A stretch of 64,000 nucleotides of DNA, from assembly GCA_017881315.1 (NCBI GenBank), contig JADGRB010000001.1, positions 12,564 to 76,563 on the forward strand, in the 5' to 3' direction. Shown here piece by piece: positions 1 to 64,000 of this stretch. The DNA is from Pseudomonadota bacterium (lineage in GTDB: Bacteria; Myxococcota_A; Polyangia; Fen-1088). A model generated the notes under the pieces. It was given only the letters and a program-made list of their open reading frames with translations. It did not search any database and had not been told where the DNA came from. Both the position numbers and the translations under genes were made by a program. Positions within the stretch are counted from its first letter, which is position 1. Each line of letters begins with the position of its first letter.

Positions 1-698
1 GCTACGAGATCGCCTACTACAACCTGGGCAAGGTCTTCCAGAAGCAACGGAAGTGGGACAAGGCGATCGAGTCGTTCGAGCAGGCGGTGCAGCGCAAGCC
101 CGACAACGCCAACTACCAGTACGACCTGGGTGAGGCCTACCTCGAGTCGAAGAAGATCGACGAGGCCCAGAAGGCGCTCCAGGCCGCCACGGCCGCCGAC
201 GCCAAGCTCTTCAAGGCCTGGTGGCGGCTCGGCCTGGTCTACAAGATGCTGGATCGGCCCAAGGAGGCCGACGACGCCCTTCGCCACGCCATCGAGGCCA
301 ACCCGCGCTTCTCGAAGTCGTACGTGGCCCTCGGATACCTCTATCTCGACTACGACTTCAACAAGGAGGCGGCCCAGGTCTTCCAGGGCTGCGTGACCGC
401 CAAGGACGACGACGGGGAGTGCCACAACGGCTATGGCCTGGCGCTCAAGAACCTCAAGCAATACGAGCAGGCCACGGGAGAGTTCAAGAAGGCGATCGAC
501 TACGATCCGGAGCTCTACGACGCGCTTTACAACTGCGGCATGGCCTACTCCGACTGGTACGAAGAGGCCCATGGCAACGACCAGAAGGAAAAGGCACGCG
601 AGTACCTCCAGAAGTTCGTGACCAATGGCGCCAAGACGGCCGACGGCAACTACCTCAAGGCCGCCAACGACAAGCTGTACGCGCTTTCGGGACCATAG
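1..698 (+). CDS. TPR-repeat protein, 5'-partial (reading frame continues upstream of the window)
   Basis: Translating from nt 3 gives YEIAYYNLGKVFQKQRKWDKAIESFEQAVQ, in frame with the listed ORF 87..698. The sequence has repeated 34-aa TPR-like helix pairs (AYLESKKIDEAQKALQ, AWWRLGLVYKMLDRPKEA, YVALGYLYLDYDFNKEA). GC3 is high. Confidence 0.7.
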   Translation, partial: YEIAYYNLGKVFQKQRKWDKAIESFEQAVQRKPDNANYQYDLGEAYLESKKIDEAQKALQAATAADAKLFKAWWRLGLVYKMLDRPKEADDALRHAIEANPRFSKSYVALGYLYLDYDFNKEAAQVFQGCVTAKDDDGECHNGYGLALKNLKQYEQATGEFKKAIDYDPELYDALYNCGMAYSDWYEEAHGNDQKEKAREYLQKFVTNGAKTADGNYLKAANDKLYALSGP

Positions 699-741
699 CC
701 CACCCCGAAGTCAACATCGGTGACCGGTCGGCGTCGACCGG

Positions 742-787
742 GAAAGCGACTGGGGACCCTGTGTTCCCGGTCGCTTTCATGTTTTTA
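742..787 (+). terminator. Rho-independent-type terminator after the upstream TPR gene
   Basis: Inverted repeat GAAAGCGAC (742-750) and GTCGCTTTC (770-778), followed by the T-tract ATGTTTTTA (779-787). T-runs are rare in a 70% GC background. Confidence 0.5.
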
Positions 788-886
788 GGGCGCCCGCGCG
801 TGTTATAAAAACGCTCCTGTTTTCTACTCCGTTTCGCGGACTTAGCAACGGAGACGCCGGCACCGATCCGAGTCTGGAGGAGCGTA

Positions 887-11371
<10,485 letters not shown>

Positions 11372-11413
11372 GCGGCCCGCCGGATCGGCCGGATCGGCAA
11401 AATCGGATAGTCG

Positions 11414-12991
11414 GTGATGGATTCGTCGGTCGTCGCACTAGCTGCTTCCGCCCTCGCCGCCGCCGCGGTGGGCGCCTGGCTGGGGAGACGCGTGGCGCGC
11501 CAGCGGGCGGAGGCCCTGCTGGCCGGGGTTCGGCAGGTCACGGCCGCGATGGCCCGCGCCGCGGCGGCCGAGTGTGCGGAGTTGCTGCGCGCCGGCGAGA
11601 TCAGCGGCCGCGACGAGGCGCGCGCGCGCGCGGCCGCCGCCGAGGCTGCCCGGCTGGCGCGCAGCGCGGAGCTGGAATCGCGCATCCGGCGCCTCGCCGA
11701 GCGGCAGGCGGAGCAGCGTCTCGCGGACACACACAGCGTCGAGGTGTCCGCGCGCACGGCGGCGGTGCGGGCTCGGATCGCGGTGACCGACGCCGAGGTT
11801 GCGCGCCTGCGAAGCGAGATCGCCGCCGGCGGCGTGGCGGCGCGCGCGGCGCTGGAGCGGGCCGCGGGCCAGTCGTCGCCCGCAGCGATCGACGCCATTC
11901 GCAACGACGAGATCGAGGGGGCCCGGCTCGCGGCCGCGCGTGGCGAGCGCGCCGCCGAGGAGGTGGCCGTGGCGGGCGCCGGAAAAGGCGCCAAGCGCAT
12001 CATGGGGATCGCGATGGGGCGCTTCCTCGGCCATTACCTGACCGAGCGGCTCCACTCGACCCTGCCCCTCCCGGCGGGCGAGGCGGGTGTGGCGCTGATC
12101 GGGCGCGACCAGGAGAACCTGCGCGCGATCGAGGCGGTGGCGGGGGTGACGCTGTCGCTCGCCGACCAGCACGACTCGGTTCGACTGGAGGGCCTGGACG
12201 GGGTCGGGCGCGAGGTCGCGCGTCGGGTCATCGCCCGCCTTCTGCGGCAGCCCGGCTCGGCGCGCGATCCGGCCTCGGTGACCCGGGTGGCCCAGGAGAT
12301 CTCGGCGGCGCTCGACGCGGAGCTGGTCGAGCTGGGCCGCCGCGCGTTTTCGATCCTCGAGATTCCGCGGGCTCACCCGGAGATTGTGAACCTGGTCGGC
12401 CGGCTCAATTATCGGACCAGCTTCACGCAGAACCAGTGGAAGCACGCCATCGAAGCGGCGTTCCTGTGCGGGATGATGGCGGACGAGCTGGGACTCGATC
12501 CCAAGCTCGCCCGCCGCGCGGCCCTGATGCACGACATCGGAAAGGCCCTCACCCACGAGCTCGACGGGTCGCACGCCGTGATCGGCGCCGACTATGCCCG
12601 CCGGCTGGGCGAGGCGGAGACGGTCTCCAACGCCATCGGGGCGCACCACACCGACGAGCCGTTCGCGAGCGCCTATGCCTATCTGGTCGCCGCGGGCGAC
12701 GCGCTGTCGGGTGGCCGCCCCGGGGCCCGCCGCCAGACCGACGAGAACTACCTCTCGCGCATCGACGACCTCGAGCGGATCACCCGCGGCTTTCGCGGCG
12801 TCGCCGAGGCGTTCGCCGTGCAGGGGGGCCGGGAGGTCCGGATCTATGTGCAGGAAGACCGCGTCGACGATCTCGGGGCCGTCACGCTGTCGAGCGAGAT
12901 CGCCGGCAAGATCTCGCAGGAGATGCGTTTCCCGGGTCAGATCCGGGTTACGGTCATTCGTGAGCTCAAGGCCGTCGAGGTAGCCAGCTGA
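11414..12991 (+). CDS. rny: Ribonuclease Y
   Basis: N-terminal TM helix (VVALAASALAAAAVGAWLG), a long coiled-coil, a KH domain (GIAMGRFLGHYLTERLHS...IGRDQENLRAIEAVAGVTLSL), and an HD domain (HAIEAAFLCGMMADELGLD...LMHDIGKA). At ~525 aa the length is typical for RNase Y. Confidence 0.85.
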   Translation: MMDSSVVALAASALAAAAVGAWLGRRVARQRAEALLAGVRQVTAAMARAAAAECAELLRAGEISGRDEARARAAAAEAARLARSAELESRIRRLAERQAEQRLADTHSVEVSARTAAVRARIAVTDAEVARLRSEIAAGGVAARAALERAAGQSSPAAIDAIRNDEIEGARLAAARGERAAEEVAVAGAGKGAKRIMGIAMGRFLGHYLTERLHSTLPLPAGEAGVALIGRDQENLRAIEAVAGVTLSLADQHDSVRLEGLDGVGREVARRVIARLLRQPGSARDPASVTRVAQEISAALDAELVELGRRAFSILEIPRAHPEIVNLVGRLNYRTSFTQNQWKHAIEAAFLCGMMADELGLDPKLARRAALMHDIGKALTHELDGSHAVIGADYARRLGEAETVSNAIGAHHTDEPFASAYAYLVAAGDALSGGRPGARRQTDENYLSRIDDLERITRGFRGVAEAFAVQGGREVRIYVQEDRVDDLGAVTLSSEIAGKISQEMRFPGQIRVTVIRELKAVEVAS

Positions 12992-12992
12992 G

Positions 12993-13226
12993 ATGAACAT
13001 CGTCATCCCACCGATCTTCTTCTACGTCATGGGCGCGGTCCTCGTGATCGCCGGCGCCGTGCGGGCCGCGACCCTGGGCCGTCGCAACGCCGAGCGCGAG
13101 CTCCTCGACGACACGCCCGAGCGCGCCAAGGCCCGCCGGCGCCACTTCACCTTCGGCATCGTGTGGGTCGTGATGGGCCTGTTTCTGATCGCCTCGACCG
13201 CCGGCCTCCTACACATGAGGCACTGA
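12993..13226 (+). CDS. Small two-TM membrane protein (77 aa), translationally coupled to rny
   Basis: ATG lies 1 nt after the rny TGA. It has two hydrophobic helices (IFFYVMGAVLVIAGAV and FGIVWVVMGLFLIASTAGLL) separated by a basic loop. GC3 is high. Confidence 0.5.
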   Translation: MNIVIPPIFFYVMGAVLVIAGAVRAATLGRRNAERELLDDTPERAKARRRHFTFGIVWVVMGLFLIASTAGLLHMRH

Positions 13227-13487
13227 GGGTCCCGATCTAGATCGCGTCGAGTGTGGGCGCGCTTTGCGCGTCGGAGCTCATCGCGGGGGCGGGCGCTACC
13301 AAGGATTGCCTTCTCGCGGGAGCCGCATTTGCCCATGCTGCCCGCGACATAGAGCGCCCGGAGGCCTCGGGTCCCCCGGCGTGCGCCGCCAAGACCCAAC
13401 AACCAAGAACACATGTTTGTGTAGCGCGGGTCACTTCGACCGCGCTTGCGGGTTTACGAATGGCGCCAGCACCGATATCCTTCGAAC

Positions 13488-14897
13488 ATGGCCGCGGTTC
13501 GCTTCGCTTCGCGGGTTGCTACCTGGGCGGCTCTGATCGGCGTCAGCCTGGTGCTCGCGCCGCGCTCTGCCCTCGCCGTTGGTGAGGAGGTCACCGACGT
13601 CCGGGTGCTGGACAACCAGCGCACGGAGGAGTCGACGGTACGGTCGATCGCCGGTGTCACCATCGGCGACACGCTGGAGGCCGACACGCTCGACGTCGTG
13701 CGCGAGCGGCTCAACACGACCGGGCTCTTCGCCGACGTCAACGTCTGGTGGGAGCCGAACGCCGCCGGGGTGCGGATCAACATCTCCGTCAAGGACAAGT
13801 TCCCCTGGGCGCCGCTCCCCACCGCGTCCTGGTCGGCGAACAACAAGGCGATCGGCGGCATCTTCGTGCACGGCAACCTGTTCGGCCGGGGCAAGCAGCT
13901 GGTGCTGGGCGCCCGTCTGGCCACCATCGACTCGGGCGCCACCGTCGCCTACCGCGATCCGTCGGCGTTCGGGACCTGGGTGTACTGGCAGCTCCAGGGC
14001 CTGGTGCAGCGGCAGGTGATCCCCGAATACGACAGCTACAGCGGGGGGGGAACGCTTGCCAAGCCGCTCGAGATTCGCGAGACGCGCCTGTTCTCCTACG
14101 GGTTCGAGCCGGCGGTCGGTATTGCCTGGTTTCGCCGGGTCAAGACCCAGGTCGCCTGGCACTTCGAAAAATTCGGCTACTTCAGCGGGGGATCGGACGA
14201 TCCCATGACCGGGTTGTCGCTCGTCGAGTCGACCCAGCCCGGCACCATCGGCGTCGGAAGGGCGGGCCTCTCGTTCGATTTTCGCGCGCGGGAGTTCGCG
14301 GTGCTGACCGGTCAGGCGCTCTCGGGCGCGCTCGACTACGCGGGTTCCGCCTTCGGCAGCGACTTCACTTACTGGCGCGCGGGCGCCAGCTGGGAGCAGG
14401 GAATCAAGTTCTTCCGGGCCCACAACTTCATTTACAGCCTGGGCGCGATAGCGGGCCACAACCTTCCATTTTGGAGCGAGAACACCGCCGGTGGCCCCAA
14501 CCTGCGCGGCTTCCTCAATCAGCAGTTCCGGGGCGACACCCAGCTGTGGGGCAAGGCCGAGTATCACTTCCCGCTGTTCTCGATCGGCTCGCTCGACTTC
14601 CGCGCCCTCGGATTCTACGACGTCTCCGCGATCTGGTTCCGCGAGGTACCGACGATGCCGACGTTGACGGATCCCAACAACCCCAACCTCACCTACACCC
14701 AGCGGGCCACCCCCGACGGGCGCACGTTCCCGACCTCGCTGCAATCCGGTTTCAGCTTCGGCCAGAGCGTCCATCAGGACGTCGGTGGCGGTCTGCGCTT
14801 CTTCTTGCGCTCGGTCGCGGTGCCGCTCATCGGCTTCGACGCCGGTTACGGGATCCAGGCCAACAACTGGCAGTTCATCCTGGTGATTGGGGCCTGA
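13488..14897 (+). CDS. Omp85/BamA-family outer-membrane protein with a single POTRA domain
   Basis: Signal peptide MAAVRFASRVATWAALIGVSLVLAPRSALA, then a POTRA-like segment (VRVLDNQRTEESTVRSIAGVTIGDTL) and a beta-barrel region ending in an aromatic-rich C-terminus (NWQFILVIGA). The start was moved from 13446 to the ATG at 13488. Confidence 0.7.
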   Translation: MAAVRFASRVATWAALIGVSLVLAPRSALAVGEEVTDVRVLDNQRTEESTVRSIAGVTIGDTLEADTLDVVRERLNTTGLFADVNVWWEPNAAGVRINISVKDKFPWAPLPTASWSANNKAIGGIFVHGNLFGRGKQLVLGARLATIDSGATVAYRDPSAFGTWVYWQLQGLVQRQVIPEYDSYSGGGTLAKPLEIRETRLFSYGFEPAVGIAWFRRVKTQVAWHFEKFGYFSGGSDDPMTGLSLVESTQPGTIGVGRAGLSFDFRAREFAVLTGQALSGALDYAGSAFGSDFTYWRAGASWEQGIKFFRAHNFIYSLGAIAGHNLPFWSENTAGGPNLRGFLNQQFRGDTQLWGKAEYHFPLFSIGSLDFRALGFYDVSAIWFREVPTMPTLTDPNNPNLTYTQRATPDGRTFPTSLQSGFSFGQSVHQDVGGGLRFFLRSVAVPLIGFDAGYGIQANNWQFILVIGA

Positions 14898-14987
14898 TCC
14901 CTGGGATCTTCCAGGCCAGAAGCAAACCGACCCGCTCTTCGTGTGTGAGCAGGATAGAATCCTCGCCCGTTCATCCCGCTACGGCGC

Positions 14988-16133
14988 ATGCGACGTACGA
15001 AAATATTCTATTTCATTCCCAGTCTCCAACAGGGCGGGACCGAAGGGCAGATTCTGCAGCTCATCCAGGATCTCCCCGAGCGGTTCGAGCCGGTGCTTTG
15101 TGTTTACAACGCCGACGAGATCTTCTTCGACGCGCGCTGCCCGCCGGGACAACCCGCGCACACGCTGGGCGTTCGGCGGATGGGTCCGGCGGCGCTCGCT
15201 CGGTTGACCGAGATTCTCCGTCGCGAAAAGCCCGACATCGTCCATTCCTATCGGGACAAGGCCAACTTCTGGGCGCGGCTGGCCGCCACGCGAGCCAGGG
15301 TACCGATCACCATCACCGCCTGTCGCAACCGGATGATGGAGCTCCGATACCTGGTGACCGAATGGGTGATGTCGCGATTCAGTCGGCTGATCCTGGTCAA
15401 CTCGATCGGTGTGAAACGCGAGCTCACGCGCTACGGACGGGTTCCGCCCGACAAGATCCGCGTGATTTATAATTTGCTCGACACCCAGCATTTCCGTCCC
15501 CCGACCGCCGCCGAGAGGACCGAAGCGCGCGCGCGCTGGAACCTCACGACGGGCCAGCGCGCGCTGATCGTTCCGGGCCGGATCGGCCTGCAGAAGCACC
15601 AGGTGGGGATTCTCTGGGCGATGAGGCGGCTGGTGCGCGCCGGTCAATGGCCGGCGGACGCGGTGGTACTCTTCGCCGGCCGCAAACGGGATCGACTGAC
15701 CAGCGCGCTGGTCGATCGACTGGCCCGCGATCCCCAACTGGCGGAGCACGTCCGTTTCCTCGGCGCGGTCAAAGACGTGCGGTCGCTTTACTGGGCGTCG
15801 GATCTGCTGCTGATGCCGTCGCTCTTCGAGGGCTTGGCCAACGCCGCGCTCGAGGGGGGAGCCTGCGGTCTTCCCGCGATCCTTTCCCACGCCGCCAACG
15901 TTGATCAGATCGTCGAGCCCGGCGTGACCGGATGGGAGGTATCGACGGTGCGGCTCGGTTCGCTGGTTCGGGCGCTCGAGCAAGCGCTCTCGACCCCAAC
16001 AGACCTTCTGGAGGAGATGGGGCGCCGCAGCCTCGCGCATGTCGTGGCACGCTTCGCGCCGCGTGAGCACCGCGTCCTCGATCAGATGGTTGCGATCTAC
16101 GACGAGCTGCTCGCTCGGCCGGCGTCCCCCTGA
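14988..16133 (+). CDS. Glycosyltransferase family 4 (GT-B, group 1)
   Basis: N-terminus MRRTKIFYFIPSLQQGGTEGQ (the GT4 G-rich loop). C-terminal EX7E-type region (LMPSLFEGLANAALEGGACGLPAI). AT-rich initiation codons. Confidence 0.8.
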   Translation: MRRTKIFYFIPSLQQGGTEGQILQLIQDLPERFEPVLCVYNADEIFFDARCPPGQPAHTLGVRRMGPAALARLTEILRREKPDIVHSYRDKANFWARLAATRARVPITITACRNRMMELRYLVTEWVMSRFSRLILVNSIGVKRELTRYGRVPPDKIRVIYNLLDTQHFRPPTAAERTEARARWNLTTGQRALIVPGRIGLQKHQVGILWAMRRLVRAGQWPADAVVLFAGRKRDRLTSALVDRLARDPQLAEHVRFLGAVKDVRSLYWASDLLLMPSLFEGLANAALEGGACGLPAILSHAANVDQIVEPGVTGWEVSTVRLGSLVRALEQALSTPTDLLEEMGRRSLAHVVARFAPREHRVLDQMVAIYDELLARPASP

Positions 16134-16388
16134 ACCGGGCCGGTGTGGAAAAACCAACAACGGGCTGTCAGAAATCAAACAGATCGCCGGGGGTCACCCA
16201 TGAAAGCGGTTAAATTTCGCTAGCTTAGATGGCAAGGACGGTCTGGTACTCCGCTTGCTCGGTTGGGGAAGACCATGCCAGGCCTCGTTTCAGCCGCTGT
16301 CTCTCCGTCGCTGGTCGGTTCGTCCTCGTCGTCGGGCGCCGCTCTGCGGCTTCCCGCCGGGGTGGCCCGGCGTTCTTCGCTCTCCCGG

Positions 16389-17024
16389 ATGCCGTTGCCG
16401 CGCGTGCTGCTCTGCGATCTGGACGGGACGCTGATCGACAGCATGCCGACGCTGGCCGAGGTCGCCGCCGAGGTGATGGAGGAGGTCTATGAGACACCCG
16501 GGGTTCTCGCGCGGGAGCTCTACCTTGCGACCTGCGGGCTGCCGTTCGCCGGCCAGCTGGAAGAGATCTACCCCGGCGATCCGCGCAATCGGCTGGCCTC
16601 CGACCTGTTCGAAGGACGCAAGCCGGCCCGCTGCGGCGCCATCCAGATGGCGAGCGAGACGCGCCGGGCGCTGGAGAGCCTGCGGCGTGCCGGTGTGCGC
16701 GTGGTCGTCTCCTCGAACAACGGCAGCCAGAACGTCGACGCGTTCGCGCGCGGCTCGGTCTTCGGGTTCGATCTGGTGCTCGGTTTCGGAGGCGCGCTCG
16801 CCAAGGGAAAGCCGCACTTCGATGCCACCTCGCGCATGTTCGAGGTGGATCGGCAGGAGATGTTGTTCGTGGGCGATTCGCTCCACGACGGCGAGATCGC
16901 CGAGCGCGAAGGGGTCCCGTTCGTGGCCGTCGCCACCACCTTCTCCCCCGAGCGCTTCATGCTCCGCTTCCCGCACGCTCCGGTGATTCGGCGCTTCGCC
17001 GCCCTTCCGGAGCTGTTTCAGTAG
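16389..17024 (+). CDS. HAD-superfamily hydrolase (phosphatase-like)
   Basis: Motif I LLCDLDGTLIDS, with downstream VVVSSNNG and FVGDSLHDGE motifs. Start placed at ATG 16389 (MPLPRVLL). The upstream in-frame extension from 16263 is Ser-rich and unlikely to be coding. Confidence 0.7.
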   Translation: MPLPRVLLCDLDGTLIDSMPTLAEVAAEVMEEVYETPGVLARELYLATCGLPFAGQLEEIYPGDPRNRLASDLFEGRKPARCGAIQMASETRRALESLRRAGVRVVVSSNNGSQNVDAFARGSVFGFDLVLGFGGALAKGKPHFDATSRMFEVDRQEMLFVGDSLHDGEIAEREGVPFVAVATTFSPERFMLRFPHAPVIRRFAALPELFQ

Positions 17025-17033
17025 GGGGACTTC

Positions 17034-17747
17034 GTGCAGGCGGTGCTGCTGGCAGCGGGACTCGGCAGCCGCTTGGGTGAGCTGACGGCCGCGCTGCCCA
17101 AGGCGCTGATCTCGGTCGGTGGCGAGCCGCTGCTGGCCCACGCGGTCCGCTTCGCGCAGGCCGCCCTCGCCCGCAGCATCATCGTGGTCGGCGGCTACGA
17201 GTTCGATCGGGTGGCCGCCGTGGTGGCCGAGCGCGATCTGCCGGTGGTTCTGCTGGAGAACGCCGCCTTTCGCGACGGGAACCTGGTTTCGCTTCTGAGC
17301 GCCAGCTCGCGGGTGACCGAGGACTTTCTGGTCATGAACATCGATCACATCTACCGGCCAGCCATCGCGGCGCTGGTGGCCGCGGAGGTCGAGGAGGTGA
17401 CCGCCTTCATCGACACGGATCGAACGCTCGGCAGCGACGACATGAAGGTCGCGCGCGATGGGCGCGGGCGGGTGTCGCGCATCGCCAAGACGCTGACCGA
17501 ATTCGACGCCGGCTACGTCGGTATGACCCGGGTGCCGGCGCACGCCGCCGCGCGCTACTGGGAGGCGGCGGACGCCGTTCTGGCCGAGCAGGGGAGGGCC
17601 GTTCACGTCGAGCAAGTGCTGGCGCGCCTGGCGAGATCGGAGCGGCCGCCGCTCTGCCGGGACGTGAGCGGCCACGGCTGGCTGGAGGTCGATCTCCCCG
17701 AGGAGCGCGATCGCGCTGAAGCAACGCTCCGCGAAGGCGGTTGGTAG
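17034..17747 (+). CDS. Small sugar/alcohol-phosphate nucleotidyltransferase (LicC/IPCT-like NTP-transferase fold)
   Basis: Intact signature AVLLAAGLGSRLG...PKALISVGGEPLL (GxGxRL plus a lysine loop). About 237 aa with no other domain. Confidence 0.75.
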   Translation: MQAVLLAAGLGSRLGELTAALPKALISVGGEPLLAHAVRFAQAALARSIIVVGGYEFDRVAAVVAERDLPVVLLENAAFRDGNLVSLLSASSRVTEDFLVMNIDHIYRPAIAALVAAEVEEVTAFIDTDRTLGSDDMKVARDGRGRVSRIAKTLTEFDAGYVGMTRVPAHAAARYWEAADAVLAEQGRAVHVEQVLARLARSERPPLCRDVSGHGWLEVDLPEERDRAEATLREGGW

Positions 17748-19717
17748 TGTGCGGCATCGCCGGCGCGCTGGCGCTGAGGCAGGACGCGCCGCCGCCAGCG
17801 GGGGCTGCCGAGCGCTTCGCGGCGGCGATGGTTCACCGGGGCCCCGACGGGCACGGGTTCTTCCAGCGTGGCCCGATCGCGCTGGCGCACCGGCGTCTGG
17901 CCATCATCGATCTGTCGGAGGCGGGCCGGCAGCCGATGACCAACGAGGACGGGCAGATCGCGATCGTCGTCAACGGCGAGATCTACAACCACGCCGAGCT
18001 GCGCGCCGAGCTGGTCGGCAAGGGGCACCGGTTTCGCAGCGGCAGCGACTCCGAAGTGGTGGCGCATCTTTACGAAGAGGTGGGCGCGCGGGTGCCCGAG
18101 CTGCTGCGCGGCATGTTCGCCTTCGCGCTTTGGGACGCGCGCACGGCCACCTTGCTGTTGGCCCGCGACCGATTCGGTGAAAAGCCGCTCTTCTACGGCG
18201 AGCGTCCGGATGGTTTCGTGTTCGCCTCCGAGCTGGGGGCGCTGCTGGCCGACGAGCGCACGCCGGCGACGCTTTCGCTCCCAGCCCTCGACGCCTACCT
18301 CGCGCTCCAGTACGTGCCCAGTCCCGACACCATCTACGAAGGCCTCAAGAAGTTGCCGGCGGGGCACACCCTCGAGCTCCGCTGCGGCGGCCGGCCGTTG
18401 GTCCGCCGCTATTACCGCCCCAGCTTCGAGCCGACGCTGGCGCGCCTCGACGAGCGGGAGGCGGCGGCGCGGGTGCGGCAGACGGTCGAGAAGGCGGTTT
18501 CCGACCGGCTCATGTCGGACGTGCCGCTGGGGGCTTTCCTATCGGGCGGCATCGATTCGTCGATCGTCGTGGCCTGTATGGCGCGCGCGCTCGGCGCGCC
18601 CGTGAAGACCTTCTCGGTGGGGTTCTCGGAGGGCGGGCGCGCCGACAACGAGCTGCCCTTCGCGCGTCTGGTGGCGGAGCGCTATCGGACCGACCACCAC
18701 GAGCTGATCGTCGAGCCCGACATGATCGGCCTCCTGCCCGACATCGTTCGCCACCACGGCGAGCCCTTCGGCGACACCTCGGCGGTGCCCACCCGCTACC
18801 TCTGTGGGCTGGCGCGACAGCACGTGACGGTGGCGCTCTCGGGCGACGCCGCCGACGAAGCCTTCGGCGGCTACCGGCGCTACGTCTGGGCCCACGTCGC
18901 CGATCTGCTGCTGCGTCTGCCGGGCCCCGTCCGGGGCCTGGCCGCGCGGGCGCTGGGCGCCGTGCCCGGCGGTCCGGCTCGCTGGCTGCGCGAGTACGGT
19001 GCGCGGTTCTCCGCCGACGAGGCGACCCGCTACCTACGCTTCGTCTGTCACTTCTCGGCCGAGGAGAAGGCGGAGATCTATTCGCCGGAGCTCCGGCAGC
19101 GGTTCGCGCGCGACGCGACGGCGGAGGCATTCGCGGCGCGCCTGCAGCGAAGCGGCGCCCCCGACGTGGTGGGGCGCCTGCAAGAGCTGGACTGCGACAC
19201 CTACCTGCCCGACGACATCCTCGCCAAGGTCGACATCGCCAGCATGAGCCACGGCCTCGAGGCGCGCGCCCCCTTTTGCGATCACGACGTGGTCGCGCTG
19301 GGCGCCTCGTTGCCGGGGCGCCTCAAGCTTCGGCGCGGCAAGGGGAAGTACATTCTCAAGCAGGCCTTCGCCGATCTGGTGCCACCCGAGATCCTCGCCC
19401 GTCGCAAGAAGGGGTTCGCGCTGCCCATCGGACGCTGGCTGGCGGGCCGCCTCCACGGGTTCGCCCGCGAGCTGCTGCTGTCGTCGGAGGCCCGGCAGCG
19501 GGGGCTCTTCGTGCCGGCCGCGGTGGAGACGCTGCTCGACCGCCACCGCGCCGGCGAAGACCACGGCGAGCGGATCTGGAACCTGATGGTGCTCGAGACC
19601 TGGTTCCGACAGATGATCGACGGCCGCGCCGCGTTCGTCCGCGAGATCGCCGTTCGCGCCGAGGCCATCGCGCGCGACGGGGCCGCGCCGATGGCGAAGA
19701 GGAGCGCCGCTTCATGA
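17747..19717 (+). CDS. asnB: Asparagine synthetase (glutamine-hydrolysing) family amidotransferase
   Basis: A class-II glutamine amidotransferase N-terminus needs Cys2. GTG at 17747 gives MCGIAG, whereas the track start TTG at 17741 gives MVVCGIAG. PP-loop motif SGGIDSS. The start overlaps the upstream TAG by 1 nt. Confidence 0.85.
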   Translation: MCGIAGALALRQDAPPPAGAAERFAAAMVHRGPDGHGFFQRGPIALAHRRLAIIDLSEAGRQPMTNEDGQIAIVVNGEIYNHAELRAELVGKGHRFRSGSDSEVVAHLYEEVGARVPELLRGMFAFALWDARTATLLLARDRFGEKPLFYGERPDGFVFASELGALLADERTPATLSLPALDAYLALQYVPSPDTIYEGLKKLPAGHTLELRCGGRPLVRRYYRPSFEPTLARLDEREAAARVRQTVEKAVSDRLMSDVPLGAFLSGGIDSSIVVACMARALGAPVKTFSVGFSEGGRADNELPFARLVAERYRTDHHELIVEPDMIGLLPDIVRHHGEPFGDTSAVPTRYLCGLARQHVTVALSGDAADEAFGGYRRYVWAHVADLLLRLPGPVRGLAARALGAVPGGPARWLREYGARFSADEATRYLRFVCHFSAEEKAEIYSPELRQRFARDATAEAFAARLQRSGAPDVVGRLQELDCDTYLPDDILAKVDIASMSHGLEARAPFCDHDVVALGASLPGRLKLRRGKGKYILKQAFADLVPPEILARRKKGFALPIGRWLAGRLHGFARELLLSSEARQRGLFVPAAVETLLDRHRAGEDHGERIWNLMVLETWFRQMIDGRAAFVREIAVRAEAIARDGAAPMAKRSAAS

Positions 19718-19747
19718 TGCGAATCTTGCATCGTCTGATCGGACGGG

Positions 19748-20680
19748 GTGACGCCCCGTGAGTCCCCACCCAATTGCGGCGCGATGTCGTTGTCGCTATC
19801 GTACGCGCCCAGGAGCCATCTCATGAGCACGGCCCCACAAATACAGCCGATGCAGCAGGCTGAATCGGAGAAGCGGTTCGCATTCGGCAGGAACTGGCAC
19901 CGGTACCTCCGCGGCCTCGACGAGGCGGCGATCGCCGAAGCCGAGCAGTCTCTCCGGAACTGGCTGGGCGATCTTTCGGGCCTTCGATTTCTCGACATTG
20001 GTTGCGGCAGCGGCCTGTTCAGCCTGGCCGCGCGGCGGTTGGGGGCGATCGTCCACTCGTTCGACTTCGATGCGAACTCCGTCGGTTGTGCCGAGGAGCT
20101 GCGGGCCCGCCACTTTCCCGGCGACCCGAACTGGACGATTCAGCAGGGCTCGATCCTCGACCGAGCTTTCGTGGACAGCCTCGGCCAGTTCGATTTGGTC
20201 TACTCGTGGGGGGTCTTGCACCACACCGGGGATCTGAACACCGCGCTCGATCACGCGGCGCGTGCCGTGGCGCCGGGCGGTCGGTTCTGGATCGCCATCT
20301 ACAACGATCTCGGTCAACTGACGAACGCCTGGACCGCGATCAAGCGCGCCTACGTCGCCAACGCGCTCAGCCGGAGCCTGGTGGTCGGAGTCTTCGTGCC
20401 GATGTTCTTCCTGGGCAATCTGCTGGTCGACCTGGTTCGTCTGCGCAGCCCTCTGACACGCTACCGCGAGTACCGAAAGTCCCACCGGGGGATGTCGCGC
20501 GTGGTGGACTGGTTCGACTGGCTGGGGGGCTATCCCTATCAGCCGGCGCGGGCCGAATCGATCTTCGATTTCTTCCAGCAGCGTGGATTCACGCTCCTCA
20601 AGCTGCGCACGGTGAAGGACTGGGGTAACAACCAGTTCGTCTTCCGCCGCGACGGTTCGGTCGCCGCGGTTCCAGGCTGA
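19748..20680 (+). CDS. Class I SAM-dependent methyltransferase
   Basis: Motif I FLDIGCGSGLFSL and post-I DFD. An alternative start is ATG 19823 (MSTAPQ). The antisense 582-aa ORF 19796..21544 is R/G junk. Confidence 0.7.
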   Translation: MTPRESPPNCGAMSLSLSYAPRSHLMSTAPQIQPMQQAESEKRFAFGRNWHRYLRGLDEAAIAEAEQSLRNWLGDLSGLRFLDIGCGSGLFSLAARRLGAIVHSFDFDANSVGCAEELRARHFPGDPNWTIQQGSILDRAFVDSLGQFDLVYSWGVLHHTGDLNTALDHAARAVAPGGRFWIAIYNDLGQLTNAWTAIKRAYVANALSRSLVVGVFVPMFFLGNLLVDLVRLRSPLTRYREYRKSHRGMSRVVDWFDWLGGYPYQPARAESIFDFFQQRGFTLLKLRTVKDWGNNQFVFRRDGSVAAVPG

Positions 20681-20757
20681 CCTCGCAGGGTGAAGCGCGG
20701 CGCCGCCGCGGGTCGCCGTCTCCAGGCTAACGCGCGGCCGCGCCGCGAGTCGTCTTC

Positions 20758-21831
20758 TCAGTCGTGGCTCGCCCTGCGCAAGCGCTCGATGATTTCGAGA
20801 TAGCGAGGCAGCACCGCCTGGAGCGAGTAGGCCGTTTCCACACGGGCCCGACCTGCCGCGCCCACGCTCGCCCTCAACGCCGGGTCGCCAATCAGCTCGA
20901 CGAGGGCGCTCTCCCAGGCCGACCGATCGGGGGGCAGGAAACCGTCGACGCGGTCGGTGACGACCTCGGCGTTTGCGCCGACCGCCGAGGCGACCCCCGG
21001 TCGCCCCAATGCCATGTACTGCAGGAGCTTGAAGGCGCATTTGCCACGGGCGTATGGCTCGTCGGGCAAGGGCATCACCCCGATATCGATGCGGGCCAGA
21101 TCCTCGACCTCGGTGTGGGGATTCCAGGGGATGTACTCCGGGCGCAACGACGCGAGCGAGCGCGGCGGCGGCCGATCGGCGATGGCCAGGAATCGTGCCC
21201 CGGTTCGCTCCAGTGCGCGGGCGATCCCCTCCTTGGCCACCGCCAGCTGGCGATAGTTTCCGTGCGTCCCGGTCCAGCCCACCACCACGTCGGCGCCCCG
21301 CGTCTGCCGCGTCGGCTGGGGGCGAAAGCGGTCGATATCGATGACCGTGGGAATGATCGTGGTCTTCGCCGGTGCGGCGACGAAGTCCGCCAGCGTCCGA
21401 TTCCCCGCCACGACATGATCGACGAGATCGACCATCGATCGAATCTTGGAGCGTCCGAACAGGTTCAGGTAGATGGCATCGTCGAAGTCGAAGACCGAGC
21501 GCCGCCCGCGCGTGACCGCGCGCTCGAGCCAAAGGAACGGCCACTCGAACATCGGCCGGTAGACGTAGATGATGTCGTCGTCGCGGAGACCGCCGAGCTG
21601 ACCCAGGCGGGAGGCCAGCGCGGCCGGATAAAAAAGGGGCCGAAAGCGACGCCAGGGGAGCGGCAGCCGGGTGTCGCCGTACACGCTGGGGTGACAGGCC
21701 CGCGTTTCACATCGCACGCCGGCGGTTTCGAGGGCGCGGGCGATGGCGAATCCGCGCACGCGGGCGCCGGGAGCGTCCCGGCCCGGCAAGAAGAAGACGA
21801 CACGGCCCTCGGCGCTCAGGCGCCGATCCAT
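20758..21831 (-). CDS. Glycosyltransferase family 4
   Basis: RVVFFLPGRDAPGARVRGFAIARALETAG (N-domain) and a C-terminal EX7E region (GRPGVASAVGANAEVVTD). Start taken at MDRRL (21831). An alternative upstream Met is at 21861. Confidence 0.75.
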   Translation of the reverse strand: MDRRLSAEGRVVFFLPGRDAPGARVRGFAIARALETAGVRCETRACHPSVYGDTRLPLPWRRFRPLFYPAALASRLGQLGGLRDDDIIYVYRPMFEWPFLWLERAVTRGRRSVFDFDDAIYLNLFGRSKIRSMVDLVDHVVAGNRTLADFVAAPAKTTIIPTVIDIDRFRPQPTRQTRGADVVVGWTGTHGNYRQLAVAKEGIARALERTGARFLAIADRPPPRSLASLRPEYIPWNPHTEVEDLARIDIGVMPLPDEPYARGKCAFKLLQYMALGRPGVASAVGANAEVVTDRVDGFLPPDRSAWESALVELIGDPALRASVGAAGRARVETAYSLQAVLPRYLEIIERLRRASHD

Positions 21832-21929
21832 AGCGCACTTCCTCGGGCGTCGCCACGACACGCCGGTCGTTCGCGTCGGCAGGACGATCGCTACAAGAAT
21901 CCCATCGACACGCTCGCATTCTGCTAGCC

Positions 21930-22769
21930 TTGCCGCCCGTGATCAAACTGGAGCGAGAGCTCGAGATCGCGTGCCGCGCGGCCAGGGAGGCGGGGCGCGT
22001 GATCCTCAGCCACTACGGCAACCCGGATATCGTCGTCGAGACCAAACCCGACGCGTCGCCGGTCACCATCGCCGACAAGGCCGCGAACGCCACTGTGCTC
22101 GAGCACCTTCGTGCCGCCTTTCCCGACGACGCATTCCTCAGCGAGGAGTCTCCGGACGACGGGTCGCGGATCGGCCGACGGCGCGTCTGGATCATCGACC
22201 CGCTCGATGGCACCCGGGACTTCTTGGCACAGACGGGCGACTTCTCGGTGCACATCGGCCTCACGATCGACGAACAGCCGGTGCTGGGCGTCGTGTACCA
22301 GCCGGTGCGGCAGGCGCTCTACCACGCCTGCCAGGGCGCGGGCGCGTTCCTCGAGAGCAGCGGCACCAGCACCCGGATCACCACCTCGCAGAGACGCGAG
22401 CCCAGCGAGCTGCGGGTCGGCATCTCCCGTCTCAACCCAGACGAGGGGCTGGGCAAGTGCCTGGCCGCCTCTGGCCTGGCGCCGCGCGCCGTGGCGATGG
22501 GCGCCTCGGTCAAGCACATGGCCCTCGCGCGCGGCGATCTGGACGCGGTCTTGAACCTATCGCCCGCCGAGCAGGAATGGGACACCTGCGCGCCCCAGGT
22601 GATCCTCACCGAAGCGGGTTGCACCGTCAGCGACGGCGACGGTCATCCCTTCCGGTACAACCAGCCGGATCTCTACCGGCGGCGCGGCAGCGTGGCCAGC
22701 AATGGTCTCTGCCACACCCTCATGCTCCGCGTCATGGCCCCCTGCCTGCCCGAGATTCCGCCGCCCTGA
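21930..22769 (+). CDS. Inositol-monophosphatase/CysQ-family phosphatase (3'(2'),5'-bisphosphate nucleotidase-like)
   Basis: Motifs EESPDDG and WIIDPLDGT, plus a C-terminal WDTCAPQVIL (the IMPase-fold metal/substrate motifs). TTG/GTG start region. Confidence 0.7.
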   Translation: MPPVIKLERELEIACRAAREAGRVILSHYGNPDIVVETKPDASPVTIADKAANATVLEHLRAAFPDDAFLSEESPDDGSRIGRRRVWIIDPLDGTRDFLAQTGDFSVHIGLTIDEQPVLGVVYQPVRQALYHACQGAGAFLESSGTSTRITTSQRREPSELRVGISRLNPDEGLGKCLAASGLAPRAVAMGASVKHMALARGDLDAVLNLSPAEQEWDTCAPQVILTEAGCTVSDGDGHPFRYNQPDLYRRRGSVASNGLCHTLMLRVMAPCLPEIPPP

Positions 22770-23061
22770 CGGTGCCGGGCCGGGTGCAGCGCTGCGCGTG
22801 GGCGCAATCGCCTGCCATCCATGAAGGTCGATGTGGCCCAGCGCAACGGCCGGCCCGGCATCCGCTGTCGACCCTTCGGCAACAAGCCTGAAACAATGCG
22901 AGGCCCATGACCCAGGACGGCGACGGCCACAGTCAGCAAATTGACGAAAGGCATCCGACCCGCATCCTAACCTCACCGTCGGTATTACACCTTGAGCGAG
23001 AGCCGAATGAATGGCATTGTAGGCACCCCTACCTGGGCGGGCTGGTGGTGGCAATAAAGTA

Positions 23062-24225
23062 ATGATTAACGGCGCGACAGAGTTGAGTCCGGTGGCCAGA
23101 GCGGCGGCCGTGTTTTCGGGTCCGGTCAGCGTGGCTGCTCGAACCACGGTGCCCGTCATCCTCCGCGCGACCGAGGCGGAGGCGACGGGCGCGCGGATGC
23201 AGGTGGGCGGCATCCGGGTCGTCGAACGCGCGATTCGACAGCTCGCCCGTCTGCGCGACGTTCATGTGGTCGTGGTCGACGATGGGAGCATCCCGCTGCC
23301 GCGCCGACTGCCTCGGAACATGGAGCGACGGACCATCGCGGCCGACGGCGACAATGGCGATCTAGAGGCTGGGATCGATCGGCTCCGCACCGAGCTCGGC
23401 CCGGAGACGGCGATCGTCGGCGCGGACGTGGTCTGGTTGCAGCCGGGGCGTTTCGACAAGGGGACGCGGGTGGTCGACGCGGCCTCGCGCCGCGCCGCTA
23501 ACGACTCGGTATTTTGGGAGGTGGAGCGCGAGACTGTCGGTCTGGTCGACCGGATCCTGAACCAGAAGATCTCGTCGCGCTTGACGCGGCTCCTCTTGGT
23601 CCACTTGCCCGTCGCCCCGGCGTTCGTGACGCTGCTGGCGGGATTCATCGGACTCTATGGCGCTTTGCTGGTGGCCAGCGGGACCTGGCTGGGCGTCGTC
23701 ACCGGGTTCGCCGTGCTGGAGGGTTACGTGATCCTCGACGGCTGCGCGAACGACCTGGCGCGCGTGCGCTTGCACCAGACGGCGCTGGGGGCCTGGCTCG
23801 ACACCGCGGTCGGCGATTTCGTCAACGTCGTGATGGTCTTGGCCGTTGGTCTCGGACTCTGGCATCACGGCGGAACCATCCTCGACATGAAGATGGCGCT
23901 GGCCGCCGCGGGCATGACGTTGTTCTACGTGGCGGTGTGCTACCGCGAGCTGATGCGGCAGGGCGAGGGCGACGTGATGAAGCTCCGCTGGTGGTTCGCC
24001 TACGGCCAGGCCCTCAAGAACGTGAGCGGCGCGGGCAGCAATTCGATCAAGAATGTGATGCTCCTCGGCCGGCGGGACTTCGTGATCCTGCTGGCGATCG
24101 GGCTGGCGTATTTCGATCAGCTGCCGGTGGTCCTGCTCTACCTGTTGATCATCGGCATCGTGCGCGCCGCGGGTGCGCTCGGCCAGCTGCTCACGCCCGA
24201 CTGGAGAGTTCGCCCACCCGCGTGA
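23062..24225 (+). CDS. Fusion protein: degenerate NTP-transferase-like domain plus CDP-alcohol phosphotransferase (6-TM)
   Basis: N-terminus ILRATEAEATGARMQVGGIRVVERAIRQL aligns to the NTP-transferase ILAAGxGTRM...GGKPLIE pattern, but the GxG loop is replaced. The C-terminal half carries the CDP-OH-PT signature DGCANDLARVRLHQTALGAWLDTAVGDFVN (D-G-x2-A-R-x8-G-x3-D-x3-D) within multiple TM helices. Confidence 0.75.
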   Translation: MINGATELSPVARAAAVFSGPVSVAARTTVPVILRATEAEATGARMQVGGIRVVERAIRQLARLRDVHVVVVDDGSIPLPRRLPRNMERRTIAADGDNGDLEAGIDRLRTELGPETAIVGADVVWLQPGRFDKGTRVVDAASRRAANDSVFWEVERETVGLVDRILNQKISSRLTRLLLVHLPVAPAFVTLLAGFIGLYGALLVASGTWLGVVTGFAVLEGYVILDGCANDLARVRLHQTALGAWLDTAVGDFVNVVMVLAVGLGLWHHGGTILDMKMALAAAGMTLFYVAVCYRELMRQGEGDVMKLRWWFAYGQALKNVSGAGSNSIKNVMLLGRRDFVILLAIGLAYFDQLPVVLLYLLIIGIVRAAGALGQLLTPDWRVRPPA

Positions 24226-24821
24226 CCGCACCGGGTCCCCGGTCGGTGATCGCGATCGACGGTCTCGACGGCAGCGGCAAGTCCACTTTCGCGGTCGCGC
24301 TCGCCGCGGCCGTCGAAGCCGCGGGCCAGCCGGCGGTCGTGTGGCACGTCGACGATTTTCGCCGGACCGTCGACTTCGAGGGCCAGAGCGCCGAGGGCGA
24401 GGCCGCGCTCTACTACGATCGCTACTACGACTTCTCCACGCTCGACGGTGCGCTGGCGTCGTTCCTGAAGGGCGGCCCCGACGGCGCCATCGCCCTGCTC
24501 GAGGGCGTCCTCGTGCTGCGCGCGCGCCTTCCGGCAGGAACCCCTTTGATCGTCCTGGAGGTCAGCCCGGACGAGGCGCGCCGGCGCATCCTCACCCGCG
24601 ACCGGGCCAAGGGCCGAACGGACCAGGAGATCGTCCGCCGGATGGAACGCCGCTATTTCCCGGCGCAGGCGCGTTACCGCGCCGCATTCGATCCCGTCGC
24701 GCGCGCCGACGTCCTGGTCGACAACGACGACTGGACCCGCCCGCGCGTCCTGCGACGGGCCGACGGGCGTTTTCCGCCGCAGGTCGTCCCCGGCCTCGAT
24801 CGCCTGCTCCCGGTGGGTTAA
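24222..24821 (+). CDS. P-loop kinase of the uridine-kinase/phosphoribulokinase-like family
   Basis: Walker A IAIDGLDGSGKST and a C-terminal RRILTRDRAKGRTDQEIVRRMERRYFPAQARY (UK/PRK-family lid). GTG start overlaps the upstream TGA (GTGA, 4-nt overlap). The longer track ORF from 23514 is upstream out-of-frame read-through. Confidence 0.65.
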   Translation: MTAPGPRSVIAIDGLDGSGKSTFAVALAAAVEAAGQPAVVWHVDDFRRTVDFEGQSAEGEAALYYDRYYDFSTLDGALASFLKGGPDGAIALLEGVLVLRARLPAGTPLIVLEVSPDEARRRILTRDRAKGRTDQEIVRRMERRYFPAQARYRAAFDPVARADVLVDNDDWTRPRVLRRADGRFPPQVVPGLDRLLPVG

Positions 24822-24822
24822 C

Positions 24823-25899
24823 GTGGCGCCCGAGACGATGTCGGCCTCGGTGGTCATCGCGGCGAGCCGCGCCGAATCGCCTGGCGCGGCCATGACGATC
24901 GCCGGCCTGACGGTGATCGATCGCGCCCTCAAACAGCTCGCGCAGTCGCCCGAGACGCGGGTGGTGGTGGTCGGCGACGGATCGATCGCGCTGCCGTCGT
25001 CGCTCGCCCCCAACGTCGAGGTTCGGACCGTCGCCGACGGTGCGGCGGCCGCCGCGATCGCCGAGACCGCCCGCGAGCTGGGCGCGCCCGTGATCGGGGC
25101 CGACCTGGTGCGCGTCGATCGGGCGCGGTTCGACGGAGGTTTCCGGGTCGTCGACGAGCCGAGCCGTCGGGTGGCGGAGGACGCGGTGTTCGCGGCGCTC
25201 TATCGGCCCGATCTCGGCTTCGTGGCGCGCCGCCTGAACAAGCCCCTCTCCGTGCGCCTCACTCGATATTTCCTGGTGCGCACGGCCATCACGCCCAACC
25301 AGATCACGCTCTTCGCGGCGCTCCTGGGCATCGCCGGCTGTGGGCTGGTGGCGTCCGGGCAGTTCGCCGCGATCTGCCTGGGATTCGCGCTCGAACAGGT
25401 CCAGTCGATCCTCGACGGATGCGACGGGGAGCTGGCGCGGGTCCGATTTCAGCAGTCAAAGCTGGGGGCCTGGCTGGACACCTTCGTCGACGACGTGCTC
25501 AACGTGCTCATCACGGTCGCCACGGGCGTCGGGCTCCACCGCGCCGGCGCCGGCAGCTGGGCGGTCGCGGTCGGCGTCGCGGGGGCGGCGATGCTCATCC
25601 TCTCGAATCTCATCATCATGCGCGACATGCGCCGCCAGAGGGCCAGCGGAGACCTGATGGACATGGTCTGGTGGTTCTCCGGGGGGCGCCGCCTGGCAGA
25701 GCTGTCGGGCGGCGGAAAACCCAGCATCGGGAGCATTCTCTTCCAGCTCGGTCGCCGCGATTCGGCCCTCTTTCTGTGGTTGATCTTTGCCCTTTCGGGC
25801 GCCCTGGTGCTGGTGCTGGTGATGGCCGCGATCATCGCCCTGTGCTGGTTCGTCGCCAGCGTCATCCAGCTTTTCACGGCCCCCGACGCGGCCACCTGA
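24823..25899 (+). CDS. Second fusion protein: degenerate NTP-transferase-like domain plus CDP-alcohol phosphotransferase (paralog of 23062..24225)
   Basis: N-terminus [28 protein letters not shown] (GxGxR replaced by SRAES). CDP-OH-PT signature [30 protein letters not shown]. Six or more TM helices. GTG lies 1 nt after the kinase TAA. An alternative ATG is at 24838. Confidence 0.75.
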
Positions 25900-25967
25900 C
25901 GGCTTCGCCTTGCGCGGCGCCGGGCGGCGCAATAATGTCTACCGCCCCGGCTTTGCGCCGGATCCCT

Positions 25968-28900
25968 ATGTTCGAACTCGCCAAGAAAATTTTCGGTACC
26001 AAAAACGCCCGCGTCATCAAGGGGATGCGTCCGCTGGTCGAGCGGATCAACCAGCTCGAGCCCGACCTCAAGACCAAATCCGACGCGGAGCTGCTCGCCA
26101 AGACCGGTGAATTCCGGCGCCGCCTCGAGCAGGGCGAGCCGCTCGACGACCTGCTGCCGGAGTCCTTCGCGGTCTGTCGCGAGGCGGGGCGGCGCGTGCT
26201 CGGCATGCGCCACTTCGATGTCCAGCTGATCGGCGGCATGGTCCTGCACCAGGGGAGCATCGCCGAGATGAAGACCGGCGAGGGGAAGACGCTGGTCGCG
26301 ACCTTGCCGGTCTACCTGAACGCGCTCACGGGCAAGGGCGTCCACCTGATCACCGTCAACGACTACCTGGCCCGGCGCGACTCCGAGTGGATGGGGCGGA
26401 TCTACAAGTTCCTCGGGATGTCGGTGGGGATCGTGGTTCACGGTCTGTCAGACGCCGAGCGGCAGGTCAGCTACCGCTCGGACGTGGCCTACGGGACCAA
26501 CTCCGAGTTCGGGTTCGACTACCTGCGCGACAACACCAAGGACTCGATCGAGCGTTACGTCCAGCGCGAGCACAACTACGCCATCGTCGACGAGGTGGAC
26601 TCGATCCTGATCGACGAGGCGCGCACGCCCCTCATCATCTCGGGCTCCGCCGAGCAGTCGGTCGATCTCTACCAGAAGGTCGACGCCATCATCCCGGGGC
26701 TGCGCAAGGACATCGACTACACCGTCGACGAGAAGGCGCACTCCGCCATCCTGACCGACAACGGCATCGAGCGGGTCGAGCAGCGCCTGGGCGTCGGTAA
26801 CCTCTACAACCCGGCCAACATCGAGTGGCTGCACCACGTGACCCAGGCGCTCAAGGCGCACACGCTCTACAAGCGCGACGTCAACTACCTGATCGACGAC
26901 GGCGCCATCATCATCGTGGACGAGTTCACCGGCCGCAAGATGCCGGGCCGGCGCTGGTCGGACGGCCTGCACCAGGCCATCGAGGCCAAGGAGGGGGTCG
27001 AGGTTCAAGAAGAGAACCAGACCATGGCGACCATCAGCTACCAGAACTACTTCCGCCTCTACAAGAAGCTGGCCGGCATGACCGGCACCGCCGACACCGA
27101 GGCCGAGGAGTTCCACAAGATCTACAAGCTCGGCGTCACCGTGGTGCCGACCAACAAGCAGATCCTGCGCGCCGACGCCGACGACGTCGTCTACAAGAAC
27201 GAACGCGGCAAGTTCCGCGCGGTGTGCGACGAGATCGAGGACTGCTACAAGCGCGGCCAGCCGGTCCTGGTCGGCACGGTGAGCGTGGAGAAATCCGAGG
27301 TGGTCGCGTCGCTGCTGCGCAAAAAGAACATTCCGCACAGCGTGCTCAACGCCAAGCAACACGAGAAGGAAGCCTTCGTCGTCTCGCAGGCGGGGCGCAA
27401 GTCGGCGGTCACCATCTCGACCAACATGGCGGGCCGCGGGACCGACATCATCCTGGGCGGCAACGCCGAGTTCATGGCGCGCGCCGAGGTCGATCCCGAG
27501 AACGCCGGCAAGCCGGGCCACGAGCTCGACCCGGCCAAGCAGGCGGCCTACGACGAGGCCTTCGGCCGGTTCAAGCCCCAGTGTGACGCCGAGAAGCAGG
27601 AGGTGCTGGCCGCGGGCGGCTTGCACATCCTCGGCACCGAGCGGCACGAATCGCGGCGTATCGACAACCAGCTCCGTGGCCGGGCGGGTCGCCAGGGGGA
27701 TCCGGGAAGCTCGCGCTTCTTCCTCTCCTTGGAAGACGATCTGATGCGCATCTTCGGCGCCGAGCGCATCACGGGCTTGATGGAGCGCCTCGGGATGGAA
27801 GAGGACGTGCCGATCGAGCACGGCCTCATCAACCGCGCCATCGAGAACGCGCAGAAGAAGGTCGAAGGTCACAACTTCGACATCCGCAAGAACCTGCTCG
27901 AATACGACGACGTCATGAACCAGCAGCGCAAGACCATCTACGCGCTGCGCCGGCAGGTGCTGGAGGGGCGCTACGCGCCCGAGCCGACCGACGAAGAGAA
28001 GAAGCGCGGCACCGCGATCGAGGTGGAGCTGCCCACCGAGTCGGGCAAGCACACCGTGGCCAGCATCGCGGCGGTGATCCGCCCGGTGCTGGCGCGCATG
28101 TGCGACGCGCTCGGCGAGCATCGCGTCCCGGACGCCAGCGCGCCCGGGGGCTTCGCCGTCACGGCCGTGCCGGTCGACCCGGCGCACCTTCGGTCGCTCA
28201 TCTATCGGGATTTTGGCGCCTACCTCGATCCGACCGGCATCGTCGAGGATCGGACGGCCACCCTCGATCGCCTGGCCGACGAGGTCGCGTCGTCGATGAT
28301 CCAGCAGCGCGAGCGGCTGCTCGATCTCAGCGAAGAGATGATTCATCTGATCGTCGGTGAGCACTGCCCGCCCAACTCCCATGCCGAAGATTGGGATCTG
28401 GGCGCGCTCAAATCCGCGGTCAAGGAGCGCTTCGGTTTCGAGCCGACCATCGACGTCAGCCAGGCGCTCGAACGCGACACGATGGCCGAGTCGCTCTGGA
28501 ACGAGGCGGAGAAGGTGATCGAGGCCCGCGAGGCGGAGTTCCCGCTGCACGTCCTGCTCCACTACGCGCGCCTGTTCTACCTGGAGGAGATCGATCTGCG
28601 CTGGATCGAGCACCTCAAGGCGATGGAGGCGCTGCGCGAGGGCATCCACCTGCGCGGCTACGGCCAGATGGACCCCAAGCAGGAGTACAAGAAGGCGGGC
28701 TACGTCATCTTCGGCGAGATGATGGAGAACATCGGTCGCAACGTCTGCGAGAAGCTGTTTCACATGCGCCTGCAGCGCAGTCCCGAGGCGCCCGGCGCCC
28801 CGGCCGCGGCGCCCCCGCCGGGGCAGCAGCGCCGTCCGCGGAAGGTCATCGAGTCCGGCGGCGGATCGGCGGCCTCCAACGGCGACGGCGCCGCGGCGGC

Positions 28901-29030
28901 CAAGACCGGCGACGACGGAACGGCACGGCCGGTGCGTCGCAACGAACCCAAGGTGGGCCGCAACGATCCCTGCCCATGCGGGAGCGGGAAGAAATACAAG
29001 AAATGTCACGGCCTCAACGCGGCGGCCTGA
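25968..29030 (+). CDS. secA: Preprotein translocase ATPase SecA
   Basis: [10 protein letters not shown] aligns with the E. coli MLIKLLTKVFG. Motifs [33 protein letters not shown] and LHQAIEAKE are present, as is the C-terminal zinc finger [14 protein letters not shown]. The track ORF 25419.. includes an upstream out-of-frame extension. Confidence 0.9.
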
Positions 29031-30241
29031 GCGCGGCCACCGCGGCCGCTGCCCTGACGGCCGCGGTCCTGGGCGTCGCCGCCTGTCAGGCGGATCTGGG
29101 CGACGCCGACTGCCAGCTCATCCAGCAGGTGGTCCTGGCGGGCTCGCCGAGCTCGCCGCTCTTGCTGCTGCCAAACGTCCGGCTCGATCAGGTCGGCGAC
29201 GGTTTTTTTCTCCTGGGCAATGACGGGACCACGGTCCGCTGGGCGGCTCTGGCGGCCAACGGAACCCTGTCGCCCGAGCAAGCTTTCGTGCTCCCGGCCG
29301 GCGTCGCAAATCCAGTTTATGGCGTCGCGGGCGTCACCACGCCCGGCGACACGGTCCTCGTCGCCTATCTGACGACCAGCGCGACTACCTCCGACGGGGA
29401 GATCGACGTCGTCGCGGTCGCAGCCGATGGATCGCAGCCGCCCACGCCGGCCAACCCGGTGCTCACGTTTGCCGCCGGTGTGCCGCCCGCAGCGGCGATG
29501 GCGATGAGCTCCTCGCGGTTGGGAAACGCCGCGGGTCTCGCCTGGATCGACTCCCAGTCCAACCGGGTGATGTTCGCGACGGTCAGCGGGCAAGGGGCGC
29601 TGGTCGGCCAACCGACGCCCGTCGCCGTCTCGGCGGCGGCCGCCCCGACGACCGTCTTCGGCTGCCTCGGTTTCTCCCCCGGCAAGGACCACCTGACCGT
29701 CAGCTACCTCAACGAGACGTCGGACGGGTCCGCGCCGCCGACCTGGATCATCGCCGAAGGCAATGAAGGGGGGACCATCGACACCACCACCACCCTCAAC
29801 GTCGCAAACCAGATGGGGTGCGCCGTCGTGACACCGACCGAGACCGAGTATGCGCTGGTCTGGCAGGACAACCAGGGGAGCTGGATGGCGGTCGCGGTCG
29901 GGGTGGGGAATCAAATCCAGGTGGCGACCTATCCGTTCGCCGCGGCCTCCGACTTTGGAGGTCCCGACCTGCAGCCGCCGCTGGTCGGCCTGGCGCCGTT
30001 CGGGAGCGACTTCGGCGTGGTCCTCGCGCGCGCGCACGACACCGAGCTCTGGCGACTCGACGAGATGGGCAACCGGAAACCCGGCGCGCTCCACTTCCCC
30101 TCGCTGGTCGGGAACCTGGGAAGCGTCTCCGCCTTGCCGGTGGGCGGGGCCCTGGTGGCGACCTACGCCGACTACAGCAGTCCTCCCGGGACGCCCAACC
30201 CGGCCGGTCGCCGTTTGTTCGTTAACGCGGCTTGTTATTGA
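29003..30241 (+). CDS. Lipoprotein (Thr/Ser/Gly/Val-rich, likely beta-rich secreted domain)
   Basis: [28 protein letters not shown]: n-region, h-region, then a lipobox VAAC. No internal alternative start precedes the signal peptide, so the ATG at 29003 overlaps the secA 3' end by 28 nt in another frame. The antisense ORF 29006..30094 is R/G/D-rich junk. Confidence 0.6.
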
Positions 30242-30246
30242 CCTCC

Positions 30247-30263
30247 GGCGGGCGAAGCCCGCC
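30247..30263 (+). terminator. GC hairpin immediately after the lipoprotein stop (possible intrinsic terminator without a U-tract)
   Basis: GGCGGGC-GAAG-GCCCGCC, 6 nt after the TGA at 30239-30241. Confidence 0.35.
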
Positions 30264-30364
30264 TTCGCTCACGCGATCTAGATGGGGACGGGGTGGATGG
30301 GGACCGGTGGATAGCGATGCGGGGGTGGAATAAAATGGGGGGGTTGGGTGGTTTTGGAGAGTGA

Positions 30365-31012
30365 ATGAAGCGGCGACCCTTGCAGTCGGATTTCGAACGC
30401 GAAGCGCTTCCCCACCTGGGCGCGCTCTACGCGGCCGCGCTGCGGATGACGCGCAACGAGAAGGACGCCGAGGATCTGGTCCAGGACGCCTTGCTGCGCG
30501 CCTATCGCTTCTTCGACACCTTTCAGGCCGGCACCAACTGTAAAGCCTGGCTGTTTCGCATCCTCACCAACGTCTTCTGCAACCGCTACCGCGAACGGGA
30601 GCGGGAGCAGGTGGTGCTGTCGGAGGCGGAGTCCTCGCCCGCCAACCTCGAGCAGTTCCTGGGCGGCACCGGCGCCGATGCGCGCGACACCGAGACCGCG
30701 CTTTTGGGACAGATGGTCTCGGCGGATGTCGAGAAGGCGCTGGCCGCTGTGCCGTCCGACTTCCGGATGGCGGTGATCCTGGCCGATCTGGAAGACTTCT
30801 CCTACAAGGAGATCGCCGAGATCATGGACTGCCCGGCCGGTACTGTGATGAGCCGGCTCTTCCGTGGCCGCAAGATCTTACAGGGTCTCCTGCGTGACTA
30901 CGCGGTCGAGCAGGGGATCATCACCCCCGAGACCCCGCCAGGGACCGCCGGGGACGCACCGGTCGATCTGGCGGCTTACCGGCGGCGCCGGGATCGGGGG
31001 GAGGCCTCGTGA
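30365..31012 (+). CDS. ECF (group IV) sigma-70 factor
   Basis: Region 2 [20 protein letters not shown] and [17 protein letters not shown]. Region 4 [38 protein letters not shown]. Confidence 0.85.
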
Positions 31013-31767
31013 TCTGCGCCGAGGTGGATACCTGCGTCCAGACCTACGTCGACGGTGAGCTGGCCGGGGTCGATCGGGAGGTCGTCGAGCGGCACCTGGT
31101 CGGCTGTCCGGCCTGCGCGGGGCGCGTGCGGCTCGAGGCGCGGTTCAAGGCGGCGGTTCGCGCCCACCTCCCGCGACCCGAGGTGCCCTTGGCGTTCCGG
31201 CTGCGCATCGAGAAGTCGCTGGCAACGCAGCCGATCGCGCCACTGCGCTGGCCGTGGCTTTCGTATCCGAGGCTGGTTCCGGCGGCGGCCGCCCTGGTGC
31301 TCTTGGTCGGCATCACCGGTACGGTTCGGGAATCCCAGTCTGGCCTGCTGCAACAGGCTCAGCGCAGCTACCGTGCCGAGATGCCGATGGATATCACCGG
31401 CTCGGATTGTGGGTCGATCGCGTCCTGGTTTCGCGGCCGCCTCGATTTTTCGATGCACGCCCCGGCGCTCGGCGGTGGCGCCACCTGTCAAGGGGGCCGC
31501 CTGGTCAACGTCGGTGAGCGTCCGGCCGCGTACCTCATCTACCGCATGCAGACCGGTCACCGGGTCGCGTTCCTGGTCTTCGATCCGCGCGATCAGTCGT
31601 TCGAGGCCCCCGAGCGCCGGGTGGTCAACGGCCGTGAAATCTACGTCGAGGCCGGCCCCGGCATTTCGACCGCGACCTATCGCGACCGGGGCCTCGGCTA
31701 CGTCGTGACTTCGGACATCGACGAGGACGCGCTGACCCGCCTGGTCACCACCTCTTTCGGCCGCTGA
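31009..31767 (+). CDS. Zinc-binding (ZAS-type) anti-sigma factor with one TM segment
   Basis: HLVGCPAC (Hx3Cx2C) close to the N-terminus. TM helix [21 protein letters not shown] start overlaps the sigma-factor stop (GTGA), typical of sigma/anti-sigma pairs. Confidence 0.7.
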
Positions 31768-31889
31768 GGCCAAAGATTCTGTTAGGATAGGCGGTCCCTC
31801 GCGCGCGGATCAACGGGCATACGCCCGGTGGTCTCCAACGCGTGGGGGTTGGGAACCCCAGCCGGGATTCCCACTTCCCAGGAGGCGAG

Positions 31890-34385
31890 ATGGCCGACCG
31901 AATCGCGCTGTGCATCGAACCCGACGCCGCCACCGCGGATCAGCTCCGCCGGTGGCTCGAGCCGCACGGCTTTGAAGTCAAGAACATCCCCAACGGAGAC
32001 GAGGCGATGGAGTGGGGTCGCACCACGCGACCGGCGGTCATCATCCTCAGCGTCGAGCCCAAGAAGGTGGGCTACGGGATCTGCAACAAGCTCCGCCGCA
32101 GCCCGAGCCTCCGGGAGGTTCCGCTGGTGCTGATCTCGGCCGAAGAGACCCCGGCGACGTTCGAACAACACCGGAAGCTGAAGTCGCGCGCCGACGAGTA
32201 TCTGCTCAAGCCGCTCGACGGCAAGGACCTGCTGGACAAGATCGGCGGGCTGCTCAAGGTGCACCTTCCGGCCGGCGATGACGACGAGGTGCACGAGCTG
32301 GACGCCGATTCGGACATCGTTCTGGCCGAGGACGACGACATCGACATCGTGAGCAGCGCCTCCACCGACAGCGACGAGGAGCAGACGATCGCGGTCGATC
32401 CGAGGAACAGCTACGGCGCCGTGGTCGAGAGCGCGAACCCGCGCGACACCTCCGAGGAGCGCCTCCTGCCCGACGCCAGCCCGCCCTTCGAGGGTGAGAA
32501 GTTCGATCCCGAGACCCAGGCCGCGTTCGCGGCGCTCGAGGCCGGCTCTCCCGAGGGCGGCTCGGCGTCGCAGCACGCGAACGACATGGTGGACTTGCGG
32601 AACCTCTGGACCGACGACGATCTGCCGCCGAACCTGGGGTGGGAGCAGCCGCCCGCCGGCAAGGAGGCGAACCAGGGCTGGACGGGCGACGTGCTGGCCG
32701 CCACCAACGAAGCGGCGCCGGGGGAGTTCGATCCGGATTCCTATCGGACAGGTGAGACGCTCGGTCCGGAGCCGATCATGTCGGATGCCCTGCTCGCCTC
32801 GGCGCTCTCCGGCGCGGGCGAGGCCGAGGTGCCGCCGACACCCGACGAGGTCGAGTTCGAGGACGTCGCGACCGAGGCTGGCGGGCGCTCCATTTCAGAC
32901 TTCGGGCTAGCCGCTGCGGACGACACGCGCGCGCGGGAGGCGGAGGCCCGCAACGTGGAGCTGCAGGCGCGGATTCAGTCGCTCGAAAACGAGCGGCAGA
33001 CGCTGCGCAAGGAGATCGAAGAGGCGCGTGAGCGGTTCACGCAGTCGGCCACCTTCTCCAAGGAACGCGAGTTCCTGGGTCTGCGCGAGATCATCAACAA
33101 GAAGGAGAAGGACATCCTGGATCTGCGCGACGCGCTGGATGCCAAGGAACGGCAGATCCTGGACCACAAGGACAAGATCCGGGAGCTGGAGCGGGCGCGG
33201 CGCGATCTGGAAGAGAGCACCATCGGGTTCGAGCAGAACCTGGTCGCGGCCAACGAGCGGGTCGCGGAGCTGGTGCAGGACCGGGAGAAGTCGGGCGAGC
33301 GCGAGAAGGGATTCAAGGCGCGGCTCGACGACGCGCAGGTGGAGCTGCGCAAGGCACACGACGAGATCGACGCGATCAAGAAGCGCGCCATCCAGGACGA
33401 GGTGCGGGCGCGTTCGGATGCCGATCGGTTGCGCGGCGAGATGGAGACCCGCCTGGCGGAGCTGGAGGAGGCTCACCGGGCCGAGGTCGCGCGCTTCTCC
33501 GACGAGCACGGTCAGGCGCTGGCCTCCGCCGAGGCGGCGCGGCAGACGGAGCTGGCGCGCAACGAGGTCGCGCACCGGGCCGAGGTGGAATCGCTGCAGC
33601 GGCGACTCACCGAGGAGCAGGCCCAGGCCGGAGAGCGGCTGTCGGCCGAGGTGTTCAAGCTCCGCAAGGAGCACGAAAAGGCGATCGCGGCGGCGCGTGA
33701 AGAGCAGGCGATCCAGCTCGCGTCCGAGCGGCAATCCTACGAGGCGCTCACCGAGCAGAAGGAGCGCGACCACCGCAACGAGATCCTGGGGATGCGCCGG
33801 CGGCACGAAGAGGAGGCGACGTCGGCCGAAGAGCGGCGCCAGCGCGATATCGCCGAGCAGGAAGGGCGGCGAATCGCCGAGCTGGAGTCGGCCGAGACCC
33901 GGCGCCGCACCGAGCTGACGACGCGGGACGAGGAGCATCACGTCCGGGTCACCGAGATCGAACGTCGCCACCTGACCGAGAAGACAGACCTGACCGAGAA
34001 GCACCGCGCCGACTACGACCAGGCGCTGGGGCGTGCGGCCCGGGCGGAGGGCGAGCTGGCGGCGCGCGTGCAGGAGATCGAGCAGGCCTACCGCCGGCTG
34101 GCCGGCCTCGAGGCCGACGTCGACGAGGCGCGCGCCGAGCTCGGCAACCGCGAGGTGCGGCTGGCGCAGGGGCGTGACCGGATCGCGGAGCTGGAGGCGA
34201 AGGTCGCCGACTACGAAGATCAGATCGTGCGCGCCTTCCAGCGCATCCGAGCCGACGACAAGACCACCGAGAAGACCCGGCGGGCGCTCTCGGTGGCGTT
34301 GGCCCTTCTCGACGAGCGGGTCAGCGCCCCGCCGCCGGGCCCCGCGCCTCGGGCCGCCCCGGACGACGCCGAGCTCAAGACCTGA
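31890..34385 (+). CDS. FrzS/AglZ-like protein: N-terminal pseudo-receiver domain plus long coiled-coil
   Basis: Receiver fold RIALCIEPD...AVIILSVEPKK...LVLISAEE...EYLLKP, with Ser where the phospho-accepting Asp should be. It is followed by an acidic linker and ~500 aa of heptad-rich coiled-coil (ELQARIQSLENERQTLRKEIEEARE...). RBS GGAGGCGAG precedes the ATG at 31890. Confidence 0.75.
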   Translation: MADRIALCIEPDAATADQLRRWLEPHGFEVKNIPNGDEAMEWGRTTRPAVIILSVEPKKVGYGICNKLRRSPSLREVPLVLISAEETPATFEQHRKLKSRADEYLLKPLDGKDLLDKIGGLLKVHLPAGDDDEVHELDADSDIVLAEDDDIDIVSSASTDSDEEQTIAVDPRNSYGAVVESANPRDTSEERLLPDASPPFEGEKFDPETQAAFAALEAGSPEGGSASQHANDMVDLRNLWTDDDLPPNLGWEQPPAGKEANQGWTGDVLAATNEAAPGEFDPDSYRTGETLGPEPIMSDALLASALSGAGEAEVPPTPDEVEFEDVATEAGGRSISDFGLAAADDTRAREAEARNVELQARIQSLENERQTLRKEIEEARERFTQSATFSKEREFLGLREIINKKEKDILDLRDALDAKERQILDHKDKIRELERARRDLEESTIGFEQNLVAANERVAELVQDREKSGEREKGFKARLDDAQVELRKAHDEIDAIKKRAIQDEVRARSDADRLRGEMETRLAELEEAHRAEVARFSDEHGQALASAEAARQTELARNEVAHRAEVESLQRRLTEEQAQAGERLSAEVFKLRKEHEKAIAAAREEQAIQLASERQSYEALTEQKERDHRNEILGMRRRHEEEATSAEERRQRDIAEQEGRRIAELESAETRRRTELTTRDEEHHVRVTEIERRHLTEKTDLTEKHRADYDQALGRAARAEGELAARVQEIEQAYRRLAGLEADVDEARAELGNREVRLAQGRDRIAELEAKVADYEDQIVRAFQRIRADDKTTEKTRRALSVALALLDERVSAPPPGPAPRAAPDDAELKT

Positions 34386-34394
34386 CGATCTGAC

Positions 34395-34427
34395 GGGGGT
34401 GTGGCTCGCTGCCGCTCGCACACCCCC
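34395..34427 (+). terminator. Hairpin after the frzS-like gene
   Basis: GGGGGTGTG (34395-34403) and CACACCCCC (34419-34427) with a 15-nt loop, 10 nt after the stop at 34383-34385. Confidence 0.4.
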
Positions 34428-34537
34428 GGGCCCCCCTCGCTACGCCCGGCAAAGCCGGGCTACGCTCGCGCTTCGGGTGGGTGTCCGGCGTCCCCGGCGG
34501 GGGGGTACCCGAGGACGCCCGATGCGCCTGGGCGGTT

Positions 34538-34566
34538 GACGTTCAGACGGCGCGCCGTCTAACGTC
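34538..34566. promoter_or_regulatory. 29-bp near-perfect palindrome 12 bp upstream of the pgsA-like start codon (candidate operator or 5'-UTR hairpin)
   Basis: GACGTTCAGACGGCG|CGCCGTCT-AACGTC. The arms are reverse complements except for one missing G. It is preceded by TTGAC. Confidence 0.35.
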
Positions 34567-34578
34567 CCCCCGAGCTCC

Positions 34579-35631
34579 ATGCGCGTCTCGGCGAATCAGG
34601 TCACGGGTCTCCGACTGGTCGCGATGCCGTTCGTGGGCGCCACCCTCTACGGCAGCCTGCGGACCCAGATCGTGGGCGTCATCGTCGGCACGCTGATCGG
34701 TCTCACGGATCTGGTCGACGGTTACCTGGCGCGCAAGCACGGACCGACGGTGCTCGGGTCGCTGCTGGATCCGGTGGCCGACAAGATCTTCATCGTGGTC
34801 TGCTACGGCTGCTTCGTTTCGCGCGGCAGCATCCCCTGGTGGGTGGCCGCCGCGATTTTTTCGCGCGAGCTGCTGGTCACCGTGCTGCGGTCGAGCCTGG
34901 AGCTCGGCGGCCGCCGCCTCCCGAGCTCCGGGATCGCCAAGGCCAAGACCTGGATTCAGATGCTCGGCTTCGCGTTCCTGGTCCTGATTCCGATCGTCGG
35001 CCCCTCCGGCCTGCGGCTGCTGTTTGCGATCCCGCTGGGCTTCGCGCTGCTGGTCGTGGCCATCGGCCGGGTCTTCGCCCGTCGGCGCTGGCGCGGGTTC
35101 GAGATCGCGGCCGCGACGCTGGTCCCGTTCGTGGCGGTGTCGTTCTGGGGCCCGACCGCCGCCCACGTCCTGCTCATGGTCGGGGTGGTGTTCATCACCT
35201 GGTACAGCGCGCTCGACTATCTCGCGGTCGGGCTGCGCTACCTCCGCGGCGCGCTCCCCCAGCGGGGGCTGCACTGGCTGCGTCTGGCCGCCGGCGGCCT
35301 GCTCCCGATCGTCGCGCTCGCCCTGCTGGCGACGGGCCGCGTTTCGACCGTCACCATCATCGTGCTCCTGTCGAGCGTCATGGCGCGCGGCGCCCTCGAC
35401 AACTTCGCCGCCCACCGCGGCGTCGCCGATTTTTCCTGGGCGGCCAGCCTGTGGGCCGAAGCGGCGCTCCTCGCGGCGGCGCTGGTGTTCCCAGCGCCCG
35501 GGAGCGCCCTGGCCCTAGTGGCCGCGCTGATCGGGGTGCTGGAGACCCTGCGCAGCCTGGGCCAGTACCTGCGGGCGCCGACGGCGGAACGCGCCGCCGG
35601 CGCCGCTGCGCCTAGGAGGGCGTTGCCGTAA
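34579..35631 (+). CDS. CDP-alcohol phosphatidyltransferase (PgsA-like) with a ~170-aa extra C-terminal membrane domain
   Basis: Signature DLVDGYLARKHGPTVLGSLLDPVADKI. Six or more additional predicted TM helices follow the ~180-aa catalytic core. Confidence 0.75.
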   Translation: MRVSANQVTGLRLVAMPFVGATLYGSLRTQIVGVIVGTLIGLTDLVDGYLARKHGPTVLGSLLDPVADKIFIVVCYGCFVSRGSIPWWVAAAIFSRELLVTVLRSSLELGGRRLPSSGIAKAKTWIQMLGFAFLVLIPIVGPSGLRLLFAIPLGFALLVVAIGRVFARRRWRGFEIAAATLVPFVAVSFWGPTAAHVLLMVGVVFITWYSALDYLAVGLRYLRGALPQRGLHWLRLAAGGLLPIVALALLATGRVSTVTIIVLLSSVMARGALDNFAAHRGVADFSWAASLWAEAALLAAALVFPAPGSALALVAALIGVLETLRSLGQYLRAPTAERAAGAAAPRRALP

Positions 35632-35684
35632 GGCAACGGTGAGCGAAGCGAACCATGCCCGACGCCGTGCCGCCCGGAGGCGGC

Positions 35685-36839
35685 CTAGCCCCGTTTCTTC
35701 CGTGCGTGGAACGCACTGACGATGCGTTCCGCGGCGACGTAGGTCCGGCTGTAAGCGAGCGGCAGGCGGGCGGGCGCGCCCGCCTGGGCGTCGGCTTCGA
35801 TCGCCTGCTCGACCCGCTTCGCGAAGGCCCGATCGCGGCAGAAGAGGTCGACCTCCTCGTAGTCCCCGTGCGACAGCTGCGTGAAGTTCGCCGAGCCGAG
35901 GTCGACCCATTCGCCGTCGCCCACGATCGCCTTGCCGTGCACCATCCGCGGGTGCAGGACGATGCGCAGGTTTTCGGGGCTGCCGGTCCGGCGCAGGAGC
36001 TCCGCGCAGGTGAAGAGGTTCAGGTCGGCGCCGACGTTGGAGCGCGCCGCGGTCAACATGGTCACCTTCACGCCCCGCTTCACGGCCGCCACCAGAATGT
36101 CGGTGGAGGCGGGGTCGCCCAGGTAGGCCATCTCGATCGTCAGGCGTTCGCGGGCGCTCGCGATGAGGTCGAAGCGCTCCGCCGCCAGGCCCTTCCGATC
36201 CTGGCTGCGCAGGGTGTGCAAGAGGTAGTCGTACGACCGCGTCGGATCGAAGGGCGCCCGCCCTTCGTAGCGATCGGCCAGCCGGGTCGCGGCGCCGCCG
36301 CCGCTGATCTCGACCATGAAGTCGACGTTCGTGTCGCGGAAATCGTCGCCGATTCCCATCCCGCCCAGGATCACCACCTCGTCGTCGAAGACGTAGAGCT
36401 TGGCGTGATCGAAGCGCTTGTTGTCGACGAACTTCACGTTCGGGTGGGCGACCAGGACGTCGGCGAGCGGGCTGGGGCTCTGCCGCAGCGAGCCCCAGCG
36501 GCCGTAGAACGTCATGAGGGCCCAGGTCTGCAAGCGGGCCGGAAGGTCGATCTTCTTGTGAAAGAAGCTCTGCTTGGTCGCCTCCAGGTGCTCGTAATGG
36601 CGGCCGACCCGATCCTTGTAGATGGTCACCGCGACGCCGCGATCGGCGGCGCTCAGCAGCGCGCGCGCCAGGGATTGCCCGGTGTCGTCGTCGCGCCACT
36701 CGAAGCAGCGGAGCATGACGCTGCGCCGGGCCTGGGCGATCCGGCGCAAAATGCGGTCATAGGCGGCCACCCCGTTCGCCAGGAGGTGGAAGCTCGGTGC
36801 AGCCTCCGCACCGGTGACCGGCCATGAAATGAGCGACAC
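35685..36839 (-). CDS. Phospholipase D / cardiolipin-synthase family protein (two HKD motifs)
   Basis: HKD motif 1 HAKLYVFDDEVVILGGMGIGDD. HKD motif 2 HGKAIVGDGEWVDLGSANF. Confidence 0.8.
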   Translation of the reverse strand: MSLISWPVTGAEAAPSFHLLANGVAAYDRILRRIAQARRSVMLRCFEWRDDDTGQSLARALLSAADRGVAVTIYKDRVGRHYEHLEATKQSFFHKKIDLPARLQTWALMTFYGRWGSLRQSPSPLADVLVAHPNVKFVDNKRFDHAKLYVFDDEVVILGGMGIGDDFRDTNVDFMVEISGGGAATRLADRYEGRAPFDPTRSYDYLLHTLRSQDRKGLAAERFDLIASARERLTIEMAYLGDPASTDILVAAVKRGVKVTMLTAARSNVGADLNLFTCAELLRRTGSPENLRIVLHPRMVHGKAIVGDGEWVDLGSANFTQLSHGDYEEVDLFCRDRAFAKRVEQAIEADAQAGAPARLPLAYSRTYVAAERIVSAFHARKKRG

Positions 36840-36895
36840 GGGCGGCGAAATCTAGCTTAGGTGGTGGGTGGCTGCAATGCGGGGTCCCCCGAGGT

Positions 36896-37654
36896 CTAGG
36901 GACGGCTGACCTCGGCGGCCCAGGCGCGGTAGCGGGTGAAGAACGCCCGCCGCTCTTCCGCCCGGAGCGGGATCCAGGCTGTTGCCGCATAGCCGCAGAG
37001 CCAAAAGAAAAGAACGTCGAAGGTGTAGGGCCGCGCCAGGATGAACGCCGCGGGCGGCGTAAAGATGAACCCGGTGATGACCATCCGGACGTACCACTGC
37101 ATGCGCCGGGCCCCCCGGTGGGTCATGTAGGGGATGGGCAGGAGGTTCATCAGGGCGAAGGCCGGAATGAGCAGATCGCCCAGCAAGAACCCGATCTCGC
37201 CTCGAAAGAAGAACCGCGAGAGCACGAAGGTCATCGACGCGTAGCCGCTCACCGTGCGTGGCAGGCCGCAGTACATGAGCGGATCCCCCAGCTTCGCCAC
37301 CGTGAAGAGCGCCTGCCGGACGGTGGCGCAGGTGACGATCACCGCCAGCAGCACGATCCCAGCGGTGGTGTGTCCGCCGCGCGCGTAGACCGCGTAGACC
37401 ACGATCCCCGGCACGATCGCCTGCACGAAGTGGTCGGTCGCGGTGTCGAGCTCGCTGCCGAACTGGTTCGACGTCTTGGTCGCCCGTGCCACCATGCCGT
37501 CGAGGGAGTCACCGAAGATATAGCCCACCATCAAAGCAAAGCCGGCGACCTGGAGCTGGCCGACCAGGACGAAGTGAATCGCCGCCACGCCGCCCAGCAG
37601 GTTGACGAGCGTGAAGAGATCCTTGACCCCGAAGGGACCGATGTTCCAGCGCAT
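36896..37654 (-). CDS. CDP-alcohol phosphatidyltransferase, phosphatidylserine-synthase-like (PssA type)
   Basis: FTLVNLLGGVAAI...GDSLDGMVARATKTSNQFGSELDTATD matches the Bacillus-type PssA/Pcs architecture. About 250 aa. Confidence 0.7.
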   Translation of the reverse strand: MRWNIGPFGVKDLFTLVNLLGGVAAIHFVLVGQLQVAGFALMVGYIFGDSLDGMVARATKTSNQFGSELDTATDHFVQAIVPGIVVYAVYARGGHTTAGIVLLAVIVTCATVRQALFTVAKLGDPLMYCGLPRTVSGYASMTFVLSRFFFRGEIGFLLGDLLIPAFALMNLLPIPYMTHRGARRMQWYVRMVITGFIFTPPAAFILARPYTFDVLFFWLCGYAATAWIPLRAEERRAFFTRYRAWAAEVSRP

Positions 37655-37735
37655 CGCGGCCGAGAGTAACAGGTGCCGCGGGGCAGAAGCCTACGATGGC
37701 GCGCCGGGCCGTCTCGCCTCGACCGCCTGCGATAG

Positions 37736-39475
37736 ATGCACCGGGGTTCCGGTGCTAACCTCGGCGGTCTGCACGTCGTCACGGGGAATACGACCGGGCT
37801 CAAGGCGAGCCAGAAGCATGCCCTCGAGCGCGTCTACCGGCGGCGGTTGCGACCGGGGGAGGTGGCGTCGCCAGAGCTGGCGTCGCTGCTGTGCGGCATC
37901 TCGCGCGAGATCGAGCGTCAGGTGGGAATCCTGGTCGGCCGGCGCGGCGACGTCGAGCATGTCTTCGTGGGCGACGCCTCGCGGATCTACCTGCCCGAGA
38001 TCGGGCGTGTCCGCGCCGGGCGCGGACGCTTCCGGGGCCTGCGCCTCGTGCACACCCACCTGCGCAACGAGCCGCTCACGCGCGACGATCTGGTCGACCT
38101 GGCGCTGCTGCGGCTGGACCTGGTGGCGGCGATCGGCGTGCAGCCCGACGGCCGACCGGCCGATCTCCACGCGGCGCACCTGCTGCCGCCGGTGGAGGGC
38201 AAGCCCACCTCGCCCTGGCAGATCCTTCCCAGCGTCCCGTTCCACCACAGCACGCTGGACGCCGCCGCGCTGATCGGGGCGCTGGAAGAGGAGTTCGATC
38301 GGGTCGCGCCCTCCGCCGTCGCCACCGACAAACGCGATCGCGCGCTGCTGGTCGTCATCGAGATCCGCCAGCGCAGGAGCGGCACGGTCGCCCAACTCAC
38401 GAAGGGAGTCGAGAAGGTCCAGGAGCTCCGGGAGCTCTGTCGAACCGCCGGCGTGGGCGTGATGGGGGTGATCGAGCAGCGCCGTGCCGACGCCGATCCG
38501 AAATACCTGATCGGGCGCGGCAAGCTGGAAGAGGTGCTCATCCGCGCCATGCAGCTCGACGCCAATGTGCTGATCTTCGACCCCGATCTGACGCCGGTGC
38601 AGGCGCACGCGATCGCCGACTTCACCGATCTCAAGGTCATCGATCGGACCATGTTGATCCTGGACATCTTCGCGCAGCGGGCCAAGAGCCGGGACGGCAA
38701 GCTGCAGGTCGAGCTGGCGCAGCTGCGCTATCGGCTGCCCCGCCTGCACGAGAAGAACACCATGATGAGCCGCCTGACCGGCGGCATCGGCGGGCGCGGC
38801 CCCGGCGAGACCAAGCTGGAGGAGAACCGCCGTCGCGCGCGCGAGCGGATCCACCGGCTCGAGAAGGAGATCGACCGCTTCGGCGAGCAGCGCGCCGGCC
38901 GCCGCGCCGAGCGGGTGCGGCGCCGCCTTCCGGTGGTCGCCATCGTCGGCTACACCAACGCCGGCAAGTCGACGCTGCTCAATACCCTCACCAAGAGCGA
39001 GGTGCTGGCGGAGGACAAGCTGTTTGCGACCCTGGATCCGACCACGCGCCGCCTGCGGTTTCCGCACGAGCGGGAGATCATCATCGCCGACACGGTGGGG
39101 TTCATCCGCGACTTGCCGCGCGATCTGGCGCGCGCCTTTCGCGCCACGCTTGAAGAGCTCGACCAGGCGGACCTGCTCCTGCACGTGGTCGATGCCGCCG
39201 ATCCGGCGCACGAGCAGCAGACGGCCGCGGTGGAGGGTATTCTGACCGACCTGGGGCTGGCCGAGACGCCGCGCCTGCTGGTCATGAACAAGATCGATCT
39301 GGTACCGCTCGAAGAACGCGCGCCGCTGGTGCGTCCGGATCGCGGGCTGGCGGTGGTGGCGATCTCCGCCCAGGACCCGGCCTCGACGGCGCCGCTGCTG
39401 GCGGCGATCGAGCTGGCACTCTGGCGCGACGGGCTCGGCGCCAGGCCGGCCGAGCCGGAGGCGCTGCCGCTGTGA
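37736..39475 (+). CDS. hflX: GTPase HflX with a ~190-aa N-terminal extension
   Basis: HflX N-domain ([11 protein letters not shown]...[14 protein letters not shown]...[12 protein letters not shown]), G-domain ([21 protein letters not shown]) and C-terminal domain. The first ~190 residues have no counterpart in E. coli HflX. The exact start is uncertain. Confidence 0.8.
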
Positions 39476-41133
39476 GCCTGCTCGTCTGGGCCGGGGCCGT
39501 GCTGGTGTTGCTGGGCGTCTTGATCCTGGTCCACGAGCTGGGCCACTTCGTCTTCGCGAAGCTGTTCGACGTCAAGGTGATCCGCTTTTCGCTGGGCTTC
39601 GGGCCGCGCCTCTTCGGCTTCACCTACGGCGAGACCGAATATCGGCTGTCGCTGGTGCCGCTCGGCGGCTATGTCCGCCTGCTCGGCGAGGATCCCGGTG
39701 AGCCGATCCCCCCCATCGATCGCCCGCGCGCGCTGGCCGCCAAGCCGCTCTGGCAGCGCTACACCGTGGTGGTCGCCGGTCCAGCCTTCAACATGTTGCT
39801 GCCGCTGCTCATCTATTTCGTCCACTACGCGGGACAGCGCACCCTCCTGCCGCCCACCATCGGCACGGTGCTGCCCGATCTGCCCGCCGCGTCCGCGGGG
39901 CTGCTCCCGGGCGATCGGGTCGACACCGTCGACGGCCGCAACGTTCGTTACTGGGAGGAGCTGGAACGGGTGATCGCCGGTTCGGCCGGCAAGACGCTGC
40001 GCTTCGCCATCCACCGCGGACCCGATGCCGAGGAGCGCGACGTGACGCCGATCTTGCTCGAGCGCCTGGGACCGTTGCGGGTCCGCGAGCACGTGGGCTG
40101 GATCGGCGTCTCGCCGCGCTTTCATCTGCCAGAGATCGGCGTGCTCGATCCCGCCTCGCCGGCGGCCCAGGCTGGGCTGCGAACCTTCGACTTCGTCACG
40201 GCGGTGGGCGGCGTGCCGGTCGGGACCTGGACCGAGTTCGAAAAGGCGGTGGAGCATGCGGGCGCGTCGCCGCTGCGCCTCAACTACCTGCGTGGCGGCT
40301 ATTCGGCCGTTCCGTTCGCGCACGTCGAGATCGAGGAGCCCGGTTCGGCGATCGTGATCCCGACCGCGGTGTTCGACGCGGCCGGCCGGCGGCACTACGA
40401 GACCGGCATCGTGTCGGCGGAGCTGTTCGTCTTTTCGATCGAGCCGGGCAGCCCCGCCGACCAGATCGGCCTGCGGCGCGGCGACCAGATCCAGACCCTC
40501 AACGGGGAGCCGCTGCCGCATTGGGACGTGCTGCGCGAGCATCTGGCCGATCACCCCGAGCAGACCTTTCGCATCGGCTGGCTGTCGCCGGGCGGCGTGC
40601 ACCACGAGGCGGGCTTCAAGCAGGAGGTTCGCTCCGAGCTGGATGCCTACCGACAGGACGAGCAGCACCTGATCTTCGGCGCGCTCAACCGGCTGGCCTG
40701 GAAGACCGATCCGCCGGTGCCGATCACCAACCGCTTCGGGTACGCGCTGTCGCATTCGTTCGAACGGACCGGGCAGATCATCGCCGCCATGACCACCGGC
40801 TTCGCCGAGATCGTCCGCGGGCGCGTGCCGCTCACCACGCTGGGCGGACCGATCATGATCGGCTACGCGGCGGGGGTGGCCGCCGAACAGGGGTTCGATC
40901 AGTACCTGTGGCTGATGGCGCTCATCAGCATCAACTTGGGTCTGCTCAACTTCCTGCCGGTGCCGATCCTCGACGGCGGGTTGCTGGTCTTCTTCACCCT
41001 GGAGCTGTTCAAGCGGCGGCCGCCCTCGCCGCGGGCGCGGGAGATCGCAACCTACGTGGGGCTGGTGGTGGTCGTGACGTTGATGCTGTTCGCGATGCGC
41101 AACGACGTGTTCCGGTATCTGCTGCCGAGATAG
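39472..41133 (+). CDS. rseP: Site-2 protease RseP (M50 zinc metalloprotease with PDZ domains)
   Basis: [10 protein letters not shown] (HExxH) in TM1, GGYV, two PDZ-like regions, and a C-terminal LDGG motif ([12 protein letters not shown]). GTG overlaps the hflX TGA. Confidence 0.85.
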
Positions 41134-41153
41134 AGCCGAGAAGCGAACGCGAA

Positions 41154-41870
41154 ATGACGACGGCGACCCGCGAGCTCTTTCTCTGTCTCGACACCTCGAC
41201 ACCGACGGCGCGCGTGGCGATGCTCGACGGGCACGGGGCGGTCGCGTTCGCGAAGGAGGCGACCGCCGAGCGGCATTCGGGCCACGTGCTTTCGCTCTGC
41301 GCCGAGGCGATGGGCGCGGTCGGCGTCGCGCCCGCGGAGCTCGGCGGCATCGCCTGCGGGGGCGGCCCGGGCAGCTTCACCGGGCTGCGGGTCGGTCTGG
41401 CGGCGGCCAAGGGCCTGGCGCTGCCGACGGGCGTGCCGCTCTTCGTCGTCTCGTCGCTCGAGGCGATGGCCTTGGACATTTTTGGAGGCCCGAGCGGCCC
41501 CGACGTCACGGCGGTCCCCTGCCTCGACGCCGGGAAAGGCGAGGTCTATGTGGCCGCCTACGCCGCCGATCGGGACCGCTTGGTACGTGAGACGGCCCCG
41601 ACGGTTCGTCTGACGCCCGTGGCCATGTCGGCCTGGCTCGCAACGTTGCCATCTGCCGCCGCGCCTGCCCTGCTGGCGGGCAATGGCGCCGAGCGATATC
41701 GCGACGCGCTGCCGGGAGCGGCCGTGGCCGCGATCGCCGGTCCGACCGCGGTCTCCGTCGGGCGCCTGGCGCTGCTCCAGCGCGTGCGCGGCGAGGTCGC
41801 CGATCTCGCGACGGCGGTTCCGTTCTACGGACGGCCGCCGGACATCACCGTCAAGCGCCAGCCCGGTTGA
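41154..41870 (+). CDS. tsaB: tRNA t6A biosynthesis protein TsaB (YeaZ)
   Basis: LCLDTSTP...GGPGSFTGLRVGLAAAKGLA is the TsaB/Kae1 inactive-paralog fold. ATG at 41154 lies 20 nt after the rseP stop. The track ORF 40521.. is out-of-frame upstream read-through. Confidence 0.75.
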   Translation: MTTATRELFLCLDTSTPTARVAMLDGHGAVAFAKEATAERHSGHVLSLCAEAMGAVGVAPAELGGIACGGGPGSFTGLRVGLAAAKGLALPTGVPLFVVSSLEAMALDIFGGPSGPDVTAVPCLDAGKGEVYVAAYAADRDRLVRETAPTVRLTPVAMSAWLATLPSAAAPALLAGNGAERYRDALPGAAVAAIAGPTAVSVGRLALLQRVRGEVADLATAVPFYGRPPDITVKRQPG

Positions 41871-42756
41871 GGCTCTGCGCGGCCCGGGTCTCCGCGACGA
41901 GACCGTCGAGGAATCGCGCGACGGCCTTGGTGCGCTTGAGCGTGGGACGACAGACCAGGCGGACGTCGATGGCGGGGACGTCGGCGCGCTCGACGTCGAG
42001 CTGGCGGCGATCCCCGCGACGGAGCGCGAGCCCGGGGACCAGCCCCACGCCCAGCCCCTGCCGGACGTACGACAGCAAGAGCGATACGCTGGGGACGTCG
42101 ATCGTCGACAGCGGGCGCAGGCGCATGCGTCCCAGATACTCGTCGAGGACGCGGCGCCCCTGGCTCCCCGCGCCGAGGCGCAGCAGCGGCTCACGCGAGA
42201 GCCGGTTCCGGATCGGCTCGCGGCGCTTGCCCTTCGCCCGCGGCGCGACCCAGTAGAAGGGCTGAGCGGCGAGCGTGGTCTCGTCGGCGGTCTGCGTCCG
42301 GTCGCTGCTCACCATCGCGACGTCGACCTGCCCGGCGGCGCACAGACGCGCGGCTTCGATCGAGTTGGTGGTGGTGATCTCGAAGCGCAGCGGCGCGCCC
42401 TCGGCGAAGAGGCGGCGCAGGACCGGCAATAGCAGCGCCTCGCCCAGGTAGTCGCTGGCCGCCACCCGCAGCGTGGTCACGCGTGCGGTCGCCATCTCGC
42501 CGAGGAGCGTTTCCAGCGACGCCGCCTCGTCGAAGAGGCGGGTCAGGCTGCCGAGGACGGTCTCCCCGGCCAGGCTGGGGCGGATGCCGCGCCCCACCTT
42601 CTCGAAGAGGGCCACGCCGAAGCGCGCTTCGATCCGCCGAATCTGCTGCGACACCGCCGAGGCGGTCTTGTGCAGCCGCCGCGCCGCTTCGCCCACCGAG
42701 CCGGTCTGGGCCACCACCAACGCGTCGTGGAAGGCGGGGATGAGCGTCGCGTCCAT
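41851..42756 (-). CDS. LysR-family transcriptional regulator, divergent from leuC
   Basis: N-terminal HTH FHDALVVAQTGSVGEAARRLHKTASAVSQQIRRIE, followed by a LysR substrate-binding domain. Confidence 0.8.
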   Translation of the reverse strand: MDATLIPAFHDALVVAQTGSVGEAARRLHKTASAVSQQIRRIEARFGVALFEKVGRGIRPSLAGETVLGSLTRLFDEAASLETLLGEMATARVTTLRVAASDYLGEALLLPVLRRLFAEGAPLRFEITTTNSIEAARLCAAGQVDVAMVSSDRTQTADETTLAAQPFYWVAPRAKGKRREPIRNRLSREPLLRLGAGSQGRRVLDEYLGRMRLRPLSTIDVPSVSLLLSYVRQGLGVGLVPGLALRRGDRRQLDVERADVPAIDVRLVCRPTLKRTKAVARFLDGLVAETRAAQSLNRAGA

Positions 42757-42777
42757 GAAACCGCCCCGATTGTATAC

Positions 42778-42792
42778 TTAAGCAGAACTTAA
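42778..42792. promoter_or_regulatory. LysR-type T-N11-A box in the divergent lysR-leuC intergenic region
   Basis: TTAAG-CAGAA-CTTAA is a perfect 5-bp inverted repeat with a 5-bp spacer. It sits in an AT-richer stretch (TGTATACTTAAGCAGAACTTAACTGTTA). Confidence 0.4.
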
Positions 42793-42852
42793 CTGTTACT
42801 CCCGCGGTTGTCACTGGACGCGGCCCGGGACCCCGGTCCAGAGTGCACAGCG

Positions 42853-44250
42853 ATGAAACCCCGCACCATGTTCCAGAAGATCTGGGAGGCGCACCTGGTG
42901 CGCCCGGCCAGCGCCGACACGCCGGCGATCCTCTACGTCGATCTCCACCTGATCCACGAGGTCACCTCGCCGCAGGCCTTCACCTGGCTGCGCGAGAAGA
43001 ACCTCAAGGTCCGGCGCCCGGAGCGGACGGTGGCGACCATGGACCACTCGACGCCGACCACCCCGCGCGGCCGCGACGGCAAGATCCAGGTGCTCGACAA
43101 CGCGGCGGCGCTGCAGATCGCGGCGCTCGAGAAGAACTGCGCCGATTTCGGGATCGAGCTGCACGCGCTCGGCAGTGACGGGCAGGGGATCGTGCACGTG
43201 ATCGGACCGGAGTTGGGCCTCACCCAGCCGGGCGCGATCATCGTCTGCGGCGACAGCCACACCAGCACGCACGGCGCGTTCGGCGCGCTGGCGTTCGGGA
43301 TCGGGACCAGCGAGGTCTCTCACGTGCTGGCGACGCAGAGCCTGCTGCAGCAGCCGCCCAAGACGCTGGCGGTCACCATCGAGGGGACGCTGCGTCCGGG
43401 GGTCACGGCCAAGGACGTGATCCTGGCGGTGGTCGCGCGGCTCGGCATCGGCGGCGGCAACGGGCACGTGATCGAATACCGCGGCTCGGCGATCCGCGCG
43501 CTGTCGATGGAGGAGCGGATGACCGTCTGCAACATGTCCATCGAGGCGGGCGCGCGCGCCGGCATGATCGCCCCCGACGAGACCACCTTCGCCTATCTCG
43601 AGGGGCGGCCGCGGGCGCCCAAGGGGGCGGCCTGGGACAAGGCGGTCGCGGCCTGGCGATCGCTGCCGTCCGATCCCGGCGCGGCCTTCGATCGCGAAGA
43701 GAAGTTCGATGCCGACAAGCTCGAACCGATGATCACCTACGGGACCAACCCGGGGATGGGGATCTCGATCGGCGGGCCGATCCCGGCGCCCAGCAACGCC
43801 ACCGCCGAGAAGGCGCTCGCGTACATGGGGCTCACCGGCGAGAAGAAGCTCCTCGGGCACAAGATCGACGTGGTGTTCATCGGCAGCTGCACCAACTCGC
43901 GCCTCTCCGACCTGCGCGCGGCGGCCGGGATCTTCAAGGGCCGCAAGGTCGCCGAGGGCGTGCGGGTGCTGGTGGTGCCCGGCTCGCAGGCGATCAAGAA
44001 GGCGGCCGAGGCCGAGGGGCTGGATCGGGTTTTCCGCGAGGCGGGGGCCGACTGGCGCGAGGCGGGCTGCTCGATGTGCATCGCGATGAACGGCGATCAA
44101 CTCAAGCCCGGTCAGTACGCGGTCAGCACCAGCAACCGAAACTTCGAGGGACGACAGGGGGCCGGGGGACGCACCTTCCTGGCCAGCCCGGTCACGGCCG
44201 CGGCGTCCGCCATCACGGGCCGCATCACCGACGCACGGGAGATGGTCTAA
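42853..44250 (+). CDS. leuC: 3-isopropylmalate dehydratase large subunit
   Basis: Near-identical block structure to E. coli LeuC ([87 protein letters not shown]). Start at [10 protein letters not shown]. Confidence 0.9.
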
Positions 44251-44829
44251 ATGGAAAAGGTCAACCTCATCACCTCGCGCACGGTCGTCTTGCCTGTCGA
44301 GAACGTCGACACCGACCAGATCATCCCGGCGCGGTTTCTCAAGGCCACCAGCAAGATTGGCCTCGGCAAAAATCTCTTCGCAGACTGGCGCTTCGACGCC
44401 GACGGCAAACCCAAGGCCGATTTCATTCTCAACCGGCCGGAGGCGAGCGGGGCGGCGATCCTGGTCGCCGGCGACAACTTCGGTTGTGGCTCGTCCCGCG
44501 AGCACGCGCCCTGGGCCCTGCACGACTACGGTTTCCGCGCGGTGGTCAGCACTTCGATCGCCGACATCTTCCGGAACAACGCCCTCAAGAACGGCCTCAT
44601 TCCGGTGGTGGTCGATCGGGCGGTGCACGAGAAGCTCCTGGCCGCCCCGGACGCCATCGTCACGATCTCCGTCGAGGACCAGACCCTGACGCTGGCCGAC
44701 GGGACCCGGACTTCCTTTCCGATCGACCCCTTCGCCCGCTTCTGCCTGCTGAACGGCGTCGACGAGCTGGAGTTTTTGCTGGCCCAGGAGCCCGCGATCG
44801 CGGCCTTCGAAAAGAGCCGCGCCGGCTGA
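44251..44829 (+). CDS. leuD: 3-isopropylmalate dehydratase small subunit
   Basis: [29 protein letters not shown], and the [16 protein letters not shown] swivel motifs. The start lies 1 nt after the leuC stop. Confidence 0.9.
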
Positions 44830-44866
44830 TCGATCGGCGCTATCATCGATGCACGGAGGCGCGTGC

Positions 44867-45073
44867 ATGGAGAAGGTCCTCGTGGATCCGGGATCGACGG
44901 CGGTTCAAATGGTGAAGCTGCGGGAGCGGCACGGTGAGCTGGAGCGGAGGTTGGCCGAGCTGGAACGGCACCTGTCGCTCACCCCCGACGAGCAGATCGA
45001 GCGCATCCGACTCAAGAAAGAGAAGCTGCGCATGAAAGACGAGATCACCCGCCTCGGCGCCGCCGGGGCCTGA
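44867..45073 (+). CDS. DUF465/YdcH-family small protein
   Basis: LRERHGELERRLAELERH...RIRLKKEKLRMKDEITRL parallels the E. coli YdcH ...RMKKQKLQLKDEM... pattern. Confidence 0.55.
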   Translation: MEKVLVDPGSTAVQMVKLRERHGELERRLAELERHLSLTPDEQIERIRLKKEKLRMKDEITRLGAAGA

Positions 45074-45092
45074 GCGGCGCTACACTGTCGGC

Positions 45093-45590
45093 GTGACCGA
45101 CGCCGCCGACGCCGCCAATGTCGATTGGCTCGAGAAGCTCCGCCAGTCCGGAATCCGCGTCGACCGGGAGGGGCGCTTCATCCACGAGGGCGCCGAGGTC
45201 ACCCACGGCGGGCTCAAGAGCGCCCTCTTTCGCTGGCTCGATCGCTTGCCGCCCCCCGACGGTCGCTACGTCCTTCGCCTCGATGAACGCCGCTTCGCCT
45301 ACCTCGACGTCGACGACACGCCGCTGGTGGTCCGCGCGGCCCGCGTCGATCCGGCGGGCGCGATCCTCCTCGCGCTCTCCGACGGCGCCGAGGAGCCGCT
45401 CGATCCGTCGACGCTGACCGTCGACGACGCCGGCGTCCTGCGGGCCTGGGTGCGGGGTGGGCGGCTGGAGGCGCGCCTCTCCAGCTCCGCGGTGGCGGCG
45501 CTGGCCGACCGGCTCACGGAATCCGGCGGCCGCCCGGTGTTGCACGTGGCGGGGCGGTCGGTCCCGCTCCCGGCAAGGCCGGCAGGGTGA
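45093..45590 (+). CDS. Conserved hypothetical protein (resembles DUF1285-type proteins from memory; unverified)
   Basis: GTG start. The composition is coherent (VDWLEKLRQSGIRVDREGRFIHEGAEVTHGGLKSALFRWL), while the antisense frame is junk. The 3' end overlaps the convergent kinase gene by ~77 nt. Confidence 0.5.
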   Translation: MTDAADAANVDWLEKLRQSGIRVDREGRFIHEGAEVTHGGLKSALFRWLDRLPPPDGRYVLRLDERRFAYLDVDDTPLVVRAARVDPAGAILLALSDGAEEPLDPSTLTVDDAGVLRAWVRGGRLEARLSSSAVAALADRLTESGGRPVLHVAGRSVPLPARPAG

Positions 45591-47031
45591 CAACGAACCG
45601 CGCGCCGCCGAGCGGCGCCGGCGCGTCGGTCAGGCGGATGTCGCCGCCGTGGTCGAGCACGATCTTGCGCACGATGGCCAGCCCCAACCCGGTGCCGTGC
45701 TCCTTGGTGGTCACGTAGGGATCGAAGATCCGATCCCGCGAGGGGGCCTCGACGCCCGGTCCGTTGTCGTCGACCGTCAGGGAAGCCGCGCGCCCGGACG
45801 CGTCCAGCGCGACCGCCAGTCGGACCATCGGTTTCTTCCCGGCCGCCGCCGCCGCCTGCACGGCGTTCTCGACCAGGTTGGCGAGTACCCGCCGGACCAG
45901 CATCCGATCGCAGAGCGCCTCGACGGGCGCGTGGCGATCGACGTGCAGCGCCTCTTGCCACTCCGGGTGGGCGCGCGCGAAGTCGTCGACCACCTGGCCG
46001 AGGTCGACCGGCAAGGGCTCGACCTTGGGCAGCTTGGCAAAAGCCGAGAAGTCGTCGACCAGGCGGCGGATCGCGCCCACCTCCTCGTTGAGGATCTCCT
46101 GCGCCGTCTCGAGCAGCCGCTGGTAGGCCGGATCGCCACCGCGGTAGGTGGAGGCCAGCTCCTGCACCGCCAGCTGGATCGGCGTGAGCGGATTCTTGAT
46201 CTCGTGGGCCAGCCGGCGCGCGACCTCCTGCCAGGCCGAGACCTTTTGCAGGTAGACCAGCCGCGAGCGCGCCTCGCTGAGCTCGGCGACCATGCGATCG
46301 AACGCCCGCCCCAGATCGTCGAGCTCGTCGGAGCCGCGCGGCGCGACGCGCACGGTGAGATCGCCTTCGCCGACCCGCCGGGCGGCGTCGCTCAGCGTCG
46401 CCACCCGCCCGGTGGCGCGCCGGGCGATGAACAGCCCCAGCGCCGCGGCCAGCGCCAGCACCGCCACCAGCGCCACGCCCAGGCCGTGGAAGATCCGCGG
46501 CAGCACCACCGGCAGCAGGCGATCCAGCTCGTGCTCCTCTTCCATGGCGGCGCGTAGCGCCAGGAAGTTCGAATAGATCTCGCGCGGGATCCCGAAGGTC
46601 ACCTCCAGGAGACGCGGCTCGGGCCCGACCGACGGCAGCGCGACCAGATTGGGCGGCGCCTCGTGCGCGTCGGCGATCACGTTGGGGGCCGCGGACCACT
46701 CGTCGACCACCCGGGTGCCGGCCAGGATGCGCGCCCGCAGGAGATCGGGCACCTCGGCCAGGTCGGCGGCGTGGTCGACCGGGCCGGTGGCGATCTCGTT
46801 GGCCCGGGCGCGAAAGCTGTCCTTCATCTTGTCGAAGTAAGCCTTGTAGACGTCGACCGCGCCGCCCAAGGATTGGCGGACCGCCTCCTGGTGCTGGAAG
46901 GTGATGGCCTCGATGCGACCGATGGTCACCGACATCAGGTAGGCCGCCGCGCCGAGCGGCAGCGACGCGACGATGAAGAGCGCCAGCAGGATCTTCCATT
47001 CGAAGCGGCCGGGCAGTCGCAGGAGCTTCAT
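45514..47031 (-). CDS. Sensor histidine kinase (2 TM, periplasmic domain, HAMP, HisKA, HATPase)
   Basis: H-box HEIKNPLTPIQLAVQEL, N-box LVENAVQAA, G-boxes DNGPGV and GTGLGLAIV. The track's competing ORF 45299..46999 is R/G junk. Confidence 0.8.
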   Translation of the reverse strand: MKLLRLPGRFEWKILLALFIVASLPLGAAAYLMSVTIGRIEAITFQHQEAVRQSLGGAVDVYKAYFDKMKDSFRARANEIATGPVDHAADLAEVPDLLRARILAGTRVVDEWSAAPNVIADAHEAPPNLVALPSVGPEPRLLEVTFGIPREIYSNFLALRAAMEEEHELDRLLPVVLPRIFHGLGVALVAVLALAAALGLFIARRATGRVATLSDAARRVGEGDLTVRVAPRGSDELDDLGRAFDRMVAELSEARSRLVYLQKVSAWQEVARRLAHEIKNPLTPIQLAVQELASTYRGGDPAYQRLLETAQEILNEEVGAIRRLVDDFSAFAKLPKVEPLPVDLGQVVDDFARAHPEWQEALHVDRHAPVEALCDRMLVRRVLANLVENAVQAAAAAGKKPMVRLAVALDASGRAASLTVDDNGPGVEAPSRDRIFDPYVTTKEHGTGLGLAIVRKIVLDHGGDIRLTDAPAPLGGARFVVTLPALPGAGPTAPPRATPGGRRIP

Positions 47032-47732
47032 CGAAGGGTCCTTCCGGTTTGCGGGGGCGGGGCCGGCGCGGGGTTGCCGGGCACGAAGGGCTGCGACACG
47101 AACCGAACCTGGCGCTCGCTGTCCTCGATGCGCGGGTTGACGAAGATGCTCACGAACGATCCGAAGAAGCTGTCGCCCGCCCCCAGCTTGCGTTCGCCGC
47201 GCGCCGGCTGCACCAGCCAGCGGCGCACCTCGACCAGGAGATCTTCGGAGATCGGGTTGAGATCGCCGCGGACCACCACGACGTACCGTCCGTCGGGCCG
47301 CAGCCGCTTGGCCTCGGTGAGGGGAAAATCGACGAGCGCGGTGGCGCGCCAGATCGCCTGGTCGGCCGTGGGCGCGACGGCCCGCTGCTCGGCGCCGAGC
47401 CCCCGCGTCGCGCGCACGTTGAACCGTTCATCCCAGATGTCGTAGACGATCTCTGCGCGCTGGACGCCGAGCGCGATCGGCTCGCCGGTCGATTCTTCCT
47501 GGATGGCGACGCGGATGAGGACGCGCGTCGCGAACCCCGAGGACAGGTGCTGGCGCTCGGTGGCGCCGAACAGATCGGTGAGGCCGACGCTGATCGTGAG
47601 CTGGCCATCCTTGATCGCGATCCCGGTCTCGCGTCGGGGCGGATCCGCAGCGCGCGCGGTTCCGCCTGCGCCCGCCAGCGCGCCCAGCGTGCAGGCGACG
47701 ACGACGGCGGAGGCGACGCGGCGGTGGGCCAT
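47028..47732 (-). CDS. Secreted protein (signal peptide) of the DUF4390-like type often encoded upstream of envelope-sensing kinases (family assignment from memory)
   Basis: Signal peptide MAHRRVASAVVVACTLGALAGAGGTARA. Its stop overlaps the kinase start (ATGA). Its start abuts the Omp85 gene stop. Confidence 0.55.
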   Translation of the reverse strand: MAHRRVASAVVVACTLGALAGAGGTARAADPPRRETGIAIKDGQLTISVGLTDLFGATERQHLSSGFATRVLIRVAIQEESTGEPIALGVQRAEIVYDIWDERFNVRATRGLGAEQRAVAPTADQAIWRATALVDFPLTEAKRLRPDGRYVVVVRGDLNPISEDLLVEVRRWLVQPARGERKLGAGDSFFGSFVSIFVNPRIEDSERQVRFVSQPFVPGNPAPAPPPQTGRTLR

Positions 47733-49282
47733 CAGAACGAGCTGCGGCTGAGCGCGTTGGCGATTGAGATCGTGAAGACGCCCACGTAGGTGTCGAGCCG
47801 GAGGCCGAGATCGCCCGTCAGATCGATGGGGAGGGAGCTCAATGAAAACGGACCCGGCGCGGTGAAGTCGCCGTCGCTGGCCATGCCCAGCAGGCCCGCC
47901 GCGACGAAGGCGTCGCCGCCGTAGACCAGCCCCCGGCGGCGCCAGATCGGAACGGCGTACTCCACCAGCAGCCGTCCCGCGAAGTTGTCGTAGCGGTGGT
48001 GCGCGACGTTGGTGCCGAGGAGGTTTGGCGACGGTTGGGTCGAGAAATTCATCCCCAGGGCCCGCCGCGGCAGCAGCAGGTTCAGATCGCCGACGAAGAA
48101 GCGATCGAAGTAGGGGGCGTCGCCCGCGATGGCGCCGGCGAAGACGTGAAAGCCCAGCGCGTGCCCGTGCGGCATCGCCTTGTAGAATGATCCGTCGAGG
48201 ACGGTCTTGACGTAGTCGTAGCTCGATCCGAGCAACTTGCTGCCCGCTTCGACCGAGAGGGCGATCCGCATCCCGGAGCGCGGCAAGATCGGATCGGATC
48301 GGGTGTCGAGGTCGAGGCTGGCCGCCAGGGTGCCGACGCGGCTGGCGCCGTTCTTCACCATGAAGTCGATCGGCGCGCCGAGGCCGCTCGGCAGCGTGCG
48401 CGTCTGGAGCGCCGGGAGCGTCGTCGCGATCTCCTCCTCGCGAAAGCTGACGGTGGCGTGGAAGCCCGCCGGCAGCATCTTGCCGACGGCCAGCAGGCCA
48501 CCGGCGCGCCGCACGCGGGTGGCGACGAAGTCCGCCGGATCGGCGTCGCCGTCCTCTCCGAGCGCCCGGTAGAACTCGCTGCCGTCGTTGTAGAGCCCGG
48601 TGAGCGACAGGCTGAGGCCGTTCGGCCCGCCCAGCGGGGGCACGCCGATGTGTAATCGCAGGCCTAGCGCCGTGGTCGCGTCCTCGACCACCGGTTTCGT
48701 CGAGGCGACGAAGCCGGCGCCGAGGTTGATGCCGCGGCCGAGGAAGTTGGTCTCCGAGAGATCGGCGCCCCCCCAGAACATGGTGGCCCCGCTGGTGGCC
48801 GGAAACAGCTCGTTGATCACCAGCGTGCCGCGTTCGTCCACCTCGACCACCAGGACCGCGCCGCCGCGTTTCGCGCCGCGGGTCACCGAGAGGCGGACGT
48901 CGAGGAAGAAGCCCAGCGCCAGCAGGCGATAGCGCGCGGTCTCGACGCGTGGATCGGAGGCGTCGACGTTGGCGCCCGCCGCCAGCCCCAGCGCCGCCAG
49001 CTCGCGCAGGATGAGCGACTTTTCGGTCTTGCGGTTGCCGCGAATGAGCACGTCCTCGATGACGTACCGAGGTCCGAAGCGCGCGTCCGGAAACGGCGCC
49101 GCGTCATCGTCTGGGAGGGCGTCGCCGGCGGCGTCCTCGCGCGTGACACGTGCGGCGCTGGCGCCTTCGGGGGCCCCGACCCCATGGGTGCTCGGCGCGG
49201 CCGGCGGATCCGCCGCGAGCGCCCGGCCACCCGCCATCACCACCACGACGGCCAGGAAGCGCGCGCCGGCTCGGGCGATCAT
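47732..49282 (-). CDS. Omp85/BamA-family outer-membrane protein with a single POTRA domain (second copy in the window)
   Basis: Signal peptide MIARAGARFLAVVVVMAGGRALA, a POTRA segment YVIEDVLIRGNRKTEKSLILREL, and an aromatic C-terminus RSSF. Start placed at Met49 of the track ORF (coordinate +/-1). Confidence 0.7.
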   Translation of the reverse strand: MIARAGARFLAVVVVMAGGRALAADPPAAPSTHGVGAPEGASAARVTREDAAGDALPDDDAAPFPDARFGPRYVIEDVLIRGNRKTEKSLILRELAALGLAAGANVDASDPRVETARYRLLALGFFLDVRLSVTRGAKRGGAVLVVEVDERGTLVINELFPATSGATMFWGGADLSETNFLGRGINLGAGFVASTKPVVEDATTALGLRLHIGVPPLGGPNGLSLSLTGLYNDGSEFYRALGEDGDADPADFVATRVRRAGGLLAVGKMLPAGFHATVSFREEEIATTLPALQTRTLPSGLGAPIDFMVKNGASRVGTLAASLDLDTRSDPILPRSGMRIALSVEAGSKLLGSSYDYVKTVLDGSFYKAMPHGHALGFHVFAGAIAGDAPYFDRFFVGDLNLLLPRRALGMNFSTQPSPNLLGTNVAHHRYDNFAGRLLVEYAVPIWRRRGLVYGGDAFVAAGLLGMASDGDFTAPGPFSLSSLPIDLTGDLGLRLDTYVGVFTISIANALSRSSF

Positions 49283-49346
49283 GCCCGCAGGATAACCCGT
49301 CTGGGCCCCACCGCCTGTGACGGACACCTCCGTTCCGGGCAGAAGC

Positions 49347-51152
49347 CTACCGAAGCAGATCCAGCAGGACGTCGCCGTAGAGCTCGAGCTTCTTGGGACC
49401 GATGCCCGGGATGCCGAGCAGGGCATCGCCGGAGCGCGGCCGCTCCTCCGCGAGGCGCATCAGCGTCGCGTCGTTGAAGATGACGTAGGCGGGGACACCG
49501 CGCGCCGCGGCCAGCGTTTTGCGCAGCGCCTTGAGCCGCCCGAAGAGCTCGGCCGCCTCGGGCGTCGGCTCGGCCGCCAGCGTCGATCGGGCGGGCGACC
49601 CCGCCGCGTCCGCCGTCGGGCGCCTGGGCTCGCCCCGCACGGAGCGGCCCGCGGCCAGCACGTCGAAGCCAGCGCAGGCGTCGCAGGACTCGCCGCAGGC
49701 CTCCATCTGCTCGCCCAGGTGGCGCACCACCAGCCGGTGGCGGCAGTCGCGCGCCGAGGCGAAGCTGAACATCTCGCGGATCTGCGCGCGCTGCCGGGCG
49801 GCCGTGGCCGGATCGCCCTCGTCGCCGAACCGGTCCCCCGGCCGATCGCTGAAGCGTTCGTAGGCCACCACATCGGCCCACGAATAGAAGAGGACGCAGT
49901 CGCTCGGCAGGCCGTCGCGTCCGGCCCGTCCGATCTCCTGGTAGTAGCTCTCCATCGAGCGTGGCATGTCGCGGTGGATGACGTAACGAACGTTTGATTT
50001 GTCGATCCCCATCCCGAAGGCGACGGTCGCGACGACCACGTCGATCTCGTCGCGCGAAAACGCGTCCTGCACGCGGGTGCGATCGGCGGGCTCCATGCCC
50101 GCGTGGTAGGCCGCGGCCTTGACGTCGCGCTCGCGCAGGAACTCCGCCAGCCCCTCGCAGGACTTGCGCGACAGTGCGTAGATGATGCCGCTCTGTCCTC
50201 GCCGCGCCCGCACCAGGCTCAGGATCGCGGTGCGTACCCCTTTGGCCCCCGCGCCACGCGCGCCGGCCTGGCCGCCTTCGGCCTCCCCCTTGCGGTAGAT
50301 CGAGATGCGCAGATTCGGGCGAAAGAAGCGGCCGCGGAAACAGGCCGGGTCGGCCATCGCGAGCTGCGCGATGATGTCGGCGGTGACGGCGGGCGTCGCG
50401 GTCGCGGTCAGCGCCAGCACCGGCACGCCGCCGAATCTCTTCTTGAGGCCGGTGAGGTTTCGATAGGCCGGCCGGAAATCGTGTCCCCACTGGCTGATGC
50501 AATGCGCTTCGTCGACGGCGATCAGGCGCAGATCGAGATCGGCCAGCACCCGCCCCACCGACGCCTCGATCCCCTCGGGCGCCGCGTAGCAGAGCTCGTA
50601 CTCGCCCGCCGCGAGCGCGCGCACCCGCCGCTGCCTCTCCGCGGGCTCGAGCGACGCGCTCAGGTAGGTCGCCCGCAGCCCGACCTCGTTCATGGCGTCG
50701 ACCTGATCCTTCATGAGCGCGATCAGCGGCGAGACCACCAGCGTGGTGCCCCCCAGGATGCGCGCCGGGATCTGAAAGGTCAGCGATTTGCCCGCGCCGG
50801 TCGGCATGATGCCGACGCAGTCGCGGCCGCTCAAGAGCGCCTCGATGATCTCCTGCTGCCCCGCGCGAAAGGACGGGTAGCCGAATACGTTCTGCAGGAT
50901 CTCGATCGGCGGTGGGCCCGACAGCGGACGCGCTGCCACCTCGCGCGCGATGGTGCGCAAGAAGCCGACCGTCTCGGAGCTGAAGGCCGCCGGGTGCAGT
51001 CGCCAGGCGCCGCGAAGCTCGCTGAGCACGCGGGCGCACGCGGCGCGGAAGGCCGGATCGGCCCGGTCCCCGGCGCGCCAGCGGTCGCCGAGCCGTCGGG
51101 CCTGGATGTTCATGTCGCCGTCGTCTCCGAGCGGCACAGCTTCGATGCTCAT
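49347..51152 (-). CDS. recQ: ATP-dependent DNA helicase RecQ (core helicase plus RQC; no HRDC seen in window)
   Basis: [40 protein letters not shown], and the Zn-binding cluster ([12 protein letters not shown]...CGESCDAC). The N-terminus carries a ~90-aa extension, so the start is uncertain. Confidence 0.85.
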
Positions 51153-51234
51153 GCGTGGTTATCGGCCGCCACGTTAGCGAAGTGGCTTGTTGTCGTCGAG
51201 AGCGACCTTAGATTTCTGGTGGAGGCAGAGCACC

Positions 51235-51660
51235 ATGCGTCAGACATTCTTCTTGGCGGGTCGGATCTTGCTGGGTGGTTATTACCTGATGGGCGCGTTT
51301 CATCACTTCGCGGACGTCGGAAAGATGGCGGGCCTCGCGGGGGCGCACGGCGTCCCGATGCCGGAGGTCGCGGTGGTGGTGGCCGGCATCCTGCTGGCGG
51401 TGGCCGGACTCTCGCTGCTCCTGGGGATCTATCCCGCGGTCGGGGTGGCTGCGGTGGCGCTGTTCCTGGTTCCGGTGACCTTGAGCATGCACGCCTTCTG
51501 GGCCGATCATAATCCGATGATGCGTCAGATGGACATCATCAACTTTGGCAAGAACGTGGCACTGCTGGGATCCTCCCTGATGTTCCTGGTGATCCCGCGC
51601 CCCTGGGCCTACAGCGTCGAGGAGCACATCCACCTGCCGATCCGCGCGCGGGTCGTTTGA
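51235..51660 (+). CDS. DoxX-family membrane protein
   Basis: FFLAGRILLGGYYLMGAFHHF, with four TM helices. ATG at 51235 is preceded by GGAGG. Confidence 0.65.
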   Translation: MRQTFFLAGRILLGGYYLMGAFHHFADVGKMAGLAGAHGVPMPEVAVVVAGILLAVAGLSLLLGIYPAVGVAAVALFLVPVTLSMHAFWADHNPMMRQMDIINFGKNVALLGSSLMFLVIPRPWAYSVEEHIHLPIRARVV

Positions 51661-51670
51661 ACCGAGATCC

Positions 51671-52516
51671 TCAGCTACTCGCCGAGGTGTAGAGCGCGAG
51701 GGCCCGGCGCCAGACGCGGCGGGCGATCGCGGCGAACGCCAGACCGCCCCCCAGGGCGGCCAGGGCGGTCTTCAAGTCCAGGCGGCCGAGCAGCGCCATG
51801 GCGGGGTAGGTGGTGAGCAGCGCGATCGGGAAGACGAAGGTGAAGACCACCCGCAGCGCGCCGCGAAAGACGGTGATCGGCCAGCGGGCGGCGTCGAACA
51901 GCGACCCGAACAGGTAGGAGAGGTTGTCGACCTTGATCACCCAGAACGAGGCGCTGACCACCAGGATCCAGATCGAATAGAGGATGATGATCGCGAGGCC
52001 CAGGAACGCCACCCCGGTCCCCAGATTGAGCAGCGACGGCCAGCGGCCGATCTTGCCGAAGGCGTAGGCGAAGAGAGCGAGCGCGCCCACCACGTCGACC
52101 AGGTGCCAGGGCTCGATCTTCGCGGTCGACACCAGGAACTGCGCGTCGGCCGGCTTGAGCAGCACGAAGTCGAGCGTGCCGTGGCGGACGTGCTCGACGA
52201 CGGCGGTGAGGCTGGGGCTGACCGCGCCCTCCAGCACGGCGCGCAGGAGCGTGAACCAGGCGACCACCACCAGCGACTCGGGGAACGACCACCCGGCGAC
52301 GCTCTTGCGGACGCCGAAGACCACCAGCACCGGCACCAGCGTGACGCCCATCCAGAGGATCGCGATCAGCCCCTTCACCACGAAGTCGGCCCGGTATTGC
52401 ATCGCGGTGAGCGCCGACATCGCGAGCTGCACGCGGAAGAGGCCCGCATAGCGCCGCAAGAGCGCGGCCGGTCCCGCCCGACGGGGTCTGATTTCGTTGG
52501 CCGCCGTCGCCGTCAT
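51671..52516 (-). CDS. ABC-2 type transporter permease
   Basis: Six hydrophobic segments with an ABC-2/DUF990-like pattern. Operonic with 52535..53377 and the ATPase. Confidence 0.7.
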   Translation of the reverse strand: MTATAANEIRPRRAGPAALLRRYAGLFRVQLAMSALTAMQYRADFVVKGLIAILWMGVTLVPVLVVFGVRKSVAGWSFPESLVVVAWFTLLRAVLEGAVSPSLTAVVEHVRHGTLDFVLLKPADAQFLVSTAKIEPWHLVDVVGALALFAYAFGKIGRWPSLLNLGTGVAFLGLAIIILYSIWILVVSASFWVIKVDNLSYLFGSLFDAARWPITVFRGALRVVFTFVFPIALLTTYPAMALLGRLDLKTALAALGGGLAFAAIARRVWRRALALYTSASS

Positions 52517-52534
52517 CCGTCAGCCGTCAATCCG

Positions 52535-53377
52535 TCATCCGCCATAGGCCGAGAAGTGGCGGACGCCCACCCGCCAGACACCGACCGCCGCCGCGCCGAA
52601 GAAGGCCACGTATCCCCACTGGGCCGCGAGCGCCCAGAGGGCGTCGTGCCGGGAGAGCAGACCGACCAGGGCCTCGACGGGAAACCCGAGCATGAATCGG
52701 AAGGGTAAGACATTGGCCGCCGCGCCCGCCCAGTGCGGCAGCGCCTCGAGCGGGACCAGATAGCCGGACAGGATCGCGTGCACGCCCAGCCACAGCTCGA
52801 AGATGCCCAGCGCGCTCTCGACGAAAAAGGCCAGCGCGCCCATCAGGATCATCGTGAAGAAGATCAGCAACCAGGCGCCCACCAGCGAGGCGACGAAGAC
52901 CAGAGCCAGCGCGCCGTCGTGCCGCAGCAGCCGATCCCAACCCACATAGGCCAGGATCGCGACCGCCGGTGAGATCACCAGCGCCCGCATCGGCACCGCC
53001 GAAAGATGATCGGCCGCCAGCGCATAGATCGGATGGATCGGGCGCAAGAGCTTGGCCGACAGCGTGCCGTCGCGGATCTCCATCGACAGCTGCCAGACTA
53101 CCCAGTTGCTGGTCAGCAGGCGCACCGCCAGCACGCCCAGGTAGTAGGTGGTGAAGGCGCGCTGATCGAAATGCCCGACCGGTCCGTCCGCGGCCACCGC
53201 GTGCCAGATCGCCAGCATGACGAGCGGCATGTTGGTGGTGAGGATCCAGACCAAGAACTCCGCGCGGTAGGCGACCACCTCCGAGACGCCCACGCGCAGC
53301 AGGGTCGGGAAGGCCTTGGCCACCCGGCCGAGCTCGCTGGTGAAACCCGGCCGCGCCGGGACCGCGTCCAGGCTCAC
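52535..53377 (-). CDS. ABC-2 type transporter permease (paralog)
   Basis: Six TM segments. Its stop overlaps the downstream permease region and its start overlaps the ATPase stop (4 nt). Confidence 0.7.
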   Translation of the reverse strand: MSLDAVPARPGFTSELGRVAKAFPTLLRVGVSEVVAYRAEFLVWILTTNMPLVMLAIWHAVAADGPVGHFDQRAFTTYYLGVLAVRLLTSNWVVWQLSMEIRDGTLSAKLLRPIHPIYALAADHLSAVPMRALVISPAVAILAYVGWDRLLRHDGALALVFVASLVGAWLLIFFTMILMGALAFFVESALGIFELWLGVHAILSGYLVPLEALPHWAGAAANVLPFRFMLGFPVEALVGLLSRHDALWALAAQWGYVAFFGAAAVGVWRVGVRHFSAYGG

Positions 53378-54393
53378 CCGTGCGCGCGCGATACCTGGCG
53401 CGCCTCTTTTTCGCGGGCCCCGAACAGCTCGCGCATCACCTCTTCCAAGGGCGCCTCTTCGATGGTGAGGTCGACGATCGGCAGCGCCGACAGCGCCCCC
53501 TGCACCACCGTCGAAAGGCGCGCGTGCGGCACCGAAAGCACCGCCTGCGCGGCGTCCGCCGAGACCACGGTTCCGAGCTTCTCCAGGTCCGCCCGGTCGA
53601 CCGGGCGCGACAGCCGCAGGGTCATGCGCTTGTCGGGTCGCACCCGCCGCGCCAGCTCGCGCAGATCTCCATCGTAGATGAGACGGCCGTGATCGATCAC
53701 CACCACCCTCGGGCAGAGCGCCACCACGTCGTCCATGTAGTGGCTGGTGAGCAGCACCGCGGCGCCGAACCGTTCGTTGTAGTCGCGGATGAAGTCGCGC
53801 ATCTTGGCCTGCATCGACACGTCGAGCCCGATGGTCGGCTCGTCGAGGAACAGGACGCGCGGCCGGTGCAGCAGCGCCGCGACCAGCTCACACTTCATCC
53901 GCTCGCCCAGCGACAGCTGACGGGTCGGCTTGTTGACCAGGTCGCCGATCTCGAGTAGCTCGACCAGCGTCCGCACGGTTTCGTCGGCCTGCGCGCGGGG
54001 GATGTCGTAGATGGCGCGGTTCATGGCGTAGGTCTCGGACGGGGGCAGGTCCCAGAGCAGCTGCTGCTTCTGCCCCATCACCAGCGTGATGAGCTGGAGA
54101 AACCGTGGGTCCCGCTCGTGCGGCACGTAGGAGCCGACGCGGACGCTGCCCGAGGTCGGGTGCAGAAGGCCCGCCAGCACCTTGAGCGTGGTGGTCTTGC
54201 CGGCGCCGTTCGGGCCGAGGAAGCCGACCCGCTCCCCGTCGGCGATCTGGAACGACAGCTCCTCGACCGCCTTGACCACCTCGTATTTGCGCCTGAGAAC
54301 CGACCGGAGCGCCGCGCCCAGGCCAGGCGCACGCTTGTGCACGCGGTAGGTCTTCGAGAGGGTACGGACGTCGATCATGGCATTTTCGGACAT
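53374..54393 (-). CDS. ABC transporter ATP-binding protein
   Basis: Walker A GPNGAGKTT, signature LSLGERMK, Walker B LLFLDEPT, H-loop TSHYM. Start at MSENAMIDVR. The track ORF extends 95 codons further upstream through a low-complexity region. Confidence 0.85.
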   Translation of the reverse strand: MSENAMIDVRTLSKTYRVHKRAPGLGAALRSVLRRKYEVVKAVEELSFQIADGERVGFLGPNGAGKTTTLKVLAGLLHPTSGSVRVGSYVPHERDPRFLQLITLVMGQKQQLLWDLPPSETYAMNRAIYDIPRAQADETVRTLVELLEIGDLVNKPTRQLSLGERMKCELVAALLHRPRVLFLDEPTIGLDVSMQAKMRDFIRDYNERFGAAVLLTSHYMDDVVALCPRVVVIDHGRLIYDGDLRELARRVRPDKRMTLRLSRPVDRADLEKLGTVVSADAAQAVLSVPHARLSTVVQGALSALPIVDLTIEEAPLEEVMRELFGAREKEARQVSRAHG

Positions 54394-54562
54394 GAGGATT
54401 GGGGGCGGAGGTCGGCGCGGGCCCGGTTCAATCGTACACGGGTAACCCGCGGATGTGCGTGTGGTTACGTCGGTGTAACGGATCATGCGCCCGGTCGCAA
54501 TGGTTCCCAACTGACCCGAGGGATCGGCGGTTGGTTTCGTTCTTGCAGTTCCAGAGATCGCC

Positions 54563-55006
54563 ATGAAAACCAACCCGAGAATCAACAAACCCGCGAAACT
54601 GGTGCTCAAGCGCCGATACCGGATCCTGGTCGTCGACGACGACCTGGACACGCGTGAGCTGGTGGCCGCTGCGCTCATCGAGACGGGCTATGCGGCCGAG
54701 GTTGCCCAGGACGGATTCGACGCGGTCGCCAAGCTCCAGGCGCTCACGCCCGACCTGGTGCTGACCGATCTCATGATGCCGGGCATGCATGGGGTCGATC
54801 TCGCGCAATGGATCCGGACCTACAAGCCGGGCCTTCCCGTCATCGTCATCACCGGCAGAGAGACCTTTGGTCTGCGCACCGACGCCGAGGCCTATGGCGC
54901 GCTCGCCTGCCTGGTGAAGCCGGTCAATCTGGAAGAGCTGCTCTGGACGATCGATCGCGCGCTGGTCCAGAGCGGCATCGATCGGCCGGCGCTTCCCCCG
55001 AGCTAG
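54563..55006 (+). CDS. Single-domain response regulator (CheY-like receiver)
   Basis: ILVVDDD, LVLTDLMMPGMHG, VIVITG, LVKP: all canonical receiver residues are present. Confidence 0.8.
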   Translation: MKTNPRINKPAKLVLKRRYRILVVDDDLDTRELVAAALIETGYAAEVAQDGFDAVAKLQALTPDLVLTDLMMPGMHGVDLAQWIRTYKPGLPVIVITGRETFGLRTDAEAYGALACLVKPVNLEELLWTIDRALVQSGIDRPALPPS

Positions 55007-55461
55007 GCCGGATGACGTTGGGGGACGATCAAGATCGGGCACGGGGTGTGCCTCACCACCCGCTCGGCGACGCTGCCCATGAGCGCGTGGGAGAGCCCGC
55101 TGCGGCCGTGGGTCCCCATCACGATCAGGTCCGCCTTGGTCGCGGTCGCGCGGGCCACGATCTCGGTGTCCGGGCGGCCGAACAGCGTCGCGCTCTCACA
55201 GGCGAGGCCGGCGGCGCGAACCCGGGACTCCTCGTTGGCGAGGCCTGTGGTGGCCTGCTCCAGCGACTTGGTCATGTCGAAGGGAAGCGTCGCGAAGTCG
55301 ACCGGCGGCGGCAACACATAAGAAACGGCCAGCGCCACGTGCACCAGGTCCAGCTTTCCGCCGAACGCGCTCGCGAAGGCCATCGCGGTGGCCAGCGCCT
55401 CGTTCGAGGGGTCCGAAAAATCGGTGGGTACCAGGATTCTTTGGATCGAACGTAGCTCCAT
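55003..55461 (-). CDS. Universal stress protein (UspA family)
   Basis: ILVPTDFSD N-terminus and ATP-binding VMGTHGRSGLSHALMGSVAERV. Start at MELRSIQ. Confidence 0.75.
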   Translation of the reverse strand: MELRSIQRILVPTDFSDPSNEALATAMAFASAFGGKLDLVHVALAVSYVLPPPVDFATLPFDMTKSLEQATTGLANEESRVRAAGLACESATLFGRPDTEIVARATATKADLIVMGTHGRSGLSHALMGSVAERVVRHTPCPILIVPQRHPA

Positions 55462-55549
55462 AGGTGGGCAATCTAGCCTCGAACCCATCGGAATCGAGGC
55501 AATTCTTTGACCGGCTTGACGCGTCCCCGGGGGTTTGGCAGGAAGGCGC

Positions 55550-56761
55550 ATGCCCAAGCAGCTGGTCGCCCCCCGCATCCGTAGCTTCATCTGTCTGAAC
55601 GCTCACCCGGGGGGGTGCGCCGCCAACGTCGACGCGGAGATCGCGGTCGCGACGACCGGCGCTCCGGGCACCGGCCTGCGCGATGCCCTGGTGGTGGGCG
55701 CCAGCACCGGCTACGGGCTGTCCAGCCTGGTGAGCGCGATCTTCGGCTACGGCGCGCGCGGCACGGCGGTCTGCCTGGAACGGCCACCGCAGGGGGAAAA
55801 GACCGCTTCGGCGGGCTGGTACAACCTGGCCGCCGTCGAGCGCCGCGCGCGGGAGCACGGACGCGAGCTCTCGGTCGTCAATGGGGATGCCTTCAGCGAC
55901 GAGATCAAGCGCGACACCCTGGCCCGGCTCGCGCGTGCCGGCACCAAGCTGGATTGCGTCGTCTACAGCCTCGCCAGCCCCAAGCGGACCGACCCCCAAA
56001 CTGGCGTCAGCTACAGCTCGGCGCTCAAGCCGATCGGTGCGCCGTTTCGCAGCCGGAGCATCAACCTCGGCAACGATCAGGTGACCCCGGTCGAGATCGG
56101 CCCGGCCAGCGACGCCGAGATCGAGGCGACGCGCAAGGTGATGGGAGGCGAGGACTTCGCGGCCTGGATCCGCGCGCTCGAGGAGGCCGAGCTGCTGGCC
56201 GAAGGTTGTCGCGTCGTCGCGTACAGCTACATCGGACCAGCGCTGACCTTCCCGATCTACCGCTCGGGGACCATCGGCAAGGCCAAGGAGGATCTCGAAG
56301 CCACGGCCCGGACGCTGTCGACGGCGCTGGCCTCGCGCCTCCGAGGCGCGGCCTACGTGAGCGTGAACAAGGCGCTCGTCACCCAGGCGTCGGCGGCGAT
56401 CCCGGTGGTTCCGCTCTATATCAGCCTGCTCTACAAGGTGATGAAGGAGGCCGGAACACACGAGGGGACTGCCCAGCAGATCGCGCGTCTCTTTCGCGAT
56501 CACCTCGCACCCGGGCGCAGCCCGGCCACCGACGAAGCGGGCCGCATCCGCATCGACGACCTCGAGATGGAGGCCGGCGTCCAGGCGCGCGTGGCCGCGC
56601 TCTGGGAGACGGTCACGACCGAGAACCTGTTCGAGGTGACCGACTACGCGGGCTTCAAGACCGATTTTCGCCGTCTCTTCGGCTTCGAGATCCCCGGCGT
56701 CGACTACGCCACCCCGGTCGAGACCGACCTGCCCATCGCATCGGTTGCCGCGGCGCTATAA
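55550..56761 (+). CDS. fabV: Trans-2-enoyl-CoA/ACP reductase FabV
   Basis: The N-terminus PRIRSFICLNAHPGGCAANV matches the FabV RGFICVTAHPAGCEANV signature. Length is ~400 aa, with a Tyr-x8-Lys active site region (YSYIGPALTFPIYRSGTIGKAK). Confidence 0.85.
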   Translation: MPKQLVAPRIRSFICLNAHPGGCAANVDAEIAVATTGAPGTGLRDALVVGASTGYGLSSLVSAIFGYGARGTAVCLERPPQGEKTASAGWYNLAAVERRAREHGRELSVVNGDAFSDEIKRDTLARLARAGTKLDCVVYSLASPKRTDPQTGVSYSSALKPIGAPFRSRSINLGNDQVTPVEIGPASDAEIEATRKVMGGEDFAAWIRALEEAELLAEGCRVVAYSYIGPALTFPIYRSGTIGKAKEDLEATARTLSTALASRLRGAAYVSVNKALVTQASAAIPVVPLYISLLYKVMKEAGTHEGTAQQIARLFRDHLAPGRSPATDEAGRIRIDDLEMEAGVQARVAALWETVTTENLFEVTDYAGFKTDFRRLFGFEIPGVDYATPVETDLPIASVAAAL

Positions 56762-56771
56762 TCCCTCGGTC

Positions 56772-56978
56772 ATGCAGCGTTCGGTTTCGCTCAAGGTGAT
56801 CGTTCACTGCCCCCACTTCGGGCGTCCGGTGACCGCCACGCGCAACCTGGCCATCGACAGGCTGGTGGCCTGCACGGACAGCGAGCTCTGCCGAGATCCC
56901 AACCCCGTCGCCGCCCCGACCGAGCACGCGCGCCCATTTCCGCGCGGCTGCCCGGTGTTCCCCTCGCTCGCCAAGTAG
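56772..56978 (+). CDS. Small Cys-containing protein (68 aa), hypothetical
   Basis: High GC3 (about 80%). Four Cys (HCPHF, VAC, ELC, GCP) suggest a possible small metal-binding protein. No recognisable family. Confidence 0.35.
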   Translation: MQRSVSLKVIVHCPHFGRPVTATRNLAIDRLVACTDSELCRDPNPVAAPTEHARPFPRGCPVFPSLAK

Positions 56979-57018
56979 CGGCAGCGCGACGGCCGCTCGC
57001 CTGTCGGCGATCGCCTTG

Positions 57019-57340
57019 CTACTTGGGCATCGGCTCGTCGTCGGTCGACGGCGCGGAGGACTTCTTCTTGCCGGCCTTCTTGGGCTTTTCGGCGGCCTTG
57101 TCGGCTTTGTCGGCCTTGTCGGCCGCCTTGCTGGCTTTGTCGGCCGATTTGCTGGCTTTGTCGGCTGATTGGTCGGCCTTGCTGGCCGCCTTGTCGGCCT
57201 TCTCTGCTGACTTGTCGGCCTTGTCGGCGGCTTTGTCGGCGGCCTTGTCGGCCTTGTCGGCTTTGTCGGCCTTGGCTTTTCCGGCCTTGTCGCCCTTGGC
57301 CTTCCCGCCCTTGCCCTTGCCCTTGCCCGCGCGATCGGGC
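57019..57340. repeat. Degenerate 12-18 bp tandem DNA repeats encoding the AKADKADK tail
   Basis: Plus-strand units GCCTTGTCGGCC / GCTTTGTCGGCC / GCCTTGCTGGCC are repeated about 20 times. Confidence 0.5.
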
Positions 57341-58782
57341 GACGGGTTGATGTCCTCGGGCTCGGGTTGGGTCTGGATCTTTTCGCTGCCGGAGAGCAAC
57401 CGGAACTCGATGCGCCGGTTCTTTTCGGTGCCCTCTTTGGTGGCGTTGTCGGCGATCGGTTTATCGGGGCCGTAGCCGATGGTGCCGATGCGGCTCTCGT
57501 CGATGCCGGCCGAGACCAGGAACGCCTTCACCGCTTCCGCCCGCTTGCGCGAAAGCTTCATGTTGAACTCGCGCTTACCCTCTGTGGATGTATGGCCGGA
57601 GATCTCCACCCGCAGGGCCGGGTAGTCCTTGAAGACGATGATCGCCTGCTTGAGCAGCGGGAAGGACGAGGCCTTGATGTCGGCCGAGTTGCGCCGGAAG
57701 TTGATCCCCTTGACGACGCCGGTGAAGGCCTTGACCGCCACCGGGACCTCGTCGGGGCAGCCGTCCTCGTCCTGGTACCCGTTCTTGGTCTCGGGCTCGT
57801 TCGGGCACTTGTCCTTCTCGTCGAGAATGCCGTCCTTGTCGTTGTCGGGATCCGGGCAGCCGTCGGCGTCCTCGAAGCCGTCCTTGTCCTCGGGGTCGTC
57901 GGGGCACTTGTCCGCCGAGTCGACGATGCCGTCGTGGTCGCGATCCTCCTCGGGGCAGCCGTCGCGCTCCTTCGGGCCGGCCTTGTCGGGGCACTTGTCC
58001 AGGCGGTCGACGATGCCGTCGCCGTCGGTGTCCTTGTCGGGGCAGCCCTTGTTCTCCTTCGGACCGGCCTCGTTCGGACAGTTGTCCTTGTCGTCGGTGA
58101 TGCCGTCGCCGTCGGTGTCCTTGACGAGCTGCGCGACCGGCTCGGGCGGCGGGGGCGCGTGGCCGCCCAGCGTGACGCCGAAGCCGAGCGTGACCTCCCA
58201 GTCGGGAGAGAAACCGTTGTTCTTGACGTTGGGGGCCGCCAGGGCCCGGCCGTCGAGCCGCAGGTGCAAAAGCTCGGTGAGGGCGAACTTGGCGCCGAGG
58301 CCGACGTAGAAGTTCGCGTCGGTATCGTTCTTCTTGATGGCCGTATAGCTTCCGTCGCCGGAGGACGCGAGAACCGAGGTCGCGCCGACGCCGGCCAGCA
58401 CGAACGGCGTCACCGGGCCGGGGAGGATGATGTTGTAGCGAAGGTGGATGCGCAACGCGCTGATGAAGAGGCTCTTGCCCTGCTGGTTGTCCTTGGTGGG
58501 CATGCCCAGCGCTTCGCCTTCGATCGCGAACATTGGGTGGAGCACCAAGGCGGTGCGGATCCCAAAGGTCACCGAGCTCTTGGGGCTGGGCAGCGTGGGG
58601 TCATCGGCGACGCCCAGCTCGAGATCCTTGGCGAACCAATGGTAGCCACCGGTCACGCCGAGCTCGACTTTGATCCCCTCGCTGTTGTCTTGCGCCGCGG
58701 CGTTGCGAGCCCCGAACAAGATGCAAACGCCCAAGGCGGCCGCCAGGGCGCCGCGCGATCTCCACTCGAGGATCTGTGCCAT
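57019..58782 (-). CDS. OmpA-family outer-membrane protein with thrombospondin type-3 (Ca-binding) repeats and a Lys/Ala-rich C-terminal tail
   Basis: Signal peptide, a beta-rich N-domain, six or more DxDxDGxxDxxDxCP repeats (DTDGDGITDDKDNCP, DTDGDGIVDRLDKCP, DRDHDGIVDSADKCP ...), and an OmpA_C domain (NMKLSRKRAEAVKAFL...NRRIEF). The tail is GKAKGDKAGKAKADKADKAADKAADKADK...KKAGKKK. Confidence 0.85.
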   Translation of the reverse strand: MAQILEWRSRGALAAALGVCILFGARNAAAQDNSEGIKVELGVTGGYHWFAKDLELGVADDPTLPSPKSSVTFGIRTALVLHPMFAIEGEALGMPTKDNQQGKSLFISALRIHLRYNIILPGPVTPFVLAGVGATSVLASSGDGSYTAIKKNDTDANFYVGLGAKFALTELLHLRLDGRALAAPNVKNNGFSPDWEVTLGFGVTLGGHAPPPPEPVAQLVKDTDGDGITDDKDNCPNEAGPKENKGCPDKDTDGDGIVDRLDKCPDKAGPKERDGCPEEDRDHDGIVDSADKCPDDPEDKDGFEDADGCPDPDNDKDGILDEKDKCPNEPETKNGYQDEDGCPDEVPVAVKAFTGVVKGINFRRNSADIKASSFPLLKQAIIVFKDYPALRVEISGHTSTEGKREFNMKLSRKRAEAVKAFLVSAGIDESRIGTIGYGPDKPIADNATKEGTEKNRRIEFRLLSGSEKIQTQPEPEDINPSPDRAGKGKGKGGKAKGDKAGKAKADKADKADKAADKAADKADKSAEKADKAASKADQSADKASKSADKASKAADKADKADKAAEKPKKAGKKKSSAPSTDDEPMPK

Positions 58783-58926
58783 GGCCTGCCACTATAACGC
58801 GTTTGGCCCTCGCCGAAAATTCCGCCGCGTCGCGCAGCGAATATTTGTCCGGGACGGCGGTGGCCGCGCTATAAGCTCAGGCGCTCGACGGCCGGTCCGT
58901 CTTCACAGACCACACGAGGAGGAACC

Positions 58927-59232
58927 ATGATCCGTTTTGCCGCCCCGCTCTCCGCCGCTGCGCTGCTTTTCCTGCTCACCGGGACCGCCGGCGCCGCCGA
59001 CGAGGGGAAGTGTACCATCGCAATCAAGGGCGACTCCCCGACGGCCCGGGCCTGCACAAAAGGCGGCCGGGCCGAAGCGAAGAAGATGATGAAGGAGATG
59101 GTCAAGCAGGCCAAGGGCAGCGGGCAGAAGTTCACCTGCGACGGTTGCCACAAGGATCTCGACAACTACGAGCTGACCAAGACGGCGCCCGAAGATTTCA
59201 AGAAGCTGGAAGCCGCCCAAAAAACCAAGTGA
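58927..59232 (+). CDS. Small secreted protein with a single CXXCH motif (candidate mini c-type cytochrome or disulfide protein)
   Basis: Signal peptide MIRFAAPLSAAALLFLLTGTAGAA. Mature ~77 aa with 4 Cys including FTCDGCHKD. RBS GAGGAGG precedes the ATG. Confidence 0.55.
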   Translation: MIRFAAPLSAAALLFLLTGTAGAADEGKCTIAIKGDSPTARACTKGGRAEAKKMMKEMVKQAKGSGQKFTCDGCHKDLDNYELTKTAPEDFKKLEAAQKTK

Positions 59233-59269
59233 GGCCGGAGCGGCGTAACGCCCGCGCCGCGGATAAACG

Positions 59270-60811
59270 ATGAAAACTGTCACCGAGTTTCCAGGAATTG
59301 TGCTCCGAGAGGCGGCGGGAATTCGGCGCCTGCATCGCCCCGCGCCGGTGGCGCCACCCGCGGCGCCCGTCCCGCCCGAGTCCGAAGCGGGATCGTCGAC
59401 CGCGGTCGAGCCGACGAGCGAGGCACCATCGGCTGAGCTCGACCAGGTTTCCGCGGTCGAGGCACCCGCGGTCGAGCCGACGAGCGAGGCACCCGCGGAC
59501 GAGGCACCCGCGGACGAGGCACCGGCCGTCGAGGCGGCACCGGCCGTCGAGGCGGAGCCGGCCGTCGAGGCGGCGGCGAGCGCCGAGTCTGTCGGCACCG
59601 ACGTGCCCGCGCCCGAGGGACCACCTCCCGAAGGTCCGACGCCCGACGGACCCGCGCCCGAGGAGCCTGCGCCCGAGGCACCACAGCCGGAGGTGGCGGA
59701 AGCCGCCGCGCCGGTGGTCGATGAAGGCGCCATTGCCGCCGCGGCCGAGCTGGAAGAGAAGCTCGATATCAAAGGCGATCGCCTGGCGCGACTCATGGAG
59801 GCGCTCGACGTCATCCGCGATCGCGCCGACAACGTGCGGCTCGTGCGCGTGATGAGCGGCGAGGATCCGCCACCCGGTGCCAAGAAGCAGGGCGACTTCT
59901 ACTACCTCGTCGATCTTCTGCCGCGCCCGGAGCAGCGGCGCGATCGGGGCGATCGCGCTGGCGGGCAAGGTCGTCGCGAGCGGGGTGGCGGCGGTCCCGG
60001 CGGCGGCCGTGGCGGCGGCGGTGGTCGTCCAGGCGGCGGCCCCGGCGGAGCCGGCGGCGGTCGTCCCGGCGGCGGCCCGGGCGGAGCCGGCGGTCGTGCC
60101 GGCGGCGGCTTCGGTTTCGGCGGTCGTGATCGCGATTCGGGTCCAGGCACACCCGCCGCCGGTCCCGGTTGGATGATCACCCGGGATGCCGGCGGTCCTC
60201 CATTGCCGGACGGTCGTCCCGGTCGCCGTCCGGTCGCCAAGCGCGCAGACGCCGAAGCGGGCGATCGGCGCCCCGGTCGGGGAGCTGGCGGTGGTGCAGG
60301 TGGTCGTCCCGGCGGCGGTCCGGGTGGTCGTCCCGGCGGCGGTCCGGGGGGCGGCGCTGGAGGTCGGCCGGCGGGTGGTCCCGGTGGCGGTGTGGGCGCC
60401 CGGCCCGGTGGCGGACCCGGCGGTCGCCCGGGCGGCGGGCCAGGCGGTGGCTCGGGTCGCGGACCTGGCGGTGGCCCAGGCGGTCGTCCCAGCGGCGGGC
60501 CCGGTGGTGATTCTCGCGGGCGCGGTCCGCGCGGACCCGGCGGTGGACCGGGCGCATCGCGCGGTCCGGCCTTCGCGCGCGGTGGGCCGGGTGGAAGGCC
60601 GCCGGGGTCGGGGCCGAAGCGCGATTCGATGGGCTGGCCGATCGCCGACACCGTCGCGCCGGGGTCGGTCGCTCCCTTGCCGAGATCGACGTCGGCCTCC
60701 AGGGCGGAGCCGAAATCCGGGCCGAAATCCGAGTCAAAATCCGAGTCGAAGCTCGAGCCGGTCTCGGCTCCGCCAGAGCCGTCCACCCCCGACGCCTCCA
60801 AGTCGTCGTAG
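59270..60811 (+). CDS. Intrinsically disordered protein: acidic Pro/Glu/Ala-rich N-region, short folded segment, long GGRPGGGPGG (RGG-like) repeat region, Ser/Lys/Glu tail
   Basis: The ORF abuts the upstream gene (38 nt) and ends 3 nt before the downstream gene. The central segment EEKLDIKGDRLARLMEALDVIRDRADNVRLVRVMSGE looks folded. An antisense Pro-rich ORF (59902..61161) exists but overruns the downstream gene. Confidence 0.55.
   Translation: MKTVTEFPGIVLREAAGIRRLHRPAPVAPPAAPVPPESEAGSSTAVEPTSEAPSAELDQVSAVEAPAVEPTSEAPADEAPADEAPAVEAAPAVEAEPAVEAAASAESVGTDVPAPEGPPPEGPTPDGPAPEEPAPEAPQPEVAEAAAPVVDEGAIAAAAELEEKLDIKGDRLARLMEALDVIRDRADNVRLVRVMSGEDPPPGAKKQGDFYYLVDLLPRPEQRRDRGDRAGGQGRRERGGGGPGGGRGGGGGRPGGGPGGAGGGRPGGGPGGAGGRAGGGFGFGGRDRDSGPGTPAAGPGWMITRDAGGPPLPDGRPGRRPVAKRADAEAGDRRPGRGAGGGAGGRPGGGPGGRPGGGPGGGAGGRPAGGPGGGVGARPGGGPGGRPGGGPGGGSGRGPGGGPGGRPSGGPGGDSRGRGPRGPGGGPGASRGPAFARGGPGGRPPGSGPKRDSMGWPIADTVAPGSVAPLPRSTSASRAEPKSGPKSESKSESKLEPVSAPPEPSTPDASKSS
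59940..60600. repeat. Imperfect ~30-bp tandem repeat (GGTCGTCCCGGCGGCGGCCCGGGCGGAGCC-like)
   Basis: About 15-20 degenerate copies encode GGRPGGGPGGA units. GC is above 80%. Confidence 0.5.
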
Positions 60812-60814
60812 CGT

Positions 60815-62374
60815 TTGCGGCGCGATATGCGCGGAAGACCTCGGATGGCGTGGGCCAAGATCGTCGGCGTCGGCGCCTGGTATGCGCTGGGGATCTCCGC
60901 GGTGGTGGCCGCGGCGGTCGTCGCGCCGCCTTCGCCGCCGCCGCGTCTGGCCGTCGAGGGCGGCCTGTCGTTCGACGTCCGTGACGCGAAGACCGGCCAG
61001 CCGATTCCCTGCAAGCTGACGCTGGTGGGCGTCGACGGCACGCCCGATCCCGAGTTCACGCGCGTCGACATCGCGCGGCAGGAGGGCGACGGCGCGATCG
61101 CCGCCTTCAATCGGATCATGTCGCTGACCGGCGTCGGCGTCGCGCACGTGCCCGCCGGCACCTACGACGTGACGGTGAGCCGGGGACCGGAGTGGGAGAT
61201 CTCGACGGCGCGGCACCTCAAGATCACGGCTCGCGGAGCGACGGTGACGGCGCGGCTCGACCACGTGGTCGATACGCACGGCTGGCTGTCCGCCGATTTT
61301 CACGTCCATGCCGCCCGCTCGCCCGATTCGCGCGTGCCGATGCACGACCGGATCTTCGAGTTCGTCGCCGACGACGTCCAGATGATCGTCGCAACCGATC
61401 ACAACGTGATCTCGGACTACGAACCGTACATCCGGGAGCTCGACGCCGGACGCTACATCACGAGCGCGGTGGGCGACGAGCTGACCACCGCCGCCTGGGG
61501 TCACTTCGGCGCGTTTCCGTTGCCCCGTAACCTGGAGGCGCCCGGGCAGGGCGCGATCCTGGTCCACGGGCGGCGGCCGGATGACTTCTTCAAGGACGTG
61601 CGCCGGAACGCCCCCGACGCGATCATCGACGTGCACCACCCACGGATCGACGCCGAGATCGGCTATTTCGACATCGGTCAGTTCGACGCCCGCTCCGATC
61701 GGGCCGGCCGGGCCGGGTTCTCCTGGGACTTCGACGCGCTCGAGGTGATGAACGGCTATCAGGATCCGGTACGGCGCAGCGTCGACCGCGTGGTCGAGGA
61801 CTGGTTCTCGCTACTCAACCACGATCACCTGGTCACCGCGACGGGAAACTCCGACACCCACCACCTCACCTTCAACATCGGCGGCTACCCGCGGAACTAC
61901 GTCAAGGTGCGCGAGGACAAGCCCGAGCGGATCGATCCCAGGGAGATCGCGACGGCGCTGCGTGGCCACCACGCCTTCTTCACGACGGGGCCATTCGTCG
62001 CGCTGGCGGTCAACGGGGGCGCGATCGGCGACCTGGTGCCGGCGCGCGGCGGAAAGGCGCACGCCGAGATCACCGTCCAGGCGGCCTCGTGGGTCTCGGT
62101 CGATCGGGTGACGCTCTACCTGAACGGCGAGGAGGCGAAGCGCTGGACGGTGCCGCCCGGGACCGCGGCGGTGCGTTTCCACGAGACGTTCGATCTTTCG
62201 ACCCCGCGCGACGGGTACGTGGTGGTCCGGGTCGACGGCGGCAAGTCGCTGTCGCCGGTGGTCGGCGATCGCAAGACCTTCACGGCCTACCCGTTCGCGC
62301 TCACCAACCCGGTCTTCCTCGACGTCGACGGGGACGGGAAGTACCGCACCGGCTCTCCACACGGGCACCCGTAG
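60815..62374 (+). CDS. PHP-domain (CehA/McbA-like) metal-dependent phosphoesterase, probably secreted or membrane-anchored
   Basis: ADFHVHAARSPDS and IVATDHN (PHP His motifs), with later GNSDTHH. The N-terminus has a hydrophobic AWAKIVGVGAWYALGISAVVAAAVVA. Alternative starts are at 60827 and 60845. Confidence 0.7.
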   Translation: MRRDMRGRPRMAWAKIVGVGAWYALGISAVVAAAVVAPPSPPPRLAVEGGLSFDVRDAKTGQPIPCKLTLVGVDGTPDPEFTRVDIARQEGDGAIAAFNRIMSLTGVGVAHVPAGTYDVTVSRGPEWEISTARHLKITARGATVTARLDHVVDTHGWLSADFHVHAARSPDSRVPMHDRIFEFVADDVQMIVATDHNVISDYEPYIRELDAGRYITSAVGDELTTAAWGHFGAFPLPRNLEAPGQGAILVHGRRPDDFFKDVRRNAPDAIIDVHHPRIDAEIGYFDIGQFDARSDRAGRAGFSWDFDALEVMNGYQDPVRRSVDRVVEDWFSLLNHDHLVTATGNSDTHHLTFNIGGYPRNYVKVREDKPERIDPREIATALRGHHAFFTTGPFVALAVNGGAIGDLVPARGGKAHAEITVQAASWVSVDRVTLYLNGEEAKRWTVPPGTAAVRFHETFDLSTPRDGYVVVRVDGGKSLSPVVGDRKTFTAYPFALTNPVFLDVDGDGKYRTGSPHGHP

Positions 62375-62397
62375 CCGATTCGGCTACGAGTGCCCGT
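62361..62397 (+). terminator. Strong 17-bp-stem hairpin overlapping the PHP gene stop codon
   Basis: ACGGGCACCCGTAGCCG-ATT-CGGCTACGAGTGCCCGT (one mismatch), followed by GTT. Confidence 0.45.
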
Positions 62398-62437
62398 GTT
62401 ACGCTGACGGCGGGGGGACGAGCAGCTTCGTCGCGCG

Positions 62438-64000
62438 CATGAGCGCAGAGCCATCAGAGCTGACACTGGAGGCGCGCCACCACGCGCTGGAAGAGCGCTA
62501 CCACGCGCTGGAGGCGCGGTACCGCGCGCTCCTGGTGGCGGCGCCGACGCCGCTCGGTGCCGCCGGCGCGCCGGCGAGCCAGGTGCACGAGTCGGTGGAC
62601 CGTCGCGCGCGTTTCTTGGTCTCGGCCAGCGCCGCCCTGTCCGAGTCGCTCGACTACCAACGCACGCTGCGCCGGGTGGCGGAGCTGGCCGTTCCGGACA
62701 TCGCCGACTGGTGCACGGTGACCGCGATCGACGAACAAGGGGAGGCGAAGCGCCTGGCGGTCGTTCACGCCGATCCCAGCCGGGGCGATCTGGTCGCCGA
62801 GTACGAGCAGAAGTTTCCGCCCACCGAGCACAAGGCCGGATTCCTGGTCGACGTCCTCAAGAACGGGACCGCGGTGCTGAGCGCCCAGGTCAGCGACGGG
62901 GACCTGGTCCGCGCCGCCCAGACCGACGATCACCTGCGGGTCATGCGCGGCCTCGGCTGCACCTCCTGCATCATCGTGCCCATGGTCGCCGGCGGCGAGA
63001 CGCTCGGTGTGATCTCGCTGATGCGCGCCGCCCCGGACCGCCCCTACGGCGAGGCCGACCTCGCGATCGCCGAGGAGCTGGCCCACCGCGCGGGGCTGGC
63101 CGTCGACAGCGCCCGGCTCTACCGGCAGGCGCGCCGCCGGGAAGAGACGGCACGCTTCTTCGCCGAGGCCAGCGTGCTTCTGTCGAGCTCGCTCGACTTC
63201 AAGTCGATCTGCGAGCGGTTGGCGAGCCTGGTGGTCCCGACCTTCGCGGACTGGTGCGGTGTCGATCTGGTGCAGGACGGCGAGCTCCGCCGGATCGCCA
63301 TCGCCCACGTCGACCCCGCAAAGATCGAGATCGCCTGGGAGTCGCGGCGTCGCTTCCCGCCGGATCCGAATGCCCCACGCGGTCCCCACGCCGTGGTTCG
63401 TACCGGGCGATCCGAGCTCGTCGACGAGATCTCCGACGGGATGCTGGCAAATGCCGCACAGAACGAAGAGCACCTGCGCTTCATGCGAGATCTGGGGATG
63501 CGGTCGCTCATCCTGGTGCCGCTGGTGGCGGGCGGACGCCCGATCGGCGTCCTCAATCTGGTCTGGGCGGAGTCGGGCCGCCGCTACGGACGTGAGGATC
63601 TGGAGATGATGGAGGAGCTGGGGCGCCGCGCCGGGCTCGCCATCGAAAACGCACGGCTCTACCACGAGGCCCGGGTGGCCGTGAAGCTGCGCGACGAGTT
63701 CCTCTCCATCGCGAGCCATGAGCTCAAGACGCCGCTCACCAGCCTGCGCCTCAAGGTCGACGGAATCCTGCGGGCGGCCACCAAGCGCAGATCGATCGAA
63801 CCCGCCACGCTGATCGCGCGCATCGAGGGCGTCGACAAGCAGCTCGCGCGTCTGACCGAGCTGGTGGACGCCTTGCTCGACGTCAGCCGCGCCGCCGCCG
63901 GTCGGTTGGAGCTCACGCTCGACGAGGTCGATCTGGTGGTGGTCGTGCGCGATGTCGCCGAGCGTTTCAAGGACGAGCTCCGCTCCGCCGGGTGCGCGCT
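62438..64000 (+). CDS. Sensor histidine kinase with tandem GAF domains, 3'-partial (runs off the window). Absent from the ORF track
   Basis: ATG at 62438. The translation is clean to the window end: MSAEPSELTLEARHHALEERYHALEARYRALLVAAP..., GAF 1 (FLVSASAALSESLDYQRTLRRVAELAVPDIADWCTV...GETLGVISLMR), GAF 2 (FFAEASVLLSSSLDFKSICERLASLVVPTFADWCGV...GRPIGVLNLVW), and HisKA (EFLSIASHELKTPLTSL). The antisense track ORF 62454..63719 is spurious. Confidence 0.8.

Follow-up and report, generated by a model that had tools for sequence, protein, structure and literature searches.

Genes of the locus and their surroundings

A cluster of three lipid genes encoding the proteins P1, P2 and P3 was identified at positions 34579-37654 of the window, the whole 64,000-nt stretch of DNA that was analysed, from an uncultured Polyangia (Myxococcota) bacterium (Table 1). 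The first-pass annotation had claimed such a cluster, and the claim is borne out: the open reading frames lie at exactly the coordinates given earlier, the third-position GC contents of P1, P2 and P3 (0.93, 0.92 and 0.90, respectively) are a strong coding signal, and synteny is kept. P3 and P2 share a strand, on which P3 is the upstream gene, with a gap of 56 bp between them.

The P1-P2-P3 trio is syntenic in loci L001-L003, L005, L007 and L008 and is kept across Polyangia MAGs down to 58% identity (63% in L005, 58% in L007). Since the order of the trio is kept while the flanking genes vary, the clustering is not a chance arrangement. Linkage of P1 and P2 is also kept in the distant locus L010, where a 57%-identical P2 ortholog lies near the 12-helix gene, and in three distant lineages no lipid genes neighbour the 12-helix gene. 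The surroundings of the trio are core genes (HflX and RseP, with BamA in L010). No Psd, Pgp or CdsA gene was found anywhere in the 64-kb window.

A gap of 13 nt separates the end of a sigma-70-like element from the start codon of P1, and the pattern TTGAC(G/C)-N17/18-TAAC(G/T)T is kept upstream of the P1 orthologs in L001-L003, L007 and L008. This element probably acts as a promoter; a consensus promoter scanner made no call on it.

Table 1. Coordinates of the genes, motifs and other features of the trio in the window
Feature	Coordinates	Strand	Residues	Description	Basis
Promoter-like element	34536..34565	+		TTGACG-N18-TAACGT, sigma-70-like	read from sequence
P1	34579..35631	+	1-350	350-aa PgsA-type CDP-alcohol phosphatidyltransferase, 12 predicted helices	ORF, GC3, PF01066
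P1 catalytic core	34579..35004	+	1-142	TM1-5	
P1 CDP-AP signature	34708..34782	+	44-68	DLVDGYLARKHGPTVLGSLLDPVAD	
P1 hydrophobic pair	35005..35151	+	143-191	two very hydrophobic helices and an Arg-rich turn (ARRRWRG)	
P1 TM6-like helix	35152..35244	+	192-222	helix with TWYSALDYL	TM6-like by profile
P1 C-terminal bundle	35263..35574	+	229-332	four-helix bundle, sequence orphan	
P2	35685..36839	-	1-384	384-aa PLD-superfamily protein, two HKD motifs, no TM segment	
P2 second HKD motif	35916..35939	-	301-308	HGKAIVGD, then GSAN	
P2 first HKD motif	36384..36407	-	145-152	HAKLYVFD	
P3	36896..37654	-	1-252	252-aa CDP-alcohol phosphatidyltransferase, PssA / archaetidylserine-synthase type	
P3 CDP-AP signature	37433..37510	-	49-74	DSLDGMVARATKTSNQFGSELDTATD	

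P2, P3 and the count of CDP-alcohol phosphatidyltransferases

P2 contains the two HxKx4D motifs of the PLD superfamily (H145-x-K-x4-D and H301-x-K-x4-D...GSxN), in which H145/K147/D152 and H301/K303/D308 are invariant. It has 831 homologs, and Pfam detects PLDc_2 twice together with PLDc. P2 resembles ClsB and ClsC of Escherichia coli in its two HKD motifs, its size class of about 380-410 aa and its lack of N-terminal TM helices; no hydrophobic segment was found in it. The best NCBIfam match is ClsB (NF008427), but the score of 78.1 bits is far under the cutoff of 281, and searches of the PDB yield only generic PLD structures. P2 is a probable ClsB/C-like cardiolipin synthase.

P3 has 364 homologs, which carry the JGI name PS synthase. 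Its residues D49/D52/D70/D74 stand at the canonical x8 spacing in a signature that is invariant in 38 homologs, and it scores 38 bits on PF01066. The best match is pssA (TIGR00473; 66.3 bits against a cutoff of 107), followed by archaetidylserine synthase (64 bits) and PIP synthase (40 bits), and the nearest PDB relatives are the Methanocaldococcus jannaschii PS synthase structures 7pow and 7b1k (E ~3e-7). P3 shares its x8 signature and its best profile and PDB matches with the type-II PS synthases. Unlike these, it has a C-terminus about 70 aa longer with its own invariant motif, PIPYMTHRGARRMQ, and no decarboxylase gene is adjacent to it.

The PgsA-like, two-HKD PLD/Cls-like and PssA-like assignments made for the trio in the first-pass annotation hold at the superfamily level and stop short of the equivalog level. 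Because P1, P2 and P3 all fall below their NCBIfam equivalog cutoffs, we infer their enzyme names and substrates from sequence.

Two more genes, at 23062-24225 and 24823-25899, bring the CDP-alcohol phosphatidyltransferase (CDP-AP) family genes to four, spanning 14.6 kb. The family signature D-x2-D-G-x2-A-R-x7-12-G-x3-D-x3-D (TM2-TM3) and a PF01066 score above the gathering threshold of 22 bits were found in P1, in P3 and in 24823-25899 (45.6 bits). The gene at 23062-24225 is silent in Pfam. It shares 40% identity with its paralog 24823-25899 (E = 8e-73) and matches the DIPPS part of NF041135 with 46 bits. Its motif is degenerate (D-x2-A-N-x2-A-R ... D-x3-G), with the second and fourth Asp replaced or shifted, and its membership is by paralogy only. 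A six-frame motif scan detected only three intact CDP-AP signatures. The earlier count of four CDP-OH transferases within 14 kb is thus right for the family, whereas intact signatures number three. The invisibility of the degenerate paralog to Pfam is an annotation gap.

Catalytic core and additional helices of P1

The Pfam family CDP-OH_P_transf (PF01066) covers residues 4-145 of P1 with 93 bits. The motif reads D44-x2-D47-G-x2-A-R-x7-G60-x3-D64-x3-D68, and 63 homologs show no variation at D44, D47, G48, A51, R52, G60, D64 and D68. Residues 1-142 are 28-32% identical to PgsA (S. aureus 7DRJ, E. coli b1912; TIGR00560) and share its four-Asp signature. The CDP- and G3P-3'-phosphate-binding residues of SaPgsA that were compared are N5, R65, K83, R110, R118, K135, K137, T138 and Y181. 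Residues N6, R52, K69, R96, R104, K121, K123 and T124 of P1 align with SaPgsA ligand residues in HMMER and are invariant or nearly so, and Y214 is the probable equivalent of Y181. A misalignment of the Asp motifs, the risk attached to the earlier PgsA-like call, is excluded by this correct alignment with SaPgsA. P1 scores 75.5 bits on the pgsA profile TIGR00560, below the equivalog cutoff of 109.1. P1 is most likely a PGP synthase, because the four catalytic Asp and the mapped SaPgsA CDP- and G3P-binding residues are all kept. The names given to proteins of this kind are inconsistent at present, ranging from PgsA and cardiolipin synthase to generic family labels.

Unlike PgsA (about 180-190 aa, 6 helices), P1 has 350 aa and 12 helices, with a TM2-3 loop shortened by one residue (x7). 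The 12-TM topology with the N-terminus inside places 17 K+R inside and 3 outside. The extra ~170 hydrophobic residues reported earlier are real, in frame and lineage-wide. Up to approximately residue 320, third-position GC remains at 0.93-0.97 in one frame, which excludes a separate open reading frame for the C-terminal half. At least 120 homologs of 322-386 aa were found, and most of those listed cover 95-100% of the query. A search of 1.84 billion representative proteins with the extension returned only 37 representative clusters, with the same architecture or fragments of it and no stand-alone copy.

The extension matched no sequence family of Pfam, NCBIfam or the PDB, and 19 extension sequences searched against Pfam and NCBIfam at E <= 10 gave noise only; PF01066 was touched by one of the 19, at E = 0.68. 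Foldseek found nothing with the extension (best E = 2.4). These searches bear out that the extension is not homologous to any known independent protein. A match to lumazine synthase in the PDB profile search (E = 2.7e-4, 23.9 bits, profile residues 37-97) was taken as spurious, because that protein is soluble and the query is a membrane domain. Profile and structure searches with residues 165-350 gave no match to flippases, PgpA, PgpB/PAP2 or PgpC. The flippase role proposed in the first-pass annotation finds no support here, and the acceptor-binding module proposed beside it has no link to any known module of that kind.

The extension had also been taken as one C-terminal domain of ~170 aa. 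The extra residues stand, but helix 192-222 looks like the canonical TM6 of PgsA. The E. coli PgsA counterpart of its TWYSALDYL is TLWSMLQYL at residue 164, the TM6 signature T..S...Y[LF] is present, and both subfamilies keep T207, W208, S210 and Y214 without exception. Splicing the helix onto TM1-5 adds 6.3 bits on TIGR00560 and 7.7 bits on PRK10832 (1.0 and 3.9 bits for the same splice in P0140), whereas the native helix 143-167 gives the pgsA profile no gain; TM1-5 spliced to helix 191-226 scores 82.8 bits on TIGR00560, still below 109.1. Although the gains amount to only 1-8 bits, helix 192-222 is probably the true TM6, and residues 143-191 are probably a two-helix insertion between TM5 and TM6. 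Residues 143-191 are present in all family members, include the protein's most hydrophobic stretch and add 0.0 bits to the pgsA profiles. In the AF2 model, DSSP assigns one unbroken helix over residues 118-167, in agreement with neither of the simple hairpin models. A hydrophobic insertion of ~50 aa ahead of the TM6-like helix, with a C-terminal bundle of four helices (~105 aa) behind it, is therefore a likelier layout than a single C-terminal domain. Residues R235, P243, L273, D274, W287 and Y330 of the bundle are invariant.

The AF2 model of P1 is confident (pLDDT 89.3, pTM 0.86) and can be superposed on 271 residues of human CHPT1, compared with 174 on PgsA. In the model, the bundle 229-332 appears to be placed like TM7-10 of CHPT1. 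This likeness to CHPT1/CEPT1 is one of predicted and not solved structure, and P1 is only 13-14% identical to CHPT1/CEPT1/CPT1 (9UET, 8URT), bacterial, and has 12 helices against 10. The eukaryotic enzymes use CDP-choline and DAG, whereas the P1 site is of the PgsA type, with CDP-DAG as the predicted donor and soluble G3P as the predicted acceptor. To our knowledge, all solved prokaryotic CDP-APs are obligate TM3/TM4 homodimers. TM7-10 of CHPT1 mirror TM3-6 and occupy the site of the neighbouring protomer in the prokaryotic dimer (PMC10182977). Because the eukaryotic TM7-10 stand in for that partner protomer, the bundle of P1 most likely serves as a pseudo-protomer built into the chain and as a scaffold facing the lipids, rather than as a separate enzyme or a flippase. 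Its role and evolutionary origin we infer from this likeness.

The bundle is possibly a decayed second transferase half-unit. On a wider, tentative reading, to which we give clearly less weight than to the scaffold, P1 and its ~37 cluster relatives would be the prokaryotic equivalent of the eukaryotic architecture, in which a PgsA was fused to a second transferase unit that has since degraded, giving a single-chain pseudo-dimer with a re-purposed unit. TM3'-6' would survive as the helices 229-332, with GGLLP, SW and TLRSLGQYL as relics, and R235, D274/N275 and W287 would form a re-purposed lipid- or product-handling pocket. A homodimer to fused pseudo-dimer route has been proposed from tandem two-unit CDP-APs, with B3T1S3 as the InterPro example (PMC10182977). 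P1 resembles these bacterial proteins in that a single chain spans more than one block of six-helix size. Going by the description of B3T1S3, it differs in that both units of such proteins are recognisable CDP-APs, whereas the second part of P1 has no Asp signature and is invisible to Pfam, NCBIfam and profiles. A second TM6-like motif in the last helix of P1 has a chance probability of ~0.004. Comparison of the extension with the catalytic unit by hhalign gave P = 0.19, 0.25 and 0.12, none of them significant; the last has a score of 13.9, where shuffled columns give a null of 11.5 +/- 2.2. The profile comparisons and Foldseek do not support an origin of the bundle by duplication.

Proposed pathway and alternative readings

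The synthesis of the PG, cardiolipin and PS/PE headgroups is textbook biochemistry. The explanation that we favour, with somewhat better than even confidence, is that the trio is a conserved phospholipid headgroup module serving this ordinary pathway. P1 would transfer phosphatidyl from CDP-diacylglycerol to glycerol-3-phosphate at a four-Asp two-metal site on TM2/TM3, with K69, R96, R104, K123 and probably Y214 holding the 3'-phosphate of the headgroup. The bundle 229-332 would pack on the catalytic unit as TM7-10 do in the eukaryotic choline-phosphotransferases. P2, a putative peripheral two-HKD phosphatidyltransferase, would most likely make cardiolipin from phosphatidylglycerol supplied by P1. 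P3 is probably a type-II (CDP-alcohol-transferase type) phosphatidylserine synthase whose product would lead to phosphatidylethanolamine via a decarboxylase encoded elsewhere. The clustering of the trio is a lineage habit of Polyangia and no new system.

P1 could instead be a CMP-forming cardiolipin synthase of the eukaryote/actinobacterial type (Cls_cap) acting on CDP-DAG and PG, with its extra helices as a binding chamber for the second lipid. A lipid acceptor would explain these helices, as diacylglycerol does in CHPT1, and many P1 homologs are annotated by JGI as 'cardiolipin synthase (CMP-forming)'. The ClsA profile NF053678 scores 65.8 bits on native P1 and 69-76 bits on the constructs (65.8-75.7 bits overall), near the pgsA score; its cutoff is 240. 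However, pgsA scores higher and is both the best NCBIfam match and the one nearest its cutoff (76%, against 27-31% for ClsA). The four basic 3'-phosphate-binding residues of SaPgsA are all invariant, whereas PG, as an acceptor, lacks this phosphate. A PLD-type cardiolipin synthase candidate, P2, adjoins P1 and is linked to it in a distant lineage, which would make P1 redundant. We consider this identity improbable.

An independent fused module in the extra helices, whether a PGP phosphatase, a scramblase/flippase or an acceptor/product site formed by R235, D274/N275 and W287, is given equally little credence. These polar residues never vary between subfamilies that share only ~30% identity in this part, which suggests more than passive packing, and the 12-TM topology puts them close to the cytoplasmic helix ends, at the level of the active site; the window holds no PGP phosphatase gene. 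The module nevertheless shows no likeness to PgpA, PgpB (PAP2), PgpC, flippases or other Pfam, NCBIfam or PDB families, lacks the stand-alone copies of typical fused enzymes, and the conservation of T207/W208/S210/Y214 is accounted for by the canonical PgsA TM6.

Least likely is a specialised unusual-lipid pathway shared with the DIPPS-like/cytidylyltransferase cluster 9-18 kb upstream: the sub-cutoff scores of all three proteins, the putative acceptor of P3 and the four CDP-AP genes in 14.6 kb beside a cytidylyltransferase, HAD phosphatase, kinase, GT4 and methyltransferase would fit it, but SecA, an ECF sigma/anti-sigma pair and a response regulator lie between the two loci, the trio sits among core genes, the PgsA substrate site of P1 is intact, P1 has its own conserved sigma-70-like promoter element, and the 12-helix enzyme occurs alone in other lineages.

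What is new in the ordinary headgroup module is a PgsA with an intact predicted active site, at twice the usual size and with a conserved orphan membrane module. If the degraded-unit reading were true, P1 would be a living intermediate of the duplication-and-decay route proposed for CHPT1/CEPT1. If the bundle is indeed a pseudo-protomer, P1 would offer a tractable bacterial model for the passage from dimeric CDP-alcohol transferases to single-chain 10-TM enzymes, and for what an accessory bundle contributes in stability, lipid access or product hand-off.

The lipid gene trio and the fourth CDP-OH transferase

Three genes encoding a PgsA-like CDP-alcohol transferase (P1), a two-HKD PLD-family protein (P2) and a PssA-like CDP-alcohol transferase (P3) were recovered by an ORF search of the window exactly where the first-pass annotation had placed them. 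Long spurious ORFs are common in the window because its G+C content is 64-73%, and genes were therefore called by third-position GC (GC3), which is 0.93, 0.92 and 0.90 in P1, P2 and P3, respectively. Pfam detected CDP-OH_P_transf in P1 (93 bits, residues 4-145) and P3 (38 bits), and two PLDc_2 domains and one PLDc domain in P2. P1 contains the motif D44-x2-D47-G-x2-A-R-x7-G60-x3-D64-x3-D68, P3 contains D49...D74 with the canonical x8 spacer, and P2 contains H145-x-K-x4-D and H301-x-K-x4-D, the second followed by GSAN. By these matches the families first proposed for the trio are right at the superfamily level. None of the three proteins reached an NCBIfam equivalog cutoff: P1 scored 75.5 for pgsA (cutoff 109.1) and 65.8 for ClsA (cutoff 240), and the best matches of P2 and P3 were ClsB (78.1, cutoff 281) and pssA (66.3, cutoff 107), respectively.

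In the S. aureus PgsA (SaPgsA) structure, the ligand contacts are N5 and R65 for the CDP moiety, K135 for the alpha-phosphate, and K83, R110, R118, K137 and Y181 for the 3'-phosphate of the glycerol-3-phosphate (G3P) headgroup, with T138 bonded to the 2'-OH (PMC8640168). Ligand-site residues of SaPgsA are matched in P1 by N6, R52, K69, R96, R104, K121, K123 and T124 (HMMER alignment), which are invariant or nearly so among 63 homologs. P1 could alternatively be a CMP-forming cardiolipin synthase (Cls_cap) with phosphatidylglycerol as the acceptor. This is disfavoured because P1 keeps a phosphate-binding acceptor pocket, as for G3P, which argues for G3P rather than phosphatidylglycerol as the putative acceptor.

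P2, in which no hydrophobic segment was found, is a TM-less two-HKD protein with ClsB as its nearest curated model; PDB searches with P2 returned generic PLD folds only. Among solved structures, P3 is closest to type-II PS synthases of archaea (E ~3e-7). Phosphatidylcholine synthase (Pcs) has a longer motif spacer, and Pcs was dropped as a candidate identity for P3, given its canonical spacer and best matches to PS synthases. Compared with minimal type-II PS synthases, P3 has ~70 additional residues, and its C-terminal part (residues ~130-186) contains the invariant motifs GLPRTVSG and PIPYMTHRGARRMQ. On the most economical reading, P1, P2 and P3 would carry out PG-phosphate, cardiolipin and PS synthesis, respectively.

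The first-pass count of four CDP-OH transferases is right at the family level, but one of the four, which together span 14.6 kb, has a degenerate motif; when all six frames of the 64 kb were scanned with a relaxed signature, only three intact motifs were found. The 387-aa protein had no Pfam match even at E = 1. It belongs to the family because it is a paralog of the 358-aa protein (40% identity, E = 8e-73) and matches NF041135 in its DIPPS half (46 bits), yet in its signature (LDGCANDLAR...LDTAVGD) the second Asp is gone and the fourth is gone or shifted; the signature of the intact paralog ends ...LDTFVDD. The 387-aa protein is probably a catalytically dead pseudoenzyme paired with its intact paralog. 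The region 16263-25899 is separate from the trio and looks like a cluster that makes and transfers a CDP-activated alcohol.

Features of the window and of related loci (window positions unless a locus is named)
Feature	Position	Strand	Remarks
Giant ORF	887-11371		3494 aa, strong coding signal (GC3 0.91)
HAD hydrolase	16263-17024		upstream cluster
MobA/IspD-like cytidylyltransferase	17034-17747		upstream cluster
Asn-synthase-like amidotransferase	17741-19717		upstream cluster
SAM methyltransferase	19748-20680		upstream cluster
GT4 glycosyltransferase	20758-21861	-	upstream cluster
CysQ/IMPase-family phosphatase	21930-22769		upstream cluster; CysQ 184 bits, cutoff 229
DIPPS-like CDP-AP paralog, degenerate signature	23062-24225		387 aa; ~150-aa soluble N-terminal domain
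P-loop kinase-like ORF	~24228-24821		between the two DIPPS-like paralogs
DIPPS-like CDP-AP paralog, intact signature	24823-25899		358 aa; ~150-aa soluble N-terminal domain
ECF sigma factor, zf-HC2 anti-sigma factor, 847-aa response regulator	30365-34385		directly upstream of P1
Sigma-70-like element	34536-34565		TTGAC(G/C)-N17/18-TAAC(G/T)T
Palindrome AGACGGCGCGCCGTCT	34546-34561		16 bp, perfect
P1	34579-35631	+	350 aa
P1 residues 118-167	34930-35079		modelled as one helix
P2	35685-36839	-	384 aa
P3	36896-37654	-	252 aa
Inserted gene between P1 and P2 orthologs	L008 9087-10727		546 aa, no Pfam match
Genes preceding the 12-helix gene	L012 3435-5024; L013 3934-6845; L014 4691-6043		445-529 aa, Pfam-silent

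Architecture of the extended PgsA-like protein

P1 carries ~170 membrane residues (the extension) beyond the canonical ~180-aa PgsA fold. Over residues 1 to about 320 of P1, in-frame GC3 remains at 0.93-0.97 in one continuous frame, which means that the C-terminal half is read in the frame of the transferase domain. This continuity and the full-length homologs rule out a separate ORF or a frameshift, so that both halves form one protein, as had been supposed. The extension is hydrophobic throughout but includes polar positions under strong conservation. Between two subfamilies that are only ~30% identical there, no variation is seen at T207, W208, Y214, R235, P243, L273, D274, W287 and Y330, and almost none at S210, G271 and N275.

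The suggestion that the extension is a flippase or acceptor-binding module found no support, as no known family matched it in Pfam, NCBIfam, PDB profile or Foldseek searches. Searches with 19 extension sequences at E <= 10 gave only noise in Pfam and, apart from weak pgsA matches (2 of the 19 sequences, E = 0.032), in NCBIfam; the noise included DUF996, SLATT and NapE. The sole PDB profile match, a soluble lumazine synthase, was taken as spurious, and Foldseek returned nothing. When residues 165-350 were compared exhaustively with 1.84 billion cluster representatives by phmmer, 37 proteins matched. The matches examined were ~350-377-aa proteins of the same architecture or gene fragments starting inside the transferase domain, which rules out the short ones as stand-alone homologs; no stand-alone extension was found among them. 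The extension domain is rare, and no description of a 12-helix bacterial PgsA was found in the literature.

The AlphaFold2 model of P1, built from a 63-sequence alignment (pLDDT 89.3, pTM 0.86), has helices at residues 5-23, 27-54, 58-82, 87-109, 118-167, 172-190, 192-222, 229-252, 257-279, 286-303 and 308-332; the extension modelled alone was likewise predicted with confidence (pLDDT 87.1, pTM 0.76). A topology of 12 passes that starts with the N-terminus inside agrees with the loop charges (17 K+R in, 3 out). Residues 118-167 are assigned by DSSP to a single unbroken 50-residue helix across G141-P142-S143-G144 (pLDDT 85-95), whereas hydropathy and loop charges predict two membrane passes there.

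The pgsA profile (positions 4-174) aligned to residues 5-216 of P1. TM6 of E. coli PgsA ends TLWSMLQYL, and helix 192-222 of P1 contains TWYSALDYL. In S. aureus PgsA the corresponding segment is TILSGIEY(181)F; the sequence used fits all residue numbers given in PMC8640168. For P1 and a homolog (P0140), TM1-5 was joined either to the helix that natively follows it or to helix 191-226, and the constructs were scored again with TIGR00560 and PRK10832; helix 191-226 gave a modest, consistent gain in both proteins.

Profile scores of spliced constructs
Construct	TIGR00560	PRK10832
P1 TM1-5	76.5	56.0
P1 TM1-5 + native helix 143-170	76.5	56.0
P1 TM1-5 + helix 191-226	82.8	63.7
P0140 TM1-5	87.9	49.7
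P0140 TM1-5 + native helix	87.6	46.8
P0140 TM1-5 + equivalent of helix 191-226	88.9	53.6

Because the splice scores are consistent and the TM6-motif residues T207, W208, S210 and Y214 do not vary in either subfamily, the favoured layout of P1 comprises TM1-5, an inserted hydrophobic hairpin (143-191), a putative true TM6 (192-222) and a four-helix bundle (229-332). Within this layout, Y214 would correspond to Y181 of SaPgsA. The layout would be the 6+4 plan of the eukaryotic choline phosphotransferase CHPT1 plus one insertion. The unbroken helix modelled at residues 118-167 is at odds with it.

Possible origin of the four-helix bundle

In xlCHPT1, TM7-10 are a pseudo-two-fold copy of TM3-6 and overlay TM3-6 of the neighbouring protomer in prokaryotic dimers; the authors of that structure propose that the eukaryotic enzymes probably arose by duplication or fusion, with the second unit losing its first two helices, and mention rare tandem CDP-alcohol phosphatidyltransferases (CDP-APs) in bacteria (PMC10182977). 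All solved prokaryotic CDP-APs dimerise via TM3/TM4 (PMC11696302). By inference, the P1 bundle would occupy the dimer-partner position. A CHPT1-like placement of the bundle is rated higher than its origin by duplication.

That the bundle is a decayed second transferase unit is a tentative proposal, somewhat doubtful on balance. It draws on the superposition of P1 with CHPT1 and the published interpretation of the latter. In addition, the TM6 signature T..S...Y[LF] recurs in the last helix (TLRSLGQYL, residues 323-331); in composition-matched shuffles a single occurrence has a chance of ~0.004 and a double occurrence one of 5e-6. However, the pattern was defined after inspection of the data, and conservation of the helix-12 copy is only partial. 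In the best hhalign path, which is collinear, GGLLP pairs with GSLLDP, SLW with KTW and one TM6-like motif with the other, but all profile comparisons were non-significant. The N- and C-terminal halves of P1 aligned with a probability of 0.1-0.6%, and the extension gave P = 0.19 against the catalytic unit with diverse profiles and P = 0.25 against the P3 family. A redesigned comparison of TM3-5 plus helix 8 with residues 227-336 scored 13.9, the shuffled null being 11.5 +/- 2.2 (P = 0.12). A simple internal duplication detectable by sequence was thus rejected, and the lack of any Foldseek match also speaks against a duplication origin.

Conservation and gene neighbourhood

At E <= 1e-5, 225 homologs of P1 were found. 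The 120 matches listed have lengths of 322-386 aa and for the most part align over 95-100% of the P1 sequence; those with a named source belong to MAGs of Polyangia or 'uncultured Myxococcales', and the extension is accordingly lineage-wide. P2 (831 matches) and P3 (364 matches) have the same distribution.

The gene order, with P2 and P3 convergent on P1, is identical in three close relatives (loci L001-L003). It is kept on the long contigs L005 (P1 63% identity) and L007 (58%) and, with one inserted gene, in L008; the flanks differ in these three. At the distant locus L010 (extension ~33% identical), a 57%-identical P2 ortholog is located two genes from the 12-helix gene and P3 is absent; a 314-aa gene beside the PLD gene is low-complexity and Gly-rich and was ruled out as a P3 relative. 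No lipid-gene neighbours of the 12-helix gene were found in three further distant lineages (L012-L014). From this synteny and the lone 12-helix genes, the trio is a Polyangia-level module, the P1-P2 link extends further, and the P1 architecture depends on neither partner. In two of the three distant lineages, pilM/pilN are located near the 12-helix gene.

Core genes around the trio encode SecA, an ECF sigma/anti-sigma pair, a coiled-coil response regulator, HflX and RseP, and BamA is encoded near the 12-helix gene in L010. Genes for Psd, Pgp and CdsA were not found within the window. The position of the sigma, anti-sigma and response-regulator genes upstream of P1 is kept in L002, L003, L005 and L007; the response regulator bears a long charged coiled-coil region.

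The sigma-70-like element stops ~13 nt before the P1 ATG and is conserved upstream of P1 orthologs in L001-L003, L007 and L008 (down to 58% identity). Its conservation so near the start points to a separate promoter for P1 and to a transcript with hardly any leader (near-leaderless mRNA). A promoter/terminator scan gave nothing above chance, and its three terminator-like matches were all intragenic. Only the window and L003 have the palindrome intact, and in L001 and L002 it has one mismatch; it was set aside as an operator, being confined to the closest relatives and located in the promoter spacer.

The first-pass observation as a whole is confirmed. The pathway of the trio is ordinary and its gene clustering is a lineage trait. 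What is noteworthy is P1, a 12-helix variant of PgsA that is both rare and conserved and whose architecture is predicted to be similar to that of eukaryotic CDP-alcohol phosphotransferases.

Follow-up and report, generated by a model that had tools for sequence, protein, structure and literature searches.

A length-variable, lysine-rich C-terminal tail with conserved ends on an OmpA-type protein of uncultured Polyangia

Main finding

The minus-strand gene at 57019..58782 of the window (the whole 64-kb stretch of DNA that was analysed, from an uncultured soil myxobacterium) encodes a 587-residue OmpA-type protein, prolonged after its OmpA-like domain by a low-complexity tail of 122 residues. 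This tail is real coding sequence. Across orthologs, the charge and composition of its central spacer are constrained, and its sequence is not. Two acidic-proline motifs overlooked by an earlier, sequence-only reading, PEPEDINPSPDR, which follows the OmpA-like domain, and DDEPMPK, located at the C-terminus or close to it, flank the spacer. Together with a strict preference for Lys over Arg, they are the informative features of the tail. We tentatively propose that the tail may act as a periplasmic, polycationic, disordered tether or spacer presenting a family-specific terminal peptide, by analogy with domain II of TolA and TonB. The protein is a lineage-specific version of a familiar kind, since the family and its domains are well known, as are low-complexity tails as a class. 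In the literature searched, on OmpA, TSP3, myxobacteria and Lys-rich C-terminal extensions of OmpA-like domains, no such tail is described.

An OmpA/OprF-type protein of a Polyangia clade

The minus-strand ORF is a genuine gene. Its domain matches, its orthologs and a GC3 of 0.91 favour this frame over the two antisense ORFs that overlap it, 57023..57475(+) and 57367..58797(+), which appear to be shadow frames of a gene with 67% GC. An exact-sequence look-up of the 587-residue protein returned no record, and the clade of the gene consists wholly of uncultured MAGs.

The chain begins with a putative signal peptide of the Sec/SPI type (residues 1-30, 58693..58782(-)), read from the sequence with its boundary between ...ARNAAA and QD. 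AF2, run independently on two orthologs, one with a long and one with a short tail, gave a helix at residues 7-22 of this region, then a segment of low pLDDT. An 8-stranded outer-membrane β-barrel follows (residues ~31-208, 58159..58692(-)). The domain match (PF13505, OMP_b-brl, 20-192, E 7e-11, 43 bits against a cut-off of 28.7) and the eight predicted strands across 35-208 (pLDDT >90), coming after the signal peptide, assign it to that family. A Pro-rich hinge and TSP3 Ca-binding repeats (residues 209-350, 57733..58158(-)) were delimited by Pfam, alignment and TRF and carry a net charge of -30. They belong to the TSP_3 family (PF02412, E 1e-13, 51.2 bits against a cut-off of 25), with invariant D, C and P columns making up four CP...GCP Cys pairs and DxDxDG motifs. 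According to Dai et al. 2017 (Cell Calcium 66:78), as cited in PMC12045341, TSP3 repeats bind Ca2+. The DNA encoding this module is tandemly repeated too, with periods of 87 and 99 bp (TRF).

The OmpA-like peptidoglycan-binding domain (residues 351-465, 57388..57732(-)) was placed by Pfam and by alignment to solved domains. PF00691 matches residues 362-456 (E 2.6e-19, 69.8 bits against a cut-off of 27.2) over model positions 2-98 of 98. Searching the PDB with the protein gave 60 OmpA-like matches, the best being 5wtl (E 7e-57). This OmpA/OprF-type protein (5wtl/5wtp) shares the TSP3 and OmpA-like module, the Cys pairs and the Asp-rich Ca sites. However, it ends ...RRVEINLI without a tail and keeps GHTD, whereas the window protein has its predicted disordered 122-residue tail and GHTS.

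This last difference falls in the peptidoglycan pocket. The DAP-binding pair of OmpA-like domains is Asp271/Arg286 in AbOmpA numbering (PMC5974059). Pocket residues were assigned by residue-by-residue alignment to solved OmpA-like domains and from the distribution of GHTS and GHTD among relatives. The pocket Arg is kept as an invariant R414 in LSRKRA, and the canonical Asp271 is replaced by Ser399, a Ser that is found throughout the clade.

Myxococcus xanthus TraB, the outer-membrane exchange partner of TraA, has the same barrel, TSP3 and OmpA-like plan and comes from the same phylum. TraB (NF033763) is indeed the best NCBIfam match, but we reject this identity, because the score of 185.3 bits lies under the curated cut-off of 700 and no traA is adjacent. 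The flanking genes encode a CxxCH protein, a Gly/Arg-rich protein, fabV, usp and a response regulator, in an arrangement conserved in up to 34 loci. Since the TraB match stops at position 514 of a 522-position model, TraB has no comparable tail.

Layout of the tail

The sequence-only reading had recognised an OmpA-TSP3 protein with a low-complexity tail, correctly, and had left room for a mis-extended ORF. This is ruled out by the GC3 of the tail (0.87 vs 0.92 for the body), by its presence in more than 100 orthologs, by the in-frame nature of its indels and by its conserved end.

The tail is built to one fixed scheme, in which the variable spacer has a Lys cluster on either side and an acidic-proline motif lies outside each cluster. 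The N-flank, delimited by conservation, spans residues 466-485 (57328..57387(-), SEKIQTQPEPEDINPSPDRA). A charge scan located basic cluster 1 at residues 486-504 (57271..57327(-), GKGKGKGGKAKGDKAGKAK, net +8) and basic cluster 2 at residues 566-574 (57061..57087(-), KPKKAGKKK, net +6). Between them lies the repeat-encoded spacer, residues 505-565 (57088..57270(-)), defined by TRF, indels and pLDDT. The C-terminal motif, SSAPSTDDEPMPK, occupies residues 575-587 (57022..57060(-)), with the stop codon at 57019-57021. Thus, the chain continues beyond KKAGKKK, which had been taken for the protein end, and of the ~100 residues of repeats described earlier, the tail is real and even longer, but the repeat block proper covers only ~61 of its residues.

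Residues 491-587 contain K29, A28, D16, E3 and R0, giving a net charge of +10 over 97 residues. The Lys/Ala richness noted at first sight is thereby borne out; with 19 acidic residues, however, the tail cannot be called a simple Lys/Ala polycation. D and K make the repeat block a polyampholyte of net charge ~0, and the positive charge sits in the two conserved Lys clusters. The block mixes a 9-bp ADK unit with a 12-bp AADK unit into a 21-bp ADKAADK super-unit (heptads), which replaces the 12-18 bp unit first suggested. TRF reported arrays over 57093-57292 with a period of 21 (9.5 copies, 72% match, score 143) and a period of 9 (17.9 copies), and the AT skew drops to -0.83 there. Folding of the repeats as RNA or DNA revealed no structured element (z = -1.36), and a promoter/terminator scan found nothing relevant to them. 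At a threshold of at least 10 K per 50 residues, the tail is one of two Lys-rich segments in the window.

Predicted disorder and topology

In both AF2 runs on orthologs, the tail has a pLDDT <50 and no secondary structure, and it is predicted to be intrinsically disordered. A helical or coiled-coil tail, which the ADKAADK heptad might suggest, was discarded: no helix appeared in either run and orthologs use Pro-rich units. In the same two models, neither flanking motif docks on the protein itself, and no contact forms between tail and TSP3.

The signal peptide and the outer-membrane barrel would place the tail in the periplasm, away from DNA. Surface exposure, raised as an option in the sequence-only reading, fits poorly, because the tail comes after the OmpA-like domain, which is periplasmic, in a protein with an 8-stranded barrel, and the two AF2 models contain no further β-strands able to recross the outer membrane.

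Ortholog tails vary in length and sequence and keep charge and composition

We found 108 distinct ortholog tails, all in uncultured Polyangia, the set being selected for presence of the N-flank motif. Between the two motifs, the spacer is hypervariable and ranges from 49 to 140 residues. The nearest relative is L081: compared in 90-nt blocks, its coding sequence is mostly 96-100% identical to the window gene, with two barrel blocks at 83%, and its tail differs by five indels of 3, 6, 3, 9 and 3 bp, all in-frame. The expectation of length variation in the tail is thereby supported. Repeat units differ by lineage: 21-bp ADKAADK, 18-bp KADKPA, 15-bp KAKTT, 9-bp KTG and 18-24-bp GEGKAK. In ortholog tails the period is divisible by 3 in all major arrays and in nearly every TRF row. 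As both periods and indels keep the frame, the repeats change length only and do not switch frame; a phase-variable (contingency) locus, which calls for a unit that is not a multiple of 3, was rejected. The frame is kept through to the conserved end except in three likely assembly errors or pseudogenes.

In contrast to the sequence, the charge is stable: all 108 tails are net positive, from +3 to +13, and none is at or below zero. The spacers contain 31% K, 0.2% R and essentially no hydrophobic residues. Seven neighbouring proteins have 2.7% K and 8.1% R, so this choice of Lys over Arg runs against the mutational bias. The Lys clusters hold their position: the counterpart of basic cluster 1 reads RKHPKGxKxxK, and the 16 residues preceding the C-terminal motif include 3-8 K+R (median 6) across the 108 tails.

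The Lys-rich tail is accessory and stands outside the core function, because tail-less relatives and paralogs exist, and syntenic orthologs that share 50-55% identity carry a short Ala/Pro tail in place of the Lys-rich one. These Ala/Pro-tailed orthologs still end GEPMP: the terminal motif predates the Lys-rich spacer.

The terminal peptide is specific to this family

The N-flank motif is present in 108 of 108 tails, a set chosen by that motif; within the motif E467 never varies, and conservation of P475 and P480 is at least 90%. By alignment, SSAPSTDDEPMPK is the most conserved part of the tail, with P584 invariant and P586 at least 90% conserved. The terminal string DEPMPK is found in 66/108 distinct tails. 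Most tails (83/108) end in Lys; the endings of the other 25 include ...PMP and ...KGEL. One subclade carries 20-54 further residues after EPMP, and a free C-terminus is therefore not required.

In a metagenome scan of 241 million records, DDEPMPK followed by a stop was seen only on this OmpA-TSP3 tail family. The 25 DDEPMPK matches comprise 21 clear orthologs, two contig-truncated fragments consistent with orthologs and two internal, non-terminal occurrences. Within ~0.9 Mb of related loci, too, no other protein carries DDEPMPK-stop. Because the motif occurs on no other family in either data set, we rejected a general sorting signal at the C-terminus.

A possible periplasmic spacer analogous to TolA/TonB domain II

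The reading that we tentatively favour builds on how the domains are arranged, on the disorder predicted for the tail, on which parts are conserved, on the selection acting on composition and on the instability of the repeats, as described above. The protein would be an OmpA/OprF-type tether between outer membrane and peptidoglycan, with its barrel in the membrane, its TSP3 stalk binding Ca and its OmpA-like domain at the wall. The C-terminus would be prolonged into the periplasm by a disordered, net-cationic tail. Its Lys clusters could form weak, multivalent salt bridges to peptidoglycan, rich in carboxylates, or to a different anionic surface of the envelope; the binding pocket beside them no longer has the canonical Asp. 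Such binding of the tail to peptidoglycan or another envelope polyanion is plausible. The (ADKA)n block would be a mere elastic spacer that evolves quickly by slippage, with selection acting on its length, solubility and charge and not on its sequence. How far the conserved terminal peptide extends would depend on this spacer, and the peptide probably docks on a periplasmic or inner-membrane partner.

Domain II of TolA and TonB also consists of ~100 periplasmic residues that are degenerate, charged and Ala/Lys- or Pro-rich, in which length counts more than sequence; it takes helical, Pro-rich or disordered forms depending on the clade, and deletions are tolerated until reach is lost (PMC12204202). 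Its clade-wise flips in composition are paralleled by the alternation of ADKA-type and KPAD-type ortholog tails. However, both TolA and TonB have an inner-membrane anchor, draw energy from a motor and terminate in a folded domain, whereas our tail would hang from a protein bound to outer membrane and peptidoglycan and ends in a short peptide. Pfam, NCBIfam and PDB searches indicated no homology between them. With the tail alone, Pfam gave no match and NCBIfam only sub-threshold low-complexity matches; the best PDB matches, to a phage tape measure protein (E 0.07) and an Lpp chain (E 0.8), are both compositional.

In the window protein, the central block is charge-neutral and Asp-rich, which hardly favours polyanion binding and speaks against the tether model. 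In addition, simple electrostatics do not account for the strict Lys preference, because Arg is the better carboxylate binder.

Alternative readings

The tail could instead be neutral, low-complexity filler, functionless junk generated by slippage between the OmpA domain and the conserved terminal peptide. We consider this unlikely. It would explain the extreme variability in length and sequence, the independent repeat units of each lineage, the strain-level indels relative to L081, and the sufficiency of a short Ala/Pro linker in syntenic orthologs. Other OmpA-domain proteins also have tails of very different charge, such as that of a Paracoccus protein (L078) at net -22. Yet filler would hardly be net positive in every one of the 108 tails, choose Lys over Arg next to proteins with three times more R than K, exclude hydrophobic residues, conserve the positions of its Lys clusters and keep its frame to the end.

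A more speculative reading, and an improbable one in our view, takes the Lys-only tail as a substrate for covalent attachment to peptidoglycan or, in a variant, takes the spacer and DDEPMPK as an inverted TolA-like reach from an outer-membrane anchor to an inner-membrane partner. In its specific form, which we rate as quite improbable, a C-terminal or internal Lys would be cross-linked to meso-DAP by L,D-transpeptidases, substituting for Braun's lipoprotein in an Lpp-less lineage. M. xanthus indeed lacks Lpp and LpoA/B (PMC12132463). There are precedents: the charged C-terminal extension of OutB ends in a Lys box and is necessary and sufficient for peptidoglycan attachment, Coxiella LimB is attached via an internal Lys, and covalently bound β-barrel OMPs are known in lpp-less bacteria (PMC12274547). 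Our tail resembles these as a charged, usually Lys-ended C-terminal extension on an envelope protein of a probably Lpp-less lineage. Strict Lys over Arg suits amine chemistry, and the non-covalent pocket is degenerate. On the other hand, Lys is not the last residue of 25/108 tails, and the Lpp/OprI alanine-zipper model scores 7.4 bits on the tail against a cut-off of 43. The C-terminus of Lpp reads ...YRK; the window protein ends in DEPMPK, unlike it, and has no Lpp-like box with a C-terminal Lys. A motif scan of the window and 1.07 Mb of related loci found no YkuD active-site motif and no local L,D-transpeptidase gene, a weak argument, as these are genome fragments only.

Opposite charges within one chain and one compartment, and the Ca2+ binding attributed to TSP3 repeats, could also point to an intramolecular partner, the cationic tail folding onto the acidic TSP3 module of its own protein, for example as a Ca2+-dependent switch. 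This appears highly improbable. AF2 showed no such contact, and the TSP3 of tail-less relatives is equally or more acidic. Charge compensation was rejected, since tail and TSP3 net charges are uncorrelated across 84 orthologs (Spearman rho -0.08, p 0.45, not phylogeny-corrected).

Least credible of all is the histone-H1-like polycation of the sequence-only reading, a tail binding DNA, eDNA or polyphosphate, or exposed at the surface: the window tail is indeed high in Lys and Ala, has two Lys clusters and, like histone-H1-like, AlgP and Ku-type tails, consists of low-complexity K/A(/P) repeats that arise from tandemly repeated DNA, and in mycobacterial Ku and other cytoplasmic proteins basic tails of the PAKKA type do bind DNA (PMC3553676). 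Proteins of that type, however, bind DNA in the cytoplasm and contain few acidic residues, whereas the window tail is 16% Asp with a neutral repeat block, follows a signal peptide, barrel and disulfide-locked TSP3 that would put its C-terminus in the periplasm, and matched no histone-like or DNA-binding family in Pfam, NCBIfam or the PDB. Some orthologs, and a Kofleriaceae paralog (L045) with KPAAKAA repeats and a net charge of +36, are nearer to that type.

Implications for the myxobacterial envelope

The finding bears on how diderms without Braun's lipoprotein couple the outer membrane to the wall; in M. xanthus this coupling is only loose (PMC12132463). If the tail were only filler, the finding would be ordinary. 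If the covalent reading were true, an Lpp-less myxobacterial lineage would gain a β-barrel 'Braun-like' tether, in which the repeat-encoded spacer length would tune the distance from outer membrane to wall. The tail is a clean natural case of a disordered region, as predicted, whose charge, use of Lys and motifs at both ends persist as slippage repeatedly replaces the sequence. Overall, an entire clade of Polyangia has, on its syntenic OmpA-type tether, a conserved and presumably periplasmic extension that is compositionally selected, varies in length and also carries a family-specific terminal peptide; this extension is a candidate tuner of the coupling.

Architecture of the protein and its tail

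The minus-strand ORF at 57019..58782 is present as the sequence-only reading had described and encodes a protein of 587 aa, in which Pfam recognizes an outer-membrane β-barrel (residues 20-192), TSP3 repeats and an OmpA domain (residues 362-456). The top NCBIfam match is myxobacterial TraB; this identity was rejected because the score of 185 bits is below the cut-off of 700, and the protein is only a relative of TraB. The 122 residues past the OmpA domain form a low-complexity tail. GC3 is 0.87 in the tail versus 0.92 in the body, and therefore the tail frame is coding, while the antisense ORFs over the gene are probably shadow frames.

A charge scan combined with ortholog comparison revealed a fixed plan of five elements, overlooked in the sequence-only reading. 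A conserved acidic/proline motif, SEKIQTQPEPEDINPSPDRA (residues 466-485, net charge -3), is followed by a Lys/Gly cluster (486-504, +8), ADK/AADK repeats (505-565, about 0), KPKKAGKKK (566-574, +6) and the conserved SSAPSTDDEPMPK (575-587, -2). Hence, the tail is a polyampholyte spacer with a Lys cluster and an acidic-proline motif on either side, and its earlier description as a histone-H1-like polycation is unsupported. Residues 491-587 contain 29 Lys, 28 Ala, 16 Asp, 3 Glu and no Arg (net +10), and the window has just one other Lys-rich segment (at least 10 Lys per 50 aa). At the DNA level, tandem arrays at 57093-57292 have periods of 21 bp (9.5 copies) and 9 bp (17.9 copies), with AT skew down to -0.83; folding of the repeat DNA is unremarkable (z = -1.36). 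The TSP3-coding DNA (57747-58123) is likewise tandemly repeated, at periods of 87 and 99 bp, the copies numbering 1.9-2.6 and matching at 73-80%.

In an AF2 model of the window protein, built from a 63-sequence alignment, an 8-stranded barrel at residues 35-208 is confidently predicted (pLDDT >90) and the TSP3 and OmpA modules have moderate confidence, while residues 474-587 have pLDDT <50 almost throughout and no secondary structure. An AF2 model of the short-tail ortholog P0034 agreed with this, and in neither model did a conserved tail motif dock onto its own protein. Searches with the tail returned no Pfam family, no NCBIfam match at threshold and no significant PDB chain.

Conservation and variation among orthologs

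A protein search gave more than 7,900 matches. The best 120 are 461-589 aa long and mostly annotated just as OmpA family, with Polyangia MAGs as their sole named source. A genome scan gave 80 loci, 79 of them from uncultured MAGs, mostly Polyangia or other Myxococcota, the exception being a Paracoccus locus (L078). Among 108 distinct ortholog tails carrying both motifs, length ranges from 49 to 140 aa (median 89, sd 19; body sd 12), which confirms the predicted length variation, and net charge from +3 to +13, never zero or below. Relative to the nearest relative, L081, the tail indels of 3, 6, 3, 9 and 3 bp are all in-frame, confirming that strains gain and lose repeat units. Most 90-nt blocks of the L081 CDS match the window at 96-100% identity, apart from two barrel blocks at 83%.

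The spacer consists of 31% Lys, 25% Ala, 11% Gly, 10% Asp, 9% Pro and 0.2% Arg across the 108 tails, with hydrophobic residues essentially missing, whereas seven syntenic neighbouring proteins have 2.7% Lys and 8.1% Arg. This Lys-only composition therefore opposes the genome bias and indicates selection. Repeat units vary by lineage (21-bp ADKAADK, 18-bp KADKPA, 15-bp KAKTT, 9-bp KTG, 18-24-bp GEGKAK); these and nearly all remaining periods are divisible by 3. Three tails (L004, P0059, P0114) slip mid-repeat into an Arg/Pro-rich alternative frame, probably through misassembly of the repeat or because the genes are pseudogenes.

All 19 non-tail amino-acid differences between L081 and the window protein lie in the signal peptide and barrel (58243-58764, minus strand; residues 7-180), nucleotide identity falling to 83% at CDS nt 361-540. 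Together with the identical TSP3 and OmpA modules, this points to a barrel segment that is variable or has been recombined.

Origin of the terminal motif

Gene order is conserved clade-wide: response regulator, usp, fabV, small ORF, ompA, divergent CxxCH protein and Gly/Arg-rich protein. Syntenic orthologs at 50-55% identity have short Ala/Pro tails of net charge about 0 that end in GEPMP, so the terminal motif predates the Lys-rich expansion. Farther relatives and paralogs (Nannocystaceae, Sorangium) terminate at RLL. The string DDEPMPK plus stop is confined to this family: no other ORF in the window and the 80 loci carries it. Among 25 matches in the JGI metagenome collection, 21 are clear orthologs, two are truncated, ortholog-consistent fragments, and in the last two the string is internal to an unrelated protein, as DDEPMPKW.

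Low-complexity tails of independent origin occur on other OmpA-domain proteins: Lys-rich in two Kofleriaceae MAG paralogs (L045, net +36, with KGKGRKAG and KPAAKAA repeats; L050, net +11) and acidic in Paracoccus alkenifer L078 (net -22). Bin SMAG_U4931 contains the locus twice in full synteny (L007 and L031), once with a Lys-rich and once with an Ala/Pro tail, which points to a mixed bin and not to paralogy.

Other genes in the window

At 58927-59232 (plus strand), a gene divergent from ompA encodes a secreted protein of 101 aa that has a CxxCH motif (CDGCH), 15 Lys and 3 Arg and matches no Pfam family; its synteny with ompA holds in 34 related loci. The 513-aa ORF at 59270-60811 (plus) is nearly all low-complexity sequence of Gly, Pro, Arg and Ala, with GC reaching 0.84, and has no Pfam match; its conservation, across 28 loci, is limited to residues 169-221 (81-96% identity in close relatives, 56-63% in more distant syntenic ones). 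Between fabV and ompA, a 77-aa Cys-containing ORF (56745-56978, plus) without family match is kept in 11 loci and annotated as a gene in L081. Elsewhere, 887-11371 (plus) encodes a 3,494-aa protein with TPR repeats over its whole length, and 25419-29030 (plus) a 1,203-aa SecA extended at its N-terminus by about 190 aa.

The OmpA-like domain pocket and possible roles of the tail

Alignments to solved OmpA-like domains showed that GHTS replaces the canonical GHTD in the OmpA-like domain (57388-57732, minus strand). The Asp of GHTD is equivalent to AbOmpA Asp271, which binds DAP jointly with Arg286 (PMC5974059); in the window protein it is Ser399 (codon 57586-57588, minus strand). Ser399 is invariant across the syntenic Polyangia clade and the partner Arg is retained, while every GHTD-type relative or paralog is outside this clade. 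Judged from these alignments, GHTS probably marks a degenerate binding pocket, which would bear on mechanism.

From the signal peptide, the even number of barrel strands and the invariant TSP3 Cys pairs, the tail is predicted to lie in the periplasm and to emerge at the level of the peptidoglycan. The best-supported reading, still tentative, is that the tail acts as a disordered tether and spacer with net positive charge. Its conserved Lys clusters would engage the carboxylate-rich wall, or some other anionic surface of the envelope, through weak multivalent contacts. The repeat-encoded block would serve as an elastic spacer, under selection for its length, solubility and charge, that presents the conserved terminal peptide to a putative partner. 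The nearest functional analogy is domain II of TolA/TonB, a segment of about 100 residues that is helical, Pro-rich or disordered depending on the clade and tolerates deletions until reach is lost (PMC12204202); however, the two are not homologous and are anchored the opposite way round.

That the tail is neutral filler is unlikely, given the charge and Lys constraints on the tails. Covalent Lys-to-DAP attachment would resemble Lpp, OutB or LimB (PMC12274547) and would fit a phylum whose model species is without Lpp (PMC12132463), but it is improbable: the C-terminal Lys is found in just 83 of the 108 tails and there is no Lpp-like box. Pairing with the acidic TSP3 module is slightly less probable still, tail and TSP3 charges being uncorrelated (rho -0.08). 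Binding to DNA or polyP, or surface exposure, as first proposed, is the least probable, disfavoured by the topology and the acid content of the tail.

Overall, the protein belongs to a well-known kind, of which it is a lineage-specific variant; its interest lies in its Lys-only selected composition, its two conserved motifs and its apparently degenerate binding pocket.

Follow-up and report, generated by a model that had tools for sequence, protein, structure and literature searches.

A Myxococcota protein family that joins a small alpha/beta domain to a basic Gly/Arg/Pro-rich disordered tail

Introduction

In eukaryotes, long disordered domains rich in Gly and Arg are characteristic of RNA biology and condensates; to our knowledge few bacterial equivalents have been defined. 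The window analysed here, a stretch of 64,000 nucleotides, contains an open reading frame whose product was characterised in a preliminary description as a disordered protein with an acidic head, a short folded segment and long RGG-like repeats, with the suggestion that it forms a functional pair with the enzyme encoded directly downstream. The locus therefore raises the questions whether this frame is a gene, what kind of protein it encodes and whether this protein depends on its neighbour.

Results

The open reading frame exists as it had been described, from ATG to TAG on the plus strand with a product of 513 aa (Table 1). Sequence comparison indicates that it is a genuine plus-strand gene: the frame is kept in full-length orthologs (421–588 aa, about 20 Polyangia MAG loci), which hold the N-terminus, the domain, the GW motif and the C motif in a single frame despite many indels. 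This conservation supports the original choice of strand, and the extreme composition that had attracted attention is far above chance and likewise kept in orthologs. At 69% GC of the genome, mutational bias partly accounts for Gly, Arg, Pro and Ala enrichment in any low-complexity region. GC3 is 0.72 in the plus frame and 0.84–0.91 in the neighbours, and members of the family share, as a conserved trait, a low GC3 and Gly codons rich in GGT. Codon bias was rejected as a proxy for expression, since the OmpA-like neighbour uses GGC and CGC and the enrichment of GGT and CGT is here no clear signal of high expression.

The antisense Pro-rich reading frame that had been pointed out is also present. 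It appears to be a mirror artefact, in which Gly codons (GGN) read as Pro codons (CCN) because both frames share third codon positions; for the same reason substitution periodicity was rejected as a means of choosing the strand. As a gene the antisense frame was rejected as well: it contains stops in 11 of 17 orthologs, is open in the other six, and overlaps the coding start of the downstream CehA/McbA gene, whose frame has a GC3 of 0.90–0.96 in the overlapped region.

Table 1. Features of the locus, in positions of the window
Feature	Residues	Position	Strand	Basis or remark
Upstream neighbour, CxxCH, signal-peptide-like N-terminus	101 aa	58927..59232	+	37 nt before the gene; good Shine-Dalgarno (GAGGAGG)
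Whole gene	513 aa	59270..60811	+	ORF list; in-frame orthologs; profile-search relatives
Strand b1 and helix a1, MKTVTEFPGIVLREAAGIRRLHRP	1–24	59270..59341	+	AF2 pLDDT 94–97
Acidic Pro/Glu/Ala-rich disordered insertion between a1 and a2	25–150	59342..59719	+	AF2, homolog comparison
Helices a2, a3 (LDIKGDRLARLMEALDVIRDR) and strands b2–b4 (VRLVRV..., FYYLVDL)	151–218	59720..59923	+	Remainder of the folded domain
Gly/Arg/Pro block 1, units of about 11 aa (RPGGGPGGAGG)	223–292	59936..60145	+	TRF, composition
Trp short linear motif, GTPAAGPGWMITRDA	293–307	60146..60190	+	Conserved in 18 aligned orthologs
Gly/Arg/Pro block 2, 8-/12-aa units (RPGGGPGG / RPGGGPGGGAGG)	346–448	60305..60613	+	TRF, composition
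Second Trp motif, PKRDSMGWPIAD	449–460	60614..60649	+	Conservation in Polyangia orthologs
Ser/Pro/Lys/Glu-rich variable tail, 12-bp repeat	471–513	60680..60808	+	TRF
Antisense Pro-rich ORF	419 aa	59902..61161	-	Apparent mirror artefact: shared third codon positions, CehA overlap, poor conservation
Downstream neighbour, CehA/McbA-family metallohydrolase (PHP-like), signal-peptide-like N-terminus		60815..62374	+	NF038032

In the AF2 model, aa 1–24 and aa 151–218 are predicted to form one small alpha/beta domain with the element order b1-a1-a2-a3-b2-b3-b4. The pLDDT is 94–97 at aa 1–30 and 150–220 of the window protein and about 90 across residues 1–93 of the compact homolog P0020, in which the b1/a1 elements are also found, and alignment A5 shows no variation at M1, T3, T5 and F7. 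The acidic Pro/Glu/Ala block is a lineage-specific insertion that splits this domain. Compact family members are devoid of it and have a1 and a2 contiguous, and in the members that bear it the insertion is poorly conserved and 63–154 aa long. In the window protein it comprises about 125 aa with a net charge of about −27 to −30 (aa 25–160: Ala 29%, Pro 21%, Glu 18%, net charge −30), the pLDDT is mostly <50 over aa 43–111 and 58–68 over aa 112–150, and Tandem Repeats Finder (TRF) periods of 15, 18 and 30 occur within its DNA (59451–59688). Of the acidic N-terminal head proposed earlier the acidic block stands, while its first 24 residues are the conserved strand and helix of the fold; the helix-rich segment is indeed folded, not as a stand-alone unit but together with aa 1–24.

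The folded domain is roughly charge-neutral, both in the window protein and in a hand count on homolog P0047. The a2-turn-a3 part (LG..GDRLARL.EAL) looks helix-turn-helix-like. Matches of the GVSGDRLARL turn to DUF3606 stay below threshold, the best (homolog P0036) scoring 17.8 bits (E 0.003) over 18 residues only at a gathering threshold of 24.3; the window domain itself has no DUF3606 match. A profile-sequence search of the PDB returned nothing. No signal-peptide-like N-terminus is visible when the translation of the 513-aa protein is read by eye, so that the protein is most likely cytoplasmic.

The disordered tail of about 290 aa (AF2 pLDDT about 40 throughout) contains, besides two Gly/Arg/Pro blocks, a pair of conserved short linear motifs with Trp, GPGWMITRD between the blocks and KRDSMGWPIAD after them, neither of which AF2 docked onto the domain. 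Distant members carry the first motif as P-x-[AG]-G-x-G-W-x-[LVI]-[TS]-R-[AD]-P. Across Polyangia orthologs the second reads P[KR]RD[AS]KGWPIA[DE], and some proteins terminate just after it; the Ser-rich C-terminal tail (aa 471–513: Ser 30%, Pro 19%, Glu 12%, Lys 12%; TRF period 12, 3.7 copies, 60707–60750) is not conserved and is missing in L019, L022, L023 and L027. The general picture was supported: most of the protein is disordered, and it combines an acidic block and a small folded part with a long basic Gly/Arg/Pro tail.

Residues 223–452 consist of 47% Gly, 16% Pro and 15% Arg (Gly and Arg together 62%; Phe 1%). They had been read as about 250 aa of GGRPGGGPGG repeats encoded by a 30-bp tandem repeat. 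The repeat region is there (about 230 aa), divided into two blocks by a conserved non-repeat island, and the repeats are real as well, though built from imperfect units of 8, 11 and 12 residues (24, 33 and 36 bp) rather than 30 bp. TRF detected a period of 33 in block 1 (59980–60109, 3.9 copies, 80% matches; Gly 53%, Arg 17%) and of 24 in block 2 (60287–60448, 6.8 copies, 71% matches, and also 60402–60483; Gly 51%, Pro 21%, Arg 13%, net charge +13), besides sub-periods of 12 and 15. The product contains GGRPGGGPGG four times and RPGGGPGG six times in exact form; the commonest exact element is Arg-punctuated GPGGx, with 13 copies here and 2–22 in the 17 orthologs counted. Between orthologs the repeat unit differs, and composition and charge alone are kept. 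Variation in repeat number, for which a check had been suggested, was found in the 95%-identical L033, which differs by +10 aa (one unit) in block 1 and +11 aa in block 2. The exact copy number in the window is verifiable only from reads.

The term RGG-like fits the composition of the tail and not its motifs. The definition of RGG/RG motifs is said to stem from Thandapani et al. 2013; we took Tri-RGG as RGG(X0-4)RGG(X0-4)RGG, Di-RGG as RGG(X0-4)RGG, and Tri-RG and Di-RG likewise with RG. By regular expression the 513-aa product has no Tri-RGG, no Di-RGG, one Tri-RG (RGRGPRG, aa 416) and three Di-RG, a minimal match, and its Arg residues are mostly followed by Pro, the GRP context (nine times) holding the majority of them. 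Orthologs have 0–2 Tri-RGG and 0–3 Di-RGG. In the compositional sense aa 223–452 qualify as a GAR domain (Gly/Arg dominance, pLDDT about 40), with an atypical Pro content of 16%.

Homology searches indicate that the protein belongs to a previously undescribed family, whose members have so far come only from Myxococcota. When 1.84 billion representatives were searched with a profile, 406 members were returned at E<=1e-3 (cluster representatives at 50% identity), 276 of them at E<=1e-10 and reaching E 2e-45. The named sources are Myxococcales, Polyangia or Kofleriaceae MAGs, with a sole exception labelled Pseudomonadota. We define the family by a MKT[VIL]TEF strand, a GDRLARL.EAL helix, a VRLVRV strand and a G.F.Y.VD strand in one ORF, followed after the domain by a basic disordered tail with G-x-G-W-x-[LVI]-T-R, and the window protein has all of these elements. 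Scans of the protein and its compact homologs against Pfam, NCBIfam, PADLOC and PHROGs gave nothing above threshold, the only entries brought up by homolog searches and cluster look-up were MAG-derived and called 'hypothetical protein', with no named or cultured member, and no description of the family was found in the literature on bacterial or myxobacterial RGG proteins. Metagenome assemblies routinely contain the gene in truncated or frameshifted form and gene finders mis-call it, which may be why no Pfam or NCBIfam model exists.

The basic tail is the conserved property of the family. Its net charge is +12 to +42 in 37 of 37 full-length members (+25 in the window protein), and P0203, a more divergent relative, retains a K/R/G/P-rich tail. 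The mean net charge of the whole protein is about +25 in compact members and about −2 in those with the insertion; across the 37 full-length members the charge of the insertion showed no correlation with that of the tail.

The gene for the 101-aa CxxCH protein, which has no family match in Pfam or NCBIfam, lies directly upstream in nearly all Polyangia loci. Within the 37-nt spacer a hairpin scores no better than in shuffled sequence (z −0.70), and the sole Rfam match is a DnaX frameshift element at a sub-threshold E of 0.16; a frameshift fusion with the upstream gene was rejected, because a stop at 59264–59266 in the frame of the gene does not permit it. The downstream enzyme had been assigned to the PHP family. 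It is PHP-like, but of the CehA/McbA type (NF038032: E 1.4e-43, 149.5 bits at a cutoff of 80, residues 156–503), and Pfam PHP (PF02811) reaches 18.1 bits at a cutoff of 26.4. The 3-nt gap between both genes applies only if the enzyme starts at the TTG of 60815..62374, ATG codons at 60827 and 60845 being alternatives. A CehA/McbA gene follows in 12 of 34 loci, all from the closest clade, and is missing in 14 further loci having enough flank, which does not support the proposed functional pair. The contexts of distant members are unrelated (CorA/acylphosphatase, ribonucleotide reductase, frataxin, hemerythrin/matrixin, DUF790), for which reason guilt by association was rejected, and no conserved operon partner emerged among the neighbourhoods compared. 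Functionally the gene seems to be independent, and its position next to the metallohydrolase is a matter of local synteny.

Discussion

We propose, with a probability of roughly 0.45, that the product works in the cytoplasm as a nucleic-acid-binding or scaffold protein whose charge blocks neutralise one another, and that it is not a partner of the neighbouring enzyme. The strongly basic tail would make multivalent, non-specific contacts to a polyanion, RNA or DNA being the likeliest, in the manner of eukaryotic GAR domains and of basic-tailed nucleoid proteins in bacteria. The folded domain and the Trp motifs may add specific contacts, either with a partner or with one another. Through the acidic insertion the tail could be neutralised within its own chain, and until a competing nucleic acid is present such a charge-block polyampholyte would be either auto-inhibited or inclined to self-coacervate. 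Among prokaryotic RNA-binding proteins Arg-rich low-complexity regions are over-represented, and no bacteria are richer in low complexity than the myxobacteria (PMC6821194). Against this reading stand the roughly charge-neutral folded domain, an unusual trait for a protein that binds nucleic acid non-specifically, the near lack of canonical RGG/RG in the window protein, the undocked Trp motifs in the AF2 model, the uncorrelated charges of insertion and tail, and the share of mutational bias in the Gly/Arg/Pro/Ala enrichment at 69% GC. A more far-reaching version, which we regard as unlikely, sees a GAR-like family of Myxococcota that organises RNA or DNA into condensates, with the domain and the Trp motifs as stickers and, in Polyangia, the insertion creating a switchable self-neutralised diblock polyampholyte; the switch for its assembly would be nucleic acid, a modification or ionic strength.

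Less likely is that nucleic acid is not the primary ligand. The protein would then be an interaction hub, whose Trp motifs and domain recruit specific partners such as RNA polymerase, ribosome, RNase or PNPase-like factors, or its basic tail would bind another polyanion, namely polyphosphate or acidic proteins. The two short Trp motifs are the best-conserved elements of the tail family-wide, the folded domain is near charge-neutral, and the extra C-terminal tips of compact members (DDDIGNR, PEPGNER) are typical of partner-docking peptides. However, no partner is identifiable because the neighbourhoods are not conserved, and a disordered tail with a charge of +12 to +42 would probably bind cellular RNA or DNA regardless. 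A structural or elastomeric Gly-rich protein, forming a GPGGx entropic spring or gel, e.g. in resting-cell or matrix structures, would agree with the frequent GPGGx here and in orthologs and with the Gly content of the tail (47%). We consider this improbable, as the N-terminus is a conserved structured strand and not signal-peptide-like, the repeat unit varies among orthologs with only composition and charge kept, the more divergent relative has a K/R/P-rich tail in place of the Gly-rich repeat, and the longest G-X-Y run is 5.

The pairing envisaged at first, in which the protein works with the CehA/McbA metallohydrolase or is its substrate or regulator, both being co-transcribed across a gap of 3–33 nt, appears quite improbable. 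The gap is tight, no terminator-like site separates both genes on the plus strand of the window and the adjacency is maintained in 12 related loci, but 14 other loci of this family that have enough flank lack it, as do all distant members examined, and among the neighbours wider conservation is seen for the upstream CxxCH protein and an OmpA-like gene. In addition, the N-terminus of the hydrolase is signal-peptide-like and that of the 513-aa protein is not (translations read by eye), so that the two products are probably located in different compartments. The chance that the gene was misidentified altogether, the antisense ORF being the real product or the repeat region being non-coding or an assembly artefact, seems very small. 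The antisense frame is open across 419 codons, the GC3 of the plus frame is low compared to its neighbours, short-read contigs often break in the repeat (L003, L004, L010, L014, L021, L025, L028), and the repeat copy number is unlike that of the 95%-identical L033. Nevertheless, the plus frame continues without a break from a domain with 406 homologs across the conserved non-repeat motifs as far as a conserved end, and does so in some 17 independent assemblies, long contigs among them. Its low GC3 is a family trait, and stops in orthologs and the overlap with the CehA start speak against the antisense ORF.

A bacterial family of 406 clusters is newly defined in which an unannotated fold is paired with a Gly/Arg-rich tail. 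The natural contrast between compact members (about +25) and insertion-bearing members (about neutral) provides a testable system for charge-patterned disordered regions in bacteria. If the protein is merely a non-specific basic-tailed one, the value lies mainly in annotation.

Known systems resemble the window protein in different respects. GPGGx is the elastomeric repeat of flagelliform spider silk and common to both, with 13 copies here, but the window protein appears cytoplasmic, is Arg-punctuated and comparatively short, and its unit varies among orthologs. It is not collagen-like, (Gly-X-Y)n, because Gly stands at every third residue in runs of at most 5. Bacterial SSB consists of a fold, a Gly-rich disordered linker and an acidic C-terminal tip (DDDIPF). 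As in SSB and in the C-terminal scaffold of RNase E in BR-bodies, a long disordered linker that is rich in Gly and Pro and contains short motifs comes after a fold, the charge-block layout of RNase E CTDs is similar, and the tip D-D-D-I-G-N-R of compact members recalls DDDIPF; the window protein has no acidic tip. Neither an OB fold nor an RNase domain nor homology was detected in this comparison, and membership in the SSB family is not supported by Pfam or NCBIfam (no SSB match) or by the AF2 topology (b-a-a-a-b-b-b). Plant and cyanobacterial glycine-rich RNA-binding proteins, which combine a small RRM or cold-shock domain with a Gly-rich tail, have the same layout of a small N-terminal fold and a Gly/Arg-rich disordered C-terminus. 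In the window protein, however, the fold is neither RRM nor cold-shock (no Pfam match), the tail is several times longer and contains Trp motifs, and the domain carries an acidic insertion.

Myxococcus xanthus CarD has an HMGA-like C-terminus with an acidic region followed by AT-hooks. Compared to CarD and to bacterial nucleoid proteins that are histone H1-like or basic-tailed, the window protein has 0 occurrences of RGRP, the AT-hook core, and gave no match to CarD_TRCF or any other Pfam family at E<=1; its acidic block sits inside the domain, so that order and topology differ. An acidic stretch and a basic low-complexity region with GRP are nevertheless shared, CarD is myxobacterial too, and an association of the window protein with DNA is plausible. 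The RGG regions of nucleolin, fibrillarin and FUS likewise place a long disordered Gly- and Arg-rich stretch beside a folded module, and the orthologs L006–L009 have GGFGGGPGGGGPRGP units (GGFGGG) with interspersed Phe like GAR domains. In contrast to eukaryotic GAR domains, the canonical RGG spacing is missing, the tail is Pro-rich (16%), Arg stands mostly in GRP and the window protein is devoid of an RRM, KH or methyltransferase domain; the likeness is one of composition. Nucleolin, too, pairs acidic tracts with a basic GAR domain, and if the condensate reading were true, the Myxococcota family would be a bacterial counterpart of this acidic-tract/GAR design, independently evolved on a new fold.

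Results

The window protein belongs to a real and conserved family of unannotated proteins, whose disordered charge-block architecture is unusual. The reading frame was confirmed, and residue percentages per segment bear out the extreme composition claimed in the preliminary description: aa 25-160 consist of A (29%), P (21%) and E (18%) with a net charge of -30, aa 223-452 of G (47%), P (16%) and R (15%), and aa 471-513 of S (30%), P (19%), E (12%) and K (12%). The GC content is 76% in the gene vs 69% in the window.

Features of the window and conserved islands of the window protein
Feature	Position	Strand	Details
Giant TPR ORF, 3494 aa	887..11371	+	nearly all tetratricopeptide repeats; many TPR Pfam families, E down to 1e-71
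ORF, 2409 aa	842..8071		antisense to the TPR ORF; probably a mirror artefact
Trans-2-enoyl-CoA reductase, FabV-like	55535..56761	+	PF12241, E 4e-96
OmpA-family outer-membrane protein	57019..58782	-	beta-barrel, thrombospondin type-3 repeats, Lys/Ala/Asp-rich C-terminal repeat (ADKAADKADKSAEKADK…)
CxxCH protein, 101 aa	58927..59232	+	signal-peptide-like N-terminus (…LLTGTAGAADEG); CxxCH motif (FTCDGCHKD)
Window gene, 513 aa	59270..60811	+	ATG start, TAG stop
Antisense Pro-rich ORF	59902..61161	-	mirror by-product
CehA/McbA metallohydrolase	60815..62374	+	NF038032, E 1.4e-43
Tryptophan island 1	aa 293-307		GTPAAGPGWMITRDA; P-x-[AG]-G-x-G-W-x-[LVI]-[TS]-R-[AD]-P
Tail island 2	aa 449-460		PKRDSMGWPIAD; conserved within Polyangia

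Coding strand and repeats

A search with the non-repetitive segment retrieved homologs sharing the N-terminus MKT[VIL]TEFSG..LR.AA, the segment GDRLARL.EAL...VRLVRV...AKK.G.FYY.VD and Gly/Arg tails. Scanning one genome per species yielded 32 loci, all in MAGs of Polyangia, Myxococcales or Myxococcota. The plus frame is intact in ~20 loci, from the conserved N-terminus through domain and repeats to the conserved C-terminal motif, and many indels notwithstanding the products comprise 421-588 aa. The broken frames in five loci (L001, L002, L018, L029, L031) are sequencing errors, since adjoining genes are frameshifted as well, at least in the L001 and L002 assemblies. The third codon positions of the antisense ORF coincide with those of the plus frame, so that Gly GGN reads as Pro CCN. 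This mirror by-product extends into the coding start of the CehA gene, where the CehA frame has a GC3 of 0.90-0.96, and only 6 of the 17 orthologs keep its frame open. Because the plus frame is conserved and the antisense ORF is a by-product, two objections raised in advance, a frame conserved in no ortholog and repeats that are purely an assembly artefact, do not hold.

Tandem Repeats Finder identified two imperfect DNA repeats (copies as assembled), one of period 33 at 59980-60109 (3.9 copies, 80% matches) and one of period 24 at 60287-60448 (6.8 copies, 71% matches), and, within the S/K/E tail, a repeat of 12 bp. The proposed 30 bp thus only approximates units of 8, 11 and 12 residues; four exact copies of the decapeptide GGRPGGGPGG are present. 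L033, a relative with 95% identity, has additional complete units, amounting to 10 aa in block 1 (aa 223-292) and 11 in block 2 (aa 346-448), and carries indels in the acidic region. Units also vary among orthologs, e.g. GGFGGGPGGGGPRGP in L006-L009. Two islands are conserved within this otherwise compositional repeat, and the tryptophan pattern is still present in members whose domain identity is down to about 40%.

The window gene has a GC3 of 0.72 and its neighbours 0.84-0.91. For Gly, every ortholog uses GGC (45-61%) and GGT (21-36%) and avoids GGG (5-14%). This bias could reflect avoidance of G-runs or slippage, or tRNA demand. A conserved peculiarity of 59270..60808 and its orthologs in L005-L032 is a tail GC3 of 0.60-0.73, the GC content of the genomes being 65-72%.

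Folded domain and family

For the compact homolog P0020, AlphaFold2 with a 41-sequence alignment predicted a confident fold of residues 1-93 (pLDDT about 90) with the order b1(3-8), a1(9-25), a2(29-40), a3(45-63), b2(64-71), b3(80-82), b4(85-91). In the model of the full window protein, aa 1-30 and 150-220 reach a pLDDT of 94-97, and equivalent elements lie at 2-8, 9-21, 152-165, 170-182, 189-196, 205-207 and 210-216; the acidic region is mostly below 50 (58-68 at aa 112-150), and the tail is about 40 throughout. Since equivalent elements recur in both models, the acidic stretch, previously described as a head, is a ~125-aa insertion between a1 and a2 that splits a single domain. Compact members lack it altogether.

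When 1.84 billion representatives were searched with a profile, 406 proteins of about 100-700 aa matched at E<=1e-3, of which 276 reached E<=1e-10 and 41 E<=1e-30. All available names read "hypothetical protein", and wherever a source is named, it is a Myxococcales, Polyangia or Kofleriaceae MAG, apart from one labelled Pseudomonadota. The family had no above-threshold match in Pfam, NCBIfam, PADLOC or PHROGs and none in a PDB profile search. The weak, sub-threshold top matches were consistently three-helix helix-turn-helix DNA binders, and the turn G[VI][ST]GDRLARL gave sub-threshold matches to DUF3606; this resemblance is a lead, not a classification. The window protein is thus a folded module of unclassified fold with a Gly/Arg-rich tail, whose function we can only infer.

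Public records of the gene show systematic damage. Several short-read contigs stop within the Gly repeat (L003, L004, L010, L014, L021, L025, L028), some assemblies carry the frameshifts mentioned, and gene prediction places the start at an internal Met (MIRDRADNV…) or slips into another frame (P0002, P0004-P0006). Damage and miscalling probably explain the absence of the family from annotation.

Genomic neighbourhood

The upstream pair, a divergently oriented gene for an OmpA/thrombospondin-repeat outer-membrane protein and the CxxCH gene, is constant in nearly all Polyangia loci. The CxxCH ORF is preceded by a strong Shine-Dalgarno sequence; its product had no family match and could be a small c-type haem protein that is so far uncharacterised. 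The match of the OmpA-family protein to the TraB model of myxobacteria was partial (185 bits with a cutoff of 700), and a strong dip in AT skew near 56950-57400 is due to the Lys/Ala/Asp-rich repeat of the OmpA-family gene. The reductase gene is also found past the OmpA-like gene in L001, and local synteny therefore reaches further upstream, at least there. A sub-threshold Rfam match to the DnaX ribosomal frameshifting element (59204..59264, plus strand; 21.5 bits vs a gathering score of 35, E 0.16) covers the A-run ending the CxxCH gene and, in the spacer, a GC hairpin. It looks like chance, since the reading frames preclude a fusion and shuffling the sequence yields hairpins that are just as good (z -0.70).

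The downstream hydrolase had been suggested to form a functional pair with the window protein. This is unlikely, because it adjoins the gene in only 12 of 34 loci, all of the closest clade, and is absent in 14 with enough flank. Moreover, translations read by eye have signal-peptide-like N-termini in the hydrolase and the CxxCH protein, but not in the window protein. Distant members adjoin CorA/acylphosphatase, ribonucleotide reductase, frataxin, hemerythrin/matrixin or DUF790.

Discussion

The conserved properties of the tail are disorder, Gly/Pro flexibility and positive charge. Its net charge is +12 to +42 in 37 of 37 full-length members, and the more divergent P0203 retains a K/R/G/P-rich tail. 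Members without insertion carry about +25 over the whole protein, and insertion-bearing members, with -7 to -32 in the insertion, are about neutral (mean -2; window protein -4). Judged from this architecture and from what is generally known about GAR domains and basic-tailed nucleoid proteins, the window protein is best read as a multivalent polyanion binder. The basic Gly/Arg/Pro tail would bind the polyanion, most likely RNA or DNA, the folded domain and Trp motifs would supply specificity or assembly, and the Polyangia-type insertion could act as a built-in counter-ion for auto-inhibition or self-coacervation. Arg-rich low-complexity regions of prokaryotes are linked in general to RNA-binding proteins, and low-complexity regions are abundant in myxobacteria (PMC6821194). 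Against this reading stand the near absence of canonical RGG motifs in the window protein, the roughly neutral charge of the folded domain and the failure of the Trp motifs to dock onto this domain in the AlphaFold2 model. High GC, which skews low-complexity regions to G, R, P and A, counts against it as well.

Compact, highly basic members outside the clade of the window protein (P0047, P0051, P0055, P0082, P0086, P0093, P0107, P0174) exhibit poly-Arg runs (RRRRRRGRGG) and repeated [DE]x[DN]GN[VIL] motifs, and their conserved C-terminal tip (DDDIGNR, DDSFGNR, PEPGNER) recalls the acidic tip of SSB. The window protein has none of these.

Nucleolin combines acidic and GAR blocks, CarD has an acidic plus AT-hook layout and SSB a fold-linker-tip design, and the window protein echoes all three. 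GAR/RGG-domain and glycine-rich RNA-binding proteins join a folded module to a Gly/Arg tail. The window protein falls outside all of these families, because its RGG spacing amounts only to a minimal Tri-RG, and it contains neither an RGRP AT-hook core nor an OB fold; collagen-type periodicity was also not found in it. The label RGG-like is thus apt by composition but not by spacing. The closest likeness is to the GAR/RGG-domain and glycine-rich RNA-binding proteins, with which the window protein shares the folded module and the Gly/Arg tail.
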